From: a virus | Lineage: Duplodnaviria; Caudoviricetes | Length of the DNA stretch: 64,000 nt | Strand: one strand, 5' to 3' | IMG/VR virus record: IMGVR_UViG_3300014656_000027 | Location: 1,704-65,703 of that record | Shown: positions 1 to 64,000 of the stretch, in pieces | Position numbering within the stretch: position 1 is the stretch's first letter | How the letters are laid out: every line of letters begins with the position of its first letter | Made by a program: the position numbers and the translations under genes | Notes under the pieces: model-generated | What the model was told of the DNA's origin: nothing | The model's database searches: none | What the model saw: only the letters and a program-made list of their open reading frames with translations

Positions 1-1
1 T

Positions 2-2575
2 GATTTAGAATGGGAAGATTTAGAGGGTATAACGACACAGTTAACAGAACTTCCGATAGTAGAAGCATATAGGACTAGCGCAACACCAGGAGGATATAGA
101 GATTGGCAATTAATATTCATTTTGCCACCAAGCGATCCAGGGGCGGCAGAATTTACTATCCGAATGATAATTCCACCATCATCATCATACGAATCAGTAT
201 CGTATACTTATGATGGAATAACCGCTTATCCAAGTTCTGTAATAACAGGATTACTTAATGCCATGGATGCTAAATGGAATGAGCCTTCTACGTGCTTTAT
301 CCCTACGACATATACTTTTTGTTATTTCCCTTATACTGTGGGTATATTTCTACCAGACCCTTATACTGATTGGCAGATGGAATTTTACTATACCACTGGT
401 GCTGTCACAAATATAAATAGATACCAAACGTTAAAGACAGGGGCCACACATAATTGGGGTATCATTTACAGAGATATCGCAGGAAGAATAACTCCTGTAA
501 TAGGAGCAGATGATATAACAAAATATATCCCTTTCGCAACAGAATGGCTTGCCACTACTACAGCAGCCCCAAGTACTACAGCAGGGGCTACCACCACAGG
601 GGGAACGACAACAGCAGTAGCAACTACTACAGCAGCTCCATCATTAACCAATGCAGGTAAGAGACCGTTAATAACATTTAATATTAACCACCTACCTCCA
701 CCACAAGCGGTTACTTACGAGATAGTATATGCAGGTAATAAGTCAGTCTCGTGGTATTTGCATTTATTGGGATATAACTTTACTTACGGTAAAATAACAC
801 ATGATGAGGTTGGTAGTTCAACATTAAGTGATGTGTATAGATTAAGAATAGATAAAGCCCAGACTCGAACACGAGGAAACCTTCACAACTGGTCAGTAGA
901 GGAATATGTATGGCAGAAGGGCGATAGGATTAGAATATTTGGGAAAGTAGATGAGGCAGGGATTCTTACAGAAATCAGTGAAGCTATTTATGATGTTGAA
1001 ATCACGGGTGTTTTTACGGACACGGACACTAACACTAAAATTGGCGAGACAACAGACCCATCTACAAACGAATGGATATACTTTCCAAAGAATACCAATA
1101 TAGCATTTACCCCGACAACAGGTTTGTCACCAAATGAGTTTGTTGATAATTTATGGGTAGAGATATATCGTCCATTTACAGTAGAAACAAATTTATTCTT
1201 CACAACAGGAATGACATTTGAGATAGCCACTGACGGATTCGGAAATAGGTATCATAAAGGAGATATAGACCAGATAGTAGACATTAATGGTATATCAACC
1301 ACTCCTGCATCAATAACTAACACATCACATGACGGGTGGAAATATCAACGCAATTTCAGAAACGTATATGATAATTTAAGTTTTGCACTATGGGCAGAGA
1401 GTGAGTATGCTTCTGATTTTTACATATCAAACAAGCTGACATCACAAGGTAATCCTGTAGCAGATGTAGATAGCCAGCAGCAAAACGTATTAACGAAGAG
1501 GTTAAGACACGGAGGGATGATTAATGTTGGTTCACAGATTAATCTAATAGCTGATTTTGATTATGATGATTATCTTGACCTTAAAGATGAAGATGGGCCT
1601 ATCGAGGGGTTGCGCTTAGTGGGTTTTGTTTTAAAGGTGCTACAGTACACAAAAGTGGTGAGTATATACATTGGGCGCAAAGAATCTTTTTCCGCATCAG
1701 GGGACGCTCAATACCTGTTTACAGACAATATATTCGGTTCAGTAAGACCAGCAATGGAAGATTGGGGAACAAGACATCCAAGCAGCGTTACTGTTCACAA
1801 TCGTCACTTATATTTTTGGGACGAGAGTGAGGGTATAGTAGTTAGAGATGCAGCTAATGGAATGGAAGTTATCAGCGACAATAAAATGAAGCGATATTTC
1901 CACGACAAAGCAGTAGCATTAAGGGCTTACGCCACACAACACAATGTATGGGTGGAGTTTGCGTTCTCACAGGCTACAAATGAATTAGTTTGTTTGTTCG
2001 GCACAGGTTCAGGAACACAGGAAATAATAACCTTTAGTGAGGACGACCAGAGGTGGAAGAATCAGTTTGACATAGCCTTTGAAAGAGATATAATGTACTC
2101 AATAGGTAAGCGATTATTTCAAACAGTAAGCGCAAAAGTTTATGAATGGTGGGTAGGTTCAGGATATAACAGACTAACAGGCGTACAGGTAACTCCTAAA
2201 TTAGTAATCTATGCTATCTTAGACCCGGCTAAAGTAAAAACATTTGAAAGTATAATAGTATATCAAAACGGAGGGCGACCACAGTTTAATAATATTCAGA
2301 TACCAGAGAAAGCCACAGCAGGAGCAGAGGCAATGCAGACTAATATCTACGATGTAAACATCACAGAAAAAGAAGGAGTGTTTTATTGTCAGATATTAAG
2401 AGATATTAATACACCTGGAGTAGGTACACAGGCTTATAAAGAGATGAACGGAAGAAAGATGAGAGGGTTGTTTGCTCGTATAGAAATGAAGCCACAGAAC
2501 GCTTTAAGTCTTACAGGCAAAGTAACCATCTCTAACATAATAGTATTATCAACACCAAGCGAAAGAAGTAAATAA
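2..2575 (+). CDS. Tail stabilisation/nozzle-type structural protein, 5'-partial
   Basis: Frame is open from base 2, so the TTG at 122 is not the true start. C-terminal half (YFWDESEGIVVRDAANGMEVISDNKMKRYF...) resembles P22 gp10/crAss-type tail stabilisers; lies just before the ejection proteins. Confidence 0.65.
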   Translation, partial: DLEWEDLEGITTQLTELPIVEAYRTSATPGGYRDWQLIFILPPSDPGAAEFTIRMIIPPSSSYESVSYTYDGITAYPSSVITGLLNAMDAKWNEPSTCFIPTTYTFCYFPYTVGIFLPDPYTDWQMEFYYTTGAVTNINRYQTLKTGATHNWGIIYRDIAGRITPVIGADDITKYIPFATEWLATTTAAPSTTAGATTTGGTTTAVATTTAAPSLTNAGKRPLITFNINHLPPPQAVTYEIVYAGNKSVSWYLHLLGYNFTYGKITHDEVGSSTLSDVYRLRIDKAQTRTRGNLHNWSVEEYVWQKGDRIRIFGKVDEAGILTEISEAIYDVEITGVFTDTDTNTKIGETTDPSTNEWIYFPKNTNIAFTPTTGLSPNEFVDNLWVEIYRPFTVETNLFFTTGMTFEIATDGFGNRYHKGDIDQIVDINGISTTPASITNTSHDGWKYQRNFRNVYDNLSFALWAESEYASDFYISNKLTSQGNPVADVDSQQQNVLTKRLRHGGMINVGSQINLIADFDYDDYLDLKDEDGPIEGLRLVGFVLKVLQYTKVVSIYIGRKESFSASGDAQYLFTDNIFGSVRPAMEDWGTRHPSSVTVHNRHLYFWDESEGIVVRDAANGMEVISDNKMKRYFHDKAVALRAYATQHNVWVEFAFSQATNELVCLFGTGSGTQEIITFSEDDQRWKNQFDIAFERDIMYSIGKRLFQTVSAKVYEWWVGSGYNRLTGVQVTPKLVIYAILDPAKVKTFESIIVYQNGGRPQFNNIQIPEKATAGAEAMQTNIYDVNITEKEGVFYCQILRDINTPGVGTQAYKEMNGRKMRGLFARIEMKPQNALSLTGKVTISNIIVLSTPSERSK
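554..643 (+). repeat. Thr/Ala-rich low-complexity linker (TTTAAPSTTAGATTTGGTTTAVATTTAAPS) in the tail protein
   Basis: Read directly from the translation; TTTAAP occurs twice. Confidence 0.85.
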
Positions 2576-2591
2576 TTAAAAATATAAAGTC

Positions 2592-3386
2592 ATGCCACTA
2601 CCATTATTAGCAGTAGGAGCTCTAGCAGGAGCAGGAGCAAAATTAGTAGGGAACATCTTCTCAGGCATTCAAGGAAATCGCATGGGTAGAAAACAGATGC
2701 GTATGGGACAAGATATGATCAACGAAGCTCAAAAGCTATCAGCAGCATATCAGCGTCCAGAGATGCAGACTCCCGAAGCCATTAAGATGCAAATGGAGAT
2801 GGCACAAGGACGTCAATTTCAGAATATGCCCGGGTTTACACAGATGCAGAATCAAATCAATCAAGCCACAGCAGGAGGCGTTAATGCTATGCAGCAGATG
2901 GGCACAGGATCAGAAGCATTTGGAGGAGTAGCTAATCTATACGCCAACCAGATGAATCAACAAAGTCAGAACTCCATACAGAACGCACAATTTCAGAATC
3001 AAGCACAAGACCAGTATCAGGGATTATTAGGCAATCTAGGTAATTGGCAGCAACAAGCATGGCAATGGAATGAAGCCGATCCTTATATGCAAGCACAACA
3101 AAAAGCAGCTCAACTTGAAATGATGGGCAGGCAAGGACAGTGGGAAGGAATGAAAAACAAAATGGGTTCATGGGCTGAGACATTTCAAGGAGCTGGAGAT
3201 GCATTAGGTGATATGGCTCCACAATTAGCAGCGTCAGGACTATTTGGTGGAGGTGGAAAGGGAGCAACAGGATTGCTTGGTGGCATAGGCGGATTATTTG
3301 GTGGTGGGGGAGGATTGCTTAGTGGTGTAGCATCCGAAGAATCAGCAAGAATTGAGGCAGCACTAAAAGATAGATACACAGGTTAA
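2592..3386 (+). CDS. Putative DNA-ejection/internal virion protein (Gly/Gln/Met-rich)
   Basis: Hydrophobic Gly/Ala N-terminus, Q/M-rich coiled region, Gly-rich C-terminus; first of three genes of increasing size after the tail gene (T7 gp14-16-like layout). Confidence 0.6.
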   Translation: MPLPLLAVGALAGAGAKLVGNIFSGIQGNRMGRKQMRMGQDMINEAQKLSAAYQRPEMQTPEAIKMQMEMAQGRQFQNMPGFTQMQNQINQATAGGVNAMQQMGTGSEAFGGVANLYANQMNQQSQNSIQNAQFQNQAQDQYQGLLGNLGNWQQQAWQWNEADPYMQAQQKAAQLEMMGRQGQWEGMKNKMGSWAETFQGAGDALGDMAPQLAASGLFGGGGKGATGLLGGIGGLFGGGGGLLSGVASEESARIEAALKDRYTG

Positions 3387-3402
3387 TTAAAATATATCAA
3401 CA

Positions 3403-5034
3403 ATGGCAAGAGGAACTAATGTAAGTAATGTCAATTTCAGCATACCAGAAGGTGCTGATCCAATGGGGATAGGTATTCCTGATCTTGGTAAGAGTTCCTA
3501 TGACCCTATTGCAACTATTAAAAGGGGATGGGAGAAAGACCGTGAGGATAGGGCAATAAAAAATGCTGAACGTAGAGAAGAGTGGAAGGAGCAGAAGAAA
3601 GCTATACCCACATTTGAATCAGTGAACGCTAAGATAGCAGGCATTCTCAACCAAAAAGCAGTTAAATTAGGAAGTTATGTAGACCAACAATATAAAGCAG
3701 GCATGTTCGCACCATGGGCAAAGAGTGGCGAGGTGGATAAAGACGGCAAAAGAACATCCACATGGCAGGAGATGCAGCGACTAGAGAGTGAATTAGCCAG
3801 CGAGGGAGAGGCATATAATAGATTATTGCCAGCATACCAAAAAGCAGAAGCAATAATTAACGACCCCACAAAAAACAAACAGGTTGATTGGGATATTACT
3901 AAAAAGAGAATGGATCAATTCAAAAACGGATCGTTAGAAGAGATGGCAGATGTTGCACCAAAATTAGTTGCATTTAAGCCAGATCAGATAAATTTACAAA
4001 AAGAGTTTATGTCTATTCTTGGGGATTATATTACACCTGATTCCGAACCTGTAATAACAAAGGCATTTGACCCTTCAACAGGAAAACTTTTAGTTAGAGA
4101 AAGTACATCAAAAGATCAAGCTATATTACTTAGAAACACTACAAGTGCTATTAAAGATATGTTAGGCAGGGATGATGAGTATTCTAATGCTATGAAAAAC
4201 CAATATGATATGGTAAAACCAAAAACAAAAGATGGTGTGCCTATTGATATTGTAACTTATTGGGTAGGAGAAAAAATACCAGACTACGGAGAAAAAGTAA
4301 AAAACACTTGGGTAGCACCAGCAGGAGAAGGAACAGGTAAACAAAATGCTAATACACGAAGTATGCTGGGAGGCAATAAGAAGAATGCAGACGGTATATG
4401 GGAGTTCTCAGGCGCAGGCACAATGGAAATAACAAGAGAAGACCCTGCTGTTGAGGGGGGGATAGTAAAAGAAAAACACGCATCAGCGGCAACGGTTGAG
4501 TTTTCGGGTATAGCAGACAAGGTGTTCCCCGCTACTACGTCTCAGAATGTTTATAATCAACAGACAGGTGAAAAGATGGCCGCAGATATGGTTATCCACG
4601 AGCAACCCGTTAACGCTAAATTATTAGCAGTAGCATCATCAGATATAGACTACGACACACCAGAAGGACTACATAAGAAAATAAAAAAAGGAGAACTTAT
4701 CCCGGAAGCTATTTATAACAGAGAAAGCTTTCCTAAAAGCGATATGAATTGGGATTGGTACGTAACATCATCATCACAGGTAAAGAAAACAGAGGGGGAA
4801 TATGAGTTCGACCCAACTTATAACATGACCACCGTACGACCATGGAAAGATATTGAAGCTGCATTCTTACAGAAGGTATCAGGCAAGCATGATGTTAAAG
4901 GACTAGCAGAGGCTATGGATGAAATGAAGCAACAAAAGAATAATGAAAGGTCTAAGAATTATAATATTTTCAAAGGACTGACACCGAAAGAAAAGGCGGT
5001 TGAAATCAAAACGTTAAAAGAAAAATTGTTTTAA
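3403..5034 (+). CDS. Putative internal virion/ejection protein
   Basis: 543 aa charged helical protein between the Gly-rich ejection protein and the giant cargo protein; call is positional. Confidence 0.5.
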   Translation: MARGTNVSNVNFSIPEGADPMGIGIPDLGKSSYDPIATIKRGWEKDREDRAIKNAERREEWKEQKKAIPTFESVNAKIAGILNQKAVKLGSYVDQQYKAGMFAPWAKSGEVDKDGKRTSTWQEMQRLESELASEGEAYNRLLPAYQKAEAIINDPTKNKQVDWDITKKRMDQFKNGSLEEMADVAPKLVAFKPDQINLQKEFMSILGDYITPDSEPVITKAFDPSTGKLLVRESTSKDQAILLRNTTSAIKDMLGRDDEYSNAMKNQYDMVKPKTKDGVPIDIVTYWVGEKIPDYGEKVKNTWVAPAGEGTGKQNANTRSMLGGNKKNADGIWEFSGAGTMEITREDPAVEGGIVKEKHASAATVEFSGIADKVFPATTSQNVYNQQTGEKMAADMVIHEQPVNAKLLAVASSDIDYDTPEGLHKKIKKGELIPEAIYNRESFPKSDMNWDWYVTSSSQVKKTEGEYEFDPTYNMTTVRPWKDIEAAFLQKVSGKHDVKGLAEAMDEMKQQKNNERSKNYNIFKGLTPKEKAVEIKTLKEKLF

Positions 5035-5046
5035 ATAATAATACTA

Positions 5047-8000
5047 ATGGCTGATCAAGAGAAATCAATTCGTGATGTTTTTAAGAAGGAGAAAGATAAT
5101 TTCCTTGCTGACGACAGATTCAAATCATTAAGTGATGAGAATAAAAAAGTGGCGTTGAGTCGATTTTTTGACAGCTATGGATATGATTACCTAAAGAACT
5201 CCCGCATTACAGATAAGGACTTACAGGATGCCTTAAAAGAAGAATGGGTAGAGGACACATATAAGATAGCATTAACTCCCTCTGAAAAAAAAAAGGCAGA
5301 AATTTCTGGAGAAACTGCAAGCGATACTGGAGAAAGTTCTGGGGATATTCCATTAAAAGAGCAGGAAGACTTTTCTACTATTTCATTATTAGAGGAGCAA
5401 GCTAAAACATTAGATTCTTTAGCAAACCAAAGAGACGGTTGGTTAAAAGGGTTTAAGGACAGGCTATCAGAAGGAGTACCAGAAGAAGGTAAACTAGCTA
5501 AAACAGACGAAGAATACGAACAAAAATTTAACGACTGGGCATCTAAACTAAAAAAGACTCAATTAGATTTAACAGAAAATATTGAACGGTTTAACAAAAA
5601 ATCAGAAGGTGATCCACAGCCTTTAACCAAAAAAGAACAAGCGTTCAAAGCATCACCATTCCAAGGAGTGAGTTTCAACTTCATAGAAAAAATGCGCCCA
5701 GAAGAAGGTAAAAAATTCTGGGATACTTATGTCGGGGATATGATTGAGCGTATAGGTGCAGGAGGGGCTACAGCAGTAGAGGGTCTTTCTAGCTTACAAA
5801 ATATGCCTTATAAAGTTGCTATTAATAAAGCAACGCAAGGATTAGACCCTAAACTAAGAAAAGACATTGCGGACATTTATTTATCATCCATTCCGGCAAC
5901 AGCTAGTAACCAAGCTACTCAGGAATATTTTAAAGAAAAAGCAAAAGGATTAAGAGGTAAGTCAGACAGATATGAAGGGAAAGATTTCACCCAATTATGG
6001 AAGGAAGATAAGGGAGCTGCTCTAGGAGAATTATTTCTCACAGCGTCCGAATCTATTCCAATATCAGCAGCGGCTATGTTTGGAGGGGCGCCTGGATTAG
6101 TTGTCTTAGGACTTATAGCGGGGGCAGGTAAGTATGACGAATTAAGCTACCCAGAACCACCTACGGCAGGAAACTATAACGAAATAAACTTTCCAGATAT
6201 TAGCGTTCCTGATGATGAAATAAAAGACTACATCAATAAAACAAATATGGGAGAGGTGGCTAAACTTACTAATGCGGTAGCCACAGGTGCATTTGAATAT
6301 CTTTCTGAAAGGTTAGGATCTAAAGCGTTTGGTGATTATATAGTAGAATCAATAAGTAAAATAGGAGGAGAAGCAACAAAAGATGTAATAAAAACAGGGA
6401 TTTCAAAATGGACAGCTAAGATGTTTGAGAAGTTTGGCTTAGCCTTTGGTCCTGTCATAGAAGGTGGTGAAGAGGGGGTAAATAAATTAGCAGAAAACAC
6501 AGTAGATTATTTCACAGGGGTAACCGATAAATGGGAAATAACAAAAGATGTAAAAAAGAGTTTTTGGTATGGATTTGCAGGCGGAACGCAGTTCTCAATG
6601 GCTGCCGCAGGTCCTATTATGTACGGTAAGATAAAACAAATAGATGAACTCAACACAGCTAAAAGCGATATTAAGACAGCTATAGATGGGTACATAAAAG
6701 CAAGACAGCATAAAGACGGTAGGGTATATGAAGTTATACATCCTGAAACAAAAGAGTATAATTACATTTTAGAAGGCGATCCTACAAATCCTAAAGGAGA
6801 TTTCGTGCTTGTGGACAACACGGGAAAAATATCAAACGTAAACGAAATAGACACTAAAACAGTTTTGTCTAGGGATAATATAGATAAGTTCTCAGAGTAT
6901 CTATATGAAAAATCTATTAAAGAATTAAAAGATAAAACAACACCGACTAATATAAAAGAAGGAGAGCAGTTTAATGCTAAGGAATTTGGTTATACGGTTA
7001 ACAAAATATTAGGAGAGTTTGCAGAAGTTGAAGTGTTAAACACCACAACAAATCAAACACAGATAGATTTAATACCGTTAGAAGAACTCAAGATATTAAA
7101 AACCCAAGGAGAGACAGATTTAAACAAACGAATAGAGGGAATTAAATTAACGCCAAAACCAGTTAAAAACGAAGCCCCTACAGAAGATATTAAACCAGAC
7201 GCCCCAATAGCAGAGAAACCAGCAGAGGCGACTAAACCCGTCGAAGCCACAACTAAAGAAGATATAAAAGCAACGGAAGAATTACTAGGCGATTTCACAC
7301 AGATAGAGACGGTTAAAGAAACAAAAGAAGGATTAGTGCTCACACGTGTAACAAGACCAGATGGTAGCGAGGAGCTTATCACAATATCTAAAAAACAGGC
7401 ATCGTTAGCACAGGAGATAATTGATGAGAGAGCAGCAGTAAAGCCAGAAGCACCAGTAGTTGAGAAGCCACAGGAAGAAGTTAAGTCAGTTAAAAAAGAG
7501 GAGAAGCCACCAGAGCCAAAAACTAAAGTAAAAGAGGCGATGGTTAAGCCATTAACTGTATTACGTCAAGAGTTAGATGATATGAAAGCCCAAAAAGCTA
7601 GAGGTAGTAAAGACGAAGGACTTGATGCCAAGATAGCAGAATGGGAGGAAGAAATAAAATTACAGGAAGAGCTTAGCATCCCAGAGGAGAAAGGTAGAAC
7701 GGAAGAGGTTGTTGAGACAGAGAAGCCCCCTGAAAAAGAAACAGACGCTTCAAGAATACAGCAAATAAAAAACAGTATTCGAGAAGGGGAGATGATATTA
7801 AAGTCCGGTAAGAAAGTCAGCGGAGAGAAGATGACTCCCGAAGAGCTAGATCATGTAAGACGTAGTGTGGAAAGTGCGAAAGCTAAATTAGAACCCCAAG
7901 ACAAACTAGAAACACTCAAAAAAGAATACGAAAGCAAACCCGTAGAGGAATTAGTAGCATTAAAGAAAAAGCTATATCCTAGTCCGGATATTGAATCTGC

Positions 8001-11000
8001 TATGACACCAGAAGAAAAGCTTCTCACACAGGTTATAGCGGATAAGTTTAGTAAGGTTAATGCAGAGGTGGTGGAGAAGAGGAAAAAGAAGGAAAATGCT
8101 AATTTAGAAGAAGATAAAAATAAAGCGGAGACGCCAAAGAAAGCATTTCCAAAGACTGTTCGTGAATTATCTAATTTAGAGGCAGAAGAACAATCTGGTC
8201 TTTTATCGGGAGCTGTATTCTCTACAATGGAGCAGGGAGATACCATTAAACTTGGACGTGATAAAACAATCACCGTGACTAAAAAAACTAAGCCATCAAA
8301 ACAAACTTACGCCAAATTAATAAATGGGAAGAAGTACGAGGGTAGCTATGATAGAATTACTTTAGCATTAACTGATAGCAAAGGGAAGAAATATTCTGCT
8401 GATCTTTGGTTTAACTGGGTTCAGAACGGTCAAAAAATGGTTAGTAGGTGGGTGCGTAAAGGAGAAACACGAAAATCAGACCCGTGGGGTAATCTATCAA
8501 GAGATATTGAAGCGGATATTACTGTTGACCTATTGAATGAAAATAATCAGTTCCACGATGTTTCAGATAGTTTCAAGAGAGTTCAAAAATACCTTGACAC
8601 TTCTGATGCAAACCTTGAGGGTTCAAACCTTGATACTTCCAAGATAAAAACAAAACAGGAAGATACTATTAAGCCACCTGTAAAAGAAGCACCGAAGAAA
8701 GAAGCACCAAAGCCAAAAACCCGTGTAACTAAAAATAACATAGCACAGGATATTGAAAGAGAAAACAAGGCTATTAGAGATGAGGTTATTGGTACAATTG
8801 AAAAGTTCAATGATATAGTATTCAGTAAAGAGCAAAAGGAAAAAATAGCAGAGTTAGAGAATAATACGAGCTTCAATATTTATGCAATGGAGTTAGACAC
8901 TTCATTAGAAGATGAAACTATGTTAGCTAAGATTAAAGCGGCAGGTATTGATTTTAATGAAGGTATGATTACCATTAAATTCAAAGACAAAGGCGAATAT
9001 AAATTTCCTGCTAATAGTATTCCTGAAATGCTAAAGAGTATTACCAAAGGATACCCAATAAAAGGAGAAAGCGCGATGCTGTATCCAAGGGCATCAACAA
9101 ACGCCCCAATGCCAAAGAAAGCATACATAAGCGAAAAGGTAGATGGTAAGTACCGAACTAAAGAGGAAATGATAGCAGAGGTTAAGCAGAGATACCAAGA
9201 TATGCTTGATAATATTGAGATGGCTAAAAAGATGAAAGCCCCTGCCGCCACCATAAAAATATTTGAAAAGGAGCTAGAGCATCTACGAGAATTAGCCCAG
9301 TATGTTGAGAATACAGACTTTGAGTTAAAAGATTTAACTGAGCGTGCGGCTACATATTTCGCAGAAAGATTTCCTACTACAAGTTTGAGTGGTAGCGAAA
9401 TTGGAAATGCTTACCGACTACTTGAAAAGTATGGCCAATTATCTATTGATTTAAAAGACGGAATTGAATTTGTTGTTGATGTTCTTTCTGAATATGAGAA
9501 GGTAACAACAAATGTAGAGGAAACTATTAAAGCTAAAAGAGCAGAGTTAAAACAAGTTCAATCAGAGCTTGATGATAAATTTATGCGCAAGGATGGTAAT
9601 GGTTATAAGCAGCCTAAAAATAATAATGAGGAAGGGGAATTACAAAGAGGTAAAAACAGAATTTCCTCGCTTGAAAAATCAATTACTGCATTAGGAGAAA
9701 CAAAAATCATTAAAAAAGCACAGGAACATGAAAGAATCAAAACTATTGGAGACAGCGAAGCTTTTGAAAGCGAAGCACAATCTCTTAGCGACCAAGCAGA
9801 AAATTCAAACGAAGTTGGAGAGCTTGAAGAACTCAGCGAAAAAGTAGATACACTTATTGAAGGTGTAGATAGTACGGTAAGCGATATTCAGACAGGGAAA
9901 GAGCCTTGGGAAATGACCAAGGAGGCATTCGGTCTCATCCCAAGATTTCATCAACATCTGTTTGCTGGTAAAATGGGTATCGAAAAAGATGTCAGAATAA
10001 GAGATAAATCAACGCAATCATTAATTGACAAAACGAGCAAGCAAACTAAAGGAGAAACAGGAGAACAATCACCCAATGAATTTTATGCAGACGGAAGAGA
10101 TTTACACAAAGAGATAGTAATGAAAGCCCTGTCCGAAGGTAAAGAAGTACCAGCAGATGTATTAGCGGATTACCCTGAGTTTGCAGAAAAACCTGTTACT
10201 TGGAAACCAGAAGACCTTGATTACGAAATAGCTTACCGAGCATATTCAGCTATAAGTTTTGATCCTGAAAAGAGAGCAGAACAGACACAGAAAGACTATG
10301 TAGCATCTATGGATGCTATGTATAAGAAACTTTCTGCAATAGCTAAGTCACCAGAACAGATAGCTGAGACGTGGAAGCAAATGCAAATCTATAAAGATGG
10401 TTATTTGAAGCACGAAAAAGCTTATCTAGCAGCAAAAGGGCGTACAATGAGTTCTATGATTACAGGCCCCGCTAATTTCCCTGTTGAAAGAAATCGTAAA
10501 GCATTGGCGGCAGAACAAAAAAGGGGTGAAGAATTTATTGAGTGGGATAAGAAGAATGAGAAGAGAGCCATAGCAGCAGTAAGAGGTGAAGCACCGCAAG
10601 AACAAAAGGATGCCGAACACAAAAATACTATTCTAAGAACCATCGACGATAAGTTAGCAACCATAATATCCATTGATACAGGGAAGAATCTCTATACATC
10701 ACGTCAATTAATTGTCAGTAATCTATCTGGATTCATAAAAAGGATAGCCAAGAATGGGCAAGTAGATGATGTCAAACTGATTATGGATCATATCAAAACC
10801 GTTCAAAAAGACCTTAAGAAGCCAATATTTTCAGCTAACAATCCTATTTGGAATTTAGAAAGCACAATGCAACCCAAAGAAGATTTAACTAATAAAGAAT
10901 CACAGACTATTGGAAAATATAAAGGTGTAGAAATAGTTAATAACCACGCCATAGAACGAGTACAATTATTATTCGATGATAAGCCAAGCGAAGAGGTAAG

Positions 11001-14000
11001 AACTAAGCTTAAATCAAGAGGTTTTCATTGGTCACCAAGAGAGAAAGCATGGCAAAGGAAGAACACTCCAGAGGGCATTCGTGTTGCTAAGCAGATAGCA
11101 GATGGTCTTTTTGGAGATGAAATTCAAAAACCAGACATTAAATTAAAAAGCACTCCACGTCCCATAGCTAAAACCCCATCCGATTTAACGAGCGGAGAGT
11201 TTGCTAAACAGCAAGCAGAATTTGATTTAGATGTACGTGAATCTATTAATGAGGCAGCTAATGAGATTGGATATACTGATAACGTTGAGGTTGTTACTCA
11301 TCAAAACGAACTACCACAGAATATTAGGAAAGCATCTGTAAATAAAAAGGGTGAAGAAGTGCGTATAAAAGGAGCATTTGATCCTGTAACAGGTAAAATA
11401 TATATCGTCAGCCAAAATTCAAATAGTGCAGAGGATGCTGTAATGACATTAATACATGAGCTTGTCGGTCATAAAGGGCTACGCTATTTATTTGGAGATA
11501 CCTTTGATGTAAAGATGAAGGAAATATACAAAAGCATTCCAGAAGCCACCATCAACAACTTAAAGAAGCAGGGATATAAAGGAGAGGTAGATATAGCGGA
11601 AGAGTTTATTTCCAGAACAGCGGAATTAGAAGAAAAACCAAAATGGTACACCCCTTTCTTAAGTTGGTTACGTGATTTATTCAGGAAACGATTTAATATA
11701 AAATATTCACATCAAGATATTCTAAATATAATTAGTCAAAGCAGAGATGCTATTAAGAGAAAAGGGAGTAAGAAGCCAACGGTAAGGTTTGAAGACAAAA
11801 CAAGCGAAGTAGATAATAATATCAGACTCAAGATTGATGAAGAGGGGATTGAAGGAGAAATACTCCCAGAAACATCTAAATACATGGATGCCAGAAAAGA
11901 ATCCCTACAAAGGAATAAAGATTATTACAAGAGATTCAGAACATTCATGCAAGACAGGGACTTAGCATTACGCGACATGTTAGAAGCAGCATGGAAAGCA
12001 GGAGGAATGAAGACAGAGGGAGGACAGCCTTATCGCGACAGAACTCTTAGCTATGGGAAAATGGAGTACCTGTTTAAAGGATTTAAAAAAGGACTAATAA
12101 AACCCCTTATAAAAACGGTATCAAAGATGCTTAAAATAAAAGGCATTGATAAGAATATGGTCATGGTATACAAGATAGCGAAACACGCTCCTGAAAGAAA
12201 TATGCATTTCCGTGTTAAAGAGATAGAGAAACTACTACCTACAGAGGATATAGAATTAACAGATGAGATTGAAGCTAAAATAGAAGAGATAAACAAACGT
12301 GATTTTTCAGGTATTAGTGCTTTAGATATAAACCAAGAATACAGCGATAACCCCGATGCTTTAGCGGAAAGACTTGTCAAAGAATTTGAGAGCAAAGTCC
12401 CCAGTGAACTTATAGATGAGTTTTGGCAAAAACAAAAGGCAGCAACTGATTTTGTTGTAGATCAATGGAGAGAGTCAGAATCTATTACAGAGGAAGAGCA
12501 TGATGAAATAAAGAAAATGTATGATCATTATGTTCCTCTACGTGGATGGTTTGAAGCATCAGAAAAGCAATTGCTTTATCACACAAAAAGTGGTAAAGGA
12601 TCATCAATACAGAAAGCTAAGGGTAGAGAGAGTTTACCGGACGATCCGTTGGTATATATCCAGCAAATGGGATTTAAAGCTATTCAGGAAAGGATAACCA
12701 ACGAAGTGAATAATTCTTTATTAGAATTTGTTATGAGCAACCCAAATGATGAATTATACGAAATTAAAGATGTTTATTATATAAAAAGACATGAAGGGAC
12801 AGGAGAAGAGGTATGGGTAACGACTATCAAACGCCCCAGTAAAGAAATGTTTAAAGAAGGAAATGCTAAACGTGTATTATATTCAGGACACCAGAGATTA
12901 AGAACATTATCACAGGCAAAACAGCACGAAGTAATAATCCATTTAGGCAAACAAGATGTAGCCATCGTAATGAAAGGAGAAATGCTTCCTGTAGCTCAAA
13001 TAATGAATAACCAGAACACTTTAGTAAGGATTAAAGGAAGGGATATTGATATAGAGCATCTTAATTCAGTCTTAGGAAATACGTTTGGAAGAATTACAAA
13101 TTTACAGAAGCGTTTAATGACAAGCTGGAATATTGTATTTCCACCAAAAAACGTTTTCCGAGATATCATTGAAGCAGGGTTAACATCATTAATCACGGGA
13201 GGGCCTAAGCAAGCAGCATATTTCGTAGCGTATGTTCCCACAGCATTCAAAACTATTGCTACTAGCATCTACCATCCTAGTAAGTTTAACCCAACAGAGA
13301 ACGCAGAACATCAGCGATACGTAAACTTCCAAATAGACGGAGGCCCAACAGGATTTACTCACGAGCAATCAATTGAAGACCTTAGCAGAGAATTAGAACG
13401 TGCAATTAAAAATGAAATGCGTGGGTTTAGGGTAAATGCGGCAAAAGTAACAGCCCAGTTAGAGTTTATGAATCAATTATTTGAGGATGTTACAAGATTT
13501 AGTATTTACGTGTCAGCAATCAAGGCAGGGTATAGCCGCAAGGATGCTGCTGCACAAGCTAAAGAGGCGAGTGTAAACTTCAACAGAAAAGGGAAAGGCA
13601 CGAAGTCTTTTGATAGTCTGATAGCTTTTTGGAATCCTTCTATACAGTCATTACAAAAGAACGCTCATTTAGGTAAAAAATATCCAAAAGCATTCACAGC
13701 TGTAGCAACAGGAATGATGTTATTTGGGTTTTTAATGGCCGAACTTAATAGGTTATTTGACGATGATGATGACGAAAATGGAGGGTACTACAATGTAAAC
13801 CCATGGATGCGCGATAATTATTTAATAATTCCTAAATCAAACGGAGAATATCTAAGCATTCCATTACCTCCATTCTGGAGAGGTTTCTATTCATGGGGAA
13901 CTATAACGTCCGATTTCATTCATGGAGAAAGAAGTGCAGAGGATGCCGCAGGAACTGCTGTCTTAAACTTTATAGCAGGATTATCTCCAATTGATATTGG

Positions 14001-14748
14001 AGGATTTTATACTGATGGAGAGTTTAGATTAGCTCCTATTATACCAACATTCGTGAAACCTTTTTACGAGGTAGCTAATAACAGAAATTACTTTGGTGGG
14101 CGTATTTATCGTGAAGTTTTCGATAAGACTATATTGAGCAGTAAATTACACGCACGTCATGTAAACCCAGCTATGAAGTTTTTCACAGACGGATTGGTAT
14201 CATTAGTGCATCCACACCCTGATAGCGGAGTGAAAATATATGACAAGGATGGCAAAATAGTAAAGATACCAGGTTGGGCAGACATTAATCCAAGCAAAGC
14301 AGAACACATCCTATCTGGTTACTTAGCAGGAACAGGGAACTTTATAGCAGAAACGGTTGGTCTCGCTTTTATCCTTGCGAGTCCGGATGAAAAAATAGTA
14401 GCAGATAATATTCCGTTCATTAATCAATTTATCAGAACCTATCCTGAAAAGAACTGGGAGAAAATAGGTGAATACTACGATGCGTTAGAGGAAGTGGCTA
14501 ATAACAGAAAACTTTATAAACAAGCTATAAACGCTAAGAATAAAGACAAAAATCTTGCCGATCCTAATATTTACATGACCGATGAAAAAATGAGAGTAGA
14601 AAGCATCTTATATGGTCGTAACGGAGCTCAAAAACGTATTGATAATTTACAGACAGACTATGAACTAGGAAAGTTAAATTACGAGGAGTTTATGGATAAA
14701 AGAGCTGATATTATGCTTGAAGCAGTTAAAGAAATTAAAAACAAATAG
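5047..14748 (+). CDS. Giant polyvalent cargo protein (3233 aa) with zincin-like metallopeptidase motif and C-terminal LPD38-like domain
   Basis: IHELVGHKGL at ~11455; LPD38-like C-terminus (YYNVNPWMRDNYLIIP..YLSIPLPPFWRGFY); AYSAISFDPEKRA...MITGPANFPVERNRK...RVQLLFDDKPSEEVRTKLKSRGFHWSPREKAWQR segment typical of polyvalent/DUF3560-like proteins. Confidence 0.75.
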   Translation: MADQEKSIRDVFKKEKDNFLADDRFKSLSDENKKVALSRFFDSYGYDYLKNSRITDKDLQDALKEEWVEDTYKIALTPSEKKKAEISGETASDTGESSGDIPLKEQEDFSTISLLEEQAKTLDSLANQRDGWLKGFKDRLSEGVPEEGKLAKTDEEYEQKFNDWASKLKKTQLDLTENIERFNKKSEGDPQPLTKKEQAFKASPFQGVSFNFIEKMRPEEGKKFWDTYVGDMIERIGAGGATAVEGLSSLQNMPYKVAINKATQGLDPKLRKDIADIYLSSIPATASNQATQEYFKEKAKGLRGKSDRYEGKDFTQLWKEDKGAALGELFLTASESIPISAAAMFGGAPGLVVLGLIAGAGKYDELSYPEPPTAGNYNEINFPDISVPDDEIKDYINKTNMGEVAKLTNAVATGAFEYLSERLGSKAFGDYIVESISKIGGEATKDVIKTGISKWTAKMFEKFGLAFGPVIEGGEEGVNKLAENTVDYFTGVTDKWEITKDVKKSFWYGFAGGTQFSMAAAGPIMYGKIKQIDELNTAKSDIKTAIDGYIKARQHKDGRVYEVIHPETKEYNYILEGDPTNPKGDFVLVDNTGKISNVNEIDTKTVLSRDNIDKFSEYLYEKSIKELKDKTTPTNIKEGEQFNAKEFGYTVNKILGEFAEVEVLNTTTNQTQIDLIPLEELKILKTQGETDLNKRIEGIKLTPKPVKNEAPTEDIKPDAPIAEKPAEATKPVEATTKEDIKATEELLGDFTQIETVKETKEGLVLTRVTRPDGSEELITISKKQASLAQEIIDERAAVKPEAPVVEKPQEEVKSVKKEEKPPEPKTKVKEAMVKPLTVLRQELDDMKAQKARGSKDEGLDAKIAEWEEEIKLQEELSIPEEKGRTEEVVETEKPPEKETDASRIQQIKNSIREGEMILKSGKKVSGEKMTPEELDHVRRSVESAKAKLEPQDKLETLKKEYESKPVEELVALKKKLYPSPDIESAMTPEEKLLTQVIADKFSKVNAEVVEKRKKKENANLEEDKNKAETPKKAFPKTVRELSNLEAEEQSGLLSGAVFSTMEQGDTIKLGRDKTITVTKKTKPSKQTYAKLINGKKYEGSYDRITLALTDSKGKKYSADLWFNWVQNGQKMVSRWVRKGETRKSDPWGNLSRDIEADITVDLLNENNQFHDVSDSFKRVQKYLDTSDANLEGSNLDTSKIKTKQEDTIKPPVKEAPKKEAPKPKTRVTKNNIAQDIERENKAIRDEVIGTIEKFNDIVFSKEQKEKIAELENNTSFNIYAMELDTSLEDETMLAKIKAAGIDFNEGMITIKFKDKGEYKFPANSIPEMLKSITKGYPIKGESAMLYPRASTNAPMPKKAYISEKVDGKYRTKEEMIAEVKQRYQDMLDNIEMAKKMKAPAATIKIFEKELEHLRELAQYVENTDFELKDLTERAATYFAERFPTTSLSGSEIGNAYRLLEKYGQLSIDLKDGIEFVVDVLSEYEKVTTNVEETIKAKRAELKQVQSELDDKFMRKDGNGYKQPKNNNEEGELQRGKNRISSLEKSITALGETKIIKKAQEHERIKTIGDSEAFESEAQSLSDQAENSNEVGELEELSEKVDTLIEGVDSTVSDIQTGKEPWEMTKEAFGLIPRFHQHLFAGKMGIEKDVRIRDKSTQSLIDKTSKQTKGETGEQSPNEFYADGRDLHKEIVMKALSEGKEVPADVLADYPEFAEKPVTWKPEDLDYEIAYRAYSAISFDPEKRAEQTQKDYVASMDAMYKKLSAIAKSPEQIAETWKQMQIYKDGYLKHEKAYLAAKGRTMSSMITGPANFPVERNRKALAAEQKRGEEFIEWDKKNEKRAIAAVRGEAPQEQKDAEHKNTILRTIDDKLATIISIDTGKNLYTSRQLIVSNLSGFIKRIAKNGQVDDVKLIMDHIKTVQKDLKKPIFSANNPIWNLESTMQPKEDLTNKESQTIGKYKGVEIVNNHAIERVQLLFDDKPSEEVRTKLKSRGFHWSPREKAWQRKNTPEGIRVAKQIADGLFGDEIQKPDIKLKSTPRPIAKTPSDLTSGEFAKQQAEFDLDVRESINEAANEIGYTDNVEVVTHQNELPQNIRKASVNKKGEEVRIKGAFDPVTGKIYIVSQNSNSAEDAVMTLIHELVGHKGLRYLFGDTFDVKMKEIYKSIPEATINNLKKQGYKGEVDIAEEFISRTAELEEKPKWYTPFLSWLRDLFRKRFNIKYSHQDILNIISQSRDAIKRKGSKKPTVRFEDKTSEVDNNIRLKIDEEGIEGEILPETSKYMDARKESLQRNKDYYKRFRTFMQDRDLALRDMLEAAWKAGGMKTEGGQPYRDRTLSYGKMEYLFKGFKKGLIKPLIKTVSKMLKIKGIDKNMVMVYKIAKHAPERNMHFRVKEIEKLLPTEDIELTDEIEAKIEEINKRDFSGISALDINQEYSDNPDALAERLVKEFESKVPSELIDEFWQKQKAATDFVVDQWRESESITEEEHDEIKKMYDHYVPLRGWFEASEKQLLYHTKSGKGSSIQKAKGRESLPDDPLVYIQQMGFKAIQERITNEVNNSLLEFVMSNPNDELYEIKDVYYIKRHEGTGEEVWVTTIKRPSKEMFKEGNAKRVLYSGHQRLRTLSQAKQHEVIIHLGKQDVAIVMKGEMLPVAQIMNNQNTLVRIKGRDIDIEHLNSVLGNTFGRITNLQKRLMTSWNIVFPPKNVFRDIIEAGLTSLITGGPKQAAYFVAYVPTAFKTIATSIYHPSKFNPTENAEHQRYVNFQIDGGPTGFTHEQSIEDLSRELERAIKNEMRGFRVNAAKVTAQLEFMNQLFEDVTRFSIYVSAIKAGYSRKDAAAQAKEASVNFNRKGKGTKSFDSLIAFWNPSIQSLQKNAHLGKKYPKAFTAVATGMMLFGFLMAELNRLFDDDDDENGGYYNVNPWMRDNYLIIPKSNGEYLSIPLPPFWRGFYSWGTITSDFIHGERSAEDAAGTAVLNFIAGLSPIDIGGFYTDGEFRLAPIIPTFVKPFYEVANNRNYFGGRIYREVFDKTILSSKLHARHVNPAMKFFTDGLVSLVHPHPDSGVKIYDKDGKIVKIPGWADINPSKAEHILSGYLAGTGNFIAETVGLAFILASPDEKIVADNIPFINQFIRTYPEKNWEKIGEYYDALEEVANNRKLYKQAINAKNKDKNLADPNIYMTDEKMRVESILYGRNGAQKRIDNLQTDYELGKLNYEEFMDKRADIMLEAVKEIKNK

Positions 14749-14750
14749 TT

Positions 14751-15218
14751 ATGCCAAAATACGGAGTAAAATCAGAAGCTAATTTGAGCACGGCGACAGT
14801 CGATCTTCAAATTATATTTAATGAGGTGATAAAAAAGTTTGATCACAGCATATTATATGGACACAGAAGCCCAGAGTTACAGTTTGAATTATTCAAACAA
14901 GGCCGCAAGCAAAACTCATTAGGTAAATGGATAGTGTTTGATAAAAAGCTTGTTGTAACAAATTGTGACGGCACAGTGAATCAAAGCAGACACAACAAAT
15001 ACCCATCAGAGGCTGTAGATGCTGTGCCATATCCTATTAACTGGCAGGATAAAGAACTACTTTATTATTGGGGAGGATATGTAAAGGGCATAGCGGAGAG
15101 ATTAAAAGCCGAAGGAAGAATATCACACGAGATAACGTGGGGAGGGAACTGGGATGATGATCAAGATATGCACGATCAGAATCTTATGGACTTAGTTCAC
15201 TTTCAAATCAAATTATAA
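14751..15218 (+). CDS. Endolysin, M15-family peptidase
   Basis: SRHNKYPSEAVDAVP, WGGNW and DLVHFQ zinc-peptidase motifs; followed by holin and spanin-like genes. Confidence 0.85.
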   Translation: MPKYGVKSEANLSTATVDLQIIFNEVIKKFDHSILYGHRSPELQFELFKQGRKQNSLGKWIVFDKKLVVTNCDGTVNQSRHNKYPSEAVDAVPYPINWQDKELLYYWGGYVKGIAERLKAEGRISHEITWGGNWDDDQDMHDQNLMDLVHFQIKL

Positions 15219-15240
15219 ATATTCACTAAAAACAAAAGTT

Positions 15241-15543
15241 ATGGAATGGATGGATCAAATTTGGAATCAGGTGCAGGTATACATTAATATACCTTATTTA
15301 TTAATCTTTATTTTGTTGTCGTATCTCATTAAGAAGTATTTTACAGAGATGTTACAGCTCACAACCAATTTTAATTGGATGACAGTGTACACGGTGTTAG
15401 CATTAGCTACATTATTAGCTATACCGTTTTTATTATTTACAGATGCTACGTGGGTGGAGATAGTGTTTAGTTATGCATTAGGCACATCACTACATGAATT
15501 AGCGTTTAAATGGATAGAGAAATTATGGAAACCAAAGGTATGA
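15241..15543 (+). CDS. Putative holin
   Basis: 100 aa, about three hydrophobic segments, basic C-terminus, directly after the endolysin. Confidence 0.65.
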   Translation: MEWMDQIWNQVQVYINIPYLLIFILLSYLIKKYFTEMLQLTTNFNWMTVYTVLALATLLAIPFLLFTDATWVEIVFSYALGTSLHELAFKWIEKLWKPKV

Positions 15544-16238
15544 AAGTTAAAAACGTAGCCTTTATTTTGCTTATTTTATTCCTCGCCTTAACAATATACC
15601 AGAACGGATGTAAAAGGGCGGAGATGGAAGCTATGGTGGGTCAAATGGCAGAATTATACATGAGTAACGATTCGCTAAAGAGAAATATCAGAGACAAGGA
15701 TATAAATATAGCTCTTAAGGACGCTCGGATTGATGAGTTAAAAGACAGTATATCATTATCAATACGAAAAATAAAGATTATTGAGAAGAAATACAACAAA
15801 CTAAGGGGGCAGTACAACGATTTAAGTGACAGTGTAGCATCTATACCCACAGACAGTAGTTATCGCTTCCTGACGGATGTAGCGTACCCATATCAAGGAA
15901 TAATGAGGTATCCTTTCAATGAGCCACAGGTAAAAGGTATCCATTTGACTTTTCTCGAAAAAAAATCACTAGGAGATTTAAACTATAATCTAATAGCACA
16001 GGTAAAAGAGAAAGATTATCAGTTAGAGATAAAGGATACGATAATATCAGAGCAAGAGAGAAAGGTTATAATAATGGAGATGATGAGGGTAGAATTTGAA
16101 ACCATCATCAACAACAACAATAAAATTATAGATATAAATAATAAAGAAATAAAAAAAGCGCACAGGCAAAAAACTATGTGGCAAATAATCACAGGAGCAG
16201 TAGTGATAGGCTTTAGCGCATTACACGTGGGGGGTTAG
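15540..16238 (+). CDS. Putative spanin-like membrane coiled-coil protein
   Basis: ATG at 15540 overlaps the holin stop. N-terminal hydrophobic helix ending QNGC, long coiled coil, C-terminal hydrophobic helix. Confidence 0.55.
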   Translation: MKVKNVAFILLILFLALTIYQNGCKRAEMEAMVGQMAELYMSNDSLKRNIRDKDINIALKDARIDELKDSISLSIRKIKIIEKKYNKLRGQYNDLSDSVASIPTDSSYRFLTDVAYPYQGIMRYPFNEPQVKGIHLTFLEKKSLGDLNYNLIAQVKEKDYQLEIKDTIISEQERKVIIMEMMRVEFETIINNNNKIIDINNKEIKKAHRQKTMWQIITGAVVIGFSALHVGG

Positions 16239-16262
16239 TGAAAGGACTCCAGTACACGTTTG

Positions 16263-16295
16263 AAGAGAATCTTTAATAGGATTCTCTTTTTTTTT
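16263..16295 (+). terminator. Intrinsic terminator after the lysis module
   Basis: aagagaatc/gattctctt stem followed by a long T run. Confidence 0.8.
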
Positions 16296-16328
16296 GTTAA
16301 AATACTTGCTTTTTGTGAAAAATAACAA

Positions 16329-16336
16329 TAGTTTTG
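16329..16336 (+). promoter_or_regulatory. Bacteroidota-type -7 promoter box (TAnnTTTG) before the replication module
   Basis: tagttttg, with TTG about 20 nt upstream. Confidence 0.55.
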
Positions 16337-16371
16337 CACAAAGAAAAAAAACAAAGTAAAATATTGTAGAG

Positions 16372-16986
16372 ATGGAAGGTAAATATAAACAGTTAACGAA
16401 ATTTGAGCGTTGGGTATTCAATCAAGCATACAGCTTCGCTAAAAGAAGAAAGATTGGTATTAATATGGCAGTTGGCGACTATCGTTTTAGTTATTATGAT
16501 GGAAATGTTACTGGGGGGACTTCACCTCAAAAACAATTGGAAATAAAAGAAGGAGGAAGGTGTGATGATCCAGGAAATAAAATTCACACTCACAAAGAAT
16601 TGAATAAGCCTATTTCAATAACAGCCACTAGCCGAGATATAGAAGGTATTGGAGTCCCTAATATTAAAGTCGATGATAAAAAAGAATGTAACCATGAATC
16701 TTTATCCTTAAAAGGACATAAAAGACCTAAAGGGCTCCCTAAAAATAGTTTATATGTTACTGATCCTTATCTTGAATGTAATGATTGTAAAATACATCTA
16801 GGACATATTCCAAAAGATTTAGCTCAGATAAAAAACATTCCCCATCACTTACCAGAAGAATGCAAGCATCCTCGTAGCTTTCAACGTCATAATTTTGTAT
16901 ATACTATATGCTTATGTTGTGGTTACACAAGAGTTGAAGCCCTAAAAACTAAATTAGAAGTAATATCAAGTAAAAATAAAAAATAA
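16372..16986 (+). CDS. Hypothetical protein with Cys/His clusters
   Basis: 204 aa ORF; CNDC, CKH and CLCCG motifs. Confidence 0.5.
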   Translation: MEGKYKQLTKFERWVFNQAYSFAKRRKIGINMAVGDYRFSYYDGNVTGGTSPQKQLEIKEGGRCDDPGNKIHTHKELNKPISITATSRDIEGIGVPNIKVDDKKECNHESLSLKGHKRPKGLPKNSLYVTDPYLECNDCKIHLGHIPKDLAQIKNIPHHLPEECKHPRSFQRHNFVYTICLCCGYTRVEALKTKLEVISSKNKK

Positions 16987-16993
16987 AACAATT

Positions 16994-17323
16994 ATGGAAA
17001 CAAAGTTAGGATTAGTAAAAGAGCAAGTCCGTCTAGTTAAAATAGATGAACAGCTTGTCGACCGCATCTTGAAAGCAAGAGGGTTAGGGGAAGATAAGAG
17101 AGAGCGGATTCGTGAAATGCTAAGATATAACACATGGACTACAAAACAGTACTCTGGGCTAACAGGATTAGCTGAGAGCACCATAGCAAACAAATGCCGT
17201 CCATTATGGAACGGAACGGAGTTTGACACAGCATTAGACTTCGGGTACACACATCCAGACGTTGATGGAGATGGGCCGAAGTTTATTATTCGGAATGAAA
17301 AGAGTGAAGCCTTATTACCTTAA
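16994..17323 (+). CDS. Hypothetical protein, possible HTH DNA-binding
   Basis: WTTKQYSGLTGLAESTIANKC resembles an HTH; upstream of primase. Confidence 0.4.
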   Translation: METKLGLVKEQVRLVKIDEQLVDRILKARGLGEDKRERIREMLRYNTWTTKQYSGLTGLAESTIANKCRPLWNGTEFDTALDFGYTHPDVDGDGPKFIIRNEKSEALLP

Positions 17324-17341
17324 TAATTAAAAAGCTACTGA

Positions 17342-18700
17342 ATGGAATTTGCCGATTTAGGGATTAAAGAACAAAAAGGGAGACAGCGTTACGCAACAAT
17401 ATGTCCTGAATGTGATTCTACAAGAACAAAGCATCAAGGGGCAAAATGCTTAACCGTCAATGATGAAGTTGGTAATCGTTGGTACCGCTGCTCGCACTGT
17501 AGCTGGTCGGGTAATATCGACTTTCAAGGACGTTATGATGCTGTGAAAGAAAAGAGTAAGATACCTACAACACAGAAGGCATTTAGCTTAAAAGTAAGGG
17601 AGTATTTCCAGAAGCGTGGAATAACTCAAAACACGGCAAAGAAAGCTAGGTTATATGAGATGCAGCAAGGGCAAAGAACGATAATATGCTTCCCATATTT
17701 TATGAGCCTCACCTTAGTAAACGTTAAGTACCTCAATATGGACTGGACTAAAGGAGATAAAGGGCCAAAATGGTTTCAGCTACCAAAAGATTTAGGTACA
17801 AGAATAATCCCGTTCGGATTACAGCACATCAAAACACATGATGAAGAAGGGACTAAATTCCCAAAAAATACGTTAATTATAACAGAGGGGGAGTGGGATA
17901 TGCTTACTTATATGGAGTGTGGGTATGTTAATGTAATTTCTGTACCACAGGGAGCTCCATCATTAAACAGTAAGAACTTTGATAAGGAGTTTGCTTACTT
18001 ACAAGATAAATACGTGGTAAGCGTTCTTGCAGATATTGATTTGATTTATTTAAGTGTGGATAACGATGAACCTGGAATTAACTTAAGGGGGCATCTTGCT
18101 ATGATACTCGGCAAAGAAAAATGCAAGGTTATTCGCTACCCCCCTGGTTATAAGGATATCAATGAGGTGTTTGCTGGTGATGAGAAGAAAGGATTAGAAG
18201 CGTTAGGGAAAACAGGAGTGGATGAATGCCTCTCTAACTCATCATCAGTACCTATAAAAGGAGTTGTTAAGGCATCACACGTAAGAGAAGATCTTGATAT
18301 GTTACGTAATCAAGGATTCACAAAAGGATTAGGATGTGGTGTTCCGGAAGTTGATTATCTGTTTACAGTAAAACCGAAGCTAATTACTTTTATTACAGGT
18401 GTACCAGGGTGTTTCACAGGAGAACAATTAATTCATACAAATAAAGGGGTGTTACAAATCAAGGATATAAGGCGGGGAGATTATGTTTTAACTTACGATC
18501 ATTTACATAAGATTAATGAGTATAGAAAAGTAAAAGAACGTCACCATTACAAGAAACATCAAGGGAAACTCTACAGAATTACTTTAAAAGACGGGACTAT
18601 AATCAAAGTAACTGAAAATCATAAATTTTTTACAGGCGTGGAATATGTGCAAGTCCGTGAAATTATTAGTATGTTTGCAAATAAATCTAAAAATAAATAG
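17342..18700 (+). CDS. T7 gp4/Twinkle-like primase-helicase, N-terminal fragment fused to split-intein N half
   Basis: Zn finger CPEC...CSHC, TOPRIM IITEGEWD and DNDEPG, helicase start ITFITGVPG followed by intein block A CFTGEQLIHT. Confidence 0.9.
   Translation: MEFADLGIKEQKGRQRYATICPECDSTRTKHQGAKCLTVNDEVGNRWYRCSHCSWSGNIDFQGRYDAVKEKSKIPTTQKAFSLKVREYFQKRGITQNTAKKARLYEMQQGQRTIICFPYFMSLTLVNVKYLNMDWTKGDKGPKWFQLPKDLGTRIIPFGLQHIKTHDEEGTKFPKNTLIITEGEWDMLTYMECGYVNVISVPQGAPSLNSKNFDKEFAYLQDKYVVSVLADIDLIYLSVDNDEPGINLRGHLAMILGKEKCKVIRYPPGYKDINEVFAGDEKKGLEALGKTGVDECLSNSSSVPIKGVVKASHVREDLDMLRNQGFTKGLGCGVPEVDYLFTVKPKLITFITGVPGCFTGEQLIHTNKGVLQIKDIRRGDYVLTYDHLHKINEYRKVKERHHYKKHQGKLYRITLKDGTIIKVTENHKFFTGVEYVQVREIISMFANKSKNK
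18410..18697 (+). mobile_element. Split intein N-fragment (96 aa)
   Basis: Cys1 at 18410 (CFTGEQLIHTNKG), block B KVTENHKFF, then a stop at 18698. Confidence 0.9.
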
Positions 18701-18702
18701 TT

Positions 18703-19233
18703 ATGGAAAGATGGCAAACGATACCTGATTTTAGTCTTTATGAGGCTTCTACTATGGGAAGAATTAAAACTTTTAATTGGAAGAACCAAGGTTTAGAGAG
18801 AATAATGAAACCAGCCTTGGATGGTACTGGGTATTTAAGGACGATGCTTAAGGGTGATGATGGAAAAACGTCTACAATAAAAGTTCATAGGATAATACTC
18901 CGAACTTTTCGCGGAGAGCCGACTAATGATAAAAACGAATGTAATCATATAAACGGAATACGTTCAGATAACAGGGTTATGAATTTAGAATGGGTAAGCC
19001 ATTCTGAAAATATATCTCATTCATTTAAAATAGGGTTAAGTTCAAATAAGGGACAAAATAATCCAGCATCTACATTGACAGATAAGCAGGTTTTAGAAAT
19101 CAGAAAAAACTATACCTATGGTAAAAAAGCAAGAAGCGGAGTAACCAAAAAAGAACTCGCTGAACAATATGGAACAACATTTCACGTAATTAAAGCTATC
19201 ACACAAGGAAGAACATGGAAGCATCTATTATAG
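18703..19233 (+). CDS. Free-standing NUMOD4-HNH homing endonuclease between the intein halves
   Basis: WQTIPDFSLYEASTMGRIK (NUMOD4); HRII...CNHINGIRSDNRVMNLEWVSHSEN (HNH). Confidence 0.9.
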   Translation: MERWQTIPDFSLYEASTMGRIKTFNWKNQGLERIMKPALDGTGYLRTMLKGDDGKTSTIKVHRIILRTFRGEPTNDKNECNHINGIRSDNRVMNLEWVSHSENISHSFKIGLSSNKGQNNPASTLTDKQVLEIRKNYTYGKKARSGVTKKELAEQYGTTFHVIKAITQGRTWKHLL

Positions 19234-19352
19234 AATTAGAAGATATTTTTAGTATAGAAGAAATTCCAATGGAAGATGTTTACGATCTCACCGTTGAGGA
19301 TAATTCAAATTATTATTTGGCCACAGCTAAATATCCTATCCTAGTCCACAAC
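19215..19352 (+). mobile_element. Split intein C-fragment (46 aa)
   Basis: Block F VYDLTVEDNSNY, block G LVHN, Ser+1 at 19353. Confidence 0.9.
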
Positions 19353-20240
19353 AGCGGAAAATCTGTATGGATAAGATGGTGGGTAGTAACCATGATACAG
19401 CACAATGCAGATTTAGGACTCAAATGGGCGTTGTTCACTCCAGAGAATAGACCAGTAGCCAGAGAATACGCTAAGATAGCAGAGGCGTTAACAGGTATGG
19501 CTATGGAGAAGGGGAGGCACAACAGCATGAATGATGAGATGTACCGAAAGGCAATGAATTTTGTGGAGAAGCATTTTTTTGTCATATCACCGGATAAGCT
19601 GAACTATGAGACTTTTGGAGGGAGAATAAACGTTGACAGGGTAAACACCTTACAGTCCATACAGGAGTATGTAAGCTATCTTAAAAAGACAGAGAATATC
19701 TACGGCTACATTATCGACGCTTGGAATAAGATAGAGCATGAGCAGCCTAAGATGCAGAGTGAAACTTCATTTATAAGTGAACAATTAGATAAGATGATAA
19801 ACTTCAATGATTATTGGGATTTACATGGTATCATAATAGTGCATCCTAGAAAGATAGAGATGGTGGGGGAGAACTACAAAATGCCATCACTATATGATAT
19901 CAAAGGGTCGTCAGCATGGAAGGAGAAAGCAGATATAGGAATACTAATACATCGCTATAAAATGCGTAAACTAACAGCCCATGCAGCCGCAGAGAAGGGA
20001 TTAGACTTTAATAGGCTTGATGAGGATGAGAAGTATGAAGTGGTTGAAAAAGCACCCACAATAATAAGAACAGAGAAAATAAGATTTGAGGAGTTAGGGC
20101 ATGAGAATAGAGTTAAGATGGAGATGAATGTATGGGGGAAATTCAGCGTTTCATCTAATGGGAAAAGTAAGTCGGCAGCCCCAATAAACCCTCCGAATAT
20201 TCCTGATATGGATAATGATGAAGACCTAATCCCGTTTTAA
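19215..20240 (+). CDS. Split-intein C half fused to the C-terminal SF4 (DnaB-like) helicase domain
   Basis: VHN|SGKS completes Walker A; IIDAWN (Walker B), IIIVHPRK, YDIKGSSAWKEKAD, KIRFEELG. Confidence 0.9.
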   Translation: MEASIIELEDIFSIEEIPMEDVYDLTVEDNSNYYLATAKYPILVHNSGKSVWIRWWVVTMIQHNADLGLKWALFTPENRPVAREYAKIAEALTGMAMEKGRHNSMNDEMYRKAMNFVEKHFFVISPDKLNYETFGGRINVDRVNTLQSIQEYVSYLKKTENIYGYIIDAWNKIEHEQPKMQSETSFISEQLDKMINFNDYWDLHGIIIVHPRKIEMVGENYKMPSLYDIKGSSAWKEKADIGILIHRYKMRKLTAHAAAEKGLDFNRLDEDEKYEVVEKAPTIIRTEKIRFEELGHENRVKMEMNVWGKFSVSSNGKSKSAAPINPPNIPDMDNDEDLIPF

Positions 20241-20332
20241 AACGGAATATATTTTAAATAATTTATTGCCATTTTATTTTTAACTTATGACACAGGGAAA
20301 ATTTAAACGAAACGATAAAAAATAAAAAAGAG

Positions 20333-20563
20333 ATGTCAAAAGAATCTAAAAAAACAGAAAAATGCGAATGCCCACATTGTGGGTCAAAAGACTTCTATGT
20401 TCACGAATTTGAATATTGGAAAGCAAGTGTTGATGAAGATGAACCAAACACGATAAACTGCTGGCATAAAAGTAGTGGAATTGATTTAGTTGAATGTGCT
20501 AAATGCGAAGCCGATATTACAGAGTTAAGCCTTAATCCTAATTTTAACTTTAACTTCCAATGA
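20333..20563 (+). CDS. Small zinc-ribbon protein
   Basis: CPHCGS...CAKC. Confidence 0.55.
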   Translation: MSKESKKTEKCECPHCGSKDFYVHEFEYWKASVDEDEPNTINCWHKSSGIDLVECAKCEADITELSLNPNFNFNFQ

Positions 20564-21240
20564 TAGTCTTACATAAAAAAGATGCTTTTGCATTTTTAGA
20601 AACATTGCCAAATGAAAGCGTTGATCTTGTTTTTACAGACCCACCATATTGGACTTTAAACAAATGGCGAAATGTAGGAACAACTACAAGGCTTGGTGGT
20701 AATGCTGATAAAGACAAACAAACAGGCTGGTTTGAAACTATTGATAGTGAAGAATTATGGCAATTGATTTGTGAAATACACAGAGTTCTAAAAAAAGACC
20801 GACACGCTTTTATTATGTGCGATGGGCAAACATTAAAATGGATATTGGGATATGTAGAAGAAGCTGGGTTTGATTATTACAAGCCTTTAATTTGGGATAA
20901 AGTAAGTTTAGGAATGGGTTATCATTTTAGAAGCAGACACGAATTTATTGTGATGCTTGATAAAGGCAAAAACCGAAAGCCGAAAGATTTATCATTACCT
21001 GATATTTTTACTGTACCAATGGCAAAAGGTGGTTATCCTACTCAAAAGCCTTTAGGATTAATAAATCCATTTATTGAGCAATTTACGGAAGAAAACGAAC
21101 TTGTGGTTGATCCTTTTTTTGGAAGTGGAACAGTGCCTTTAAGTTGTCAAGATTTTAAAAGAAACTTTCAAGGTTCAGATATAAGTGATAAAGCACATAA
21201 ATATACAAATGAAAGACTTGGGGTATTATCATTATTTTAA
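20560..21240 (+). CDS. DNA N6-adenine/N4-cytosine methyltransferase (beta class)
   Basis: VFTDPPY catalytic motif, YPTQKP and VVDPFFGSGT SAM-binding motif. Confidence 0.9.
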   Translation: MIVLHKKDAFAFLETLPNESVDLVFTDPPYWTLNKWRNVGTTTRLGGNADKDKQTGWFETIDSEELWQLICEIHRVLKKDRHAFIMCDGQTLKWILGYVEEAGFDYYKPLIWDKVSLGMGYHFRSRHEFIVMLDKGKNRKPKDLSLPDIFTVPMAKGGYPTQKPLGLINPFIEQFTEENELVVDPFFGSGTVPLSCQDFKRNFQGSDISDKAHKYTNERLGVLSLF

Positions 21241-21422
21241 AAGTACGAGAAAGTTATATTGCCATTTTAAAAATAAACATATTATGGAAGAATTAATTTT
21301 AAACAAATACTCAAGAACACTTAGCTTACGAGCAAGATCAAATACCTTTCTGATAACGGGGGGGCTATGTGCCATGGCGTATTAGCCCGTGTTATAATTA
21401 GTTAAATTTAAAAATAGAAATT

Positions 21423-21548
21423 ATGAAAATTAGAAAAATTGAGCCACCAAGTGTTAAGATAGAATCAAATTTTTTATGGTATAAAAGGATTTGGATACTT
21501 ATAAGAAACCCTTTCACCTACATATTTAAAGGTTATGTTGAATGGTAA
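21423..21548 (+). CDS. 41-aa cassette-borne hypothetical protein (MKIRKIEPP...GYVEW), not in ORF track
   Basis: Fills the unit 21391-21559; stop abuts the AAC core. Confidence 0.5.
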   Translation: MKIRKIEPPSVKIESNFLWYKRIWILIRNPFTYIFKGYVEW

Positions 21549-21658
21549 TTAATTATAACGGTACGGCAATATGATTAGTTGCCATACTACAAATTTTAAA
21601 AATTAGTAATAACTTGACAGGCAATTAATTATATTGCTTGTTATAAACTGATAAAATT

Positions 21659-21844
21659 ATGACAAAATTAGAGATGAAACTTGGTAGAAGAAAAATAATG
21701 CTCGAAGAACGCAAAGAGCAAATTTTGAATGATATAAAAGGCAGACCAACATTGACCAGCGATATGATTATTCACGAAGCAAAATTATTAGATAAAATTG
21801 ATATTCAAATTTGCGAACTTGAAAGAATGCTTGCCCGTGAATAA
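21659..21844 (+). CDS. Cassette-borne hypothetical protein (61 aa)
   Basis: Fills the unit 21640-21861. Confidence 0.6.
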   Translation: MTKLEMKLGRRKIMLEERKEQILNDIKGRPTLTSDMIIHEAKLLDKIDIQICELERMLARE

Positions 21845-21927
21845 TTTTATTTGTTTATAACGTTCAGGCTATGTGCAGTGCAATTAACGACAAAACTTAA
21901 AAGAAACGATAAAAAATAAAAAAAGGG

Positions 21928-22179
21928 ATGGAAAAACAAATAAAAATAGCAGCAAAACTCTATGAATGTAGAGATACTGCAAAACGATTCTTCAGAGAAG
22001 ACTATTCAGAGAAATTACGAACATATAAAAATGTGATTGAAGGACACCAAAAGAAATTTAATTTAGATGTGCTTCCAAGCGTGTATGAGATTTGCAGCTT
22101 GGAAAGCGTGAGAGATGACGGAATGATGACAATGTTATTTATGGCAGCCGCGGTAGAGTTAATTGAACCAAGTGCGTAG
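21928..22179 (+). CDS. Hypothetical protein (83 aa) nested inside a hairpin loop
   Basis: Lies wholly between the arms at 21867-21881 and 22235-22249. Confidence 0.6.
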   Translation: MEKQIKIAAKLYECRDTAKRFFREDYSEKLRTYKNVIEGHQKKFNLDVLPSVYEICSLESVRDDGMMTMLFMAAAVELIEPSA

Positions 22180-22392
22180 GCTTTTTATTTTTTGCTTATG
22201 ATACCGATAAAAGATTTTATAAAGAGACAAAAACGCATTGCATATAGCCCTTGTTGTGTGCCGTTGTTCTTTGTTAGGGGCGTTGCAGATGCTTATAAAC
22301 TTACAAATTTTAATGCGAATGCATTTTCAATGGTCACACAACTTAGAAATATATACCATACACTAATTTAATGTATAATAAAAACAAGAACA

Positions 22393-22647
22393 ATGAAATT
22401 ACAAGGAACAGTGGTTTTGCTAACTCCAGAAGAGAATTTAGAGAAAACAGATAAGGGGATTATAATTCCTAAAACAATCAAAGACAAGCCTAATTTTGGC
22501 ATTGTCGTTGATGTTGCAGATGGATGCACACAACTAAAGGCAGGGGATAAGGTAAGGTACAATCGTAAGTCGGCGAATATAGCACACGTAAACGGCGTTG
22601 AGTATCATTTTATAAACGAAGGACAAGCATTTTATATTGAGAAATGA
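22393..22647 (+). CDS. groES: GroES/Cpn10-like co-chaperonin
   Basis: KTDKGIIIP mobile loop, GIVVDVADG, LKAGDKVRY. Confidence 0.8.
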   Translation: MKLQGTVVLLTPEENLEKTDKGIIIPKTIKDKPNFGIVVDVADGCTQLKAGDKVRYNRKSANIAHVNGVEYHFINEGQAFYIEK

Positions 22648-23042
22648 GAGACATTAAAAAAGAAGTAGCAAAAGAGCTGGAGCATTTCAAGTTATGGTAT
22701 TGTGATCCATTGAACGAGAGGGTGGACAATGGCAGATCCGTCATGGATGGGTGGGACGAACAAAACATCCCTGGTGATAAGCAAAAAGCTATGGACTTAT
22801 TCCGAAAACTGGATGCTCAGAATGTAGACTTTCACAGATTGTTTCATTCTATCAACCGTATGCTGGATGTTTATAATCAACAACAATTACTACTCCTAGA
22901 GGTTTATAATGAGTGGTATAATCTAGTTTCCATAGAAGGGAAGCAGCCCACGGCATTAATGAGTTCACAGGTGAATGTGTTACAAGCCATCTTTGATAAG
23001 ATACAAGGGAATATTGATTTAAAAAAGAGCAAGAAGAAATGA
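22644..23042 (+). CDS. Hypothetical protein
   Basis: 132 aa ORF coupled to both neighbours. Confidence 0.55.
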   Translation: MRDIKKEVAKELEHFKLWYCDPLNERVDNGRSVMDGWDEQNIPGDKQKAMDLFRKLDAQNVDFHRLFHSINRMLDVYNQQQLLLLEVYNEWYNLVSIEGKQPTALMSSQVNVLQAIFDKIQGNIDLKKSKKK

Positions 23043-24142
23043 GAAAAGATTTAAAAGTACATTTGATAGAGCCTCACAGCGAAGAGTGGTATAAGTTTCG
23101 CATGAATGGTATAGGGGGGTCTGAGATAGGAACCGTATTAGGAATTAACAAGTACGACACCGCAGTTCGTTTATACCATGAGAAGATAGGAAACATAGAA
23201 CAACGCAGAATAGATAGCGAGAGAATGTTCTGGGGAAGGATGAATGAAGACAACATAGCTCGCGTCTGGGGTTTTTACGATGGGACTAAAGACGGCTACG
23301 TCGAGAACTACAACAACAATAAAATAGTTCGCAAATGCCGATCCGTAAATGGCTATGTAGTAAATCCTGATTATCCTTGGTTGTTTGCATCAGTGGATAG
23401 GTTAATAAACATTGAAGGAGGCTTCAACCTAATCACAGGAGAGCCATTAGAGAAAGAGGGTATATTAGAATGTAAGAATATGAGTTATTGGGTATCTCAG
23501 ATGTGGGAAGATGGAATACCTATATATCACCTTGCACAAATATCTCAATACTTTATTGTTTTAGATTCTGATTACGCGGAGATAGCTATGCTAGTTGATG
23601 GAGGGCAATTACAGGTGGAGAAGATTATGCGTGATGACGCGTTGACAGAACGCATCATAAGTATATCTAAGAACTTTTGGTATAATCGCATAGTACCAGG
23701 TAGGGAAGCTGTAATAAAGCGAAACGAAGCTGATATGCAGGGTAATCTTGGAGAAAGTGAGAAATGGGAAGCGGAGATACAGAGATATGAGCCCGAACCA
23801 GACGAATCGGAAGCCTACAAAGACTTTATGGAAGAGAAGTTCTTAAAGGTAAGAGAATCTATTGACGGCACAATGGAGCTATACAAGGTAGCTAAGTATG
23901 ATAATTTCCTTAAGTCTCTTAAGAATAAGATAGTCAAGGAGCGCAACAGATGTAAGAATTTATTTATACAATTTTTAGGACTACACGGAGCAGAGAGTGT
24001 TGACTTCGGAAAGTTAGGAGTGGTTAACTGGTCACCACGAAAAGGGTCTAAGAGTAGAACCTTCAACAACCGCACAAAGGAAAAGCCTAGTGAGGATGTT
24101 ATAGAAAGAGAATTTGAAAAGTTAGAAACTGATTTATTCTAA
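23039..24142 (+). CDS. YqaJ-like (lambda Exo family) recombination exonuclease
   Basis: EEWYKFRMNGIGGSEIG, FASVDRL, ILECKN, AQISQY. Confidence 0.85.
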   Translation: MRKDLKVHLIEPHSEEWYKFRMNGIGGSEIGTVLGINKYDTAVRLYHEKIGNIEQRRIDSERMFWGRMNEDNIARVWGFYDGTKDGYVENYNNNKIVRKCRSVNGYVVNPDYPWLFASVDRLINIEGGFNLITGEPLEKEGILECKNMSYWVSQMWEDGIPIYHLAQISQYFIVLDSDYAEIAMLVDGGQLQVEKIMRDDALTERIISISKNFWYNRIVPGREAVIKRNEADMQGNLGESEKWEAEIQRYEPEPDESEAYKDFMEEKFLKVRESIDGTMELYKVAKYDNFLKSLKNKIVKERNRCKNLFIQFLGLHGAESVDFGKLGVVNWSPRKGSKSRTFNNRTKEKPSEDVIEREFEKLETDLF

Positions 24143-24153
24143 AAAACAAAGCT

Positions 24154-24426
24154 ATGATACGATACAAGAATTACATTATTGAGCCTAATGGGCATGGTAG
24201 GTATGACGTTTATAAAGAAGTCACCGCCAAAAAAAAAGGAACAAAAGAAGAATATTTATCTAAGAGTTTTATAGCATACGCTCTTTCGATGGATAGGGTG
24301 ATGCATTACCTCATAACAGATGCAGTGGACACGAAGTGTAACGCAGGAGAGATAACAACTCTACAGGGCTATATAGATGCTTTGGGAGAGATTGCAGAGG
24401 ATGTTATCGCAGCAGTAAAGAAGTAA
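24154..24426 (+). CDS. Hypothetical protein
   Basis: 90 aa ORF in operon. Confidence 0.55.
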   Translation: MIRYKNYIIEPNGHGRYDVYKEVTAKKKGTKEEYLSKSFIAYALSMDRVMHYLITDAVDTKCNAGEITTLQGYIDALGEIAEDVIAAVKK

Positions 24427-24429
24427 GCT

Positions 24430-24777
24430 ATGGAGAAAAGAGAGATTAAATTTAGAGCTTGGAATAAAAAAATTAAGATTATGCAAGAAGTAGCTAATAT
24501 ATTTTTTGGGCTGGGATGTATAGAAGTTTATGAGCCAGACGACGAGTTAGACGATACCGAGTTTGTTTTAATAGAATACACAGGATTAAAAGACAAAAAC
24601 GAAGTTGAAATTTACGAAGGCGACAAACTGCAAAACCCACAAGGAGAAATAGGCGTAGTTATTTTCCACGAAGGGAAGTTCTGTTTGGAAGCTAAAAGGA
24701 AAAATGGGAGTGAGTGGATAATGCCGCTTAGTTGTGGTTTTGTTAAGAACAAAAAGGTTGTGGGCAACATATACTAA
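24430..24777 (+). CDS. YopX-family protein
   Basis: EIKFRAW, YTGLKDKNEVEIYEGD, VVGNIY. Confidence 0.85.
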   Translation: MEKREIKFRAWNKKIKIMQEVANIFFGLGCIEVYEPDDELDDTEFVLIEYTGLKDKNEVEIYEGDKLQNPQGEIGVVIFHEGKFCLEAKRKNGSEWIMPLSCGFVKNKKVVGNIY

Positions 24778-24788
24778 ACAGATTAGCT

Positions 24789-25094
24789 ATGGCAAGATTA
24801 CACACAGTAGTAGAAATACAAAAACCCGTTTACAATGAGGACGGTGAGTTGTTGGATATTGAAAATAAACCAATGGACGCAAAGAAGATAAACCAGAAAC
24901 AGCAGTTTATAGCTGAGATGTATTACTTACTTCATTGGGGATTAGAAACTAACTTTGTGTATGATCAGAGTCATAATCCAATTCCGTACTCCTCAACAGT
25001 AGGGATATGCCAACACATAAAAACAGGAGTGATAGAAACATTCATTCCTGGAGTGATAAAAGTAATAGGTAATGAATTAAACACGAAAGAATAA
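24789..25094 (+). CDS. Hypothetical protein
   Basis: 101 aa ORF in operon. Confidence 0.55.
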   Translation: MARLHTVVEIQKPVYNEDGELLDIENKPMDAKKINQKQQFIAEMYYLLHWGLETNFVYDQSHNPIPYSSTVGICQHIKTGVIETFIPGVIKVIGNELNTKE

Positions 25095-25095
25095 T

Positions 25096-25539
25096 ATGAG
25101 CTTCTTCGATATAGACTTTAAGATACAAGGTAATCCAATTGCGCTTAAGAGGCATAGGTCATTCCAGAAAGGAGAATTTAGAGGTACTTATGATCCATCC
25201 TCTGATGATAAAGCTAATTTTCTCACTAAAGCTATATCATATAAGCCAGAGATACCTTTTGATGAGCCACTGTACGTGAAGTTTACTTTTTGTTTTTCAC
25301 GACCTAAGAACCACTATAAGACAGGAAAGAATGCTCACATACTAAAAGATAATGCTCCCAAATGGAGAACGTCAACACCGGACGTTGATAATTTAGAGAA
25401 GTTTGTAGGAGATGCTTTAAATGGTATTTTTTGGAAAGACGATTCTAAGATTGTAGATATGTCAGGGTCTAAGCCATACGGTGAGCAACCATACATACAA
25501 GTGCAAGTAGCACGGCTAAACAAATTTAATAAATCTTAA
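25096..25539 (+). CDS. rusA: RusA-family Holliday junction resolvase
   Basis: RP..HY..G, PDVDNLEKFVGDALNGIFWKDDSKIV. Confidence 0.9.
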   Translation: MSFFDIDFKIQGNPIALKRHRSFQKGEFRGTYDPSSDDKANFLTKAISYKPEIPFDEPLYVKFTFCFSRPKNHYKTGKNAHILKDNAPKWRTSTPDVDNLEKFVGDALNGIFWKDDSKIVDMSGSKPYGEQPYIQVQVARLNKFNKS

Positions 25540-25550
25540 TAAATAACAAC

Positions 25551-25856
25551 ATGGGTAAAACACAGAAGAATGAATTTAACATTTCAGGAAAAGTATTAGC
25601 GGTACATCCTCCAGAAGTGATTAACGAGAGACTAAGAAAGAGTGAGTTAATCTTAGAGATTTGGTTTGGTAACAAGAGAGATGGTGATCCCGTCCTTTTT
25701 GAATTTAAGAATGAACTTACCATGCAAACAGCAAACGTCCAAGAAGGAGACTGGGTAAATATTGATTTCTCTTTAAGAGGAAGAGCGTGGACTCCCGACG
25801 GAGGGAAAACTCGATGGTTTAATAGCCTTGAGGGATTAAGTTGTACAGTAGAATGA
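25551..25856 (+). CDS. Single-stranded DNA-binding protein (DUF3127, Bacteroidota type)
   Basis: GKVLAV...FEF...GDWVNIDFSLRGRAW...RWFNSLEG. Confidence 0.8.
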   Translation: MGKTQKNEFNISGKVLAVHPPEVINERLRKSELILEIWFGNKRDGDPVLFEFKNELTMQTANVQEGDWVNIDFSLRGRAWTPDGGKTRWFNSLEGLSCTVE

Positions 25857-26431
25857 GCACAGGAACTAAAATACCACTTTATAAAGCCTTAGAAGTAGCT
25901 AATAGGTTTCTCACCCTTATAGAGCCTCATGTAGAAAAAGCTGAAATAGCAGGAAGCATAAGGAGAGGATGTAAGGAGGTTGGTGATATTGAGGTGGTAT
26001 GCACAGAGAAAGATATGAATCCTCTTTCTAATTTGTTCCATAAAGATTATCCAGGTCTTGTAGTTAATGGGAATAGGTTAAAAAGACTAAAGTACCCAAA
26101 AAGCAGAATCCAGATAGAGCTGTATATTGCACAGGAATATGACTACGGAAGGATACTAGCAATCCGTACAGGATCATCAGCCTACAGCCATATAAAGCTT
26201 GCTGTAACATGGAACAGAATTGGCTGGGCCGGGACGGAGAATGGATTAAGAAGAAAGGCAGAGTGTACTAAGAAGGGTTCAAAATGGACAGTTAAGCCAG
26301 AGTTTAAAGGAAGAGAGACGAAGCCTCCTTTATTCAACACAGAATATGATTTCTTTGATTTTTTGGGTATTCCATGGATTCCTCCAGAAGAAAGAAATTG
26401 GACAAGTAATCACAGTCAATTAAATTATTAA
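25853..26431 (+). CDS. Minimal PolX-family nucleotidyltransferase
   Basis: IAGSIRRGCKEVGDIEVV, IRTGSSAYS, TEYDFFDFLGIPWIPPEER; ATG at 25853 overlaps the SSB stop. Confidence 0.8.
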   Translation: MSTGTKIPLYKALEVANRFLTLIEPHVEKAEIAGSIRRGCKEVGDIEVVCTEKDMNPLSNLFHKDYPGLVVNGNRLKRLKYPKSRIQIELYIAQEYDYGRILAIRTGSSAYSHIKLAVTWNRIGWAGTENGLRRKAECTKKGSKWTVKPEFKGRETKPPLFNTEYDFFDFLGIPWIPPEERNWTSNHSQLNY

Positions 26432-26443
26432 AAAATTAAATTT

Positions 26444-27337
26444 ATGGACAAAGTAATATTAAATATTAAAGCCTCTGATTTCGGATTAGAAGAAAGCAAA
26501 GCAAAACAAATCTCCGATATGTTCAAACCGATGCTGGATAAAATGGAAGCTTTAGAGGTTGAATACAATAGAATTGTAAATCTACCTATCAATAAAGAAA
26601 CAACTATCCAAGCAGGGGAGTTGAGGAAGCAGTACGTAAAAGTAAGAACAGGCACAGCAGCTATCCATAAGGATTTAAAGGCTTTTTATTTGAATGGTGG
26701 ACGATTTGTTGATGGATGGAAGAACACACAGTTGATGGCTTCTCAAGGTATCGAAGAGAAGTTATCATCTATTGAGAACTACTTTGTTAATCTCGAAAAG
26801 GAAAGAATAGATAAACTGCAAGCGAGCAGACATGCTGAACTTTCTAAATTTCACGATGAAGGGGTTATGTTACCAGGTAATCTTGGTTCTATGGCTGATG
26901 ATGTTTGGAGTAATTATTTGACAGGCGCAAAAACAAACTTCACGGCACGAAAAGCAGCAGAAGCGAAAGCAGTAGAAGACAAGGCAGCAGCCGAACTCGC
27001 ATACCTACAACGTCAAGCACAGATGATTCAAGAAAACAAAGTGCTAAAAGAAGCTCAGGAAGCAAACGAGAAAGCGTTAGCTATTGAGAGGGAAAAAGCC
27101 GCTAAACTTCAAGATGAATTAACAGCAAAAGCAAAAGCCGAAAAACTGATGGCTGAAAACGCTGAAAAAGAAAAAGAAGCAGAATTAAGTAAAGGCGACG
27201 CAGATAAAATTCAGGACTTAATAAAAGACCTTGAAAACCTAAAAACAAAATACTCTTTTAAATCATCCAAAAACATCAAGAAGATGGGTGACGTTGTCTT
27301 GTTAATAAACAAAGTAATTATCTATATAAAACAATAA
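26444..27337 (+). CDS. Coiled-coil hypothetical protein
   Basis: 297 aa, Ala/Glu/Lys-rich helical. Confidence 0.55.
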   Translation: MDKVILNIKASDFGLEESKAKQISDMFKPMLDKMEALEVEYNRIVNLPINKETTIQAGELRKQYVKVRTGTAAIHKDLKAFYLNGGRFVDGWKNTQLMASQGIEEKLSSIENYFVNLEKERIDKLQASRHAELSKFHDEGVMLPGNLGSMADDVWSNYLTGAKTNFTARKAAEAKAVEDKAAAELAYLQRQAQMIQENKVLKEAQEANEKALAIEREKAAKLQDELTAKAKAEKLMAENAEKEKEAELSKGDADKIQDLIKDLENLKTKYSFKSSKNIKKMGDVVLLINKVIIYIKQ

Positions 27338-27370
27338 GAAGCATTTTTATTAACTTTAAATTTTATTATC

Positions 27371-27580
27371 ATGAGTAAATCAAAATTATTTCAGTCGGCA
27401 ATTCTTTGGCATCCAACAGAAGAGCAAGTAAAAGAGGGTAAAAAATCTATTTTAATCAGCCCTTTAAAAACAGTTTTAGTAGCAGATCAACATGCTGCAC
27501 TTATTATGGCTAGTCGTGAAATACCAGAAGAGTATATCCACCAGCTTGATCAAGTAGAAATCGCAGTACGCCCTTTTTAG
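27371..27580 (+). CDS. Hypothetical protein ending VRPF; candidate -1 frameshift extension to 27741
   Basis: C CCT TTT TAG at 27571-27580; the -1 frame is open for 56 codons. Confidence 0.65.
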   Translation: MSKSKLFQSAILWHPTEEQVKEGKKSILISPLKTVLVADQHAALIMASREIPEEYIHQLDQVEIAVRPF

Positions 27581-27878
27581 CGGCCGGCAATGACAATGAT
27601 ATCTGTTTTAAAGATAGTCTTAGTCATTTAGGAGAACGGCACTATATAGGCAGAAACGTTGGAATTGGTAATGACAACCCAAGTCTTGATTTGAGTTCTA
27701 CTACTGGAAGTACATACATGACAGCATCATCAATAAAATAATACCTATCGCGATTAAATATTTTGTATATTAGCATCGCAATTCAGTTATGAAAAAAAAT
27801 AAGACCCATATTAGTTACATTGCCTTATCGGAATATTTCCGAGCTGGATTGCCTTTGTAACGATATGGGCTTTTTATT

Positions 27879-28234
27879 ATGAAAAAAATTACAGTTAATC
27901 ATCCTGAATTTTATAATCTTAACTTTAAATTCATAGAAGAAGAGTGGAAAGACATTCATGGATTAGAAAATGAATACCAAGTGAGTAATTATGGGAGGGT
28001 TCTTTCTAAAGAGCGATTTGTAAAAGCAAAGGGACTACAATACGTTCCTGGTAATTTAAGGAAAATTCAAAAAACCAGAGGTTGGTTACACGTATCCTTA
28101 AATGTTAATGGGGAAAAATTCATTTAGGTTATCATAAAACCGAAAAAAAAGCATTAGAATCATATAATAATTTTATACAAACAAAAGAAGAGTATTATGG
28201 AAAAAGAGAACAAATCAGCGTCGTCACTTGTTAA
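27879..28234 (+). pseudogene. Degenerate NUMOD4-(no HNH)-AP2 homing endonuclease remnant
   Basis: EEWKDIHGLENEYQVSNYGRV (NUMOD4), stop at 28127; the -1 frame continues IHLGYHKTEKKALESYN (AP2-like). Confidence 0.6.
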
Positions 28235-29744
28235 ATTTAAAAGCCTGTTAAATCAGGAGCAAATTAAAAACAAGTTTAATGAAGCATTAGGCAAGAAGGC
28301 TCCAATGTTTATTAGTAACTTAGTTACAATAGCAAGCGGAAGCGCAGAACTACAGAAATGTGAGCATATGAGTATTATCTCATCCGCGTTAATGGCTGCA
28401 AGTATGGATTTACCCTTAACACCAGGGTTAGGTTTTGCGGGCATTGTTCCTTATTGGGATGGACCATCAGGAATGATGAAGGCTCAGTTTCAAGTAATGA
28501 AGAAAGGATTCATACAATTAGCACAGAGAACGGGGTTGTTCAAAACTATTAATGTTTGTGAGGTTTATAAAGGAGAGATAAAAAAACACAATCGGTTTAC
28601 AGGAGAATATGAGTTTGATGAGGCAGGGAAATTGTCGGATGAAATCATCGGCTATGTTTCTTTCTTTAAATTAGTTAATGGGTTTGAGAAGTTTTATTAT
28701 ATGCCTATTGAGAAGCTTGAGACACATGCTAAAAGATATAGTAAATCTTTCCAAAGAGGAAAAGGAAAATGGGCAGATAAAAGCGATGGAGGTTTCGAGC
28801 AAATGTGTGAAAAAACCGTTTTAAAACTTAATTTATCTACCTACGCACCTCTTAGTGTTGATATCAATATGATGAATGCAGTTATCTATGATCAGGCAGA
28901 AATAAGAGACGTCGAAGCTAAAGAGTATGAATATATGGATAATGATGAGGCTTCCGAACAAAAAACGTTAGAGGTTTTTGAAACTAAATCTGGGTCTAGT
29001 ATAGTGGTTGATAAAAAACACATGGACAGAGGCGAAACTTTAATAAGCAAAGCCAACGCTATCATAGACAAGCGTAATGGGAAGGTGGATGAGAAAGACG
29101 CACTTGAAATAGCTTTTGATAAAGAAGTTCCTCCTTTAAGAAGGGGGATGGTAGTAATCAAGGATGGAGTGGATAATATCATTCCTATTTACACGGATGC
29201 TGAGATGGCTAAAATGCAGACTGATGAATTAGATGGCTTAATCAATACTGATGATGAAATGATAATAGCCACTAAAGTTATACCAGGTAGAAACACCAAT
29301 AAAAAGCTTCGCACAATTATTTTAGCAAAGATTGACGGAACGTTAAAACAATTACTTGATGAGAATGAATCAGATCCTAATACTATCGTGGAGGAAACCA
29401 CAAGCACATCCCCACCAATAATGTTAGATGATGATGACCCCTTTAACGTACCAATGGTAGCAGTAGAAAGTGAAGATGACGATGTTGACACCAACAACGG
29501 CACAGATGATTATGAGTCTAATGTGTTCGGCATAATGGTTACAGACAACCCAGGAGGAAGAAGACCATTTGATGAGGTAAAGCAGTTGCATGAGGAGTTC
29601 AGCACAATTGCAGGACTAGATAACACTGCATTCATATCTATCTTAAGCACAAAGCTTCCACAGTTTCAACATTACAAGAATATGGAGGAGTTTTGCTACA
29701 GCGGAACAAAGTCGGAAATAAACACCTTGCTTAATAGCATATAG
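28197..29744 (+). CDS. recT: RecT-family single-strand annealing protein with long acidic C-terminal extension
   Basis: SIISSALMAASMDL...LGFAGIVPY...AQFQVMKKGFIQLAQRTG...W...FEQMCEKTVLK. Confidence 0.85.
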   Translation: MEKENKSASSLVKFKSLLNQEQIKNKFNEALGKKAPMFISNLVTIASGSAELQKCEHMSIISSALMAASMDLPLTPGLGFAGIVPYWDGPSGMMKAQFQVMKKGFIQLAQRTGLFKTINVCEVYKGEIKKHNRFTGEYEFDEAGKLSDEIIGYVSFFKLVNGFEKFYYMPIEKLETHAKRYSKSFQRGKGKWADKSDGGFEQMCEKTVLKLNLSTYAPLSVDINMMNAVIYDQAEIRDVEAKEYEYMDNDEASEQKTLEVFETKSGSSIVVDKKHMDRGETLISKANAIIDKRNGKVDEKDALEIAFDKEVPPLRRGMVVIKDGVDNIIPIYTDAEMAKMQTDELDGLINTDDEMIIATKVIPGRNTNKKLRTIILAKIDGTLKQLLDENESDPNTIVEETTSTSPPIMLDDDDPFNVPMVAVESEDDDVDTNNGTDDYESNVFGIMVTDNPGGRRPFDEVKQLHEEFSTIAGLDNTAFISILSTKLPQFQHYKNMEEFCYSGTKSEINTLLNSI

Positions 29745-29748
29745 TTAG

Positions 29749-29824
29749 TATCTTTGTAATCTAACTCTTACTTACAGTTATTAATTAGGGTAGTTGGCCG
29801 ATATGGTTTAACTGCCCTTTTTTT
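29749..29824 (+). promoter_or_regulatory. TAnnTTTG promoter followed by a terminator-like leader hairpin
   Basis: tatctttg at 29749; agggtagttggcc/ggtttaactgccct plus T run. Confidence 0.6.
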
Positions 29825-29844
29825 ATTCATTAAATATTTACGAC

Positions 29845-30060
29845 ATGAGAATACAAACAGTTAAATCACAACACAGAAGAGATTTTATAGCCATTTTTGA
29901 ATGCGAGCACTGTGGTGCAACAAAAGAAAGATCAGGATATGATGATGATAATTTTCATCGTAACGTAATTCCTAAAATGGTATGCGAGAAATGCGGAGAA
30001 GTGGCTCCAGAAAATTATCGTCCGCTAGGGACTAAATACCCTTGGTATAAGGAGGTGTAA
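29845..30060 (+). CDS. Small zinc-ribbon protein
   Basis: CEHCG...CEKCG. Confidence 0.6.
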   Translation: MRIQTVKSQHRRDFIAIFECEHCGATKERSGYDDDNFHRNVIPKMVCEKCGEVAPENYRPLGTKYPWYKEV

Positions 30061-30296
30061 TGGACAACATAGATAAATTATTAAAATCAAATATCACCAT
30101 CACAAAAAAACAATGGAGAAAAGTGTGGGGATTGATATTCTTGCGTGACACAAAGCTAAAAGAAGTTGAGCTATACATGGAGTGGTCACAAGACTTGGAA
30201 GAGGATAGTTACGCGAGAAAGATGGCAGAGAAGAGGCAAAACGAAGCAGAGACTATTGATGATAGAATACATGAGCATTTGAAAGATTTAGCATGA
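30060..30296 (+). CDS. Hypothetical protein
   Basis: 78 aa, coupled to the upstream gene. Confidence 0.5.
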   Translation: MDNIDKLLKSNITITKKQWRKVWGLIFLRDTKLKEVELYMEWSQDLEEDSYARKMAEKRQNEAETIDDRIHEHLKDLA

Positions 30297-30455
30297 CTCC
30301 GTAACATCATATTCCATAATTGTAATCAGTACTGACTAAATCTTAATTAGCCAGTCATTAGAGATTAACAATTTGTTCACAACTATAATTTCTAATACAG
30401 ATGACTTTAAAAAAAGACTTATTGATTTTGTACAAAAATATATAGAGTTAATTAC

Positions 30456-30486
30456 TTGACTTTTATAATTTGTATATATATATTTG
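30456..30486 (+). promoter_or_regulatory. Bacteroidota-type promoter
   Basis: TTGAC (30456) and tatatttg (30479). Confidence 0.65.
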
Positions 30487-30509
30487 CAGTCACATAAATA
30501 TAATTACAA

Positions 30510-31277
30510 ATGGATATAAAAAAATTTACAAAATCGGAATTTGGAACATTGACAACGATTACCAACGAAAAAACAGGCGTCGTTATGTTTCTTGCAAAAG
30601 AGATCGGTAAGATGTGGGGTCATTCCAACATGAAGCAAGTAGTAACAAGGCTTCTTAATGAGCAGGAATATAAAGTGGTAAACAAATCTGAGCACCCGAA
30701 GTTCTTTAAATTATTAGTAAGTAACAAATTGTTACCATCAAAAGCACAACGTATTCAGTTCGTTACAGAATCTGGTGTTTACAAACTTGCATTAGCATCT
30801 AATCTTGAAAAAGCTAAACCTTTTAAAGATTGGGTCACTTCGGAAGTACTTCCTGCAATCAGAAAGCACGGATATTATTCTTTAGCAGATCAATCTAATA
30901 AGATAATGATACATGCAAGTATCCCTGTTCAAAAAAGTAACAGTAAAGCCGTAAACTCAAAAAATTATATTGAGAGAGGGATTGAGGGCATTATTCAGTA
31001 CAATAGAGAAAGCTGTTTACTCCACACCGGGAAATCTACAAAGGATATTAAGGAGATGGGAAAGAAAGTAGGGCTTAAGTCTGTAGAGAGATCATCAGCA
31101 AAAGAAGTCCTTCGTCACACAAAGCCAGAATTAGCCTGTGCGATGAGTTTTACTGATTCCTTAACACAACAGGGCTTTGATCTTAAAACGGTCTCTGAGC
31201 TTGCGTTAAAAGCTGCTGTGCCGTTATTTCAGGGAATGATTGAGCTAGGTATTAGACCAGCAGAACTTGATGATTAA
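30510..31277 (+). CDS. BRO-N domain protein (antirepressor-like)
   Basis: FVTESGVYKLALASNLEKAKPFKDWVTSEVLPAIRKHGYY. Confidence 0.85.
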   Translation: MDIKKFTKSEFGTLTTITNEKTGVVMFLAKEIGKMWGHSNMKQVVTRLLNEQEYKVVNKSEHPKFFKLLVSNKLLPSKAQRIQFVTESGVYKLALASNLEKAKPFKDWVTSEVLPAIRKHGYYSLADQSNKIMIHASIPVQKSNSKAVNSKNYIERGIEGIIQYNRESCLLHTGKSTKDIKEMGKKVGLKSVERSSAKEVLRHTKPELACAMSFTDSLTQQGFDLKTVSELALKAAVPLFQGMIELGIRPAELDD

Positions 31278-31409
31278 TAATGGGATTATGAAAGACAAAG
31301 GTTCATTAACACACATAAGAAAAGAAGTCTTTGGTATAGAGATCAGAGAACAGAAAGATGGCAATTAGAATGGGAACATAAGTGTAAATAAAAAATTAAT
31401 TTAATTATT

Positions 31410-31655
31410 ATGAAAGAAAATCAATATTACATGACAACGGCTGAAATTTATTGGCTTCCACGTAAGAGTTTTATTTATGTTTATAAGGTTTGTAATAAAG
31501 TATTTTTTTACAATTACATCCATGATTGGCAATTAGTAGAAGTAAACAAGGAAACAATCTTAAAGATAAATAAAGTTGAGAGTCCAAATTATAGGGGCAA
31601 ATTAATTGACGCTGATAATTTTAAATTATTAAAACGAGAAAGGCTTATTTTATAA
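31410..31655 (+). CDS. Hypothetical protein
   Basis: 81 aa ORF. Confidence 0.5.
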   Translation: MKENQYYMTTAEIYWLPRKSFIYVYKVCNKVFFYNYIHDWQLVEVNKETILKINKVESPNYRGKLIDADNFKLLKRERLIL

Positions 31656-31672
31656 CTTTAAAAACTTATTAT

Positions 31673-31906
31673 ATGTCAAGAATAATAACAGAAATACTAA
31701 AAGAAGCAGATGCAACAATTGATTTGCAGGGCTTAATCAATCTTTGGAATGAGATTGCCAACAACAAAAAACAATATCCATTAAGCGATATTTGGAATGC
31801 AAATAAGCATATCAGAGAACTTGCTTTGAAATCAAGCGGACAGGATATAGATAAAGGTAAATTTTATCACGAACTTAAATCACAATGCGATGGCGTTTTA
31901 GCATGA
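31673..31906 (+). CDS. Hypothetical protein
   Basis: 77 aa; stop lies just before the AAC core at 31912. Confidence 0.55.
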   Translation: MSRIITEILKEADATIDLQGLINLWNEIANNKKQYPLSDIWNANKHIRELALKSSGQDIDKGKFYHELKSQCDGVLA

Positions 31907-31984
31907 ACGCTAACTGAGCGCGGCTATGTTTAGTACCGACAAAAGAACGAGAATTTAATTATTAACGATAAAAATAAGTGAGCG

Positions 31985-32353
31985 ATGAAAAAAGAACAGA
32001 TTTTAAAATGCAACAATATACAGATTGAGAGATTAAAACAAGAAAAACCAATGCTTGTACATAATATATTAAAAGCAATGGATGATTATGCCGAACTAAG
32101 CGAACGACAAGAAACGTCTGATACCGAAATTCAAGACAAAAATAAGGTATTAAATATAGCTGTTATGCACCGTTTGAAAGCAGTACAGACTTTAAAAAAT
32201 AGCCCGGACTTACTGCTGCTAATGGCAGAATTTAAACGAGCTAATTTTGTTGGCTCATACATAGTGGAGCATCAGATAGAATCAGAAGAAGAGTTAGCAG
32301 CAGTATGGCTGTCTGAATTGGAAGCACAGTTGTTTCGGTCAAATGGTGCATAA
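31985..32353 (+). CDS. Hypothetical protein spanning a hairpin/unit junction
   Basis: Codon 60 is the core GTT (LNIA-V-MHR); stop TAA lies inside GCATAAC. Confidence 0.6.
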   Translation: MKKEQILKCNNIQIERLKQEKPMLVHNILKAMDDYAELSERQETSDTEIQDKNKVLNIAVMHRLKAVQTLKNSPDLLLLMAEFKRANFVGSYIVEHQIESEEELAAVWLSELEAQLFRSNGA

Positions 32354-32502
32354 CGGTCGGCAATATAAAATCGTGCTGGATTACGAGGCACGAAACTATC
32401 AAACCTCTACGAACTTTGAAACGAGAGAAAATATTTAATAACCGCACGAAGCCCAGCATGTTTTATATTGCGTGTTGTGCGTAGTGCTTAATAATCAAAA
32501 TT

Positions 32503-32727
32503 ATGGGAGCAATACACGATTCAGAAAAAAGATTAAAAGAACTATTTGATTTAGAACAAGCACTTGGAATTAACCAAGAAGATAGGTTTCATAATTCCGA
32601 AGAAGGGAAAAAACAATATGAAGCCTGTTTTGAAAATCACCCTTCGTGCGATGATGTAAAAAGTGAAGCAACTATCGAAGAACTTACAGCAAAAATTGAA
32701 AAATACAAGCGTGGTGATTTTTCTTAA
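32503..32727 (+). CDS. Cassette-borne hypothetical protein
   Basis: Fills the unit 32474-32740. Confidence 0.6.
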   Translation: MGAIHDSEKRLKELFDLEQALGINQEDRFHNSEEGKKQYEACFENHPSCDDVKSEATIEELTAKIEKYKRGDFS

Positions 32728-32776
32728 CATTATGCACAACTTAGAAATATATACCATACATCATTAAACAGGAAAC

Positions 32777-33001
32777 ATGAAAAAAAGAGAAATATCATTA
32801 GGGAAAACAAATAGTGAGCCTTGTCCTAATTGTAAGGAAACGATTAAACAATGCGCCTGTATGCGTAATATCTGCAATAAATGTGGTAAGTCTGTTGGCA
32901 ATATTACTTTTACAGTATGTGATGAGTGTTGGGGCGAACAAAGAAAATGCGTTTGGTGTGGAAATCCTAACATATTTAACGGATTAAAACAAATAATATG
33001 A
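32777..33001 (+). CDS. Cys-rich zinc-finger protein
   Basis: EPCPNCKETIKQCACMRNICNKCGKSVGNITFTVCDECW; paralogous to the 33309 C-terminus. Confidence 0.65.
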   Translation: MKKREISLGKTNSEPCPNCKETIKQCACMRNICNKCGKSVGNITFTVCDECWGEQRKCVWCGNPNIFNGLKQII

Positions 33002-33306
33002 AACAATTAGAAGATTTTTTAGAAGAAGAATTAAAAGTATTAGAATTACAGCGGTTTGATTGGGGACATTTAACCATTGAAGATGAAAGTCGGGAAAGAA
33101 CGCTGTTAGAAGTGCGGGAAGTAGTTAACAAACAACAACAAGCAGCTTATGTTCCCAACTGTGATTTATCTGAATTTGCAATTAATAATTTCAACCATAT
33201 TCTGGAAATATCACAAAAAATAACAACTGGTAATGTATCGCACAAAAGAATTACCATAGAGGGAATTGCAAAAAGAAGTGTTGAATTTATTAAAAAATAT
33301 TATTGA
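32998..33306 (+). CDS. Hypothetical protein
   Basis: 102 aa, coupled. Confidence 0.5.
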   Translation: MKQLEDFLEEELKVLELQRFDWGHLTIEDESRERTLLEVREVVNKQQQAAYVPNCDLSEFAINNFNHILEISQKITTGNVSHKRITIEGIAKRSVEFIKKYY

Positions 33307-33308
33307 AA

Positions 33309-33593
33309 ATGAAAGCAAAAAATAATATATCAATTGGTGATAACATTGAATTTGTTTCAGGAAATTTTAAAGGATTGACTGGAATAGTCACAAACACCGA
33401 ATACGGGAAACAATTTAATGCAGAAACCAAGCCTGACGGTTATACATTGTTAGCAACTGAGCCTTGTGCCAATTGCAAAGAAACTGTTAAAGAATGTGCT
33501 TGTATGAGAAACATTTGCCATAAATGCCAAAAACCTGTGGGGAACATAACCTTTACAATATGTGATGAATGTTGGGATATAGAGTTTCCATAA
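33309..33593 (+). CDS. Chimeric protein: KOW-like N-terminus plus cassette-borne Cys-rich domain
   Basis: IGDNIEFVSGNFKGLTGIV, then EPCANCKETVKECACMRNICHKC encoded inside unit 33449-33610. Confidence 0.6.
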   Translation: MKAKNNISIGDNIEFVSGNFKGLTGIVTNTEYGKQFNAETKPDGYTLLATEPCANCKETVKECACMRNICHKCQKPVGNITFTICDECWDIEFP

Positions 33594-33659
33594 AGGGCTT
33601 TGTTGCTAACGGAACGCAGGTATGTGAAGATTTTTTAACGATAAAAAAAGGAGAATATT

Positions 33660-33902
33660 ATGAATGGATTGATAAAATTAATAGAAGAAGAATTTAAGAA
33701 AAATGATATAAACTTTGATAATAGCTTAAATGCTAATTATATAGATGATAGTTTTGGGGCTGTTATGATATGCATTGAAAATGTAGTTAAAAATTTGCAT
33801 ATACCTGATGTTGTGGGTATGTTGCCGAAATGCGAACATAGAAACATTGATAGACAGGATGGTTGTGATGAATGCCTAGATTGTGGTGTAAGAAACTATT
33901 AA
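33660..33902 (+). CDS. Junction-spanning hypothetical protein with C-terminal Zn ribbon
   Basis: Codon 51 is the core GTT (LHIPD-V-VGM); CEH...CDECLDCG downstream. Confidence 0.6.
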   Translation: MNGLIKLIEEEFKKNDINFDNSLNANYIDDSFGAVMICIENVVKNLHIPDVVGMLPKCEHRNIDRQDGCDECLDCGVRNY

Positions 33903-33995
33903 AGGCAATTACCTACAACGGAACGCAGCTATGTTTGGGTGCGGATTACGAAGCAATTAACTTTCAATAAATTATAAACATTAATACGAGAAAAA

Positions 33996-34205
33996 ATGAA
34001 TGATTTACCACAAAAACCACAATCAAATATAGGTGCTGTTAACGGCTGTGCTTCACACTCTTGGGATAAAGTGAAGGGTATTAAAATAGCAGGAAAGCCA
34101 TGGGTTGGCATTAAAAGCAAGACAGTTAGAACCTGCACAATTTGCGGATATAAAGAATATTGGACAAATGACGGTATGTTCTGCGGGTGGTTTAGTATTG
34201 CGTAG
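33996..34205 (+). CDS. Junction-spanning hypothetical protein with Zn ribbon
   Basis: Codon 15 is the core GTT (NIGA-V-NGC); HSW...RTCTICG. Confidence 0.6.
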   Translation: MNDLPQKPQSNIGAVNGCASHSWDKVKGIKIAGKPWVGIKSKTVRTCTICGYKEYWTNDGMFCGWFSIA

Positions 34206-34354
34206 CATTGCCGTTAACGTTAAAATATATGATTAGTAGCCGTAAATAAGCGACTACCTATCGAGTTAAAAACTAAATTAATAAACACTTAATAGCCTTT
34301 AAAATAAGCACAACACAGGCTATTAATTATATATAGTGTTGTGCATAGTACGGT

Positions 34355-34597
34355 ATGAAAATTAAAAAGAAACACTTAAAAACGATTGAAGTAGATGTAA
34401 ACAAAAATGGTGGTTTTACCGTTTGGATAACAGAAAAGCGATTAATTAACGGACAAAAAAAGAGCATTAAACATTGGATATTAGACGGAAGTTGTATAAA
34501 AGAAGATGGCGAAATTAGGTTAGGGAATTATGAAAGAAATGACATTAATGCGGTGCATCGTAAACAGAACAATACCATTTATGTGGTTAAGAAGTAG
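34355..34597 (+). CDS. Cassette-borne hypothetical protein
   Basis: Fills the unit 34338-34610. Confidence 0.6.
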   Translation: MKIKKKHLKTIEVDVNKNGGFTVWITEKRLINGQKKSIKHWILDGSCIKEDGEIRLGNYERNDINAVHRKQNNTIYVVKK

Positions 34598-34752
34598 TAT
34601 TATGCACAACGGTCGGGGCTAAGAATAGGCAGGGATAACGAGCAACACCCTTTCAGCCTACACGAATGATAAAACGAAGCTCACAGGCTTGATTAAGCAC
34701 ATACGCCCTGCTTATTTTTAGCCTTTGTTATAGGGCGTTTATTCTTATTAAA

Positions 34753-34935
34753 ATGAAAAATTTAGCAGAAATTAAATCAAAGTTTGAAAGTTCAAAACAA
34801 GAACTTATTGATAAGCAGAAAGAGTATAATAACCTTTCTCAAATCAGCTGTATGGATTCAGGTGGTCGTTTACTCGATAATCAAATTCAGGTGTTAAAAG
34901 GAGTTGTAAAAGCGTTGGAGTGGGTTCTTCTTTAA
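34753..34935 (+). CDS. Cassette-borne hypothetical protein
   Basis: Fills the unit 34727-34947; ends ALEWVLL. Confidence 0.6.
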   Translation: MKNLAEIKSKFESSKQELIDKQKEYNNLSQISCMDSGGRLLDNQIQVLKGVVKALEWVLL

Positions 34936-34976
34936 ATGCCCTATAACTTGTTTATATGTACAACTAACTTATCCAA

Positions 34977-35246
34977 ATGATTGATATAATTGAAATACAA
35001 GAGAATTTAAAATTTGTAAAACATCTACAAATAAAGTTCAGATTTAAAGGTTTGGATTATTTAGTGTCAGATAAGTACGGTAATTTTTTTGCCCTGCCTC
35101 ATTGCCCAGATAAACGCACCATACCATTTAAACAACTAAAGAAAAATCAAAATTACATATACTATCACGGGTCGAAAAAATATTTCCCAGAGCTCAGGAA
35201 GAAAAGAGTTGTGGTGAACGAGCGTTATTTAATCCCTATTAATTAA
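34977..35246 (+). CDS. Hypothetical protein
   Basis: 89 aa ORF. Confidence 0.5.
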   Translation: MIDIIEIQENLKFVKHLQIKFRFKGLDYLVSDKYGNFFALPHCPDKRTIPFKQLKKNQNYIYYHGSKKYFPELRKKRVVVNERYLIPIN

Positions 35247-35333
35247 TATTTACTATATTTGTTTAAACTAAAATGATGAAATTATGAGAAATACTTCCTA
35301 CAACATCAGCAGTATCAACGAATACAGATAGTT

Positions 35334-35897
35334 TTGCTACGGCAATCCCTCTTACTTATAATTCTACTTCTCCTTACTTCAAAACTAGCTAATCCAGAAG
35401 TAGTAAAATACACTCCTCCAAAAGTGCCTGTAGACTTTATTGCCTTACAACAAAGAGTAATAATAAAAACATTCAGTAAGATAGAATCTTCTTATAATCC
35501 ATTAATCTATAATAAAGAGGAGGGGGCGGCAGGACTACTCCAGATAAGGCCCATAATGCTCCACCACATCAATAAAATATGTAATACTACTTTTACCCTT
35601 CAAGATCGCTTTGACTCGCTTAAATCAACGCAAATGTTCTTTCTTTACCAATATTACTACAATCCTCAATTAAAAATAGAAAATGCTTCTAGGTTATGGA
35701 ACGCAGGAGACAGAGGGATGCACAAACCAAAATCAACGCAAGGGTATTACGAGAGAATAAGAAAAGAATTTATCAAGGTGGCGTCACAGGAGCTGCAAAA
35801 GCTAGATATTAAGCAGCCCACAATCATTAAAAAACATTTTCCTAACTTCGGGAGGACGTACACAATAAAAAGCCTCGAACGAATCGAGGCTAATTAA
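35334..35897 (+). CDS. Lytic transglycosylase (SLT/lysozyme-like) with N-terminal hydrophobic segment
   Basis: KIESSYNP...GAAGLLQIRPI...DRFD...WNAG; start codon uncertain. Confidence 0.75.
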   Translation: MLRQSLLLIILLLLTSKLANPEVVKYTPPKVPVDFIALQQRVIIKTFSKIESSYNPLIYNKEEGAAGLLQIRPIMLHHINKICNTTFTLQDRFDSLKSTQMFFLYQYYYNPQLKIENASRLWNAGDRGMHKPKSTQGYYERIRKEFIKVASQELQKLDIKQPTIIKKHFPNFGRTYTIKSLERIEAN

Positions 35898-35997
35898 TTG
35901 AGAACATTGTCTATTTGGAAAACACTAATATAGTTCAAAAAAACACAAAAAGCAAGTAAAATTTTAATTATGTTTATACACTCAAAAAAAATAACAG

Positions 35998-36489
35998 ATG
36001 GGAAACGTACATATATTTGAAAAACAAGGTAGAGGGGCCTTATTGACTCAGACAATGATCTTCAAACAACTTTGGCTTTATAGCAATAAACGGTCATTTG
36101 TGTCTGGTTTATACCTTCGGGATTATATGAATACTCCATATTTTTATAACTGTTTTGCTCATATTTTAGCTAAAGGGATCAATAAATATCCTCACTATAA
36201 ATTCTTAGCACGTAACATCGCACTACTAACACCAGCGGAGCATTCACTTTTTGATCAGGGCACAGAGGAGCAGAGGGAAAAGTATTGTGATGAGGTTAAG
36301 AGTGCTAATTGGCAGCCCTTATACGACCTCAGGGATGAATTAAAGCAAGAATATGATAAAGTATTTCCTACCACAATAGGAATGATGATAGGCTATAAAT
36401 ACTCACCGGAGGAGGTGATGGCAAAGGTAGGATTGATGAATAAGAAATTTTTTGAGGAATTAAGAGGCACAAAGGGAATCGAACCCTAA
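35998..36489 (+). CDS. Putative His-Me (HNH/NinG-like) nuclease
   Basis: FAHILAKG..YP...RNIALLTPAEHSLFD spacing. Confidence 0.45.
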   Translation: MGNVHIFEKQGRGALLTQTMIFKQLWLYSNKRSFVSGLYLRDYMNTPYFYNCFAHILAKGINKYPHYKFLARNIALLTPAEHSLFDQGTEEQREKYCDEVKSANWQPLYDLRDELKQEYDKVFPTTIGMMIGYKYSPEEVMAKVGLMNKKFFEELRGTKGIEP

Positions 36490-36553
36490 CCAGCGATCAC
36501 AAAATACAAGAAACTAAATAAATTAAGTTTTGCCAGGTAATCATACGTGCCTC
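36463..36553 (-). tRNA. Degenerate tRNA-like element (no assignable anticodon)
   Basis: Minus strand: GAGGCAC...GTGCCTC perfect 7-bp acceptor stem, AGGG-TTCGATT-CCCT T arm, CTGG D-loop-like motif; central arm AT-rich and non-canonical. Confidence 0.45.
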
Positions 36554-36573
36554 ATATCTTTGTATATATTGTT

Positions 36574-36834
36574 TTATTTATTTGGAGCATATCTCACCGA
36601 ATAGTAATCTGTTTCTGAGTTAAAATTTGGATCTATTTCGCTGAAACGCTTGTTTAGTTCTGTGGGTGTTACTCCTAATATGGTTTTCATTATACTTGTA
36701 AACTGATTGATACGATTACATTTATTCACGAAAAAAACTAGGTCTTCCCCTTTTAGTGTCTTTGTTTGCCGCATCCACTTGTCTAAGGTGATGAGAGTGA
36801 CAAATACTCCGTGTTTAGTTTCTATTTCCATCAT
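36574..36834 (-). CDS. Hypothetical protein
   Basis: 86 aa, last gene of the minus-strand block. Confidence 0.5.
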   Translation of the reverse strand: MMEIETKHGVFVTLITLDKWMRQTKTLKGEDLVFFVNKCNRINQFTSIMKTILGVTPTELNKRFSEIDPNFNSETDYYSVRYAPNK

Positions 36835-37088
36835 ATTCCGTAGATATCGTTTAAAGGAATAGTAACGTATTTACCTCTTTCATCTTTCATGTAAACCGTC
36901 TCATCCTGGTAGTCAAAAGAAATTACTTTTGCTGTTATTCTTTCTTCACCAATAAAATAAGAACAAAGCATTCCTGTTTTATCGTCGCAAATAGCGCGCT
37001 TTAAACGCTTAAGGTTAGCGGTTTCTCTTATCATGAAGTACACCACAATTAAAAAACCTAATACAAAACAACTTATTAATATTTCCAT
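36831..37088 (-). CDS. Hypothetical membrane-anchored protein
   Basis: N-terminal hydrophobic helix; overlaps next gene by 4 nt. Confidence 0.5.
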   Translation of the reverse strand: MEILISCFVLGFLIVVYFMIRETANLKRLKRAICDDKTGMLCSYFIGEERITAKVISFDYQDETVYMKDERGKYVTIPLNDIYGI

Positions 37089-37193
37089 GATTTTATCTTT
37101 ATTTAATTTCTAATAATTTTCTTTTTCCCATATACATATCTGTATACCGAATTATCTGTTCTAAAACATCTAGTTCTTCATTATCTCTGCTTC

Positions 37194-37496
37194 TCATCCT
37201 CTTATCGACAAAGTAATGGCGGAGGAGGTGGAGATTAGGAGATAAGAATAATTGCAATTTTTGCCCTGTATACTCTGCCCAAAAGGGTGGGGCATATAGA
37301 GAAGCAAAAGAACAAGTTCAGGATTTGTCACTTTAACAACCACCAGCGCGGGATATTTCTGTTTGTAAAGGTCTTGCAGCAGGGCAGGCATTTCAGCGAC
37401 TCCAAGGTCAAATAACACGTCCATTGCGTCAATATCATTGCCTGGGGCTCTTATCGCCTCTGTAATCGGGAGATGTATGTTTCCTATTGTTTCCAT
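37194..37496 (-). CDS. Hypothetical protein
   Basis: 100 aa ORF in the block. Confidence 0.4.
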   Translation of the reverse strand: METIGNIHLPITEAIRAPGNDIDAMDVLFDLGVAEMPALLQDLYKQKYPALVVVKVTNPELVLLLLYMPHPFGQSIQGKNCNYSYLLISTSSAITLSIRG

Positions 37497-37499
37497 TAT

Positions 37500-37712
37500 T
37501 CACAGGTCTAAATTATATAAAATATCTGAATATAGATCGTCAGCGGCTATTTCTATAATTAGATTCGCATTATTTCTAATGTAAATCTGCGCTGCGAATG
37601 GCCCTTTCTTTAAATACTCATTCTTGACACCAGCTAAAAACTGCTTGTATTTAATAAATAATTCGCGGTCTTTGCGTTGCTTTTCCGCGTGTAGTTTTTC
37701 TATTTTTGTCAT
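37500..37712 (-). CDS. Hypothetical protein
   Basis: 70 aa ORF. Confidence 0.5.
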   Translation of the reverse strand: MTKIEKLHAEKQRKDRELFIKYKQFLAGVKNEYLKKGPFAAQIYIRNNANLIIEIAADDLYSDILYNLDL

Positions 37713-37715
37713 AAT

Positions 37716-37967
37716 TTAAAATTTAAAGTTACCATGAGAACGTCCTGAAAGTCTATTTGTTTTCTCTTTGTGTTTGCGCGTTCTAAACGTCTCACCTTCA
37801 ATAAAGAATATTTGCTCACCATTTATAAATTCGCTGTATTGTTCTGGTGTCAATATCTTCATCAGCGTTTTATTGTCTATCATTTCGCCCGTAGGCTTCC
37901 CTTCACGATAAATTTCGTGAAGGTGACCGGAGGGCTGGCGTGATAGATAGATATTAATTTTCGCCAT
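37716..37967 (-). CDS. Hypothetical protein
   Basis: 83 aa ORF. Confidence 0.5.
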   Translation of the reverse strand: MAKINIYLSRQPSGHLHEIYREGKPTGEMIDNKTLMKILTPEQYSEFINGEQIFFIEGETFRTRKHKEKTNRLSGRSHGNFKF

Positions 37968-37973
37968 GTTAAA

Positions 37974-38210
37974 TTATTTGAGGGTTAAAATACGCGCGTT
38001 GAATAAACCGTTCAATCTTCTTTGTTCGATAAAAACAGCATTCTTGTTATTAATACCGACAAGTACCTTTATGCCGTAACGATTGAGCTTTCGCCCTGAA
38101 TAGGCTTTTTTATAACCTTCTTTCTTTAGCTTATTAATAGCTTCTTTGTGCGTCCAATTGTCTTGTAGACAATCTTCGCCATTTTCTAAATACAATAAAA
38201 CTCGTTCCAT
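37974..38210 (-). CDS. Hypothetical protein
   Basis: 78 aa ORF. Confidence 0.5.
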   Translation of the reverse strand: MERVLLYLENGEDCLQDNWTHKEAINKLKKEGYKKAYSGRKLNRYGIKVLVGINNKNAVFIEQRRLNGLFNARILTLK

Positions 38211-38252
38211 ATCAATAATATTTTAAGGGTTGTAAAAAAAAGTATTTAATTT

Positions 38253-38537
38253 TCAAAATGTAAATCCTAATGACTTACGTATTTTCCTACTCAAACTTTT
38301 TTTATATCCGTCAAGGCCATAGGTTCCAGATAAACCGTTAATTCTATCTTGCACCCAAGCACCAGACAAGGAAAGATCGTCAATAAAACTAGCAACACTT
38401 TGTAATGAAAAATCACCAGCACCAATAGATGGGTTTTCCTCCACAAATTTATTTGTGTCTATTACTATCTTCTTCCAAAGATCATTGAATGCTATATGAT
38501 GATCTTCCATTTTTTTGATGTAAATTTCTTTTTTCAT
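38253..38537 (-). CDS. Hypothetical protein
   Basis: 94 aa ORF. Confidence 0.5.
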   Translation of the reverse strand: MKKEIYIKKMEDHHIAFNDLWKKIVIDTNKFVEENPSIGAGDFSLQSVASFIDDLSLSGAWVQDRINGLSGTYGLDGYKKSLSRKIRKSLGFTF

Positions 38538-38582
38538 AATAATTTGTTTTTAACTATATTCAACTTTAAAACTTTTGTATTT

Positions 38583-38831
38583 TTAATCGTGATAATAAAA
38601 AGTATTCAACATTCGAGGGATTTTTGTGTCGTTATATATACACTTATACAGCGGTTTATAACTGAAATTTGACATAAGGAAGGAGCAGACGCGCGGAGAA
38701 TGACGCTCAGTGATCGTTATAAACCGCGCACCAATTGTCTCAGGCCCGTACTCGTTGATGTTCTGATCTATTATCAAGGATTCCTCCAGCTCATCAAAAG
38801 TGTATTCTTTACCCAGTATAAATTCTTCCAT
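38583..38831 (-). CDS. Hypothetical protein
   Basis: 82 aa ORF. Confidence 0.5.
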   Translation of the reverse strand: MEEFILGKEYTFDELEESLIIDQNINEYGPETIGARFITITERHSPRVCSFLMSNFSYKPLYKCIYNDTKIPRMLNTFYYHD

Positions 38832-38833
38832 GA

Positions 38834-39109
38834 TTAATATCTTGTTGCTTTCTCAATCGCATCACGACCTAAATTAAAAGCGTGTATATGTCTCTGATAA
38901 AATTCTTTGTCTTCACTTGTCATTATTCCAACCAGGAACTTACAAGCGTGGAGGAGGTCTGGAGCTGCCGCAATAAGCTTGGAATTTGCCTCCTGCTCTT
39001 CGTCTTCCTTATCAAAGTAAGGAACCAAGGCGAGAGTCTTGCCTGTCTCTTGTGGGTATATCTGGCCTTCTTTAGCTATCCAGGTGCCCCTTGTGTGTTT
39101 TGTTTTCAT
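38834..39109 (-). CDS. Common phage hypothetical protein (HTxGxW...ANxxLIAAAPDLL family)
   Basis: KHTRGTW and EANSKLIAAAPDLL. Confidence 0.65.
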   Translation of the reverse strand: MKTKHTRGTWIAKEGQIYPQETGKTLALVPYFDKEDEEQEANSKLIAAAPDLLHACKFLVGIMTSEDKEFYQRHIHAFNLGRDAIEKATRY

Positions 39110-39180
39110 AATATCTATCTTTTTGTTTACGACCTGTCACTATTGACAGGTTTCGCCCAATTAGGGCTCATCAGGTAAAC

Positions 39181-39360
39181 TTAACGAGATTTATAGACGT
39201 TTACGCCTACAAATACATCTTGATGCTTGTCAAGCTTCTTATTGCCTAATGTTGAGGCAATGGAAATTGTTTTGCCGGACTTTGAAGGACCGAACGACTT
39301 GGAAAGATCAACAGTTACAGTTAAAATATTTCCTTCCTCTTTAATACTTACGTTTTGCAT
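39181..39360 (-). CDS. Conserved small protein (MQNV...TVDLSKSFGPSKSGKTISIAST)
   Basis: 59 aa; the ATG at 39360 fits better than the longer track ORF. Confidence 0.6.
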   Translation of the reverse strand: MQNVSIKEEGNILTVTVDLSKSFGPSKSGKTISIASTLGNKKLDKHQDVFVGVNVYKSR

Positions 39361-39490
39361 GATAATTAGAATTAAATTAATAAATGATTGAATATTGATA
39401 TAAATAACATTGTGGCCGCCCAAATACATAAGCAGATCGTTACGATTAAAATTATTAATCTTTGGTTGTATGTAAAATCTTTTTTCATGG

Positions 39491-39973
39491 TTAAATGTGC
39501 CCATTATCACCTAATGAATAAAATCTCCCCTTGTCTGGTGTTAAAATTATATGATCGAGTACTGCAATTTCCAACAACTTAGCCGCCTGCACTACTCTAG
39601 TAGTTAAAGCCATATCTTGATCGCTTGGCTTTAAATTGCCTGACGGATGATTATGAGCTAAGATAATTGAGGACGAAAGAGAGAGCAGAGCGGAGCAAAA
39701 TAAGCTTTTCATGTCGCATACTGTTCCGGCGACACCTCCGCTTGAGTGTTTAACTATGCCCTTAATACCGTTCGCACGATTAAGAAGAACAATGTAAAAA
39801 GATTCAGTACAACCTATCGTATCAGGTTCCCAGTTGTCGAATAAAAAGTTAGCAATTTCTTCGGAATCATGTATTTTTTGGCTTATACTTTCATAAGCCA
39901 TTGTTAACTTAGCCGTCTGTATTTTGTAGCTTAAAAGCTTAGATTTCACGGCTTTAATGTCTTTACTCTTCAT
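39491..39973 (-). CDS. radC: RadC-like JAB/MPN domain protein
   Basis: ESFYIVLLNRAN, ILAHNHPSGNLKPSDQD, VLDHII. Confidence 0.9.
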   Translation of the reverse strand: MKSKDIKAVKSKLLSYKIQTAKLTMAYESISQKIHDSEEIANFLFDNWEPDTIGCTESFYIVLLNRANGIKGIVKHSSGGVAGTVCDMKSLFCSALLSLSSSIILAHNHPSGNLKPSDQDMALTTRVVQAAKLLEIAVLDHIILTPDKGRFYSLGDNGHI

Positions 39974-40006
39974 AGTATTGTATATTTATTGGTTGGTATC
40001 TGAGGG

Positions 40007-40087
40007 CAAATATACAACATTAAAACAAAAAAAGCAAATAAAAATCATAAAAAGTATTGACAAACACATTTATTTGTTGTATATTTG
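40007..40087. promoter_or_regulatory. Divergent pair of TAnnTTTG promoters
   Basis: Minus: caaatata at 40007-40014. Plus: TTGAC 40057 and tatatttg 40080. Confidence 0.65.
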
Positions 40088-40111
40088 CAGAGAATCAATA
40101 TATAGATAGAT

Positions 40112-40378
40112 ATGAAAATAATTAAAAAAGAACACAGAAACGCTGTTAAATTGACAGCAAGAGAAAAAAACTTAACTGATTACGTTGACAGTATTCATCA
40201 CCCGATTGGAGGATCATTGCAAACAGAGATAAGGAAAGATAATCATTATTATTATTTTCTTACGCATGGCAGGTGGGGAATGTCTTGCGCAATCACACAC
40301 GCAGATTATCAGAAATTACAAAATTACGAGAGAGGGTACGAGGAATTTTTAAATGACAACGCAATTGATGTAATATAA
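40112..40378 (+). CDS. Hypothetical protein
   Basis: 88 aa after promoter. Confidence 0.5.
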   Translation: MKIIKKEHRNAVKLTAREKNLTDYVDSIHHPIGGSLQTEIRKDNHYYYFLTHGRWGMSCAITHADYQKLQNYERGYEEFLNDNAIDVI

Positions 40379-40396
40379 ATAAAAAAAATAAAGAAC

Positions 40397-40630
40397 ATGT
40401 ATATAGTATATAAAACAGACGCATGGCACAGCTACGCATCGAGGAACATTATAACATTAGCATTGACTAAGCGCACAGCGATAAAGCTATGCAAAGCGCA
40501 AGCTAAGAAGGAGGGCGAAAAGATAAGTGCCCAAGAGCTTTGGAACCTGGAGAACATTCACCAGACGCAAGGATATTCAGGTCCCGGTGAATTTCAGTTT
40601 GAAACAATAGAAGTAAATAAATTAATTTAA
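40397..40630 (+). CDS. Hypothetical protein
   Basis: 77 aa ORF. Confidence 0.55.
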   Translation: MYIVYKTDAWHSYASRNIITLALTKRTAIKLCKAQAKKEGEKISAQELWNLENIHQTQGYSGPGEFQFETIEVNKLI

Positions 40631-40642
40631 CACCTCAACAAT

Positions 40643-40855
40643 ATGAAATATCTAACAGTAGAGCAATTGCTCGACAAAATAGGAGAAGTCAAGCTATCAA
40701 AAATGAGTGCAGAACTAGGAGAGATCAGACAGAAACTCGTCGATTTAAAGAAGAGCGCACAGCATAAAGGGGGACTGATTGAGGTAACAAATTCTAGTGA
40801 TATCATTCAGAAGATTGACGTACACACTGAAAGGTTGGAGGAACAGGCAGAGTAA
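40643..40855 (+). CDS. Hypothetical protein
   Basis: 70 aa ORF. Confidence 0.5.
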   Translation: MKYLTVEQLLDKIGEVKLSKMSAELGEIRQKLVDLKKSAQHKGGLIEVTNSSDIIQKIDVHTERLEEQAE

Positions 40856-40885
40856 GCCGTTTTTTAAGCGCGTAGAGTGATTATT

Positions 40886-40926
40886 TTACCCGTCTGGACA
40901 TTCTGGACGGGTTTTTGTGTTTTTTT
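40886..40926. terminator. Terminator between convergent genes
   Basis: acccgtc...gacgggt stem with T runs. Confidence 0.6.
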
Positions 40927-41437
40927 ACTTAAAAGAGCCCAAAATATCATTTTGAACGTATTTATTGACTTTCCTCACCACCGATTTATGTAAAAATATC
41001 CCTGAAGGAGTAAGAGACATAAAGGTCTTTTGAATTTTTGCCTTTTGAACGTTGGCAGGTTTAGCAGGATCGAAGGAGGACCGGGTAATATAACCACGCT
41101 TCATAAGCCTGGTAATCACATTGTTCTCATAATGTGAGAATATATGATCGTCACTATTAACAGCACGAACACCACCGGCAGAAAGAACCATCAGACGAGA
41201 GAGAAGCCAGAAGTCACCAGGAACAAGATCAAAGGAGTAAATAACAATATTCACAGCATAACCAAAGCTAATAGCCTCAACTTCCTGAATAGGCCATAAG
41301 TGAGTCCACAATCTATTATACAAGCTTTTAAACAGCTTCTTATTATCACCGCACAACGTTAAGAAGTGACTTAAAACAGATGAAGGTAGAGAAGGAAGAG
41401 AAGAGGAAGCAAGTGCTTTCCGAGCCATTTTATCCAT
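40925..41437 (-). CDS. Hypothetical protein, possible winged HTH
   Basis: NVITRLMKRGYITR...MSLTPSG resembles a MarR-type wing. Confidence 0.4.
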   Translation of the reverse strand: MDKMARKALASSSLPSLPSSVLSHFLTLCGDNKKLFKSLYNRLWTHLWPIQEVEAISFGYAVNIVIYSFDLVPGDFWLLSRLMVLSAGGVRAVNSDDHIFSHYENNVITRLMKRGYITRSSFDPAKPANVQKAKIQKTFMSLTPSGIFLHKSVVRKVNKYVQNDILGSFK

Positions 41438-42135
41438 AATGATATCAATTTGATGCTAAAATAATTTATCCATCTACAAATGTACGTGTTTTTAAGCGTT
41501 TTAAGCAACTTAAAAAGATTTTTAATACTATACTACCACTTTAATTGCATAAGCTCTTAGACGAAGGCAACACGCTACAAGCCGCGAATATCAACACATC
41601 CAGAAGGCAATCAAGCGGCAAAAATATGCAATAAGATGCTGACCTACATCGTATCATAATATATATTATGTTAAATAGGACGTTTTGGCATAGATAATAC
41701 CAGCTCCTCCCCTACCCTACCGATCAGAATGCAATGCGCTTTATTTGCAGGCAAACGAGCGCGCATTTAGCAGGAAGCAGCATGATCGAGCGCGCTGCAA
41801 GCCAATGATAGGGGGGCGGGTACGCGATTTCGATTTCGGAACACGCGCGCACATCCAATATATATACATAGACCCCATACAGAGACTCACTTAGGCTAGA
41901 GGTAGTTTTTAGGGTTATTGTACTGTAAGGGAAAGAATGGTATGGGGGCGGTTCTAATAGGGTTTAAAAGTATATATACTTTCAGCTAGTAGTTTGTGAG
42001 AGCCTATTGAAAAAATTATAATATTTTTTTTAGATAACTGATAAAAAGCTTGACAAAGGGGTTAAAAAGGCTTATTTTTGTGGGGTGAAAACGACACGTA
42101 GCGTTCGTGGGAAGACATAAAAAAAGCCTATTGGG

Positions 42136-42387
42136 ATGAGTTATTACACATATTTAAAGAAAGGGAGTAATGGTAGGGCTATAGTTTTAGTCAGTACTAA
42201 TTTAAAGAGATTAGTTGAATTTGATCCTAATTTGAATTACAATACTTTATTGAGGGTATTGAGCAAGGAGAAGAAAGACTGGTGGGAGGATTACTATAGT
42301 GGGATAATTATAAGTAGGTCTAGGACTATGGTAAAGGGATTACAGCGGATTAAGAGGGGGCCTGGTGTCCATAATAGGAATATATAA
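42136..42387 (+). CDS. Hypothetical protein
   Basis: Downstream of TTGAC(42050)/tatttttg(42073). Confidence 0.5.
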   Translation: MSYYTYLKKGSNGRAIVLVSTNLKRLVEFDPNLNYNTLLRVLSKEKKDWWEDYYSGIIISRSRTMVKGLQRIKRGPGVHNRNI

Positions 42388-42399
42388 AAGGATAGAGTT

Positions 42400-42567
42400 A
42401 TGGAATGGAAAGTATTAATAGGAGACGTATTAGATATTGAACGTCAGTTAAATAAATTAGAAAAAGAAAATTTTATTACTGTACATGGAGTGTCTGTAAC
42501 GGAAGATTTTACGGTTGTTGTGGTAAGCTTACAGAAAGAGTATAAAGAGTTTGATAAAATAGAATAA
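42400..42567 (+). CDS. 55-aa hypothetical protein (MEWKVLIGD...), not in ORF track
   Basis: ATG 42400 to TAA 42567, fills the gap in the operon. Confidence 0.5.
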   Translation: MEWKVLIGDVLDIERQLNKLEKENFITVHGVSVTEDFTVVVVSLQKEYKEFDKIE

Positions 42568-42570
42568 GCT

Positions 42571-42906
42571 ATGAAAAAACAAGATGAATTATTTAATGAA
42601 GCGGAATTATGGTTTAATGAATATATTAGACTATGCAAAGAAAAAGGGGGTGTTAAAAACTCTACAAGAAGTCTTGCTGGTTATATACAAGATCTGAGTG
42701 AGGAGATTTGGGATAACGCTTTTAAAAAGCCACCGAAAGATTATGATTTATTAGTAAGCCCTTTAGCACAACTACAAATAGCAATATGGGAAACTTTATT
42801 TAATGAGATGGTAAGTAAAGAACAATGGGAAAAATCCTTGCTTGAAGAACTTATTACCAGAAAAGAGAGTGATAATGATTATCTTAATGATATTGAAAAC
42901 GATTAA
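42571..42906 (+). CDS. Hypothetical protein
   Basis: 111 aa ORF. Confidence 0.5.
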   Translation: MKKQDELFNEAELWFNEYIRLCKEKGGVKNSTRSLAGYIQDLSEEIWDNAFKKPPKDYDLLVSPLAQLQIAIWETLFNEMVSKEQWEKSLLEELITRKESDNDYLNDIEND

Positions 42907-42908
42907 TA

Positions 42909-43190
42909 ATGGATAGCACGTATCAATTATTTAATAAAGTAAAAGACGGATTACAGCCGGAGGATTTAGATGTGCGGACATTTAATTTAGAGTGTGCTGT
43001 GGAGATCTTAGAGAAAGAAGTACGTAAAGTAAGACAAGGGTTACATACGGATAGATTAAGCTTGTTAGGAGCTATTGGAGAGGTGCAGATTCAGTTGTGG
43101 GAGATATGTTCTGCTACGGGGACGTGTTATAATTCTTGGATGGATTCTGTTATTGTTAAGCAAAGGATTAGAGAACTTAAATTAGAATAG
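42909..43190 (+). CDS. Hypothetical protein, weak MazG-like helical pattern
   Basis: EILEKEVRKV...GAIGEVQIQLWEI spacing only. Confidence 0.3.
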   Translation: MDSTYQLFNKVKDGLQPEDLDVRTFNLECAVEILEKEVRKVRQGLHTDRLSLLGAIGEVQIQLWEICSATGTCYNSWMDSVIVKQRIRELKLE

Positions 43191-43192
43191 CT

Positions 43193-43504
43193 ATGGTAAA
43201 GAAAATAACCTTAAATGATGTGAGAGAGGAGGCTTTTGATTCTATTCAGAAATTAAAAGAGGGGACTCTTGATGTGAAAACGGCTACTGAAATTAGAAAT
43301 ATGTTATCAGTAGTTATTGATACTGCGAAAACAGAGGTGGAGTTTTTAAAAGCGATTCCTAATTCTATAAAAGAAAAGATGAGCTTTGGGAATACAAATA
43401 TCCTTATTGACACATTCAAAGATAAAGAAGCGGAATTAGAAAACACGTTAAAAGAGCTGGCGGAGAAACGAAAGACTTATGTGTTCGATAAGAAAACAGA
43501 ATAG
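43193..43504 (+). CDS. Hypothetical protein
   Basis: 103 aa; coupled to the next gene. Confidence 0.55.
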   Translation: MVKKITLNDVREEAFDSIQKLKEGTLDVKTATEIRNMLSVVIDTAKTEVEFLKAIPNSIKEKMSFGNTNILIDTFKDKEAELENTLKELAEKRKTYVFDKKTE

Positions 43505-43956
43505 TGATGGGTGACGGTAGATTTAAAAAAGGGGATACCCCTTGGAATAAAGGAAGAAAAATGTCTCCAGAGCTTTACGATAAATGTAAGGAGACTATGT
43601 TTAAGAAGGGGAATGTTCCTGGGAATATAAAACATTATGGGAAGCCATATTTACTAACAAGGGAAAGGAATAATCAAACAGAAAGAACATGGTTCATCAG
43701 AGTAAATAATAAAAGGCTTCATTTCTTAAAATATCTATGTGAAATTAACGATATTAATTTGAGAGGAAAAATACCCAGATTAAAGGAAGGTTTTGATATT
43801 AATAAAGAGCCAACCATAGATGATATAATTATCATTACAAAAAAAGAGAATATGCACCTTAATTCATATCAACGCTTTCCAAAAAACTTAAGAAGGTTGA
43901 TACAAATAAAGGGAGCGTTAACAAGACAAATAAATAAAAATAGCTATGAAATTTAA
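43504..43956 (+). CDS. NUMOD3-like/HNH-associated protein, nuclease core apparently degenerate
   Basis: RFKKGDTPWNKG and FKKGNVPGN motifs; ENMHLNS remnant. Confidence 0.5.
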   Translation: MMGDGRFKKGDTPWNKGRKMSPELYDKCKETMFKKGNVPGNIKHYGKPYLLTRERNNQTERTWFIRVNNKRLHFLKYLCEINDINLRGKIPRLKEGFDINKEPTIDDIIIITKKENMHLNSYQRFPKNLRRLIQIKGALTRQINKNSYEI

Positions 43957-44314
43957 AAATTATGCAAATGATGTTTTTCTTAACATCGAAGACTTATGTG
44001 TGGATAGAGCTGCATGGGATAAGTTGTGTGAGATAGTGGAGATGTATGTTTCTGAGAGATTAAAATCAGAAGTTCCTACAACACGATATTTTAAATGTTG
44101 GAAGTGTGGAAGGAAAATAGAGAGTAGTGATTTAGGAGTTGTGGGGAGTATGTGTTTTGCTGCTACTTTTAACAAAACAAGTAATACTTGTGGAGGAGGT
44201 TTTAATATTGAAATCAGTAAAGAAGAATACGAGAAGCCTCATCCAAACATAACAGGGTGGTCAACATCTACACATCCGGAGAGTTTAAAAGATGATGACG
44301 ATTTGTGTAAATAA
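43946..44314 (+). CDS. Hypothetical protein with CxxC
   Basis: CWKCG. Confidence 0.45.
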   Translation: MKFKNYANDVFLNIEDLCVDRAAWDKLCEIVEMYVSERLKSEVPTTRYFKCWKCGRKIESSDLGVVGSMCFAATFNKTSNTCGGGFNIEISKEEYEKPHPNITGWSTSTHPESLKDDDDLCK

Positions 44315-44600
44315 AGAAATTATGATAGGAAAAAAATTAAGCCCAATATTGGAAGAAATCGAATACACCTTATTAGAATTTGAAGTTAATAAGGGGATAA
44401 AGCCGGAATATACCATTGAAGGATTTAGAGCAGGGATTAAAATATTTATGTCTATCTTAGTAGATAAGATGTGGGAGCTGCAAGAAGAAGAAAATATTGA
44501 TATACAAGACCGCGAGAATATGGCAAAAAAAGCAGGGGAGAGTGTGAGAGCTTTGGTGAAAACATATACAGGGATAGATTCTTTTGATTTGTTTAAATAA
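44292..44600 (+). CDS. Hypothetical protein
   Basis: About 100 aa; start uncertain (ATG also at 44322). Confidence 0.5.
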   Translation: MMTICVNKEIMIGKKLSPILEEIEYTLLEFEVNKGIKPEYTIEGFRAGIKIFMSILVDKMWELQEEENIDIQDRENMAKKAGESVRALVKTYTGIDSFDLFK

Positions 44601-44705
44601 TTAATCTATATTTGCTGCGCGAAAAATCAGTGATAAATTAAAAGGAGGAGTTATTAAGTTAACTTCTCCTTTTGTGTTATAAATACTTTATATATTTGCA
44701 TTATA

Positions 44706-44896
44706 TGCTATTGACGAATAGATCGTAGCTCCTGAAAAGCCTCTTCACAATGCTCAGAATGTCAGGTCTGAATCGTAGGTCAGAGAGAGTAAAGGAAATC
44801 TGTCTTTATATCTGAAACCAATACAGTAAAAGTGGATGTTACCAGTTGGAACAAACCAATCGAGAAGCGTATAAATTAAGTTTTATGCGCTTTTTG
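44706..44896 (+). ncRNA. Candidate ~190-nt structured small RNA
   Basis: Bounded by a tatatttg promoter (44691) and an aagcgtataaa/tttatgcgctt terminator; no ORF over ~21 aa; several hairpins. Family not identified. Confidence 0.35.
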
Positions 44897-44951
44897 CATT
44901 AATATCATAACGGTGATGCCAACAAAATGATATTTTTTATTATCTTTACAT

Positions 44952-45025
44952 CGTGTGGTGATAGCAATTGGTAGCTGGCAAGACTCATAATCTTGAGGTT
45001 GGAGGTTCGAGTCCTCCCCACGCAA
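44952..45025 (+). tRNA. tRNA-Met(CAT), initiator-like
   Basis: Cloverleaf: CGTGTGG/CCACGCA with C1:A72 mismatch, CAAGA-CTCATAA-TCTTG, GGAGG-TTCGAGT-CCTCC; CCA not encoded. Confidence 0.9.
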
Positions 45026-45037
45026 CTAGTTCATTGA

Positions 45038-45240
45038 AGTAAATAGCAAAGTATTTTGGACGTGGGATCATAACCCACCTACTCCATGTAGCCTACATAG
45101 CTAGTGAGGATTGATTAGCGATCGCCTCACACATATAGGGGTAGATTGGATTTGACAGGTACAATTATGATTTATGGAGAGCTAAACCGTTAGAAATAAC
45201 AACACTTTAAAAATGGCCGCATAAGCCACAGGGAAACCGG
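45038..45240 (+). ncRNA. ssrA: Circularly permuted (two-piece) tmRNA
   Basis: 3' piece GGAC-GTGGG-ATCATAA-CCCAC-CTACTCC-A (to 45086) precedes 5' piece GGGGTAG-ATTGGATTTGAC (from 45138); 7-bp acceptor stem with G3-U70 and A73; helix 2 pairs; tag frame ...NNNTLKMAA*. Confidence 0.85.
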
Positions 45241-45241
45241 G

Positions 45242-45276
45242 AAAAGAGGATTACGATAGTAGTTCTCTTTTTTTTA
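45242..45276 (+). terminator. Intrinsic terminator of the tRNA-tmRNA unit
   Basis: aaagaggattac-gata-gtagttctcttt plus T run. Confidence 0.8.
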
Positions 45277-45428
45277 TTTGTAGAAAAAGTTATCAACAGC
45301 TTGTTTCGTGAGAAAATAGGGCTATCTTTGCACGAAAGTTCATACTTTTTAAATGTTAAACAAACTGTTAGTTGTGAAGCTAGCAGTTTTTTTTTATGTT
45401 TGCATCTTAACATTTAAAAATTACAAGT

Positions 45429-45761
45429 ATGAAAAGTGACTATGCACTCCCTCCATGGGAGCAGGAATTAACCCCAACACCAGACAATCCAGTAATTAAT
45501 CCAAAACAAATCCGTGGACTTTGGATGCCGGAACAGTATCTATTTTCAAAAGACCTTTCTCTACAAGAAAAGATTCTAATGTCTTTTATCTATACGTTAG
45601 ATCAGAAAGACCATTGCTACGCTAGTAATAAGTATTTAGGTGAGCTAATAGGAACGAGTGCAAAGACTGTTTCTAATATGCTCATCAACCTTAAAAAGAA
45701 AGAATATATAGAGTTGTTATCGTGGAATGGTAATATACGGATTATGCGGTGTTTAAAGTAA
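45429..45761 (+). CDS. HTH protein resembling the N-terminus of phage replication initiators
   Basis: DHCYASNKYLGELIGTSAKTVSNMLINLKKKEYIE. Confidence 0.65.
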   Translation: MKSDYALPPWEQELTPTPDNPVINPKQIRGLWMPEQYLFSKDLSLQEKILMSFIYTLDQKDHCYASNKYLGELIGTSAKTVSNMLINLKKKEYIELLSWNGNIRIMRCLK

Positions 45762-45764
45762 AAC

Positions 45765-45831
45765 ACTATACCCAAGACCCGTGATTTACTATACCCAAGA
45801 CTCGGGACTTAACTATACCCAAGACTCGGGA
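45765..45831 (+). repeat. Three 20-bp iteron-like direct repeats, candidate origin
   Basis: actatacccaagac(c/t)cg(t/g)ga at 45765, 45788, 45812, followed by ~130 bp of very AT-rich DNA. Confidence 0.75.
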
Positions 45832-46147
45832 ACATAATATAATAGTATAACTAATAGAGAATAAATAGCATAATTTATATTGTAAAACTTGTAAAAAAAT
45901 TAGGTAAAAAAAATAAAAAAACTTATCATTAATAATACTAATAAATGTACATGTATAATAATATTTATAACTTTGGGGCAATTAGCCGCGCCGAACGGTT
46001 GATCTGCTTCTTGTTTTCATAGCAAGAGTGCCCTCAGTATAATAGCTGAGGGTTTTTTATCTAAAAATATTACTATCTTTGTATTGCGGTTGAGCCTAAT
46101 TAACTCGTAAAAGGTTAGCAAACTTCCTTTCCGCACACTTTAAAAGT

Positions 46148-46693
46148 TTGCTAATTAAAAAGTTTGAAATTATGGAAGATGAGATTTGGAAAGACATTGA
46201 AGGATTTGAAAACTATCAGGTGAGTAATCTAGGTAGGGTTAAAAGTCTCGATAGAGATTTTATTAATGGCAAACCCTTGATTAGAAAAGGGAAAATATTA
46301 AAACCTTCCTTTAATGGGTATGGGTATTTAAGAGTAAGTATTTACAAAAATAATACAGTATCTACTCGAAAAGTACATCGATTAGTAGCTGACGCTTTCA
46401 TTTGTAATCCTAATAATTTACCCCAAGTAAACCACATCAACAGCATAAAAGTTGACAATAATGTTAAAAATCTTGAACGGGTGTCTAATAGAGAGAACAC
46501 GTCTCATTGGCATAAAAAAAGAAAGACAACATCTATATATACGGGGGTTTGTAAAAGAAGCTATGGTTGGCAAAGCACGATTTATGTTGGCGAAAAAAGG
46601 GTTAGTCTTGGGTCATTTAAAACAGAACTAGAAGCTCACCATACTTATTTAAAAGCACTTGAACAATATGATATAAAAAATAAATATGTATAG
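46148..46693 (+). CDS. NUMOD4-HNH-AP2 homing endonuclease
   Basis: EIWKDIEGFENYQVSNLGRVKS; VHRLVA..F...QVNHINSIKVDNNVKNLE; SIYTGV...SLGSFKTELEAH. Confidence 0.85.
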   Translation: MLIKKFEIMEDEIWKDIEGFENYQVSNLGRVKSLDRDFINGKPLIRKGKILKPSFNGYGYLRVSIYKNNTVSTRKVHRLVADAFICNPNNLPQVNHINSIKVDNNVKNLERVSNRENTSHWHKKRKTTSIYTGVCKRSYGWQSTIYVGEKRVSLGSFKTELEAHHTYLKALEQYDIKNKYV

Positions 46694-46746
46694 AGCTAAA
46701 TATTTTGTAATTTAGTCGAGTATTAACAAACTTAATATTATACAAA

Positions 46747-47442
46747 ATGGATGATTTTAAATTAAACATCGAGGTTCGTGTTACCGTAAAACCCGTAAAT
46801 CCTAAAGTTGGAACAAGCCAACGAGGTCCTTACGAACGTAATTTATTTGTCGTAAGTGAATCGAAAACCTCTCATTATGTGGGAGCGAAAACTGATGTTG
46901 CTACATTAGCTGCTAATGCGGTTAAAGTAATGTCAAGACAATGGGCGTTATCGTCTAGTGAGCCGCCAACTGTTTCCGCTAATGCGGCAACAAGTATTTT
47001 AGATACCATTGCAACCGTTACTGGTACTGTTGATGCTAATAGTGTTTCAACTGCTGTGACATGTGAATATGGAACTACTCCAGCTCTTGGAACTTCTCAA
47101 GCTGCTGTGTCAACACCTATCAGTGGTGCAAGCCCTGTAACTTCAACCTGTAATTTAACTGGCTTAACGGCAAGTACAAAGTACTATTACAGGCTTAAAG
47201 TAGTTTCTACTGCTGGTACGCTTTATAGTGAATTAAGAGCATTTACTACATTTGCTACTGGTTACACTACAACTGCTGCTGCAACTACAACCGCCGCTGC
47301 GACTACGACTGCCGCTGCAACCACTACGGCTGCCGCAACGACTACCGCCGCTGCGACAACCACAGCTGCCGCGACAACAACTGCCGCAGCCACAACCACC
47401 GCTGCTGCAACTACAACTGCTGCACCAACGACAACACTCTAA
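46747..47442 (+). CDS. Fibronectin type III-like protein with mucin-like Thr/Ala C-terminal repeat
   Basis: LTGLTASTKYYYRLKVV...GTLYSELRAFTT (FN3-like), then (TTTAAA)x8-TTTAAP-TTTL. Confidence 0.75.
   Translation: MDDFKLNIEVRVTVKPVNPKVGTSQRGPYERNLFVVSESKTSHYVGAKTDVATLAANAVKVMSRQWALSSSEPPTVSANAATSILDTIATVTGTVDANSVSTAVTCEYGTTPALGTSQAAVSTPISGASPVTSTCNLTGLTASTKYYYRLKVVSTAGTLYSELRAFTTFATGYTTTAAATTTAAATTTAAATTTAAATTTAAATTTAAATTTAAATTTAAATTTAAPTTTL
47266..47439 (+). repeat. Coding tandem repeat (TTTAAA)n, 18-bp units
   Basis: Nine full units plus TTTL; each unit uses different synonymous codons. Confidence 0.95.
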
Positions 47443-47443
47443 T

Positions 47444-48400
47444 ATGGATTTAAGTATTATAATCCCATATCACAATGAGGGGGTGGATTTTATATCCACC
47501 ACCCTTGTTTCTATTAGAGATACTATTGATGTTGAGAACTATGAAATAATTATTGTAGATGATGGTTCGGTAAAAGTATTACAACTCACCTTTCCTAAAG
47601 TAAAAATATTAAGACACAACGAAAATAAAGGTGTGGGAGCTGCCTTTGACACAGGAGTTAAAATAGCTCAATCGGAGAATATTTTTTTAATGGGATCGGA
47701 TATCAGATTTCAAAAAAATAAATGGGCATCTATGATGCTTGAAGAAATTAAGCAACATCCAAAAGCTTTTACTTGCACATCTTGTGTGAATATTAATAAG
47801 GAGAATATGGATATCGAAGCACGTAAGAGTGTGGGAGTACCAACAGGAGCAACCATTCTAATGTTTCACGATAAAAAATCTAATCCTAAAGCAACAGAAA
47901 CATTCAGAGGAATAATAGAAGCTAAATGGTTAAAATATATTCCCAACAGAAACATTGACAGTTATGAAATACCCTGCATATTAGGAGCTGCCTATGGAGT
48001 TTCAAAAGAGTGGTATAATTACGTAGATGGATGGGAAGGACATAGACTATGGGGTACATTAGAGCCTTACATATCACTAAAGAGCTGGTTTTTTGGAGGT
48101 TCGTGTAGAGTAGCTCCAAGAATATATACTGCACATATATTCAAAAAAGCAGGTACGCACGGAACACCACAAGATATATTGATGTATAACAAAATGATGG
48201 TGGCCACATTATTATTTGAAGACTACAATAGAATAATATCTTTCCTAGGTTCTAATCCAATTGTAGAGAGGGGAAGAAAAATGTACAAGGATAATATGGT
48301 TTGGATACTAGCCAAAAAAGCGGAGTACAGAAAAAAGATAGCGATTGATATTAAAGCCTTTTTTAAGGAATGGAATATAGATATGCGATATGAGGATTAA
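47444..48400 (+). CDS. GT-A glycosyltransferase (GT2/GT27 ppGalNAc-T-like)
   Basis: SIIIPYHNEG, EIIIVDDGS, HNENKGVGAA, LWGTLEPYISLKSWFFGGSC...HIFKK; ATG at 47444, one base after the upstream stop. Confidence 0.85.
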   Translation: MDLSIIIPYHNEGVDFISTTLVSIRDTIDVENYEIIIVDDGSVKVLQLTFPKVKILRHNENKGVGAAFDTGVKIAQSENIFLMGSDIRFQKNKWASMMLEEIKQHPKAFTCTSCVNINKENMDIEARKSVGVPTGATILMFHDKKSNPKATETFRGIIEAKWLKYIPNRNIDSYEIPCILGAAYGVSKEWYNYVDGWEGHRLWGTLEPYISLKSWFFGGSCRVAPRIYTAHIFKKAGTHGTPQDILMYNKMMVATLLFEDYNRIISFLGSNPIVERGRKMYKDNMVWILAKKAEYRKKIAIDIKAFFKEWNIDMRYED

Positions 48401-49154
48401 GTATATACACTGCAACGCTGGAGAGCACTTTTTAAGAGGACTGATGGCTAAGTATAGCCTTAGTAAGTTTAAAAAAATAGACGAACCTTGTTTATGGTTT
48501 GGATGCTATGGAGAAGCGCAGATAGACACATTGATTAATCATCAAGCTCCTGCCCTTATGGTATGGTCAGGAACGGATGCTACAGTAGCAGTAAATAATC
48601 CTAAGATCATAGAGAAGTTAAAGAACGCAACACATATTCAATTCGTAGCAATATCAAAATTCATAGCGAATGATATGGAAAAAGCAGGATTACCGTATAA
48701 AAGAATACCGATATTGCCATATTCCAATGATGATATAAAGCCAGTACCATTAGGGGATTCTATTTATATTTATAAATCACAACATTTTACATACGGGAAA
48801 ATCCTTAATAATAAAATTAAAGAGCTGATCCCTAATATAAACTTCATAGAATGTGATTTCAACGCTTACAAAAGGAAAGACTTACTAGAAATATATAAAA
48901 AATGTTTTCTAGGATTAAGGTTGATAAAACATGATGGATTATCTAATACAGTTTGTGAGTTAGGGCTTATGGGAAGAAAGGTAATATGGAATGGAGATAC
49001 CCCTAATGCCATACCTTATGACCCTAATAATATTGATGATATAGTTGAAAAAATAAATCACGAATACGAAAATAGAAAATCATCTGATTATAATTCAATA
49101 TCTTTACAAATGAAAAAATTCCTTGATATAGGGGATTCATTCTTAAACATATAA
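48390..49154 (+). CDS. Putative GT-B (GT4-like) glycosyltransferase
   Basis: HDGLSNTVCELGLMGRKVI resembles the EGxxxxxxEAxxxGxPV donor-binding helix; FVAISKFI. Confidence 0.55.
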   Translation: MRIKYIHCNAGEHFLRGLMAKYSLSKFKKIDEPCLWFGCYGEAQIDTLINHQAPALMVWSGTDATVAVNNPKIIEKLKNATHIQFVAISKFIANDMEKAGLPYKRIPILPYSNDDIKPVPLGDSIYIYKSQHFTYGKILNNKIKELIPNINFIECDFNAYKRKDLLEIYKKCFLGLRLIKHDGLSNTVCELGLMGRKVIWNGDTPNAIPYDPNNIDDIVEKINHEYENRKSSDYNSISLQMKKFLDIGDSFLNI

Positions 49155-49157
49155 ATA

Positions 49158-49739
49158 ATGCTAGTAGAAACCGTAAAAGAATATTATGAGAAAAGAACAT
49201 CTCACCATGAATCATATTTCATAACAAAGAGTTCAAGGATAGCAGAGCTGATAAGCTTCATAGATAGACTACATGAAGAACATAATTTTAAATCGGCATT
49301 AGATATTGGATGCGGAGTAGGTATAACAACGGAACACCTTAGAAGATGCACGAAGAGAGTTGTGGGGACGGATCTTGCGGACAAAGCAATAAAAGTAGCG
49401 AAGGAAAGACATCTTTATAGTGATGTAGAGTATTTAGCTGGCGATTTTACGAAGTTATTGTTTGAAGAAAAATTCGATTTAGTGTGCTTGTTTGATGTGC
49501 TTGAACACATACTCCCAGAACACCGTAAAAACTTCTTAAAAAACGTGATAAGTCATTGTAGTGGTATTGTGGCGGTATCTATACCAGATCCAAAGGTCAC
49601 AGCAAGATTTAAAGAAACAAATCCCGGGGTGCTACAAATTGTAGACGAAGAGATACACGATAAAGACTTGGTTGATTTTATTATTCTTGAAAAATATCAA
49701 AAAGGAGTTTATATTTATTATGTATTAAAACCTAAATAA
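49158..49739 (+). CDS. Class I SAM-dependent methyltransferase
   Basis: ALDIGCGVG, VGTDLAD, KFDLVCLFDVLEHI. Confidence 0.85.
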   Translation: MLVETVKEYYEKRTSHHESYFITKSSRIAELISFIDRLHEEHNFKSALDIGCGVGITTEHLRRCTKRVVGTDLADKAIKVAKERHLYSDVEYLAGDFTKLLFEEKFDLVCLFDVLEHILPEHRKNFLKNVISHCSGIVAVSIPDPKVTARFKETNPGVLQIVDEEIHDKDLVDFIILEKYQKGVYIYYVLKPK

Positions 49740-49744
49740 CAGCC

Positions 49745-50053
49745 ATGAAACTAATTCGGCAATTAATATCATTTCTAAAAAAGTGGCTATGGGATAAACC
49801 TATAATCACACCACAACCAAAAGCTACAGATGTACTTAATCAGTGGATTTGTGTTGAGTATAAAAAGCAATGGGTAAGCTTAAGAAAAAACGAGCTCACA
49901 GCATGGAACAGAATGGGGCGCAAAGATAAGAGAGCTATGGCGAAACGTTTTGAAACCCTCCAAAAAAAAGGACACTTAAAATTTGTTGAGATAAAGGGTA
50001 AAATGATATGTATCAAATCAAAAGACTACGAATCTAAATCTGAAAAGCTATGA
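49745..50053 (+). CDS. Hypothetical protein
   Basis: 102 aa basic ORF. Confidence 0.5.
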   Translation: MKLIRQLISFLKKWLWDKPIITPQPKATDVLNQWICVEYKKQWVSLRKNELTAWNRMGRKDKRAMAKRFETLQKKGHLKFVEIKGKMICIKSKDYESKSEKL

Positions 50054-51324
50054 ATTTTTTAAGTTTATTCGATGGAATGTCATGCGGACAAATAGCACTT
50101 AAGGAATTAGGAGTTAAAATAGATAATTACTACTCTTCTGAAATAGATAAATATGCCATTCAACAAACTCAATATAACTTTCCTAACACAATACAGTTGG
50201 GAGATATAGAGAAGTGGAGAAAATGGGATATAGACTTCTCATCCATTAATTTAGTATTTGCAGGAAGTCCTTGTCAAGGATTCAGTTTTGCAGGAAAACA
50301 ATTAGCTTTTGACGATCCAAGAAGTAAGTTGTTTTTTGTATTCGTTGAGATATTAAATCATATCAGAAAGCTTAATCCTAACGTAAAATTCCTCTTAGAG
50401 AACGTTCAGATGAAGAAAGAATACTTACGCATTATTAGTGAGTATGTAGGGATATTTCCGGTATGGATAAACAGCAACCTCGTCTCAGCACAAAACAGAA
50501 ATAGAGTCTATTGGTCTAATATAAAGACAAAAGAAACAGGATTGTTTGATGAGTTATGGACGGATATTCCACAACCAGAAGATAGAGGGATTTTACTAAA
50601 GGATATCTTACAGTCAGAGGAGGATATTGATGCTAAGTATTATTTAAGTGATAAGATGCTAAATTACTTTGATAAACGAGCAGCGAACTTCAATGCAGGA
50701 AAAGTAAATGTAAGAGCAGAAACGGATAAAGCAAGCACTATAACAGCAAGTTGTAAATCGGTTGATATTTCGGACAACTTTATAAAAGTAAATACATCTC
50801 TAAAAATCACATCAGACCAAGAAAAATCAAATTGCTTTACGGCTGGGGGGAATAGTGGAGGATTACATTCTGATATGGATATTATCTGTGTAGCAATGCG
50901 AGGACGTAACCCAGATAACCCAAGCGATAGAAAAACAGGAAGCCCAACAGAACAAAGATTAGAGGCTAAAACAGACGGTAAAACAAATTGCCTTATAAGT
51001 GTTCAGAAGGATAATTTTATTATGACTAAAAATTATATTCAGTGGGATACGTCTGGTAAAGGATATAAATCACAACAAGATAGGGCGTTCTATGAAAGGG
51101 GAAAACACGGTTCATTACCAAGTGCGCATGCCGCTGATAAAAACGGGGTATTAACAAATGATTTTAAATTAAGACGATTAACACCAACGGAAGCCTCCAG
51201 TTTACAGACTATTCCAGAATGGTATTTATGGCAAGTATCTGATACTCAGCAATATAGAATGTTAGGAAATGGTTGGACAATCGAAATAATAAAACACATT
51301 TTAAGCTATATGACATGGAAGTAA
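50050..51324 (+). CDS. DNA (cytosine-5) methyltransferase
   Basis: LSLFDGM, GSPCQGFS, LLENV, QNRNRVYW, RRLTPTE, MLGNGW. Confidence 0.92.
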   Translation: MNFLSLFDGMSCGQIALKELGVKIDNYYSSEIDKYAIQQTQYNFPNTIQLGDIEKWRKWDIDFSSINLVFAGSPCQGFSFAGKQLAFDDPRSKLFFVFVEILNHIRKLNPNVKFLLENVQMKKEYLRIISEYVGIFPVWINSNLVSAQNRNRVYWSNIKTKETGLFDELWTDIPQPEDRGILLKDILQSEEDIDAKYYLSDKMLNYFDKRAANFNAGKVNVRAETDKASTITASCKSVDISDNFIKVNTSLKITSDQEKSNCFTAGGNSGGLHSDMDIICVAMRGRNPDNPSDRKTGSPTEQRLEAKTDGKTNCLISVQKDNFIMTKNYIQWDTSGKGYKSQQDRAFYERGKHGSLPSAHAADKNGVLTNDFKLRRLTPTEASSLQTIPEWYLWQVSDTQQYRMLGNGWTIEIIKHILSYMTWK

Positions 51325-52013
51325 AGCAGACACTAGGCAATAATGTAATGATTCGGCTAGATGAGAAAAATGATTACATAGAAACAAAATCAGGAATAAA
51401 GTTATTCTTAGACACTTCCTTTGAACCGGAGAAGCATGTTGTCAGAATAGGAACGGTAGAGGCAGTCCCGAAAGATTTAATCTTCGACAAGAAGCTAAAG
51501 ACATTCCCATGGAAAACAAATATCGAAATAAAAGAGGGGGATAAAGCTGTCATGTATTTTATGGCAATACAAAATTGTCTTGCCCCGGAGCAGAAAAGAT
51601 ACTACAGAGAAGGAAAGCATATCTACATATTCATCAAATATCACAATATCTATGCAGTGATAAGAGATGGAAAGATAATCCCCATAAACGGATACGTATT
51701 AGTTGAGCCGATGGAAGATCCAGAGTGGACGCGTATGACAGAACAAGCAAAGAAAAGCAACCTTATACTACCCGATCTACGCAAACCCAGTAAGACAGAT
51801 GTCACTTATGGAAAAATTGCTTATCTTGGTAGCCCCAACACCGAATATGCAGATATTCATAAGTCAGACAAGTTTTATGATTTAAAAGAGGGAGACGAGG
51901 TTATAATGAAAAAGATAAGAGACATACCTGTAGAATATGAATACCACGCTAAATTAGATGGGGGAAGAAGATTATACAGGATGCAGAGACATGATATATT
52001 AGCAATACGATGA
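51312..52013 (+). CDS. Tandem GroES-like co-chaperonin domain protein
   Basis: Two GroES-like units (LGNNVMIR..ETKSGIKL..GTVEAVP; INGYVLVEP..SNLILP..GKIAYLG..LKEGDEVI); MEVKQ start preferred. Confidence 0.65.
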   Translation, partial: DMEVKQTLGNNVMIRLDEKNDYIETKSGIKLFLDTSFEPEKHVVRIGTVEAVPKDLIFDKKLKTFPWKTNIEIKEGDKAVMYFMAIQNCLAPEQKRYYREGKHIYIFIKYHNIYAVIRDGKIIPINGYVLVEPMEDPEWTRMTEQAKKSNLILPDLRKPSKTDVTYGKIAYLGSPNTEYADIHKSDKFYDLKEGDEVIMKKIRDIPVEYEYHAKLDGGRRLYRMQRHDILAIR

Positions 52014-52633
52014 TAAGCCAATTCACAAATTTAGAGTTTCGGGGGATGTTATTCAATCCTGTGAAAGTTCCTGATGGGGGATCTTTATTTAAGACTTATT
52101 CAGAGCTAAAGAGATACCCTATTTTTAAGAAGTCAGCAGGAAAAGGAATCAATAATGAGCTGGCTATGATGTATATACTCTGTATGTACGACAAGAGCAC
52201 CCCGTATAGAGGAAAATATACCGACGTTTTAAAACGTAAAATAGAGATAGCCCACGATGTAGGTTTTCCTATGGATGAGAAGGGAAATTTCGAGGATGAA
52301 GTAGAGGAGATGATGAAGGGCAAAAACACAATTATTAACATGAAAATAATTGAGTTTGTAAGGCTTCATAGATCATTCAAATATACATACTTAGTCACCA
52401 TTGAAGCAAGTTATTATAACGTGATGCTTGAAGTAATGGAGGGAGCAACCAAAAGGATTACTGATTTAAGGTCTATTCAAGAAGAGCTAGAGGAGACAAT
52501 GATGCAACTTTTACTTGATGACGATAACCCATACCTAAAAGATGCTGTTCTACGATATATGGAGGATGAGCGGTTGCACTTACGTCCAGAATCAATTGCT
52601 CTTAAACTAATGAACAATGAACACCCTATCTAA
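52010..52633 (+). CDS. Putative terminase small subunit
   Basis: 207 aa directly upstream of and overlapping the large terminase; call is positional. Confidence 0.4.
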   Translation: MISQFTNLEFRGMLFNPVKVPDGGSLFKTYSELKRYPIFKKSAGKGINNELAMMYILCMYDKSTPYRGKYTDVLKRKIEIAHDVGFPMDEKGNFEDEVEEMMKGKNTIINMKIIEFVRLHRSFKYTYLVTIEASYYNVMLEVMEGATKRITDLRSIQEELEETMMQLLLDDDNPYLKDAVLRYMEDERLHLRPESIALKLMNNEHPI

Positions 52634-54866
52634 TATTATTAAGTATGGGGAGAAGATAGACCCCACGTTGTTTGCTCAATATAAAAACCCAGATAAATAT
52701 CTTTGGTTTAATACTGATGATAAAGATTTAACACCCATAAGGATAGAGTTACCAGATTGCCCCGACTATGATACTATTGATGGATTTGGATTGCCAGCAA
52801 AAGACCAGTATTGGAAACACCCAGAGCTACCTAGAAGATTAAAAGAGCTACAACGTAAGATGGAGACCATTGATGAGATATGGGACGAGTTGGAGAAAAA
52901 TAAAATCATTTATACCGATGAGATAGAGTTCATTCGTAAGCAATGGGAGTACAGACTTTATGGATATTGGTTTTTCAATAACGGCAAACCGACATATATT
53001 GATGGGTGGAATTATTTTTATATCGCATGGTGGCACATAGATACAGGATTGCCCAAGTACAGAGGTAGAGATAGAAAGTTCTTTTTGTTTGCTCGACATA
53101 TTTACAACTCAAAAAGCACCTTTGAAAATATAGACGAAACAGGCAACGCAATAAGAAATCCCGACACAGGATACTTCGACATGAAGGAAACGGGAGGTAG
53201 GGTATTCTATGGATTCAACTATCCTAAACACCGTAGAGAGGGAGCCACATATAAGGCAGAGTGTATGAACTATGAGGTAATATCACGCACAATAGGCGCA
53301 TGGGGAGGCATACAGTCTATGAACGAAACACAAGGAAGGAAATGTTTTTTGAAACACCTTGTAGGCCCATGGAAAAAATTACCGTTCTTTTTTAAACCCA
53401 ACTATGAAGGGTCAACATCACCTAAGACAGAATTATCATTTTCACCTCCGGCACAAAGATTATCAAGTAAAGGATCGTTAGCAACATCCAAGATAGGACT
53501 TGAATCAATGATTAATTTTGATAACGCAGACCCGGGAGCTTATGATGGTGACAAGCTATATTTCCATCACGATGATGAGGTGGGAAAACTAAAAAAAGGA
53601 TTATCATGTTGGGATCGTCACCTGGTAGTAAAAGAATGTTTGGTAATGGGTTCTGACATCATAGGACTAACAGTTAAAACATCAACTGTTGGAGAGATGG
53701 AAAGAGGAGGAGGAAAGGCTTTCAAGCACCAATGCAAGATGAGTGATTATTTTGTGAGAACTCCCAACGGACAGACGCGATCAGGATTGGCAACATTATT
53801 CATACCCGCATACGAGGGATTGCAAGGATTTATAGATAAGCACGGAGAATCAATAATAGACAGCCCAACCAAAGCACAAGCAGAATTTATAGGCAGAAAG
53901 ATAGGAGCAAGAGAATACCTCCTCAACAAGAGAAAAGGATATATTGATGCAGGTGACTACGAAGGACTATCACAGGAGGTTAGGTTATACCCTATGAGTT
54001 TCACGGAGTGTTTCAGAACAGCGGCTAAATCATCAGGCTTTAATATGCAGAAGCTAGAAACATATATCGACGAACTTAGATTCAAGCCTAGCAGTGAATT
54101 ACCAGTAGAAGGAGACTTTAGGTGGATTAACAACGTCAGAGACACCAGAGTAGAATTTATCGCATTTAAGGGAGGTAAATTCAAGGTATCACACCAATTA
54201 GATGAAAATGAATGTAACCGAAAATATTGGGATGATATAAGCGAATCATGGAAGCCTGGTAATACATCATGGGGAGTGGCAGGAGCAGACCCCTTTAAAT
54301 TTAATAAAACAGAGGGTAATCGTAAATCCAAAGGAGGAGGTGCGGTGGTGCGCAAAGGAAAGATTAAAGATGGAGACTTCTCTATGAAGAGAAAATTCGT
54401 TTGCACCTACAGTAATAGGACTTTCGATAAATATAGCTATGCGGAAGATATGCTAATGATGTGCGTGTATTATGGAGTAGCAATGTTTCCAGAGATAAAT
54501 GTGGATTTAATTTGGGATTATTTCGAGCAAAGAGGGTATTCTGCTTTCTTACTATACCGTGTAGACCCAAAAACTTTTCAACAACAGAAAACACCAGGAG
54601 CAAATACTAATGATAAAATTAAGCAGGATATCTTCGGTGAATATATGAATTTTATAGAATATGAGGCAGACGAGGAGAACCATATAGAACTAATGGAAGA
54701 GTGCAGAGACATTGGAGGCCCAGAAGAAATGACTGACTACGATTTATTCTCGGCTGGAGGATATGCACTATTAGGAACGGCTGGAATTTATGATGAAATA
54801 GCAGAGATAGACAAGGAAGAAATATCTATGGATAAATTTTTACGTAAAAGAGTTTACCGTAGATAA
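52617..54866 (+). CDS. terL: Terminase large subunit
   Basis: Walker A-like PKHRREGATYK, FHHDDEVGK, STVGEM, nuclease AGADPF; crAss-type length. Confidence 0.9.
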   Translation: MNTLSNIIKYGEKIDPTLFAQYKNPDKYLWFNTDDKDLTPIRIELPDCPDYDTIDGFGLPAKDQYWKHPELPRRLKELQRKMETIDEIWDELEKNKIIYTDEIEFIRKQWEYRLYGYWFFNNGKPTYIDGWNYFYIAWWHIDTGLPKYRGRDRKFFLFARHIYNSKSTFENIDETGNAIRNPDTGYFDMKETGGRVFYGFNYPKHRREGATYKAECMNYEVISRTIGAWGGIQSMNETQGRKCFLKHLVGPWKKLPFFFKPNYEGSTSPKTELSFSPPAQRLSSKGSLATSKIGLESMINFDNADPGAYDGDKLYFHHDDEVGKLKKGLSCWDRHLVVKECLVMGSDIIGLTVKTSTVGEMERGGGKAFKHQCKMSDYFVRTPNGQTRSGLATLFIPAYEGLQGFIDKHGESIIDSPTKAQAEFIGRKIGAREYLLNKRKGYIDAGDYEGLSQEVRLYPMSFTECFRTAAKSSGFNMQKLETYIDELRFKPSSELPVEGDFRWINNVRDTRVEFIAFKGGKFKVSHQLDENECNRKYWDDISESWKPGNTSWGVAGADPFKFNKTEGNRKSKGGGAVVRKGKIKDGDFSMKRKFVCTYSNRTFDKYSYAEDMLMMCVYYGVAMFPEINVDLIWDYFEQRGYSAFLLYRVDPKTFQQQKTPGANTNDKIKQDIFGEYMNFIEYEADEENHIELMEECRDIGGPEEMTDYDLFSAGGYALLGTAGIYDEIAEIDKEEISMDKFLRKRVYRR

Positions 54867-54894
54867 ATTGTTATTATATTAGGCAAATATTTGA

Positions 54895-57204
54895 ATGATT
54901 ATGTCCGAGATCACATTAAATACAACAAGTTCTTATCAGAAAGGAACTTACGCTTTTCCGAAGGACGAAATTCCAATTAAAGAAAAAACAGAAAATTGGG
55001 GAAAGAAATGGTGTGAGGCTATGTATGCGTCTTATGTGTCTGATAGAACAGGTATTCCGTACTCTTCGGTTGAAGAAATGGAGAACCTAAGATTATACGC
55101 AAGCGGTAATCAAAATATAAGTAAATATCAAGACATTTTGCTTGATGAATCAGAAGAAGGTGGAGATGTAACGGGTTACTTAAATGTAAATTGGGACATC
55201 TTTTCTGTTATGCCTAAGTTTCTTCATATCATAAGAGGAATATTTGAGGAGCAGGAGCACGCTATTGTAGCCACAGCAGTAGATCCTAAAAGCACAGAAT
55301 CAAAAGAATCGTATAAGCTACGCAAATGGTTTAAGGCACGATATAAGCCCCTACTGGATAATATTAATAAAATGGCTGGATACCAACCAGAGCCAGAGTG
55401 GTTACCAGAATCAGCGGACGAGCTAGAGATATATCAAACAATGGGTGGCTTTAAGATGGCTAAAGAAACAGAAATTGAAGAAGGGATTAATTATACTCTA
55501 TATATTTCTGATTGGAAAGAAATTAAGCGTAAGATATTGGACGACCTAGCGACAATTAATTGTGCAGCAGTAAAGGATTACACCGACCAATACACTAGGA
55601 AAGCTAAGATAAGATGGGTTAATCCTACTCAATTAGTAATGCAATATTCAAAGCATTGGGATCACCGTAATGCAGAATACGCAGGAGAGATAATTTCGGA
55701 ATCAATAAGCAACGTCCGAAAAAATACTGATATTACAGAGGAGGCATTACGTAAGATAGCTCAATTCTATAATGGGAGAAACGGGAATAAAACGCTTCCT
55801 TCATGGGGAGAGGACGATCTATCATCAGGAGGAGGATTTAAGTACGACAGCTTCATGGTTGACATTATGGATGCTGAATGGTTTTCGATCAATCAAAAAG
55901 GACTCACTAAAAGAACCAATGCACGTGGCGAAACATTTATTTACGAGGAAGAAGGAAATAAGGTTTGGGACACAGAAAACAAAAAAACCAAAGTCCAAAA
56001 ATACAAAGTTGTATATAAAGCTAAATGGATTATAGGTACAGATTACGTTTATGATTTCGGTTTACAGCATGATGTGCCAAGACCAGGCAAAAAAGAAGTT
56101 GAATTATCTTTCAAGTTTTATAAACTACCAGGCCGCTCAATAGTAAGTCTTTCCGTTCCTAATTTAGACCAAATCCAATTAACGTGGTTAAAATTACAGA
56201 ACTCATTAGCGATGTCTTCAAATTCAGGTATTGCGGTGGAATACACCTCACTTATGAATATGAAGTTAGGAGGAGAAAAGATGGCTCCATTGGAGATATT
56301 GTCCATACGTAGGGACACAGGAGACTTGATTTATAAGATGACTACCCACATGGGGAAACAGAATATACCAGGTGGTATGCGTCCAATACAAGAGCTTGTA
56401 GGAGGAATAGGCCCACAGCTAAATGAATTTATTACAATATTTGATTTAAACCTTAATTTTATACGTGACCTAACAGGAATTAATCAGATAGCAGATGCTA
56501 GTACACCTAATCCTAACCAAAGTGTAGGCGGAGCAGAAATGGCAATAGCTGCTACTAACAACGCTTTAAAGCCTCTTTATTCAGGATACGTAAGACTAAA
56601 AGAATTAGTAGCCCGTTCAGCGGCAATAAGGATTCAATTATTAGTCAAGTATGACAAGACAGCCTACGAGGGGTATATTCCTGTAGTGGGAGGAGCAGGG
56701 GTAAAGATATTATCAATAGGAGCAGAGATACTTGATACTGATTGGGAGATTCAGATACAAGCGAAACCAACACAACAGCGAAAACAAACTATTTTACAGG
56801 CGGCCACAATCGCAATGCAACCAGATAAGGACGGTTTTATTGGTATTGAGATAGCTGATTATATGATGATAGAGAGGATGCTTGAAGCAGGAAATGAGAA
56901 GTTAGCAGAAACAATGCTAAATTTCAGAAGCAAAAAAAATAAAGAGCGTCAACTACAACTGCAAAGAGAAAATATGCAAATTGATTCTGAGAACCAGAAT
57001 AAGATCGCCACAACCAAGTCTGAGCAGGAGAGACAGACAGCACAATTTAAGAACGATATAGCAAAAGACTTTGAAAAAACTAAGTTTGACCTGGAGGACA
57101 GAAATAATCAAAACGAGCATTTACGTAAATTAGAACAGATACAGATGGAGAAATCCTTTGATATAGCACAAGCAGAGCAATCACAACAATTAAAAACGGC
57201 TTAA
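54895..57204 (+). CDS. Portal protein
   Basis: 769 aa after terL; PKFLHII, RDLTGINQIADASTP, C-terminal coiled coil. Confidence 0.85.
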   Translation: MIMSEITLNTTSSYQKGTYAFPKDEIPIKEKTENWGKKWCEAMYASYVSDRTGIPYSSVEEMENLRLYASGNQNISKYQDILLDESEEGGDVTGYLNVNWDIFSVMPKFLHIIRGIFEEQEHAIVATAVDPKSTESKESYKLRKWFKARYKPLLDNINKMAGYQPEPEWLPESADELEIYQTMGGFKMAKETEIEEGINYTLYISDWKEIKRKILDDLATINCAAVKDYTDQYTRKAKIRWVNPTQLVMQYSKHWDHRNAEYAGEIISESISNVRKNTDITEEALRKIAQFYNGRNGNKTLPSWGEDDLSSGGGFKYDSFMVDIMDAEWFSINQKGLTKRTNARGETFIYEEEGNKVWDTENKKTKVQKYKVVYKAKWIIGTDYVYDFGLQHDVPRPGKKEVELSFKFYKLPGRSIVSLSVPNLDQIQLTWLKLQNSLAMSSNSGIAVEYTSLMNMKLGGEKMAPLEILSIRRDTGDLIYKMTTHMGKQNIPGGMRPIQELVGGIGPQLNEFITIFDLNLNFIRDLTGINQIADASTPNPNQSVGGAEMAIAATNNALKPLYSGYVRLKELVARSAAIRIQLLVKYDKTAYEGYIPVVGGAGVKILSIGAEILDTDWEIQIQAKPTQQRKQTILQAATIAMQPDKDGFIGIEIADYMMIERMLEAGNEKLAETMLNFRSKKNKERQLQLQRENMQIDSENQNKIATTKSEQERQTAQFKNDIAKDFEKTKFDLEDRNNQNEHLRKLEQIQMEKSFDIAQAEQSQQLKTA

Positions 57205-57205
57205 T

Positions 57206-58375
57206 ATGAGTAAAGAAAACGAAATATCAAGAAATCCAGAGTTTGATGCCTTAAAAGATATTGAAGGTATTGATATGGATAATCTTATGGGGCAGGCAGG
57301 ATTAACCCCTGATGTACCAAAACCTCCAGTAGCAGAGACACCTAAACCCCCAGTAGAAAAAAAGGTAGAGGGAGCAGCTCCTATTGTAGATAAACCAGCG
57401 GACAACAGCCAAGCGCAGCGGGATGCATTTCTGAAAGAGATTTTCGGAGAGCGTTTTAAGACTGTAGATGAGGCTAAACAAGCAAATATACCTGGTATTT
57501 TAGATGAGACGGAAATCCTGAGACAGGAAAAAGTATCATTACAAGAGAAACTTAATTTAAAGCCCAAAACAAACTTCGCAAACGACGAAGTGGCTTTGTT
57601 TAATGAGTTTGTAAAAGAGACAGGCACAAAAGATTACGGGATGTTCAGTAGAATAAACAGTGCAGATGTCGCAACCATGGATTCTATGGAAGCATTAGTT
57701 ACTAAGCACATCTTAGACAACCCAAATTTAGCAGGAAAGGAAGCTAACGTCCGAAAGTATTTCGAGAAGAAATATAATGTTGATCCCGACCTGGTTGATG
57801 AAGATGATTTAGCCATCAACAGAATAGGAATGGAGGCAGATGGAGCCACCGCAAAGAAGTCGTTGCAATCATTAAAGGAAAAGTTAAAAGTTCCTGAACC
57901 AATTATCGACGTTCAAAAACCGAAGGAATTAACCCCAGAGGAAAAAGCCCAATTACAGACAGGATGGGGCAATGTAGGAGAGCAAGTCAGTACAGCATTA
58001 GGTAAGTTGAAAGTACCTATCAAGAACGGTAAAGAATCTCTGTTGGATTATGAAATATCAGACTCCGAGAAAAAAGAGATTACCGAGTTTGTTAAGAGTT
58101 ATGCCGTTGAAAACCGTATGGAACTCAACGAAACAAACGTCAAAACAGTCTCTACCATGGTGTATAACCAATTGATGATAAATAAACTTCCTGATATCGT
58201 GCATTCCGTATTTGAGAAAGCACGAAGTCTTACTGAGGAGCAAGTACATTCGCTCTATGAGAATCCATCACCTGCCAGAAATAGCGATACTCCTCCCGCA
58301 CAACGTCATATCAGTCAAACTGATGAGGACAAGATGAGGGATGATATCTTTAATGCAGAAATGGGATATTTATAA
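57206..58375 (+). CDS. Putative capsid scaffolding protein
   Basis: Acidic, Pro-rich N-terminus, between portal and capsid. Confidence 0.65.
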   Translation: MSKENEISRNPEFDALKDIEGIDMDNLMGQAGLTPDVPKPPVAETPKPPVEKKVEGAAPIVDKPADNSQAQRDAFLKEIFGERFKTVDEAKQANIPGILDETEILRQEKVSLQEKLNLKPKTNFANDEVALFNEFVKETGTKDYGMFSRINSADVATMDSMEALVTKHILDNPNLAGKEANVRKYFEKKYNVDPDLVDEDDLAINRIGMEADGATAKKSLQSLKEKLKVPEPIIDVQKPKELTPEEKAQLQTGWGNVGEQVSTALGKLKVPIKNGKESLLDYEISDSEKKEITEFVKSYAVENRMELNETNVKTVSTMVYNQLMINKLPDIVHSVFEKARSLTEEQVHSLYENPSPARNSDTPPAQRHISQTDEDKMRDDIFNAEMGYL

Positions 58376-58427
58376 TAAAGTAAGTAAGAGGTGTGTATTT
58401 TTTAATAATAACTAAAAACAAAAGATA

Positions 58428-59810
58428 ATGAATCCAGATGCTATTGCGCAAATATACGCCTCAGATATCGTTTCTGGCTTTGATATTCACAAGCCAGAAA
58501 AAATGAATGTCTTGTTCTCCCGTTATGGAGATCAAGGAGCTTCCTACTTCCAGTTACTTAGATCAATGGGATTTGAGAAGGAGGTATCACTAGACACTTA
58601 CGGTCACTTTGAAGAGAACAGAATCCATGAAGTATGTTATGTAAACGCTAATGTCAATCAGCCTAATGTGGGCGCGACAATTACGTTTGTACTTAGTTCA
58701 GACTCTTTAGATTCTGATAACAACTTCTATCTTCGTTTGTGGGATATGATTTTATTCCCTAATGAAGTTACAGGTTCAGTGTCAGCTATTGACGTTAGTT
58801 CACCAACAGCACCATCTATTACATGTACCCTACATGATGATACAGAGCAATTCCCTGCTTTAACAGCAGATCAGGAATTAGTTATTTTCTCTAATGCTTT
58901 TTCAGAAGGATCAGGACAACCTGATTCAGCTATCAGAGGTACTTGGGAATATGAAAATGACGCTCAGATTATCAAGGAGACTATTGGATATACAGGTTCT
59001 GAAATGGTTAATCAAACTTGGTTTGATGTTACATCTCAAGGGCAGAAAATTCCAGCTTATTATCACTTAGGACAAGTTGATATTGATTACCGTACAGCAC
59101 TAAGAATTGATGGTGCATTATTGTATGGCAAGAGAACAGTCAACACAGCCTTAGTAGATAGTGTTACAGGTAGAGCAATTAAAACTACCGAAGGACTTAT
59201 TCCTTACACACGAAGAGTGGGTAATGAACAGTCATATACTTCTGGTGCGTTTGCTATCTCTGAATTTGATGAGATGGATAATACGCTTGACCGTGAAGGA
59301 GCAGGAAACTATATTTTAGGATTACTTGGAATTACATTACATCAAGACATTGAGAATAGCCTTAAAACGTATTTTGCTGACACGAACATACAGTTCGCCA
59401 GACAGACTACCAATGAGGTGTTGTTTAACAGCAACGAGTCTCTTGCTGCTTCTGTAAACTTTAAGTATCTAACTAAATCCGAAAGAACATTCTTATTCAA
59501 GAGAATGGGTGTTCTTAATAACCCAAAACTTTACGGAGCAACAGGTTATGAGAATTTAGGGCCTAAACTAGGTATTTTCATGCCTATCAACAAAAAGAAA
59601 GATCCCGTATCAGGTAATATGGTTGAATCTATTGGTACTCGTTATCGTGGATTAGGCCGTTACAACCGTCGTATGGAGGTTTGGCAAGTTGGTGGAGCAG
59701 GTGAAGGTTTAAAGGTAACAGAATTTGACAGCAGGGAGACATTCCAACGCTGTCATATTGGAGCTCATTTCCGTGGAGGAAATCAGTTTGTTATTTTAGA
59801 GCCAGCCTAG
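58428..59810 (+). CDS. Major capsid protein
   Basis: 460 aa after scaffold; YENDAQIIKETIGYTGSE, TTEGLIPY; followed by a strong terminator. Confidence 0.85.
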   Translation: MNPDAIAQIYASDIVSGFDIHKPEKMNVLFSRYGDQGASYFQLLRSMGFEKEVSLDTYGHFEENRIHEVCYVNANVNQPNVGATITFVLSSDSLDSDNNFYLRLWDMILFPNEVTGSVSAIDVSSPTAPSITCTLHDDTEQFPALTADQELVIFSNAFSEGSGQPDSAIRGTWEYENDAQIIKETIGYTGSEMVNQTWFDVTSQGQKIPAYYHLGQVDIDYRTALRIDGALLYGKRTVNTALVDSVTGRAIKTTEGLIPYTRRVGNEQSYTSGAFAISEFDEMDNTLDREGAGNYILGLLGITLHQDIENSLKTYFADTNIQFARQTTNEVLFNSNESLAASVNFKYLTKSERTFLFKRMGVLNNPKLYGATGYENLGPKLGIFMPINKKKDPVSGNMVESIGTRYRGLGRYNRRMEVWQVGGAGEGLKVTEFDSRETFQRCHIGAHFRGGNQFVILEPA

Positions 59811-59823
59811 AATACTAATTAAT

Positions 59824-59860
59824 AAGAGGGAGGATAAAGTTTCTCCTCCCTCTTTATTTT
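59824..59860 (+). terminator. Intrinsic terminator after the capsid gene
   Basis: aagagggagga/tcctccctctt stem. Confidence 0.8.
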
Positions 59861-59883
59861 AAACAATCAAACAAAAGAAAGTT

Positions 59884-60810
59884 ATGTTATACAAGAATGA
59901 TGAAGTTTACAGATTGACTCCGGCAGACCATAAGGAATTGAAACAAAAGTTTCCAAAGTTCCCTATAAGGTTAATATATCCAGAATCACGTGTTCGCCCC
60001 AGTAAGAGCAAACACAACAGGCTTCCCGATAGGCCAAATTCAATATCTTTCCCTCTTGTTGCAGTTATCAAGACAAAAACGGGGACAGAGACTTGGCGTT
60101 ATGCGGAGAACAAAATACAAGGCGCAAATGGACGCACTATATGGTCACCCCACAATCTTGTACTAAGAGGTTCGATAGTTTTAAAAGACACAGATATTGA
60201 GCTTGTTTATTGGCTAGTAAATTGTTGTCCTTTTCTTGAAGGAGGTAATAATTCTAATGGAAAGCCACCAAAATGTACTATTGAAGATTTAAGGGGCACT
60301 GCTGAAAAGAGAGCAATAAAAGAAGAGGAAACAGCTACAGTAAAAGCGCTTATATATTCAAGTCAGGTAGGATTACCAGAGGAGAAATTAAGGCAAGTTG
60401 CTAAAGCTTATTTTATCAATGATGTTGAAGAATTATCTTATGCACAGGTTAAGATTGCAGTAGAAACAAGCATCCATAGAGACAAAAGAATGGGAGTTCA
60501 GAAGTTTTTAGAGATGGTGGACGCAGAGCAAGTATTAACAGTACGAGCTAATCTTCAAGAGGCTATTGATAAAAAGATTATCACTTTTATGGTTCAGAAA
60601 AAGACATGGGCATGGGTTACAGACCAAGGTAAAAAGAACGAGCCCATAGTTCAAATAGTCACAGGCAAAGACCAGAATGAGGCACTATATGATTACTATC
60701 TAGGTAACAGAGGATTTGCTAAGGAGTTAATATCAGCACTAAAAGGACAAGGTGTTGTATTAGCTGATGGAGCAGATGATATCGACCTAGACGCTGATCC
60801 AGAAGAATAG
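59884..60810 (+). CDS. Conserved hypothetical protein following the capsid gene
   Basis: 308 aa; positional. Confidence 0.55.
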   Translation: MLYKNDEVYRLTPADHKELKQKFPKFPIRLIYPESRVRPSKSKHNRLPDRPNSISFPLVAVIKTKTGTETWRYAENKIQGANGRTIWSPHNLVLRGSIVLKDTDIELVYWLVNCCPFLEGGNNSNGKPPKCTIEDLRGTAEKRAIKEEETATVKALIYSSQVGLPEEKLRQVAKAYFINDVEELSYAQVKIAVETSIHRDKRMGVQKFLEMVDAEQVLTVRANLQEAIDKKIITFMVQKKTWAWVTDQGKKNEPIVQIVTGKDQNEALYDYYLGNRGFAKELISALKGQGVVLADGADDIDLDADPEE

Positions 60811-60886
60811 TACCACATTAAAATAGGAAAAATTTGTGCCGTATTCTTGAAAAGGGATGCGGCATACATATATAAAAAGTAAAGAA

Positions 60887-61321
60887 ATGGGAGCGACAAA
60901 CAGTTTTGAATCAGAAGTTTTACGCCACATCATAATGAATGAGGCTATAACTAATATGGGTGATGCAGGAGGCTTATTACAATCTGTATTAGACGGTGAT
61001 ATTTTCCTTGCATTATTTACATCCGATCCAGGAGAGGCAGGCAGCATCACTAATGAGGCAGCTTACACAGGATATGCGAGAGTTCCAGTTCCTAGAGATG
61101 GTACAGAATGGGAAGAAGCAAGCGGACAGCTAAGAAATTTAAACAGTATAACATTCCCAGAATGCACCGCAGGATCAGAAACGATTACACATTTTGGGTT
61201 ATGTAAAACATTAGCGGGAGACGATTTAATTATATATGGAGAATTATCATCACCAGCATTAATGGCTATACAGGTTCAACCACGATTTGAAGCAGCTACA
61301 TTTGTTGTAAATCTTGATTAA
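60887..61321 (+). CDS. Minor structural/tail protein
   Basis: FLALFTSDPGEAG...YTGYARV...NSITFP...ITHFGL; ATG 60887 preferred. Confidence 0.65.
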   Translation: MGATNSFESEVLRHIIMNEAITNMGDAGGLLQSVLDGDIFLALFTSDPGEAGSITNEAAYTGYARVPVPRDGTEWEEASGQLRNLNSITFPECTAGSETITHFGLCKTLAGDDLIIYGELSSPALMAIQVQPRFEAATFVVNLD

Positions 61322-61332
61322 AACAATTAGAG

Positions 61333-62502
61333 ATGGGGATTTTGAATATATCAGGAACAATAAATATTTCATTCAGCACATCTGGACTAATAACGAATGC
61401 GTCACAGTCAGCTAGTGATGCTATCTTTACCATAGATTTAAGACCCACAGCACCGATAATTATTGTTCAAGATAATATTGATTATGTAGCGGTTGGATGG
61501 GCAAAAGCAGATGTGACAGCAGTGATAACGTTTGTTGGGCCATTAGGAGTGATATACACCAACGCAGACTTTAATGATCCAGATATAGACCCCGATGTTA
61601 GTTTATACCTCAACAGAACAATAACATTGCCATTAGACCCTTTAGAGAACTACGCGAACATATTAAAAGGAAATTACACGTTAAAAGTAACATGGTATAA
61701 TTCAAACTTAGACGTCTATTACACTTACCTTAAGACGTACCAGTACAATTTTGATCCCCCAACGATTGCTAATACAACTGTGTCAGGGCCGTATTCAAGC
61801 ACACTAAAATCTACAGACACAACAGTTTATGGTAGTGATGTGTACACAACCACAAGAGAACATCGCGTACAATATCCAACACAATTAATTCCTCCAATAG
61901 CAGACGTAGTAAGCAGCAGCTCAGAGGTGGAGATAACACCGATATACACTAATCAGTGGACGGTAATAATAACCACCTTTATAGAGTATCGCAAGGCCGA
62001 CACGCTAAGAATCTATTGGGAGGGCAGCGGAGAGTTTACCCATTGCGTTTATGCAGGATGTATTAATGCTATGGCAGAAGTTATTAATACTATGCTCACC
62101 AACTATGCTGATACCCTTGCCGCCAATATGAATAATCAAGAGGTATATCAAAAGCGACTTGTAACACTAAACACAGCATGGCATTTATTAACACAAGCAT
62201 ATTTAGCAGGTGATGAAGAAGAATGCGACAGACAAGCCTATGTCATACAAGAACAGGTAGCATATACAAACGGAGGAGTATGTGAGGGAGCTACATCAGC
62301 AATAGTAGTGAAGTGTCCATCGTGGGGAGTAGGAGTTATAGACCATAATTTATTAGATCATGTTGATTTAGCCGCCGCAGGAATAACTTACGGACATATT
62401 GACGACCAAGCACAAAATATAGAAGGAGATAAAACATTCATCTCTAATGTAACAATCAATGGAGATTTGATTTATGATATAAATGGAGGAACGTGGGATT
62501 AA
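61333..62502 (+). CDS. Structural protein (beta-rich N-terminus)
   Basis: Late module; ends INGGTWD. Confidence 0.5.
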   Translation: MGILNISGTINISFSTSGLITNASQSASDAIFTIDLRPTAPIIIVQDNIDYVAVGWAKADVTAVITFVGPLGVIYTNADFNDPDIDPDVSLYLNRTITLPLDPLENYANILKGNYTLKVTWYNSNLDVYYTYLKTYQYNFDPPTIANTTVSGPYSSTLKSTDTTVYGSDVYTTTREHRVQYPTQLIPPIADVVSSSSEVEITPIYTNQWTVIITTFIEYRKADTLRIYWEGSGEFTHCVYAGCINAMAEVINTMLTNYADTLAANMNNQEVYQKRLVTLNTAWHLLTQAYLAGDEEECDRQAYVIQEQVAYTNGGVCEGATSAIVVKCPSWGVGVIDHNLLDHVDLAAAGITYGHIDDQAQNIEGDKTFISNVTINGDLIYDINGGTWD

Positions 62503-62525
62503 AAATAACTTAAAACAATAAAGTC

Positions 62526-63923
62526 ATGGCAAACAAAATTCAAATTAAAAAAGGAACAACCTTACCCGATAGTGCAGATTTATCAGCACGGGAACTAGGG
62601 TTAAGAGATACCAATAAAATATATATTGGTAATTATGCAGGAGATGGTGTAGAGAGAGTAGGTATGCATAACGATTATGCAGCTAACTCTATACTTGCAG
62701 CAGATACAATATCTACTCCAAGCGCATTAACAATAGCAGAGCAGCGTATTGTAGGAAGGCTCACAGGAGGGAATATAGCGGCGATTACCATTGGTATAGC
62801 TGATGATAATATAGTGCAAGTTGATGATGCCGGAGTAGCAGATAATGAATACGCTAAATGGACAGCTAACGGATTAGAAGGTAGAGCTTATGCAGATGTG
62901 TTGGCTGATTTAAGCGGACAAGCTGGAGCAGCATTCGCTATGAATAGCAAGCAGATAACAGGTGTCGCTGATCCTTCTTTAGCACAAGATGCCGCTACAA
63001 AAGCTTATGTTGATAGTGTTGCAGTAGGTCTTAATGATTTTAAAGCCTCAGTAAGAGTTGCCACAACAGCAGCAGGCACTTTAGCTACATCTTTTGCTAA
63101 TGGTCAAACTATAGATGGAGTAGTTTTGGTTACTGGTAATAGAATATTAATAAAAGACCAAGCCGCAGGAGCAGAGAATGGTATTTATACTGTTAATGCG
63201 TCTGGAGCACCAACTAGAGCAACAGATGCAGACGTAAGCGTAGAGGTTACAGCAGGAATGTATTGCTTCGTAACAGAAGGAACAGCTAATGGTGATGAAG
63301 GGTGGATATTAACAACCAATGATCCTATTGTTTTAGGAACAACACCATTAACATTTGTTCAGTTTTCAAGTGCAGGGAGTGTTGTAGCACACAAAGATAC
63401 TCACGATCCTAACGATGGTTCAGACCCATTAGACACAGCAGCAGCAGCAGAGATAAGCGCAGTCGTGGCAGCAGGAGTAGGAACATCGCACAGTTTCTCA
63501 AGAGCAGACCATATCCACGCTATCAATCATGGTATCACAGATAATCATATTGTTACTATTGACGGAACAACTAATCAACCAGTAGCGACAGATTTTGCAA
63601 TGTTTACTGCATTAGGTCTTGAAGGAAAGTCTGCAAGCGAAGTCCTAGCTGCAATTGATGGTGCAAATAAGGCATTAAGTAATCTAGCTTCTGTAGCTCT
63701 TAATACGGCGTTGTTACCAGATGCAGCAGCAGCAGATGATTTTGGATCTGCAATATTGCCTTTTAAAGATATGTTCTTTGCAGGAACTTCTGGAACTCCA
63801 GGAACTAATAACTTTAAAATTACAGGTGCTTCAACAAGTGGAACTAGAGTGATAACATTTCCAGATTCAACAGGCACAGTATTAAATGATGTAAGTACTA
63901 TTGACGGCGGGACATGGACTTAA
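62526..63923 (+). CDS. Tail/head fibre-like protein
   Basis: ANKIQIKKG start, DAATKAYVD, KASVRVATTA..TIDGVVLVTGNRILIKDQ..ENGIY; ends IDGGTWT. Confidence 0.7.
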   Translation: MANKIQIKKGTTLPDSADLSARELGLRDTNKIYIGNYAGDGVERVGMHNDYAANSILAADTISTPSALTIAEQRIVGRLTGGNIAAITIGIADDNIVQVDDAGVADNEYAKWTANGLEGRAYADVLADLSGQAGAAFAMNSKQITGVADPSLAQDAATKAYVDSVAVGLNDFKASVRVATTAAGTLATSFANGQTIDGVVLVTGNRILIKDQAAGAENGIYTVNASGAPTRATDADVSVEVTAGMYCFVTEGTANGDEGWILTTNDPIVLGTTPLTFVQFSSAGSVVAHKDTHDPNDGSDPLDTAAAAEISAVVAAGVGTSHSFSRADHIHAINHGITDNHIVTIDGTTNQPVATDFAMFTALGLEGKSASEVLAAIDGANKALSNLASVALNTALLPDAAAADDFGSAILPFKDMFFAGTSGTPGTNNFKITGASTSGTRVITFPDSTGTVLNDVSTIDGGTWT

Positions 63924-63933
63924 AATATAGAAT

Positions 63934-64000
63934 ATGTGGGATAAAACAGCAGATAGTGACGAGAAGGAAGTATCCTTAAGCGTCGACGATTTAATCTTAG
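63934..64000 (+). CDS. Start of next ORF (3'-partial)
   Basis: ATG TGG GAT... open to the window edge. Confidence 0.4.
   Translation, partial: MWDKTADSDEKEVSLSVDDLIL

Follow-up and report, generated by a model that had tools for sequence, protein, structure and literature searches.

Three small genes in the DNA of an uncultured phage analysed here (a window of 64,000 nt, to which all coordinates refer) are probably, with a likelihood of some 70%, composite reading frames belonging to an integron-like cassette system that recombines at folded sites. Each gene consists of an N-terminal part (head) that begins inside a hairpin and a C-terminal part (body) that follows it, joined at a GTT core read as valine. 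The hairpins with their covariation, the sharp limits of similarity at AAC and GTT, the many-to-many pairings of heads with bodies and the open frames were all directly observed. The phages that host this system are probably phages of Bacteroidota.

The three genes and their hairpins

An earlier note on this DNA had placed the starts of the three genes in hairpin loops and had read GTT as an in-frame Val at codons 60, 51 and 15. These coordinates were confirmed, the ATG lying between the hairpin arms in all three genes. The features concerned are the following:

31912-32164, + strand: hairpin H4, expanded (250 nt), with a 16-bp stem including G-T wobbles on the + strand; left core cgcTAAC with AAC at 31912-31914, 7-nt spacer, left arm 31922-31937, loop containing the ATG (31985) and about 53 codons, right arm 32146-32161, GTT 32162-32164
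31985-32353, + strand: gene 1, 122 aa; head of codons 1-59 (loop and right arm), V60 = GTT 32162-32164, body of codons 60-122; the stop TAA sits within the following left core (GCATAAC)
32162-32354, + strand: gene-1 body unit, with perfect 10-nt inverted cores GTTATGCACC / GGTGCATAAC at its ends
32352-32476, + strand: hairpin H5, canonical (122 nt) and headless, with ATA at the position of the H7 ATG
32503-32727: gene with its own start, in the unit after H5
33608-33812, + strand: hairpin H6, expanded (202 nt), with a 19-bp stem; AAC 33608-33610, left arm 33617-33635, loop with an RBS-like AGGAG and the ATG at 33660, right arm 33789-33807, GTT 33810-33812
33660-33902, + strand: gene 2, 80 aa; helical 50-aa head, V51 = GTT, body a 30-aa Cys/His knuckle with no conserved start of its own
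33810-33919, + strand: gene-2 unit, with ends GTTGTGGGTA / TACCTACAAC
33917-34040, + strand: hairpin H7, canonical (121 nt); AAC 33917-33919, loop ATG 33996, GTT 34038-34040
33996-34205, + strand: gene 3, 69 aa; 14-aa head MNDLPQKPQSNIGA, V15 = GTT, Cys-rich body
34038-34218, + strand: gene-3 unit, with ends GTTAACGGC / GCCGTTAAC

Over a length of 55 nt the H5 and H7 loops (loop family D2) are 71% alike, which bears out the likeness pointed out earlier between a loop with ATA and one with ATG. As regards the bodies, described at that time as often compact Zn ribbons, three out of four (counting that of a fourth gene, see below) are Cys-rich, and a modestly confident AlphaFold prediction for gene 2 (pLDDT 67, pTM 0.27) places a small beta knuckle in the body. 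Ten small proteins compared with Pfam, including all four bodies, gave no significant match. The heads range from 14-aa leaders to domains of 50-60 aa.

The folded site

The site opens with TAAC-G and a short spacer that stays unpaired; the two arms of a stem of about 17 bp then enclose a loop, and T-GTTA closes the site. Its canonical size is about 121 nt, while H4 and H6 reach about 200-250 nt. Such hairpins exceed chance: the 2.15 Mb of loci fetched contain 84, and shuffled sequence gave 6. Of the 84, 55 measure 118-122 nt, with a peak at 121 nt. Compensatory changes occur at 15 of the 17 stem pairs (48 sites), one G-T wobble on the coding strand is invariant in all 48, and the stems contain 142 G-T pairs against 15 A-C. 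Of the genes downstream, 51 are on the strand that folds and 12 are not. TAAC forms the left core in 50 of 60 sites, and an imperfect hairpin is closed by cores of the RYYYAAC...GTTRRRY type. Within the window, a core-anchored stem search succeeded in picking out the sites, while an energy-only sliding fold failed to do so.

A coding-strand AAC...GTT hairpin of about 120 nt, complementary unit ends and start codons in the sites are all present. In fact, every unit has its own perfect inverted ends of 9-10 nt, and about half to two thirds of the sites have a start codon in the loop. Moreover, the LxIxxV motif that had been predicted at the breakpoint is explained by the invariant bases of the site (T, A and GTT) when translated in phase 0.

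Re-pairing of heads and bodies

The protein search with gene 1, from which proteins of less than 67 aa were left out, gave 43 homologues that match from V60-M61 onward and have unrelated heads. By means of tblastn, which ignores upstream ORFs, the gene-1 body was located at 15 distinct loci (18 with near-identical copies of L001), preceded by about nine unrelated heads. In all 15 the frame can be followed upstream without a stop to an ATG at a distance of 17-59 codons, the other two mostly being closed before that, and the nucleotide identity of the body (32162-32354) to 13 loci is 80-96%, compared with 47-64%, the background level, in both flanks. In the case of gene 2, the 18 homologues have in common only the 30-aa body and carry 18 different heads; at two loci (L148 and L151) this body follows unrelated hairpins of 191-196 nt, with the pairing kept and GTT in phase 0. 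The representative matches of gene 3 begin at residues 14-22. Several bodies lack their own start.

The earlier note had named homologues that always align full-length across the Val junction as the finding that would speak against it; none align across the junction. Its prediction that the same N-terminal part would be found on different C-terminal parts held, and the same bodies were likewise found behind different heads. A 15-nt arm pattern combined with a hairpin filter collected the head family of gene 3 at 14 loci, of which one is a duplicate; at least 12 unrelated bodies follow this head in other phages, and phase 0 is open in 14 out of 14. From AACG to GCTGTTA, the hairpins of the window, L070 and L113 show about 88-90% identity; beyond both feet they are unrelated.

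The pN/pS values of the heads of gene 1 (0.14, compared with L006) and gene 2 (0.16, compared with L023) indicate purifying selection on both at the level of sequence comparison, and these values together with the open frames argue that the heads are real coding sequence. Furthermore, in an independent sample from another study, one contig covers 33322-34174 with no differences and an identical arrangement. The two metagenomes in which this phage occurs show no joints of excision or rearrangement, and the contigs of four sequencing runs show none of excision. No RNA run is among those listed as containing the phage.

Reading phase and the fourth gene

Phases 0, 1 and 2 of GTT were counted at 35:2:6 overall and at 15:2:5 among the sites not selected by the analyst (P ~9e-4), a modest sample drawn from loci to which two or three query families had led. 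Of 63 canonical sites, 35 are open in phase 0, while each control phase is open in about 6%. The random junction phase that the earlier note had set as a further test was thus contradicted: phase 0 is preferred, although neither fixed nor universal. Since most coding sites read GTT in one phase (Val), most re-pairings would remain in frame; phases 1 and 2 are also present, so that some pairings would fall out of frame.

A gene crossing a core in another phase had also been reported at 33309-33593, correctly so, as its GTT (33449-33451) is read in phase 2 (ttG TTa), the G being the third base of codon 47:

33309-33593, + strand: gene 4, 94 aa; KOW-like N-terminal part, remnant right arm (33432-33448) and Cys-rich body
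33449-33610, + strand: gene-4 unit, with ends GTTAGCAAC / GTTGCTAAC

The right arm is all that remains of this hairpin in the window, and intact versions are found in L020 and L024. Comparison of homologues revealed no conserved start in the gene-4 body. A search of IMG/VR for the Cys-rich family gave 12 loci, with clear sites in L024 alone.

Where the breaks fall

In three sets of loci (L008/L011/L012; L013/L018; L015/L019) the shared block starts at the left AAC, takes in hairpin, head and body, and stops at the next AAC. A whole gene is therefore carried by most cassettes after all, and the main junction lies upstream of it, contrary to the earlier proposal that cassette junctions fall inside genes, unlike those of classical whole-gene cassettes. 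The downstream hairpins differ in 13 of 13 comparisons and the upstream hairpin is co-inherited with the unit; as the hairpin usually travels with the gene that follows, the upstream AAC is the main cassette boundary. These units do not have the order of a cassette in which an ORF precedes its own attC, with crossover at the G^TT of R'.

The GTT core appears, from the comparison of loci, to be a second exchange zone. Unrelated bodies have about 10 nt in common after GTT (beginnings such as VMRS, VSGS and VISR), so that the crossover can be placed within this core and not specifically at G^TT. Some breaks even lie off the core: the gene-2 head and its L023 counterpart part company about 6 nt short of the window's GTT, at a place where L023 has no GTT core, and the gene-1 head and its L006 counterpart do so about 40 nt upstream of the arm. 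In both loci the corresponding "heads" are N-terminal parts of ordinary genes, with no recognisable GTT junction. The proposal that recombination at G^TT makes in-frame chimeras has consequently to be narrowed; the break at the GTT core and the re-pairing of heads and bodies stand, while the exact G^TT position and a universal phase do not.

Proposed mechanism and alternative explanations

The site would act as a coding-strand hairpin positioned in front of its cargo, translation beginning at the start codon in the loop, crossing the 3' arm and the GTT core and continuing into the body. Both feet of the hairpin would serve for exchange between phages. The usual boundary would be the upstream AAC, hairpin, head and body then moving as one, and heads and bodies would be re-paired at the GTT core. 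A tyrosine recombinase supplied in trans may act on the folded single-stranded DNA, and the chimeric proteins would presumably be made and be useful. Whether all this amounts to a natural, phage-borne combinatorial assembly of proteins, with recombination sites within reading frames and with heads and start-less bodies re-paired across the pool of unrelated phages, we regard as an even question; in such an assembly the invariant bases of the site would double as a short LxIxxV linker.

No match to the tyrosine recombinase family PF00589 was obtained in the 65.7-kb genome (89% complete), with positive controls, nor was such an enzyme present in three complete phages carrying the sites. Among ten other site-bearing records, two jumbo phages encode a small tyrosine recombinase, G010 (267 aa) and G008 (270 aa), several kb away from the array in the latter. 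The IntI-type recombinase that stands beside the array in a complete integron is not found in this phage. The phage does encode YqaJ (23039-24142) and RecT (28197-29744) between its two arrays; relatives of the RecT protein were looked for in IMG/VR and none was confirmed. The region 29000-37000 gave no match in a near-identity DNA search against isolated phages.

The location of YqaJ and RecT, and the lack of a tyrosine recombinase in most of the site-bearing phages checked, would suit hairpins that are conserved linker modules, shuffled by homologous or microhomology recombination with these proteins of the phage and no dedicated site-specific recombinase; similarity would then stop at AAC and GTT because the conserved linker stops there. 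The identity among hairpins of one family, extending over about 120 nt, would be sufficient for annealing, and the off-core breaks of L023 and L006 are also in line with this explanation. Even so, we consider it unlikely, since the same body is found behind hairpins sharing the AAC/GTT cores alone, with the boundary still at the core. Moreover, the unit-specific inverted ends are predicted by a circular cassette intermediate and not by homology-driven exchange, and the invariant wobble, the fixed size and the strand bias point to a folded structure that is recognised. A main role of the hairpins in mRNA, with the start codon in the loop or as a processing or stability element, would make the modularity a by-product of phage mosaicism. 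It would account for the identity of folding and coding strand, for the tolerance of G-T (G-U) wobbles, one of them invariant, and for the RBS and ATG in loops; it leaves unexplained the inverted ends, the arrays cut at AAC/GTT and the fact that in other phages a recombinase adjoins this site family. The site region has no match in Rfam, and we hold this role quite improbable as the principal one, although it is compatible with a recombining cassette system and not exclusive of it.

An annotation artefact, in which the true starts would lie at or after GTT and the upstream stretch would be untranslated, hardly deserves credit. The gene-1 core does contain an ATG (GTTATGC), and the size limit of the protein search meant that short forms could not show; but the DNA search found the upstream frame open with an ATG at every distinct locus, and the excess of open phase 0 over the control phases, the bodies of genes 2 and 4 with no conserved start and the pN/pS of the heads all oppose it. 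The ATG in GTTATGC was rejected as the true start of gene 1 on account of that open frame and because GTTATGCG is the core common to unrelated bodies beginning VMRS, its ATG being therefore core consensus.

Relation to known systems

Integron-type sites are known for moving whole, promoterless genes. The phage sites resemble those of integrons and of integrase-less attC clusters (CALINs) in their RYYYAAC / GTTRRRY-like cores, in the imperfect hairpin with unpaired spacers and variable loop, in the arrays of small same-strand ORFs with strand-biased folding, and in the complementary unit ends expected of a circular cassette. In contrast, the phage site travels ahead of its gene and not behind it, the strand that folds is the coding one, about half of the sites hold a start codon and are translated through, a second exchange zone exists at the GTT foot, and this phage has no IntI. 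Translation from the integron platform is known for ORF-11 in attI1 and for cassette genes fused to attI-derived N-termini. There too, start signals outside the cassette express start-less cargo, but from one fixed site with no many-to-many reassortment, whereas here a family of mobile head-coding sites is involved. Shufflons and tail-fibre invertases (R64 Rci/sfx; Mu Gin, P1 Cin) perform inversions among a closed local set of segments of one gene. They likewise swap C-terminal segments in frame by site-specific recombination within the reading frame, while the phage modules are common to unrelated phages and unrelated proteins. The promoter-stem-loop cassettes (PeSLs) of T4-type phages, reportedly described by Arbiol and co-workers in 2010, are intergenic, promoter-bearing and homology-driven. 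As stem-loops between small early genes associated with modular shuffling they are alike, but they have neither AAC/GTT cores, nor unit-specific inverted ends, nor coding through the element.

Qi et al. (2023, PMC9892861) report CALINs in virulent phages, and section 3.4 of that paper makes no mention of coding sites. Nivina et al. (2020, PMC7439510) engineered synthetic attC sites within coding sequence and tested them with IntI1; in these a structure-specific site doubles as the code for a peptide linker between two protein parts, while the phage arrangement is natural and widespread and includes the start codon. A literature search for coding attC sites and flavobacterial phage cassettes gave nothing relevant beyond these two papers, and no publication describing the phage system came to light. 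If such sites do lie in frames with a preferred phase, phages could build chimeric proteins in one step and express start-less gene fragments, which would be the natural counterpart of the synthetic attC-in-a-linker design and a new origin of the rapidly changing small early proteins that phages use against hosts. Gene callers and homology searches will misread such genes unless head and body are handled separately.

The remaining arrays

The window contains nine AAC...GTT hairpin sites (H1-H9), with two or more in a row as in attC arrays and CALINs. Those additional to the ones above belong to these stretches:

21356-22260, + strand: first array, of the same site family; H1 ~21356-21396, H2 21557-21642, H3 21859-22255
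34216-34947, + strand: rest of the second array; H8 34216-34340, then a unit with the gene 34355-34597
34608-34729, + strand: H9, then a unit with the gene 34753-34935, ending at AAC 34945-34947

A 26-bp sequence (22337-22362, 32735-32760), candidate for an array end or attI, had no exact match in IMG/VR. The units after H8 and H9 have their own starts downstream of the core, and the loop of H3 contains an entire gene (21930-22180).

Hairpin sites as a structured family

Reading of the window sequence, combined with a core-anchored stem search, located nine hairpins of one family (H1-H9), whose plan is RYYYAAC, an unpaired spacer of 4-9 nt, a stem, a loop, a return arm, 0-3 nt and GTTRYRY. The units, which are the cargo between hairpins, have ends that are perfect inverted copies of each other.

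Inverted unit ends in the window
GTTATGCACC/GGTGCATAAC
GTTGTGCATA/TATGCACAAC
GTTATAGGGC/GCCCTATAAC
GTTAACGGC/GCCGTTAAC
GTTAGCAAC/GTTGCTAAC

The same stem search over 2.15 Mb of fetched loci gave 84 hairpins, versus 6 in shuffled sequence, 55 of the 84 measuring 118-122 nt from AAC to GTT. When 48 distinct sites were aligned (A8), AAC and GTT proved invariant, as did a single G of the left arm and two bases, a T and an A, of the right arm; RNAalifold predicted 17 pairs, with compensatory double changes in 15 of them. In 48/48 sites, the invariant G pairs with the invariant T as a wobble (G at 33938 and T at 34023 in H7), the adjacent pairs covarying freely, and this wobble is likely to be a recognition mark. 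It is present on the coding strand only; moreover, stem pairs include 142 G-T versus 15 A-C, and the strand that folds also carries the downstream gene in 51 cases, versus 12 in which it does not. Therefore, selection acts on the structure formed by the coding strand, in the form of either single-stranded DNA or RNA. The site has no match in Rfam.

The left core reads TAAC in 50 of 60 sites and, at 32349-32354, its TAA is the stop codon of gene 1, so the core can supply a stop in one frame. Also, the 353-nt loop of H3 (21859-22255) encloses a whole 83-aa gene (21930-22180), so that a loop can contain not just the N-terminal part, or head, of a longer gene but also a complete one. Two arrays have the same 26-bp sequence after their final AAC (22337-22362 and 32735-32760), a repeat seen by eye as in the earlier note, with no exact match in IMG/VR.

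Reading frame across the GTT core

Four genes of the window cross a core:

31985-32353, gene 1, fed by H4
33660-33902, gene 2, fed by H6
33996-34205, gene 3, fed by H7
33309-33593, gene 4

The earlier note described the first three as starting in a hairpin loop and reading GTT as Val. Indeed, an ATG lies between the arms in all three, and the GTT at 32162, 33810 and 34038 is exactly codon 60, 51 and 15, respectively. Gene 4 crosses its core in another phase, as claimed, the GTT at 33449-33451 being read as ttG TTa. The likeness noted between the H5 and H7 loops also held, H5 being a headless H7-type copy (family D2) with ATA in place of ATG.

Phase was counted where an ATG lay within the hairpin and the frame ran at least 25 codons past GTT, which applied to 43 of 63 canonical sites (phase 0, 35; phase 1, 2; phase 2, 6), and the split was 15:2:5 without the sites selected by our own queries (binomial P = 9e-4). 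Therefore, phase 0 is strongly preferred but not universal, and the random phase that the earlier note regarded as contrary to its reading was not found. The LxIxxV motif it proposed for the breakpoint is explained by the site, since reading in phase 0 puts the invariant T and A into Leu and Ile codons and makes GTT the Val codon. The phase-2 class is self-consistent, with bodies (the protein parts after GTT) starting (L/M)L.A, and the commonest arm consensus, as read from A8, gives stop codons in phase 1.

Re-pairing of heads and bodies

IMG/VR was searched with a 15-nt pattern from the H7 right arm; chance matches were to be expected, so only those with a paired left arm were kept. The H7-type head was found in 14 loci (one duplicate), where at least 12 bodies unrelated to each other follow it, and in 14/14 the phase-0 frame that starts at the loop ATG is open. 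Heads 1-2 residues off the window's MNDLPQKPQSNIGA stand on two other bodies in loci L070 and L113, whose hairpins and that of the window share ~88-90% identity between AACG and GCTGTTA but no similarity outside either foot, and in L010 a relative of this head is joined to the gene 1 body. The heads of gene 1 (protein P0081, locus L006; pN/pS 0.14) and gene 2 (P0083, L023; pN/pS 0.16) also occur on other C-termini, and these ratios mean that both are genuine coding sequence. Thus, the re-pairing predicted in the earlier note stands for recurrent heads on unrelated bodies and for bodies behind unrelated heads, but in P0081 and P0083 the head breaks off without a recognisable core. In L023 the whole gene is contained in one unit.

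Conversely, all 43 gene 1 homologues in a protein search align only from V60-M61 on (70-97% identity), with unrelated N-termini. This search was blind to proteins below 67 aa and, therefore, the gene 1 body alone was searched at the DNA level, ignoring upstream ORFs, which gave 15 distinct loci including the window (18 counting the near-identical L002-L004). In 15/15 the frame has no stop between GTT and an upstream ATG, which lies 17-21 codons away (59 codons for the window); the two alternative frames mostly close sooner. This body, found behind about nine unrelated heads, has 80-96% nucleotide identity, versus a background of 47-64% in the 120 nt on each side.

The 18 homologues of gene 2 are alike in the last 30 residues only, and their heads (~45-50 aa) are unrelated, yet end in LxIxxVV. 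Loci L148 and L151 have the gene 2 plan at the DNA level, namely a 191-196-nt hairpin of unrelated but still pairing stem sequence, GTT in phase 0 ahead of a gene 2-type body, and a conserved unit end with divergence starting directly after AAC. The AlphaFold model of gene 2 (pLDDT 67), with a helical head and a small beta knuckle linked by a coil over residues 46-60 in which the junction lies, is only suggestive.

Matches to gene 3 in a representative library start at residues 14-22; its body domain also occurs as 24 tandem copies in P0102, a protein of 2764 aa. For the Cys-rich body of gene 4, conservation begins at (LLA)TEPC, and the N-parts that precede it range from 9 to 110 aa. This body is present twice in the window (32815-32933 and 33458-33576, 77% nucleotide identity), free-standing in gene 32777-33001 and, in the second copy, fused after a KOW-like N-part, the hairpin there being reduced to one half.

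Cassette limits and exchange zones

Within each of the locus sets L008/L011/L012, L013/L018 and L015/L019, left arm, loop, head and body are common, the members differing 5' of the left AAC and 3' of the unit's AAC, and no pair of compared loci has a unit and its downstream hairpin in common. This co-inheritance makes the usual cassette a hairpin together with the gene that follows it, the cut lying at the AAC foot. Seen on the folding strand it is, like an integron cassette, a site followed by cargo, but the cargo gene lies on the folding strand, unlike in integrons.

The many-to-many pairings call for a second zone of exchange, the GTT core, where heads and bodies would be re-paired. Unrelated bodies have ~10 nt in common after GTT (starting VMRS, VSGS, VSCS, VISR, etc.) and some metagenome contigs remain similar 13-27 nt beyond it; therefore, the core is the narrowest interval to which the crossover can be assigned. 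The ATG of GTTATGC was rejected as a start codon, since it is core consensus.

The sites resemble attC sites. Virulent phages, a Polaribacter phage among them, have been reported to carry integrase-less attC clusters (Qi et al., PMC9892861), and attC sites have been engineered into peptide linkers (Nivina et al., PMC7439510); no description of natural sites holding start codons and joining protein parts in frame was found in the literature.

Recombinase and genome context

No tyrosine recombinase was found in the window's phage (89% complete record) or in three complete site-bearing phages. Jumbo phages with the same site family have recombinase frames of 270 aa (G008, a 288-kb phage with terminal repeats; L153 1471-2283) and 267 aa (G010; L152), the former separated by several kb from the L130 array, and one further site-bearing record has a broken tyrosine recombinase fragment. 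For the phage studied here, the catalyst must act in trans, or else heads, bodies and hairpins are shuffled by the phage's own homologous recombination (RecT/YqaJ). The cassette region is part of the genome's early/replication section, with these neighbours:

20560-21240, N6/N4 methylase
23039-24142, YqaJ
28197-29744, RecT
30510-31277, Bro-N

The record, from an uncultured phage (IMG/VR, linear, 65.7 kb, of which the window covers 64 kb; ~36% G+C), has capsid relatives, among isolated phages, only in Cellulophaga (Flavobacteriaceae) phages, at 21% identity, which hints weakly at a Bacteroidota host. The phage is present in sequencing runs from groundwater and biofilm metagenomes, and in a biofilm metagenome of another study the arrangement was identical to the window's, with no rearrangement joints seen. 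In run X1, summed contig depth over H5 (32336-32502) was ~5 times the value for neighbouring sequence, since related hairpins are also present on other contigs of that sample; sites of this family will break short-read assemblies. Furthermore, a Toprim primase ORF with a Hint/intein N-part at its end lies within 17342-20240, and the ORF at 19215-20240 begins with a weak intein C-part match, which fits the split intein suggested in the earlier note.

Follow-up and report, generated by a model that had tools for sequence, protein, structure and literature searches.

An interlocking chain of inverted repeats around the small genes of Flavobacteriaceae phages, with an integron-like layout

Between positions 33449 and 34947 of the phage DNA that we analysed (hereafter the window: 64,000 nucleotides, covering nearly all of a 65.7-kb IMG/VR record estimated to be 89% complete), nine segments follow one another on the plus strand without a gap, adjacent ones overlapping by an AAC or GTT triplet. 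We refer to the units that run from GTT to AAC as U and to the hairpins that run from AAC to GTT as E, and number the segments in genome order: U1 to U5, alternating with E1 to E4. This interlocking chain of inverted repeats is real and widespread; the same alternation recurs at 31912–32760 and 21355–22534 of the window, and the same anatomy is found in the Polaribacter phages P12002S and P12002L, in four Cellulophaga phages and in many IMG/VR contigs. Our preferred explanation, to which we give about an even chance, is that modules closed by stems are shuffled on a folded single strand, much as in an integron, by a catalyst that is absent from the record.

At one fixed score (11.5 or more, applied to real and shuffled sequence alike) the window holds 10 U and 13 E repeats with 13 junction triplets in common, as against means of 1.7 U and 2.4 E (maxima 4 and 6) and not a single shared junction in 40 dinucleotide-preserving shuffles. 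A chance origin of the chain is ruled out by these shuffles. All nine segments named in the initial annotation, which was made from the letters alone, are present at their coordinates; the shuffles lie far below the window counts, the reverse of the stem frequency that the annotation said would speak against it. Overall, inverted-repeat density at 30–36 kb is 3–4 times the background. Weak DNA matches link the record to phages of Flavobacteriaceae (Cellulophaga, Polaribacter and Tenacibaculum), and a search with two flanking proteins found no close relatives of the window phage.

The segments of the chain enclose genes, parts of genes or no gene at all. U1 (33449–33610) covers the Cys-rich C-terminal part of the ORF 33309–33593, with its 5′ arm inside the reading frame; its arms, GTTAGCAAC.. 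and ..GTTGCTAAC, form a stem of 9 perfect pairs (15 of 17 with one wobble counted) and have a G·T at position 11. E1 (33608–33812, 205 nt) holds in its loop the start and the first 50 codons of the ORF 33660–33902, above a 19-nt stem (33617–33635 with 33789–33807) in which 16 of the 19 pairs are Watson–Crick and two are G·T, at both of the positions typical of the family. The Cys-rich C-terminal module of the same ORF falls in U2 (33810–33919, 110 nt; score 9.5), where we count by eye 10 bp including one G·T, a 1-nt bulge and then 6 bp, making 16 pairs. E2 (33917–34040, 124 nt), with the start codon of the ORF 33996–34205 in its loop, is the weakest hairpin: 11 of 13 positions pair, or up to 20 with wobbles. 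U3 (34038–34218, 181 nt) has 13 Watson–Crick pairs of 15, one G·T and one T·T mismatch. E3 (34216–34340, 125 nt) and E4 (34608–34729, 122 nt) are non-coding; the former has a 17-bp stem (15 of 17 plus two G·T), the latter a G+C-rich 20-bp stem made of 16 Watson–Crick and four G·T pairs. U4 (34338–34610) places the consensus arms of the family around an 80-aa ORF (34355–34597; 13 of 14 pairs plus G·T), and U5 (34727–34947) encloses a 60-aa ORF (34753–34935; 14 of 15 plus G·T). A looser array end, AAC TTGTTTATATG.., follows U5. The cargo ORFs of the window match no PHROG family. Four hairpins of 122–125 nt had been reported initially, and E2, E3 and E4 are three of them; the location of the fourth is here corrected to 32352–32476.

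That hairpin (125 nt) belongs to the upstream array (31912–32760, plus strand), which consists of E 31912–32164, U 32162–32354, E 32352–32476 and U 32474–32740 and terminates in a hairpin-less site at 32738–32760. The second array (21355–22534, plus strand) comprises E 21355–21393 (39 nt), U 21391–21559, E 21557–21642 (86 nt), U 21640–21861, E 21859–22255 around the ORF 21928–22179, and a last U that ends at either 22342 or 22534 (22253–22342 or 22253–22534); it has the same kind of hairpin-less end site, at 22340–22362.

A survey of 59 non-redundant U units from the window, Polaribacter phage P12002S, the four Cellulophaga phages and IMG/VR contigs, each oriented by its ORF, defines a helix of 14 bp. 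Positions 1–3 are GTT/AAC, position 4 is R/Y and position 12 is T–A, and from position 15 on pairing is at chance level. Positions 5–8 take many sequences yet are Watson–Crick in 49–58 of the 59 units. At position 11 a G·T is found in 49 of the 59, with the G always on the 5′ arm of the sense strand, and this orientation follows the ORF in every phage, on either genome strand; outside the fixed positions there are 16 G·T or T·G and 10 A·C or C·A pairings. The fixed G·T pairs mark one strand and make the coding strand the better folder. No conserved bulges or extrahelical bases were found. Three other ideas about the arms were set aside: invertible segments, given the constant G·T orientation with one A·C case in the 59 units; a resemblance of the consensus arm to a dif half-site, given that positions 5–8 vary freely; and a likeness of the GTTG..CAAC feet to CRISPR Cas13b repeats.

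The stem of the E hairpins begins 4–6 nt past AAC, stops 0–3 nt short of GTT and has its G·T pairs at stem positions 7 and 12. Lengths range from 39 to 125 nt and cluster at about 44, 85 and 123 nt, with loops of unrelated sequence; some hairpins of 205–397 nt contain ORFs. The view that structure rather than sequence is conserved therefore goes too far, since the sequence hardly varies at GTT/AAC, at the R of position 4 and at the G·T pairs of U position 11 and E stem positions 7 and 12. The consensus U arms, GTTGTGCATAGTAC with TAG TATTATGCACAAC, occur in identical form around at least 10 unrelated ORF families, several of which are DNA methyltransferases; a strict cassette model does not predict that identical arms enclose unrelated ORFs.

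Comparison of homologous segments indicates that the pairing is under selection. E3 is preserved in five phages of different genera, in which four stem pairs have changed on both sides and both G·T pairs are invariant. In contig L151, whose homologue of the U4 ORF is 61% identical, the arms differ from those of U4 at two adjacent positions on both sides with the helix preserved, so that both changes are compensated. Where units have diverged, each arm finds its match on the far side of the gene and not on the far side of the hairpin, which excludes a simple palindromic intergenic repeat and, with it, a locally palindromic MITE-like intergenic element. Signs of a transposon or MITE were also lacking in the form of family-wide identical terminal repeats (unit arms differ) and of target-site duplication (neighbours share triplets).

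The foldable strand is the mRNA strand and the stems span at most 1 kb, features that fit RNA as well as DNA and so weigh against a cassette reading. The main rival to that reading, a role at the mRNA level, which we consider doubtful, would have a 14-bp helix bracket each cistron of an early polycistronic transcript, with hairpins in between that might act as RNase III-like processing stalks or end-protecting panhandles, or present start codons in loops. Pairing over 150–1000 nt is natural for RNA, the G·U-type wobbles fall on the sense strand without exception, whichever phage or genome strand is considered, and several complete or near-complete phages carry the repeats without a recombinase. 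The arrangement of codons points the same way: stop codons lie in the final TAAC, 1 nt from the AAC end, or 11–13 nt from the end of the unit, and starts lie just within loops. However, the 5′ arm is translated in about 40% of U units and the 3′ arm in about 20%, and ribosomes would therefore melt the helices. Units with a translated 5′ arm have their start codon in the loop of the E hairpin before them; in 17 of 25 the GTT is in frame. Nor are the wobbles scattered as neutral G·U pairs would be; they sit at fixed positions, and an mRNA role also leaves unexplained the invariant GTT/AAC and the conserved, hairpin-less end site beside a recombinase gene. No Rfam covariance model matched at 31–36 kb with E-values up to 1. 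The RNase III stalks of rRNA operons and T7 early mRNA are the nearest RNA counterpart, with long-range helices that bracket each functional RNA and a hairpin between early genes; the phage arrays differ from them in having only a 14-bp helix and often translated arms.

The preferred reading, cassette-like shuffling at the DNA level, concerns the exchange of modules, and related phages do differ by whole modules. The Cellulophaga phages phi19:3 and phi13:2 have in common a block of 371 nt, made up of a U and an E of 122 nt, at 99% identity, whose borders run exactly from AAC to AACGG, and which occupies a different location, and a different order relative to a second shared block, in the two genomes. 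U 32162–32354 recurs at 87% identity in the 118-kb contig L153, with homology confined to 32159–32363; the copy has GTT and AAC as its borders and follows another E, from which the protein takes a different N-terminus. E 21557–21642, together with the arm and the start codon, matches the final module ahead of an Xer-like gene in contig L155 at 91% identity, in a homologous block that begins at AAC and stops just past ATG. Between E3 and sequence L040, homology sets in at (T)AAC; members of one E family are found ahead of unrelated ORFs; and the four Cellulophaga phages have four different last arms, each against one conserved array end, an AAC adjoining AATGTTATATAAC. P12002S and P12002L differ by a 1080-nt indel with its crossover in a 5-nt TGTAT common to two E arms. 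The initial proposal of cassette acquisition and shuffling gains from this exchange at the AAC and GTT feet. For a single crossover point in the core the picture is mixed: many borders are at AAC, and others lie at GTT, at start codons, in loops or inside an E arm. As not all borders lie at triplets, and as the consensus arms enclose unrelated ORFs, selection for intact helices alone could yield much of this pattern. The breaks of homology at start codons, in loops and in the E arm weigh against a cassette reading, since the borders may then reflect only such selection. On the mRNA-level explanation, the borders would reflect nothing but selection against helix-breaking recombinants.

The TGTAT crossover and the recurrence of E families upstream of unrelated ORFs would also suit stems that serve recombination as passive linkers: conserved hairpins between genes, perhaps terminators, that act with no site-specific enzyme and supply the RecT/YqaJ/RusA machinery of the phage with short homologies and template-switch stall points. 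RecT, a YqaJ exonuclease and RusA are all encoded in the window, and the nearest precedent lies in the PeSLs of T4-type phages (PMC2839356, PMC4122927), repeated intergenic stem-loops that flank small accessory genes in plastic regions, where the indels and swaps of close relatives are bounded by modules and one module occurs upstream of unrelated genes. PeSLs, however, are repeated directly and carry an early promoter that can be recognised, and they have neither gene-spanning complementary arms nor AAC/GTT triplets nor a link to a recombinase. In our region the stem-loop of a PeSL is present and the early sigma-70-type promoter is not enriched: promoter-like sites number 11, below the 21 expected from shuffles, and intrinsic terminators show no enrichment either. 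A promoter at the GTT junction, whether a Bacteroidetes -7 box (TAnnTTTG) or of the sigma-70 type, was also looked for and rejected, with no consistent match by eye and no sigma-70 enrichment. We think passive linkers unlikely, since they account neither for the covariation of the two ends of a gene across that gene, nor for the fixed G·T marks, nor for the adjacency of recombinase genes described next.

A search of the whole record (65.7 kb, 89% complete) for tyrosine, serine and HUH recombinases found none, with no match to PF00589, in line with the initial report that no integrase is visible in the window; a tyrosine recombinase is also absent from the complete P12002S genome and from a 175-kb relative. 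That the record, P12002S and the 175-kb relative all do without a tyrosine recombinase is an observation that weighs against a cassette reading. A dedicated enzyme common to the window phage and P12002S was considered and rejected: only HNH endonucleases and methyltransferases are shared. In other relatives a recombinase gene does stand at the array. The last array AAC of contig L116 lies 35 nt ahead of a co-oriented gene for a 280-aa Xer-family recombinase, and the only homologues found for this protein, in L155 and L156/L157 (about 35% identity), have the same layout, with the Xer-like gene starting 45–60 nt past the last AAC; the arrangement is thus seen in three lineages of this small tyrosine recombinase. 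The four Cellulophaga phages have a different tyrosine integrase about 300 nt beyond the array end. The initial annotation had placed the catalyst elsewhere in the genome or in the host: the rest of the record does not contain one. Array ends share a site with no partner arm, an AAC followed by about 6 bases and ATATA, and this hairpin-less AAC-N6-ATATA type of site occurs twice in the window, at 22340–22362 and 32738–32760, with ordinary genes after both.

In an integron, the bottom strand reads as a series of A|AC-attC-GTT-gene units, then AAC-attI, then intI in the sense orientation, and the GTT end of a cassette can pair with the inverse core at the opposite end. The phage arrays appear to show this bottom-strand order on their top strand, in our analysis with one topological difference, namely that the genes are on the folded strand. 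The likeness extends to the parts. As in integrons, there is a hairpin of 40–125 nt in which AAC/GTT closes the outer helix and an asymmetric spacer separates this from an inner helix with a variable loop (E hairpins fit the attC-type fold, where R helix and L helix flank an unpaired spacer below the variable loop, in 57–141 nt); the 5′ end of the cassette is complementary to the 3′ inverse core, here over 14 bp and specific to the unit; the arrays consist of small promoter-less genes, with cargo rich in DNA methyltransferases; and in some relatives a hairpin-less terminal site lies beside a gene of an Xer-family recombinase.

The differences are as systematic. Phage arrays come without IntI, and of the cores RYYYAAC/GTTRRRY that had been invoked initially only YAAC/GTTR match, positions 5–7 not being YYY/RRR. 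The outer helix is 14 bp where integrons have 7, G·T wobbles stand in place of extrahelical bases, and the foldable strand is the coding strand, so that each hairpin comes ahead of its gene, which often starts within the hairpin loop; hairpins and gene units are both modules. The family is moreover almost phage-only, here in Flavobacteriaceae phages. Because they have no IntI, no canonical cores and no extrahelical bases, and because their genes have the opposite orientation, the phage arrays are not members of the integron family. The initial interpretation is upheld in part: in the layout, in the exchange at the feet and in the array ends near recombinase genes of relatives, not in membership of the integrons.

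One published study touches on these arrays. In the virulent Polaribacter phage P12002L, Qi et al. 2023 (PMC9892861) predicted a CALIN with two sites. Its attC1, called by HattCI, is a short E-type hairpin, the only one assayed in the literature, and yielded no verified recombinants with IntI1; the HattCI call speaks for a cassette reading and the assay against it. Its attC2, which did recombine with IntI1, sits at the array end in the opposite orientation; the main text and one supplementary file give no account of gene-spanning arms, of the chain or of fixed wobbles (PMC9892861). The attC oligonucleotide sequences of that study have no verbatim match in the 7.8-kb P12002L locus. The architecture was first put forward as one not described in phages: the 2023 CALIN prediction qualifies this, and the arms, the chain and the wobbles are absent from those portions of PMC9892861. 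Apart from this hint, the family is undescribed in its present form.

The same study offers an argument for integron cassettes proper (a CALIN), taken up from the integrons of bacteria and moved by a host IntI: HattCI/Infernal predicted two attC sites in P12002L, one of which recombined with IntI1 (PMC9892861). In geometry and in their lengths of 40–125 nt the hairpins are also attC-like. We nevertheless regard capture from integrons as very improbable. The E-type site failed with IntI1 (PMC9892861), the orientation relative to the genes is opposite, IntI is absent, and the recombinases adjacent to the arrays of relatives are far below IntI cut-offs (113 bits against TIGR02249, for which the cut-off is 265, or a weak XerD match). 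Furthermore, the consensus arm is nearly absent from bacteria: its 3′-arm 17-mer has 22 matches in 185,579 bacterial species genomes, about one of them in a typical unit, whereas its 5′-arm 14-mer gives 18 true units among the IMG/VR matches listed, a contrast that is only rough as the two queries differ. Within the searches made, the family is apparently almost confined to phages.

We prefer a DNA-level cassette mechanism because of the correspondence with the order of an integron and the adjacency of recombinase genes. The substrate would be a folded single strand, probably DNA exposed during replication or recombination, on which an Xer-like recombinase would cut the 5′ AAC of a hairpin and move modules as circles. 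In such a circle the complementary ends of a gene would pair as the outer stem of a single long hairpin, which would be why gene ends are complementary. Since the record contains no such enzyme, the arrays of the window phage would be either served in trans (by an enzyme from a co-infecting relative, by host Xer proteins, or from the missing 11% of the genome) or inherited, and reshuffled now only by the RecT/YqaJ system of the phage. As a more specific and tentative version, which we find possible though on balance not probable, the family may be a phage-confined analogue of integrons in which Xer-like recombinases act on coding-strand hairpins and shuffle genes as well as protein modules, N-terminal ones from hairpin loops and C-terminal ones closed by stems, which would join in frame at GTT, with arrays that lack a recombinase served in trans in lytic phages. 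Among known systems the Xer-dependent modules (pdif of Acinetobacter plasmids; IMEX) resemble this in being gene modules bounded by alternately oriented sites on which an Xer-type enzyme, not necessarily encoded by the module, would act. The pdif sites differ in that they are conserved 28-bp double-stranded sequences, whereas the phage arms are unit-specific and covarying; for the phage arrays, Xer involvement is our inference.

Should the stems be sites of recombination, marine Flavobacteriaceae phages would have their own dedicated machinery for gene acquisition and shuffling, with anti-restriction methyltransferases among its cargo, which would parallel integrons but evolve separately. It would help to explain the fast turnover of phage accessory regions and, for the unsolved problem of where cassettes and folded sites come from, would add a second example from nature. 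If the stems act in RNA instead, each early gene is enclosed in a helix of its own, an organisation of mRNA unreported in phages. On either reading, the fixed G·T marks and the exact 14-bp helix offer sharp experimental handles.

Across all loci, the E hairpins (the AAC-to-GTT segments) come in three size groups of 41-47, 82-90 and 119-125 nt, and despite this regularity the loops are unrelated in sequence. Some of the alternating U units (GTT-to-AAC segments with self-complementary ends) are gene-less hairpins of 60-90 nt, located at 8199-8261 (reverse strand) in locus L116, at 1424-1483 and 2166-2228 in locus L008, and at 22253-22342 in the window; these could be empty shells, with ORFs being placed into their loops.

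Two of the window arrays end alike: the final unit is followed by an identical 23-nt sequence, starting AACTTAGAAATATATACC (22340-22362 and 32738-32760). This sequence is similar to the hairpin-less array ends – AAC-N6-ATATA sites without a partner arm – that precede the Xer-like tyrosine recombinase genes in loci L116, L155 and L156.

The array beginning at 21355 has an N6_N4 DNA methyltransferase gene (20560-21240, +) immediately 5' of it. Genes for YqaJ exonuclease, RusA and RecT, all on the plus strand (23039-24142, 25096-25539 and 28197-29744), constitute a Red-like recombination module.

At 17342-20240 (+), a Toprim primase ORF carrying a Hint/intein N-part at its end is followed by a NUMOD4-HNH endonuclease gene and then by an ORF that begins with an intein C-part, an arrangement that looks like a split intein with the endonuclease gene between its halves. 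A single ORF of 3233 aa occupies 5047-14748 (+).

Several RNA-like matches were also detected. A Hammerhead HH9-like match within the small-gene cluster of the minus strand (39110-39193, -) covers the full model length, and at 30 bits (E 3.6e-4) is below the gathering score of 52. In the plus-strand region 44952-45224, a permuted tmRNA match comes immediately after the tRNA-Met gene at 44952-45026; this match covers the entire model and scores 45.6 bits, as compared to a gathering score of 47. Finally, 44731-44767 matches abiF-like RNA.
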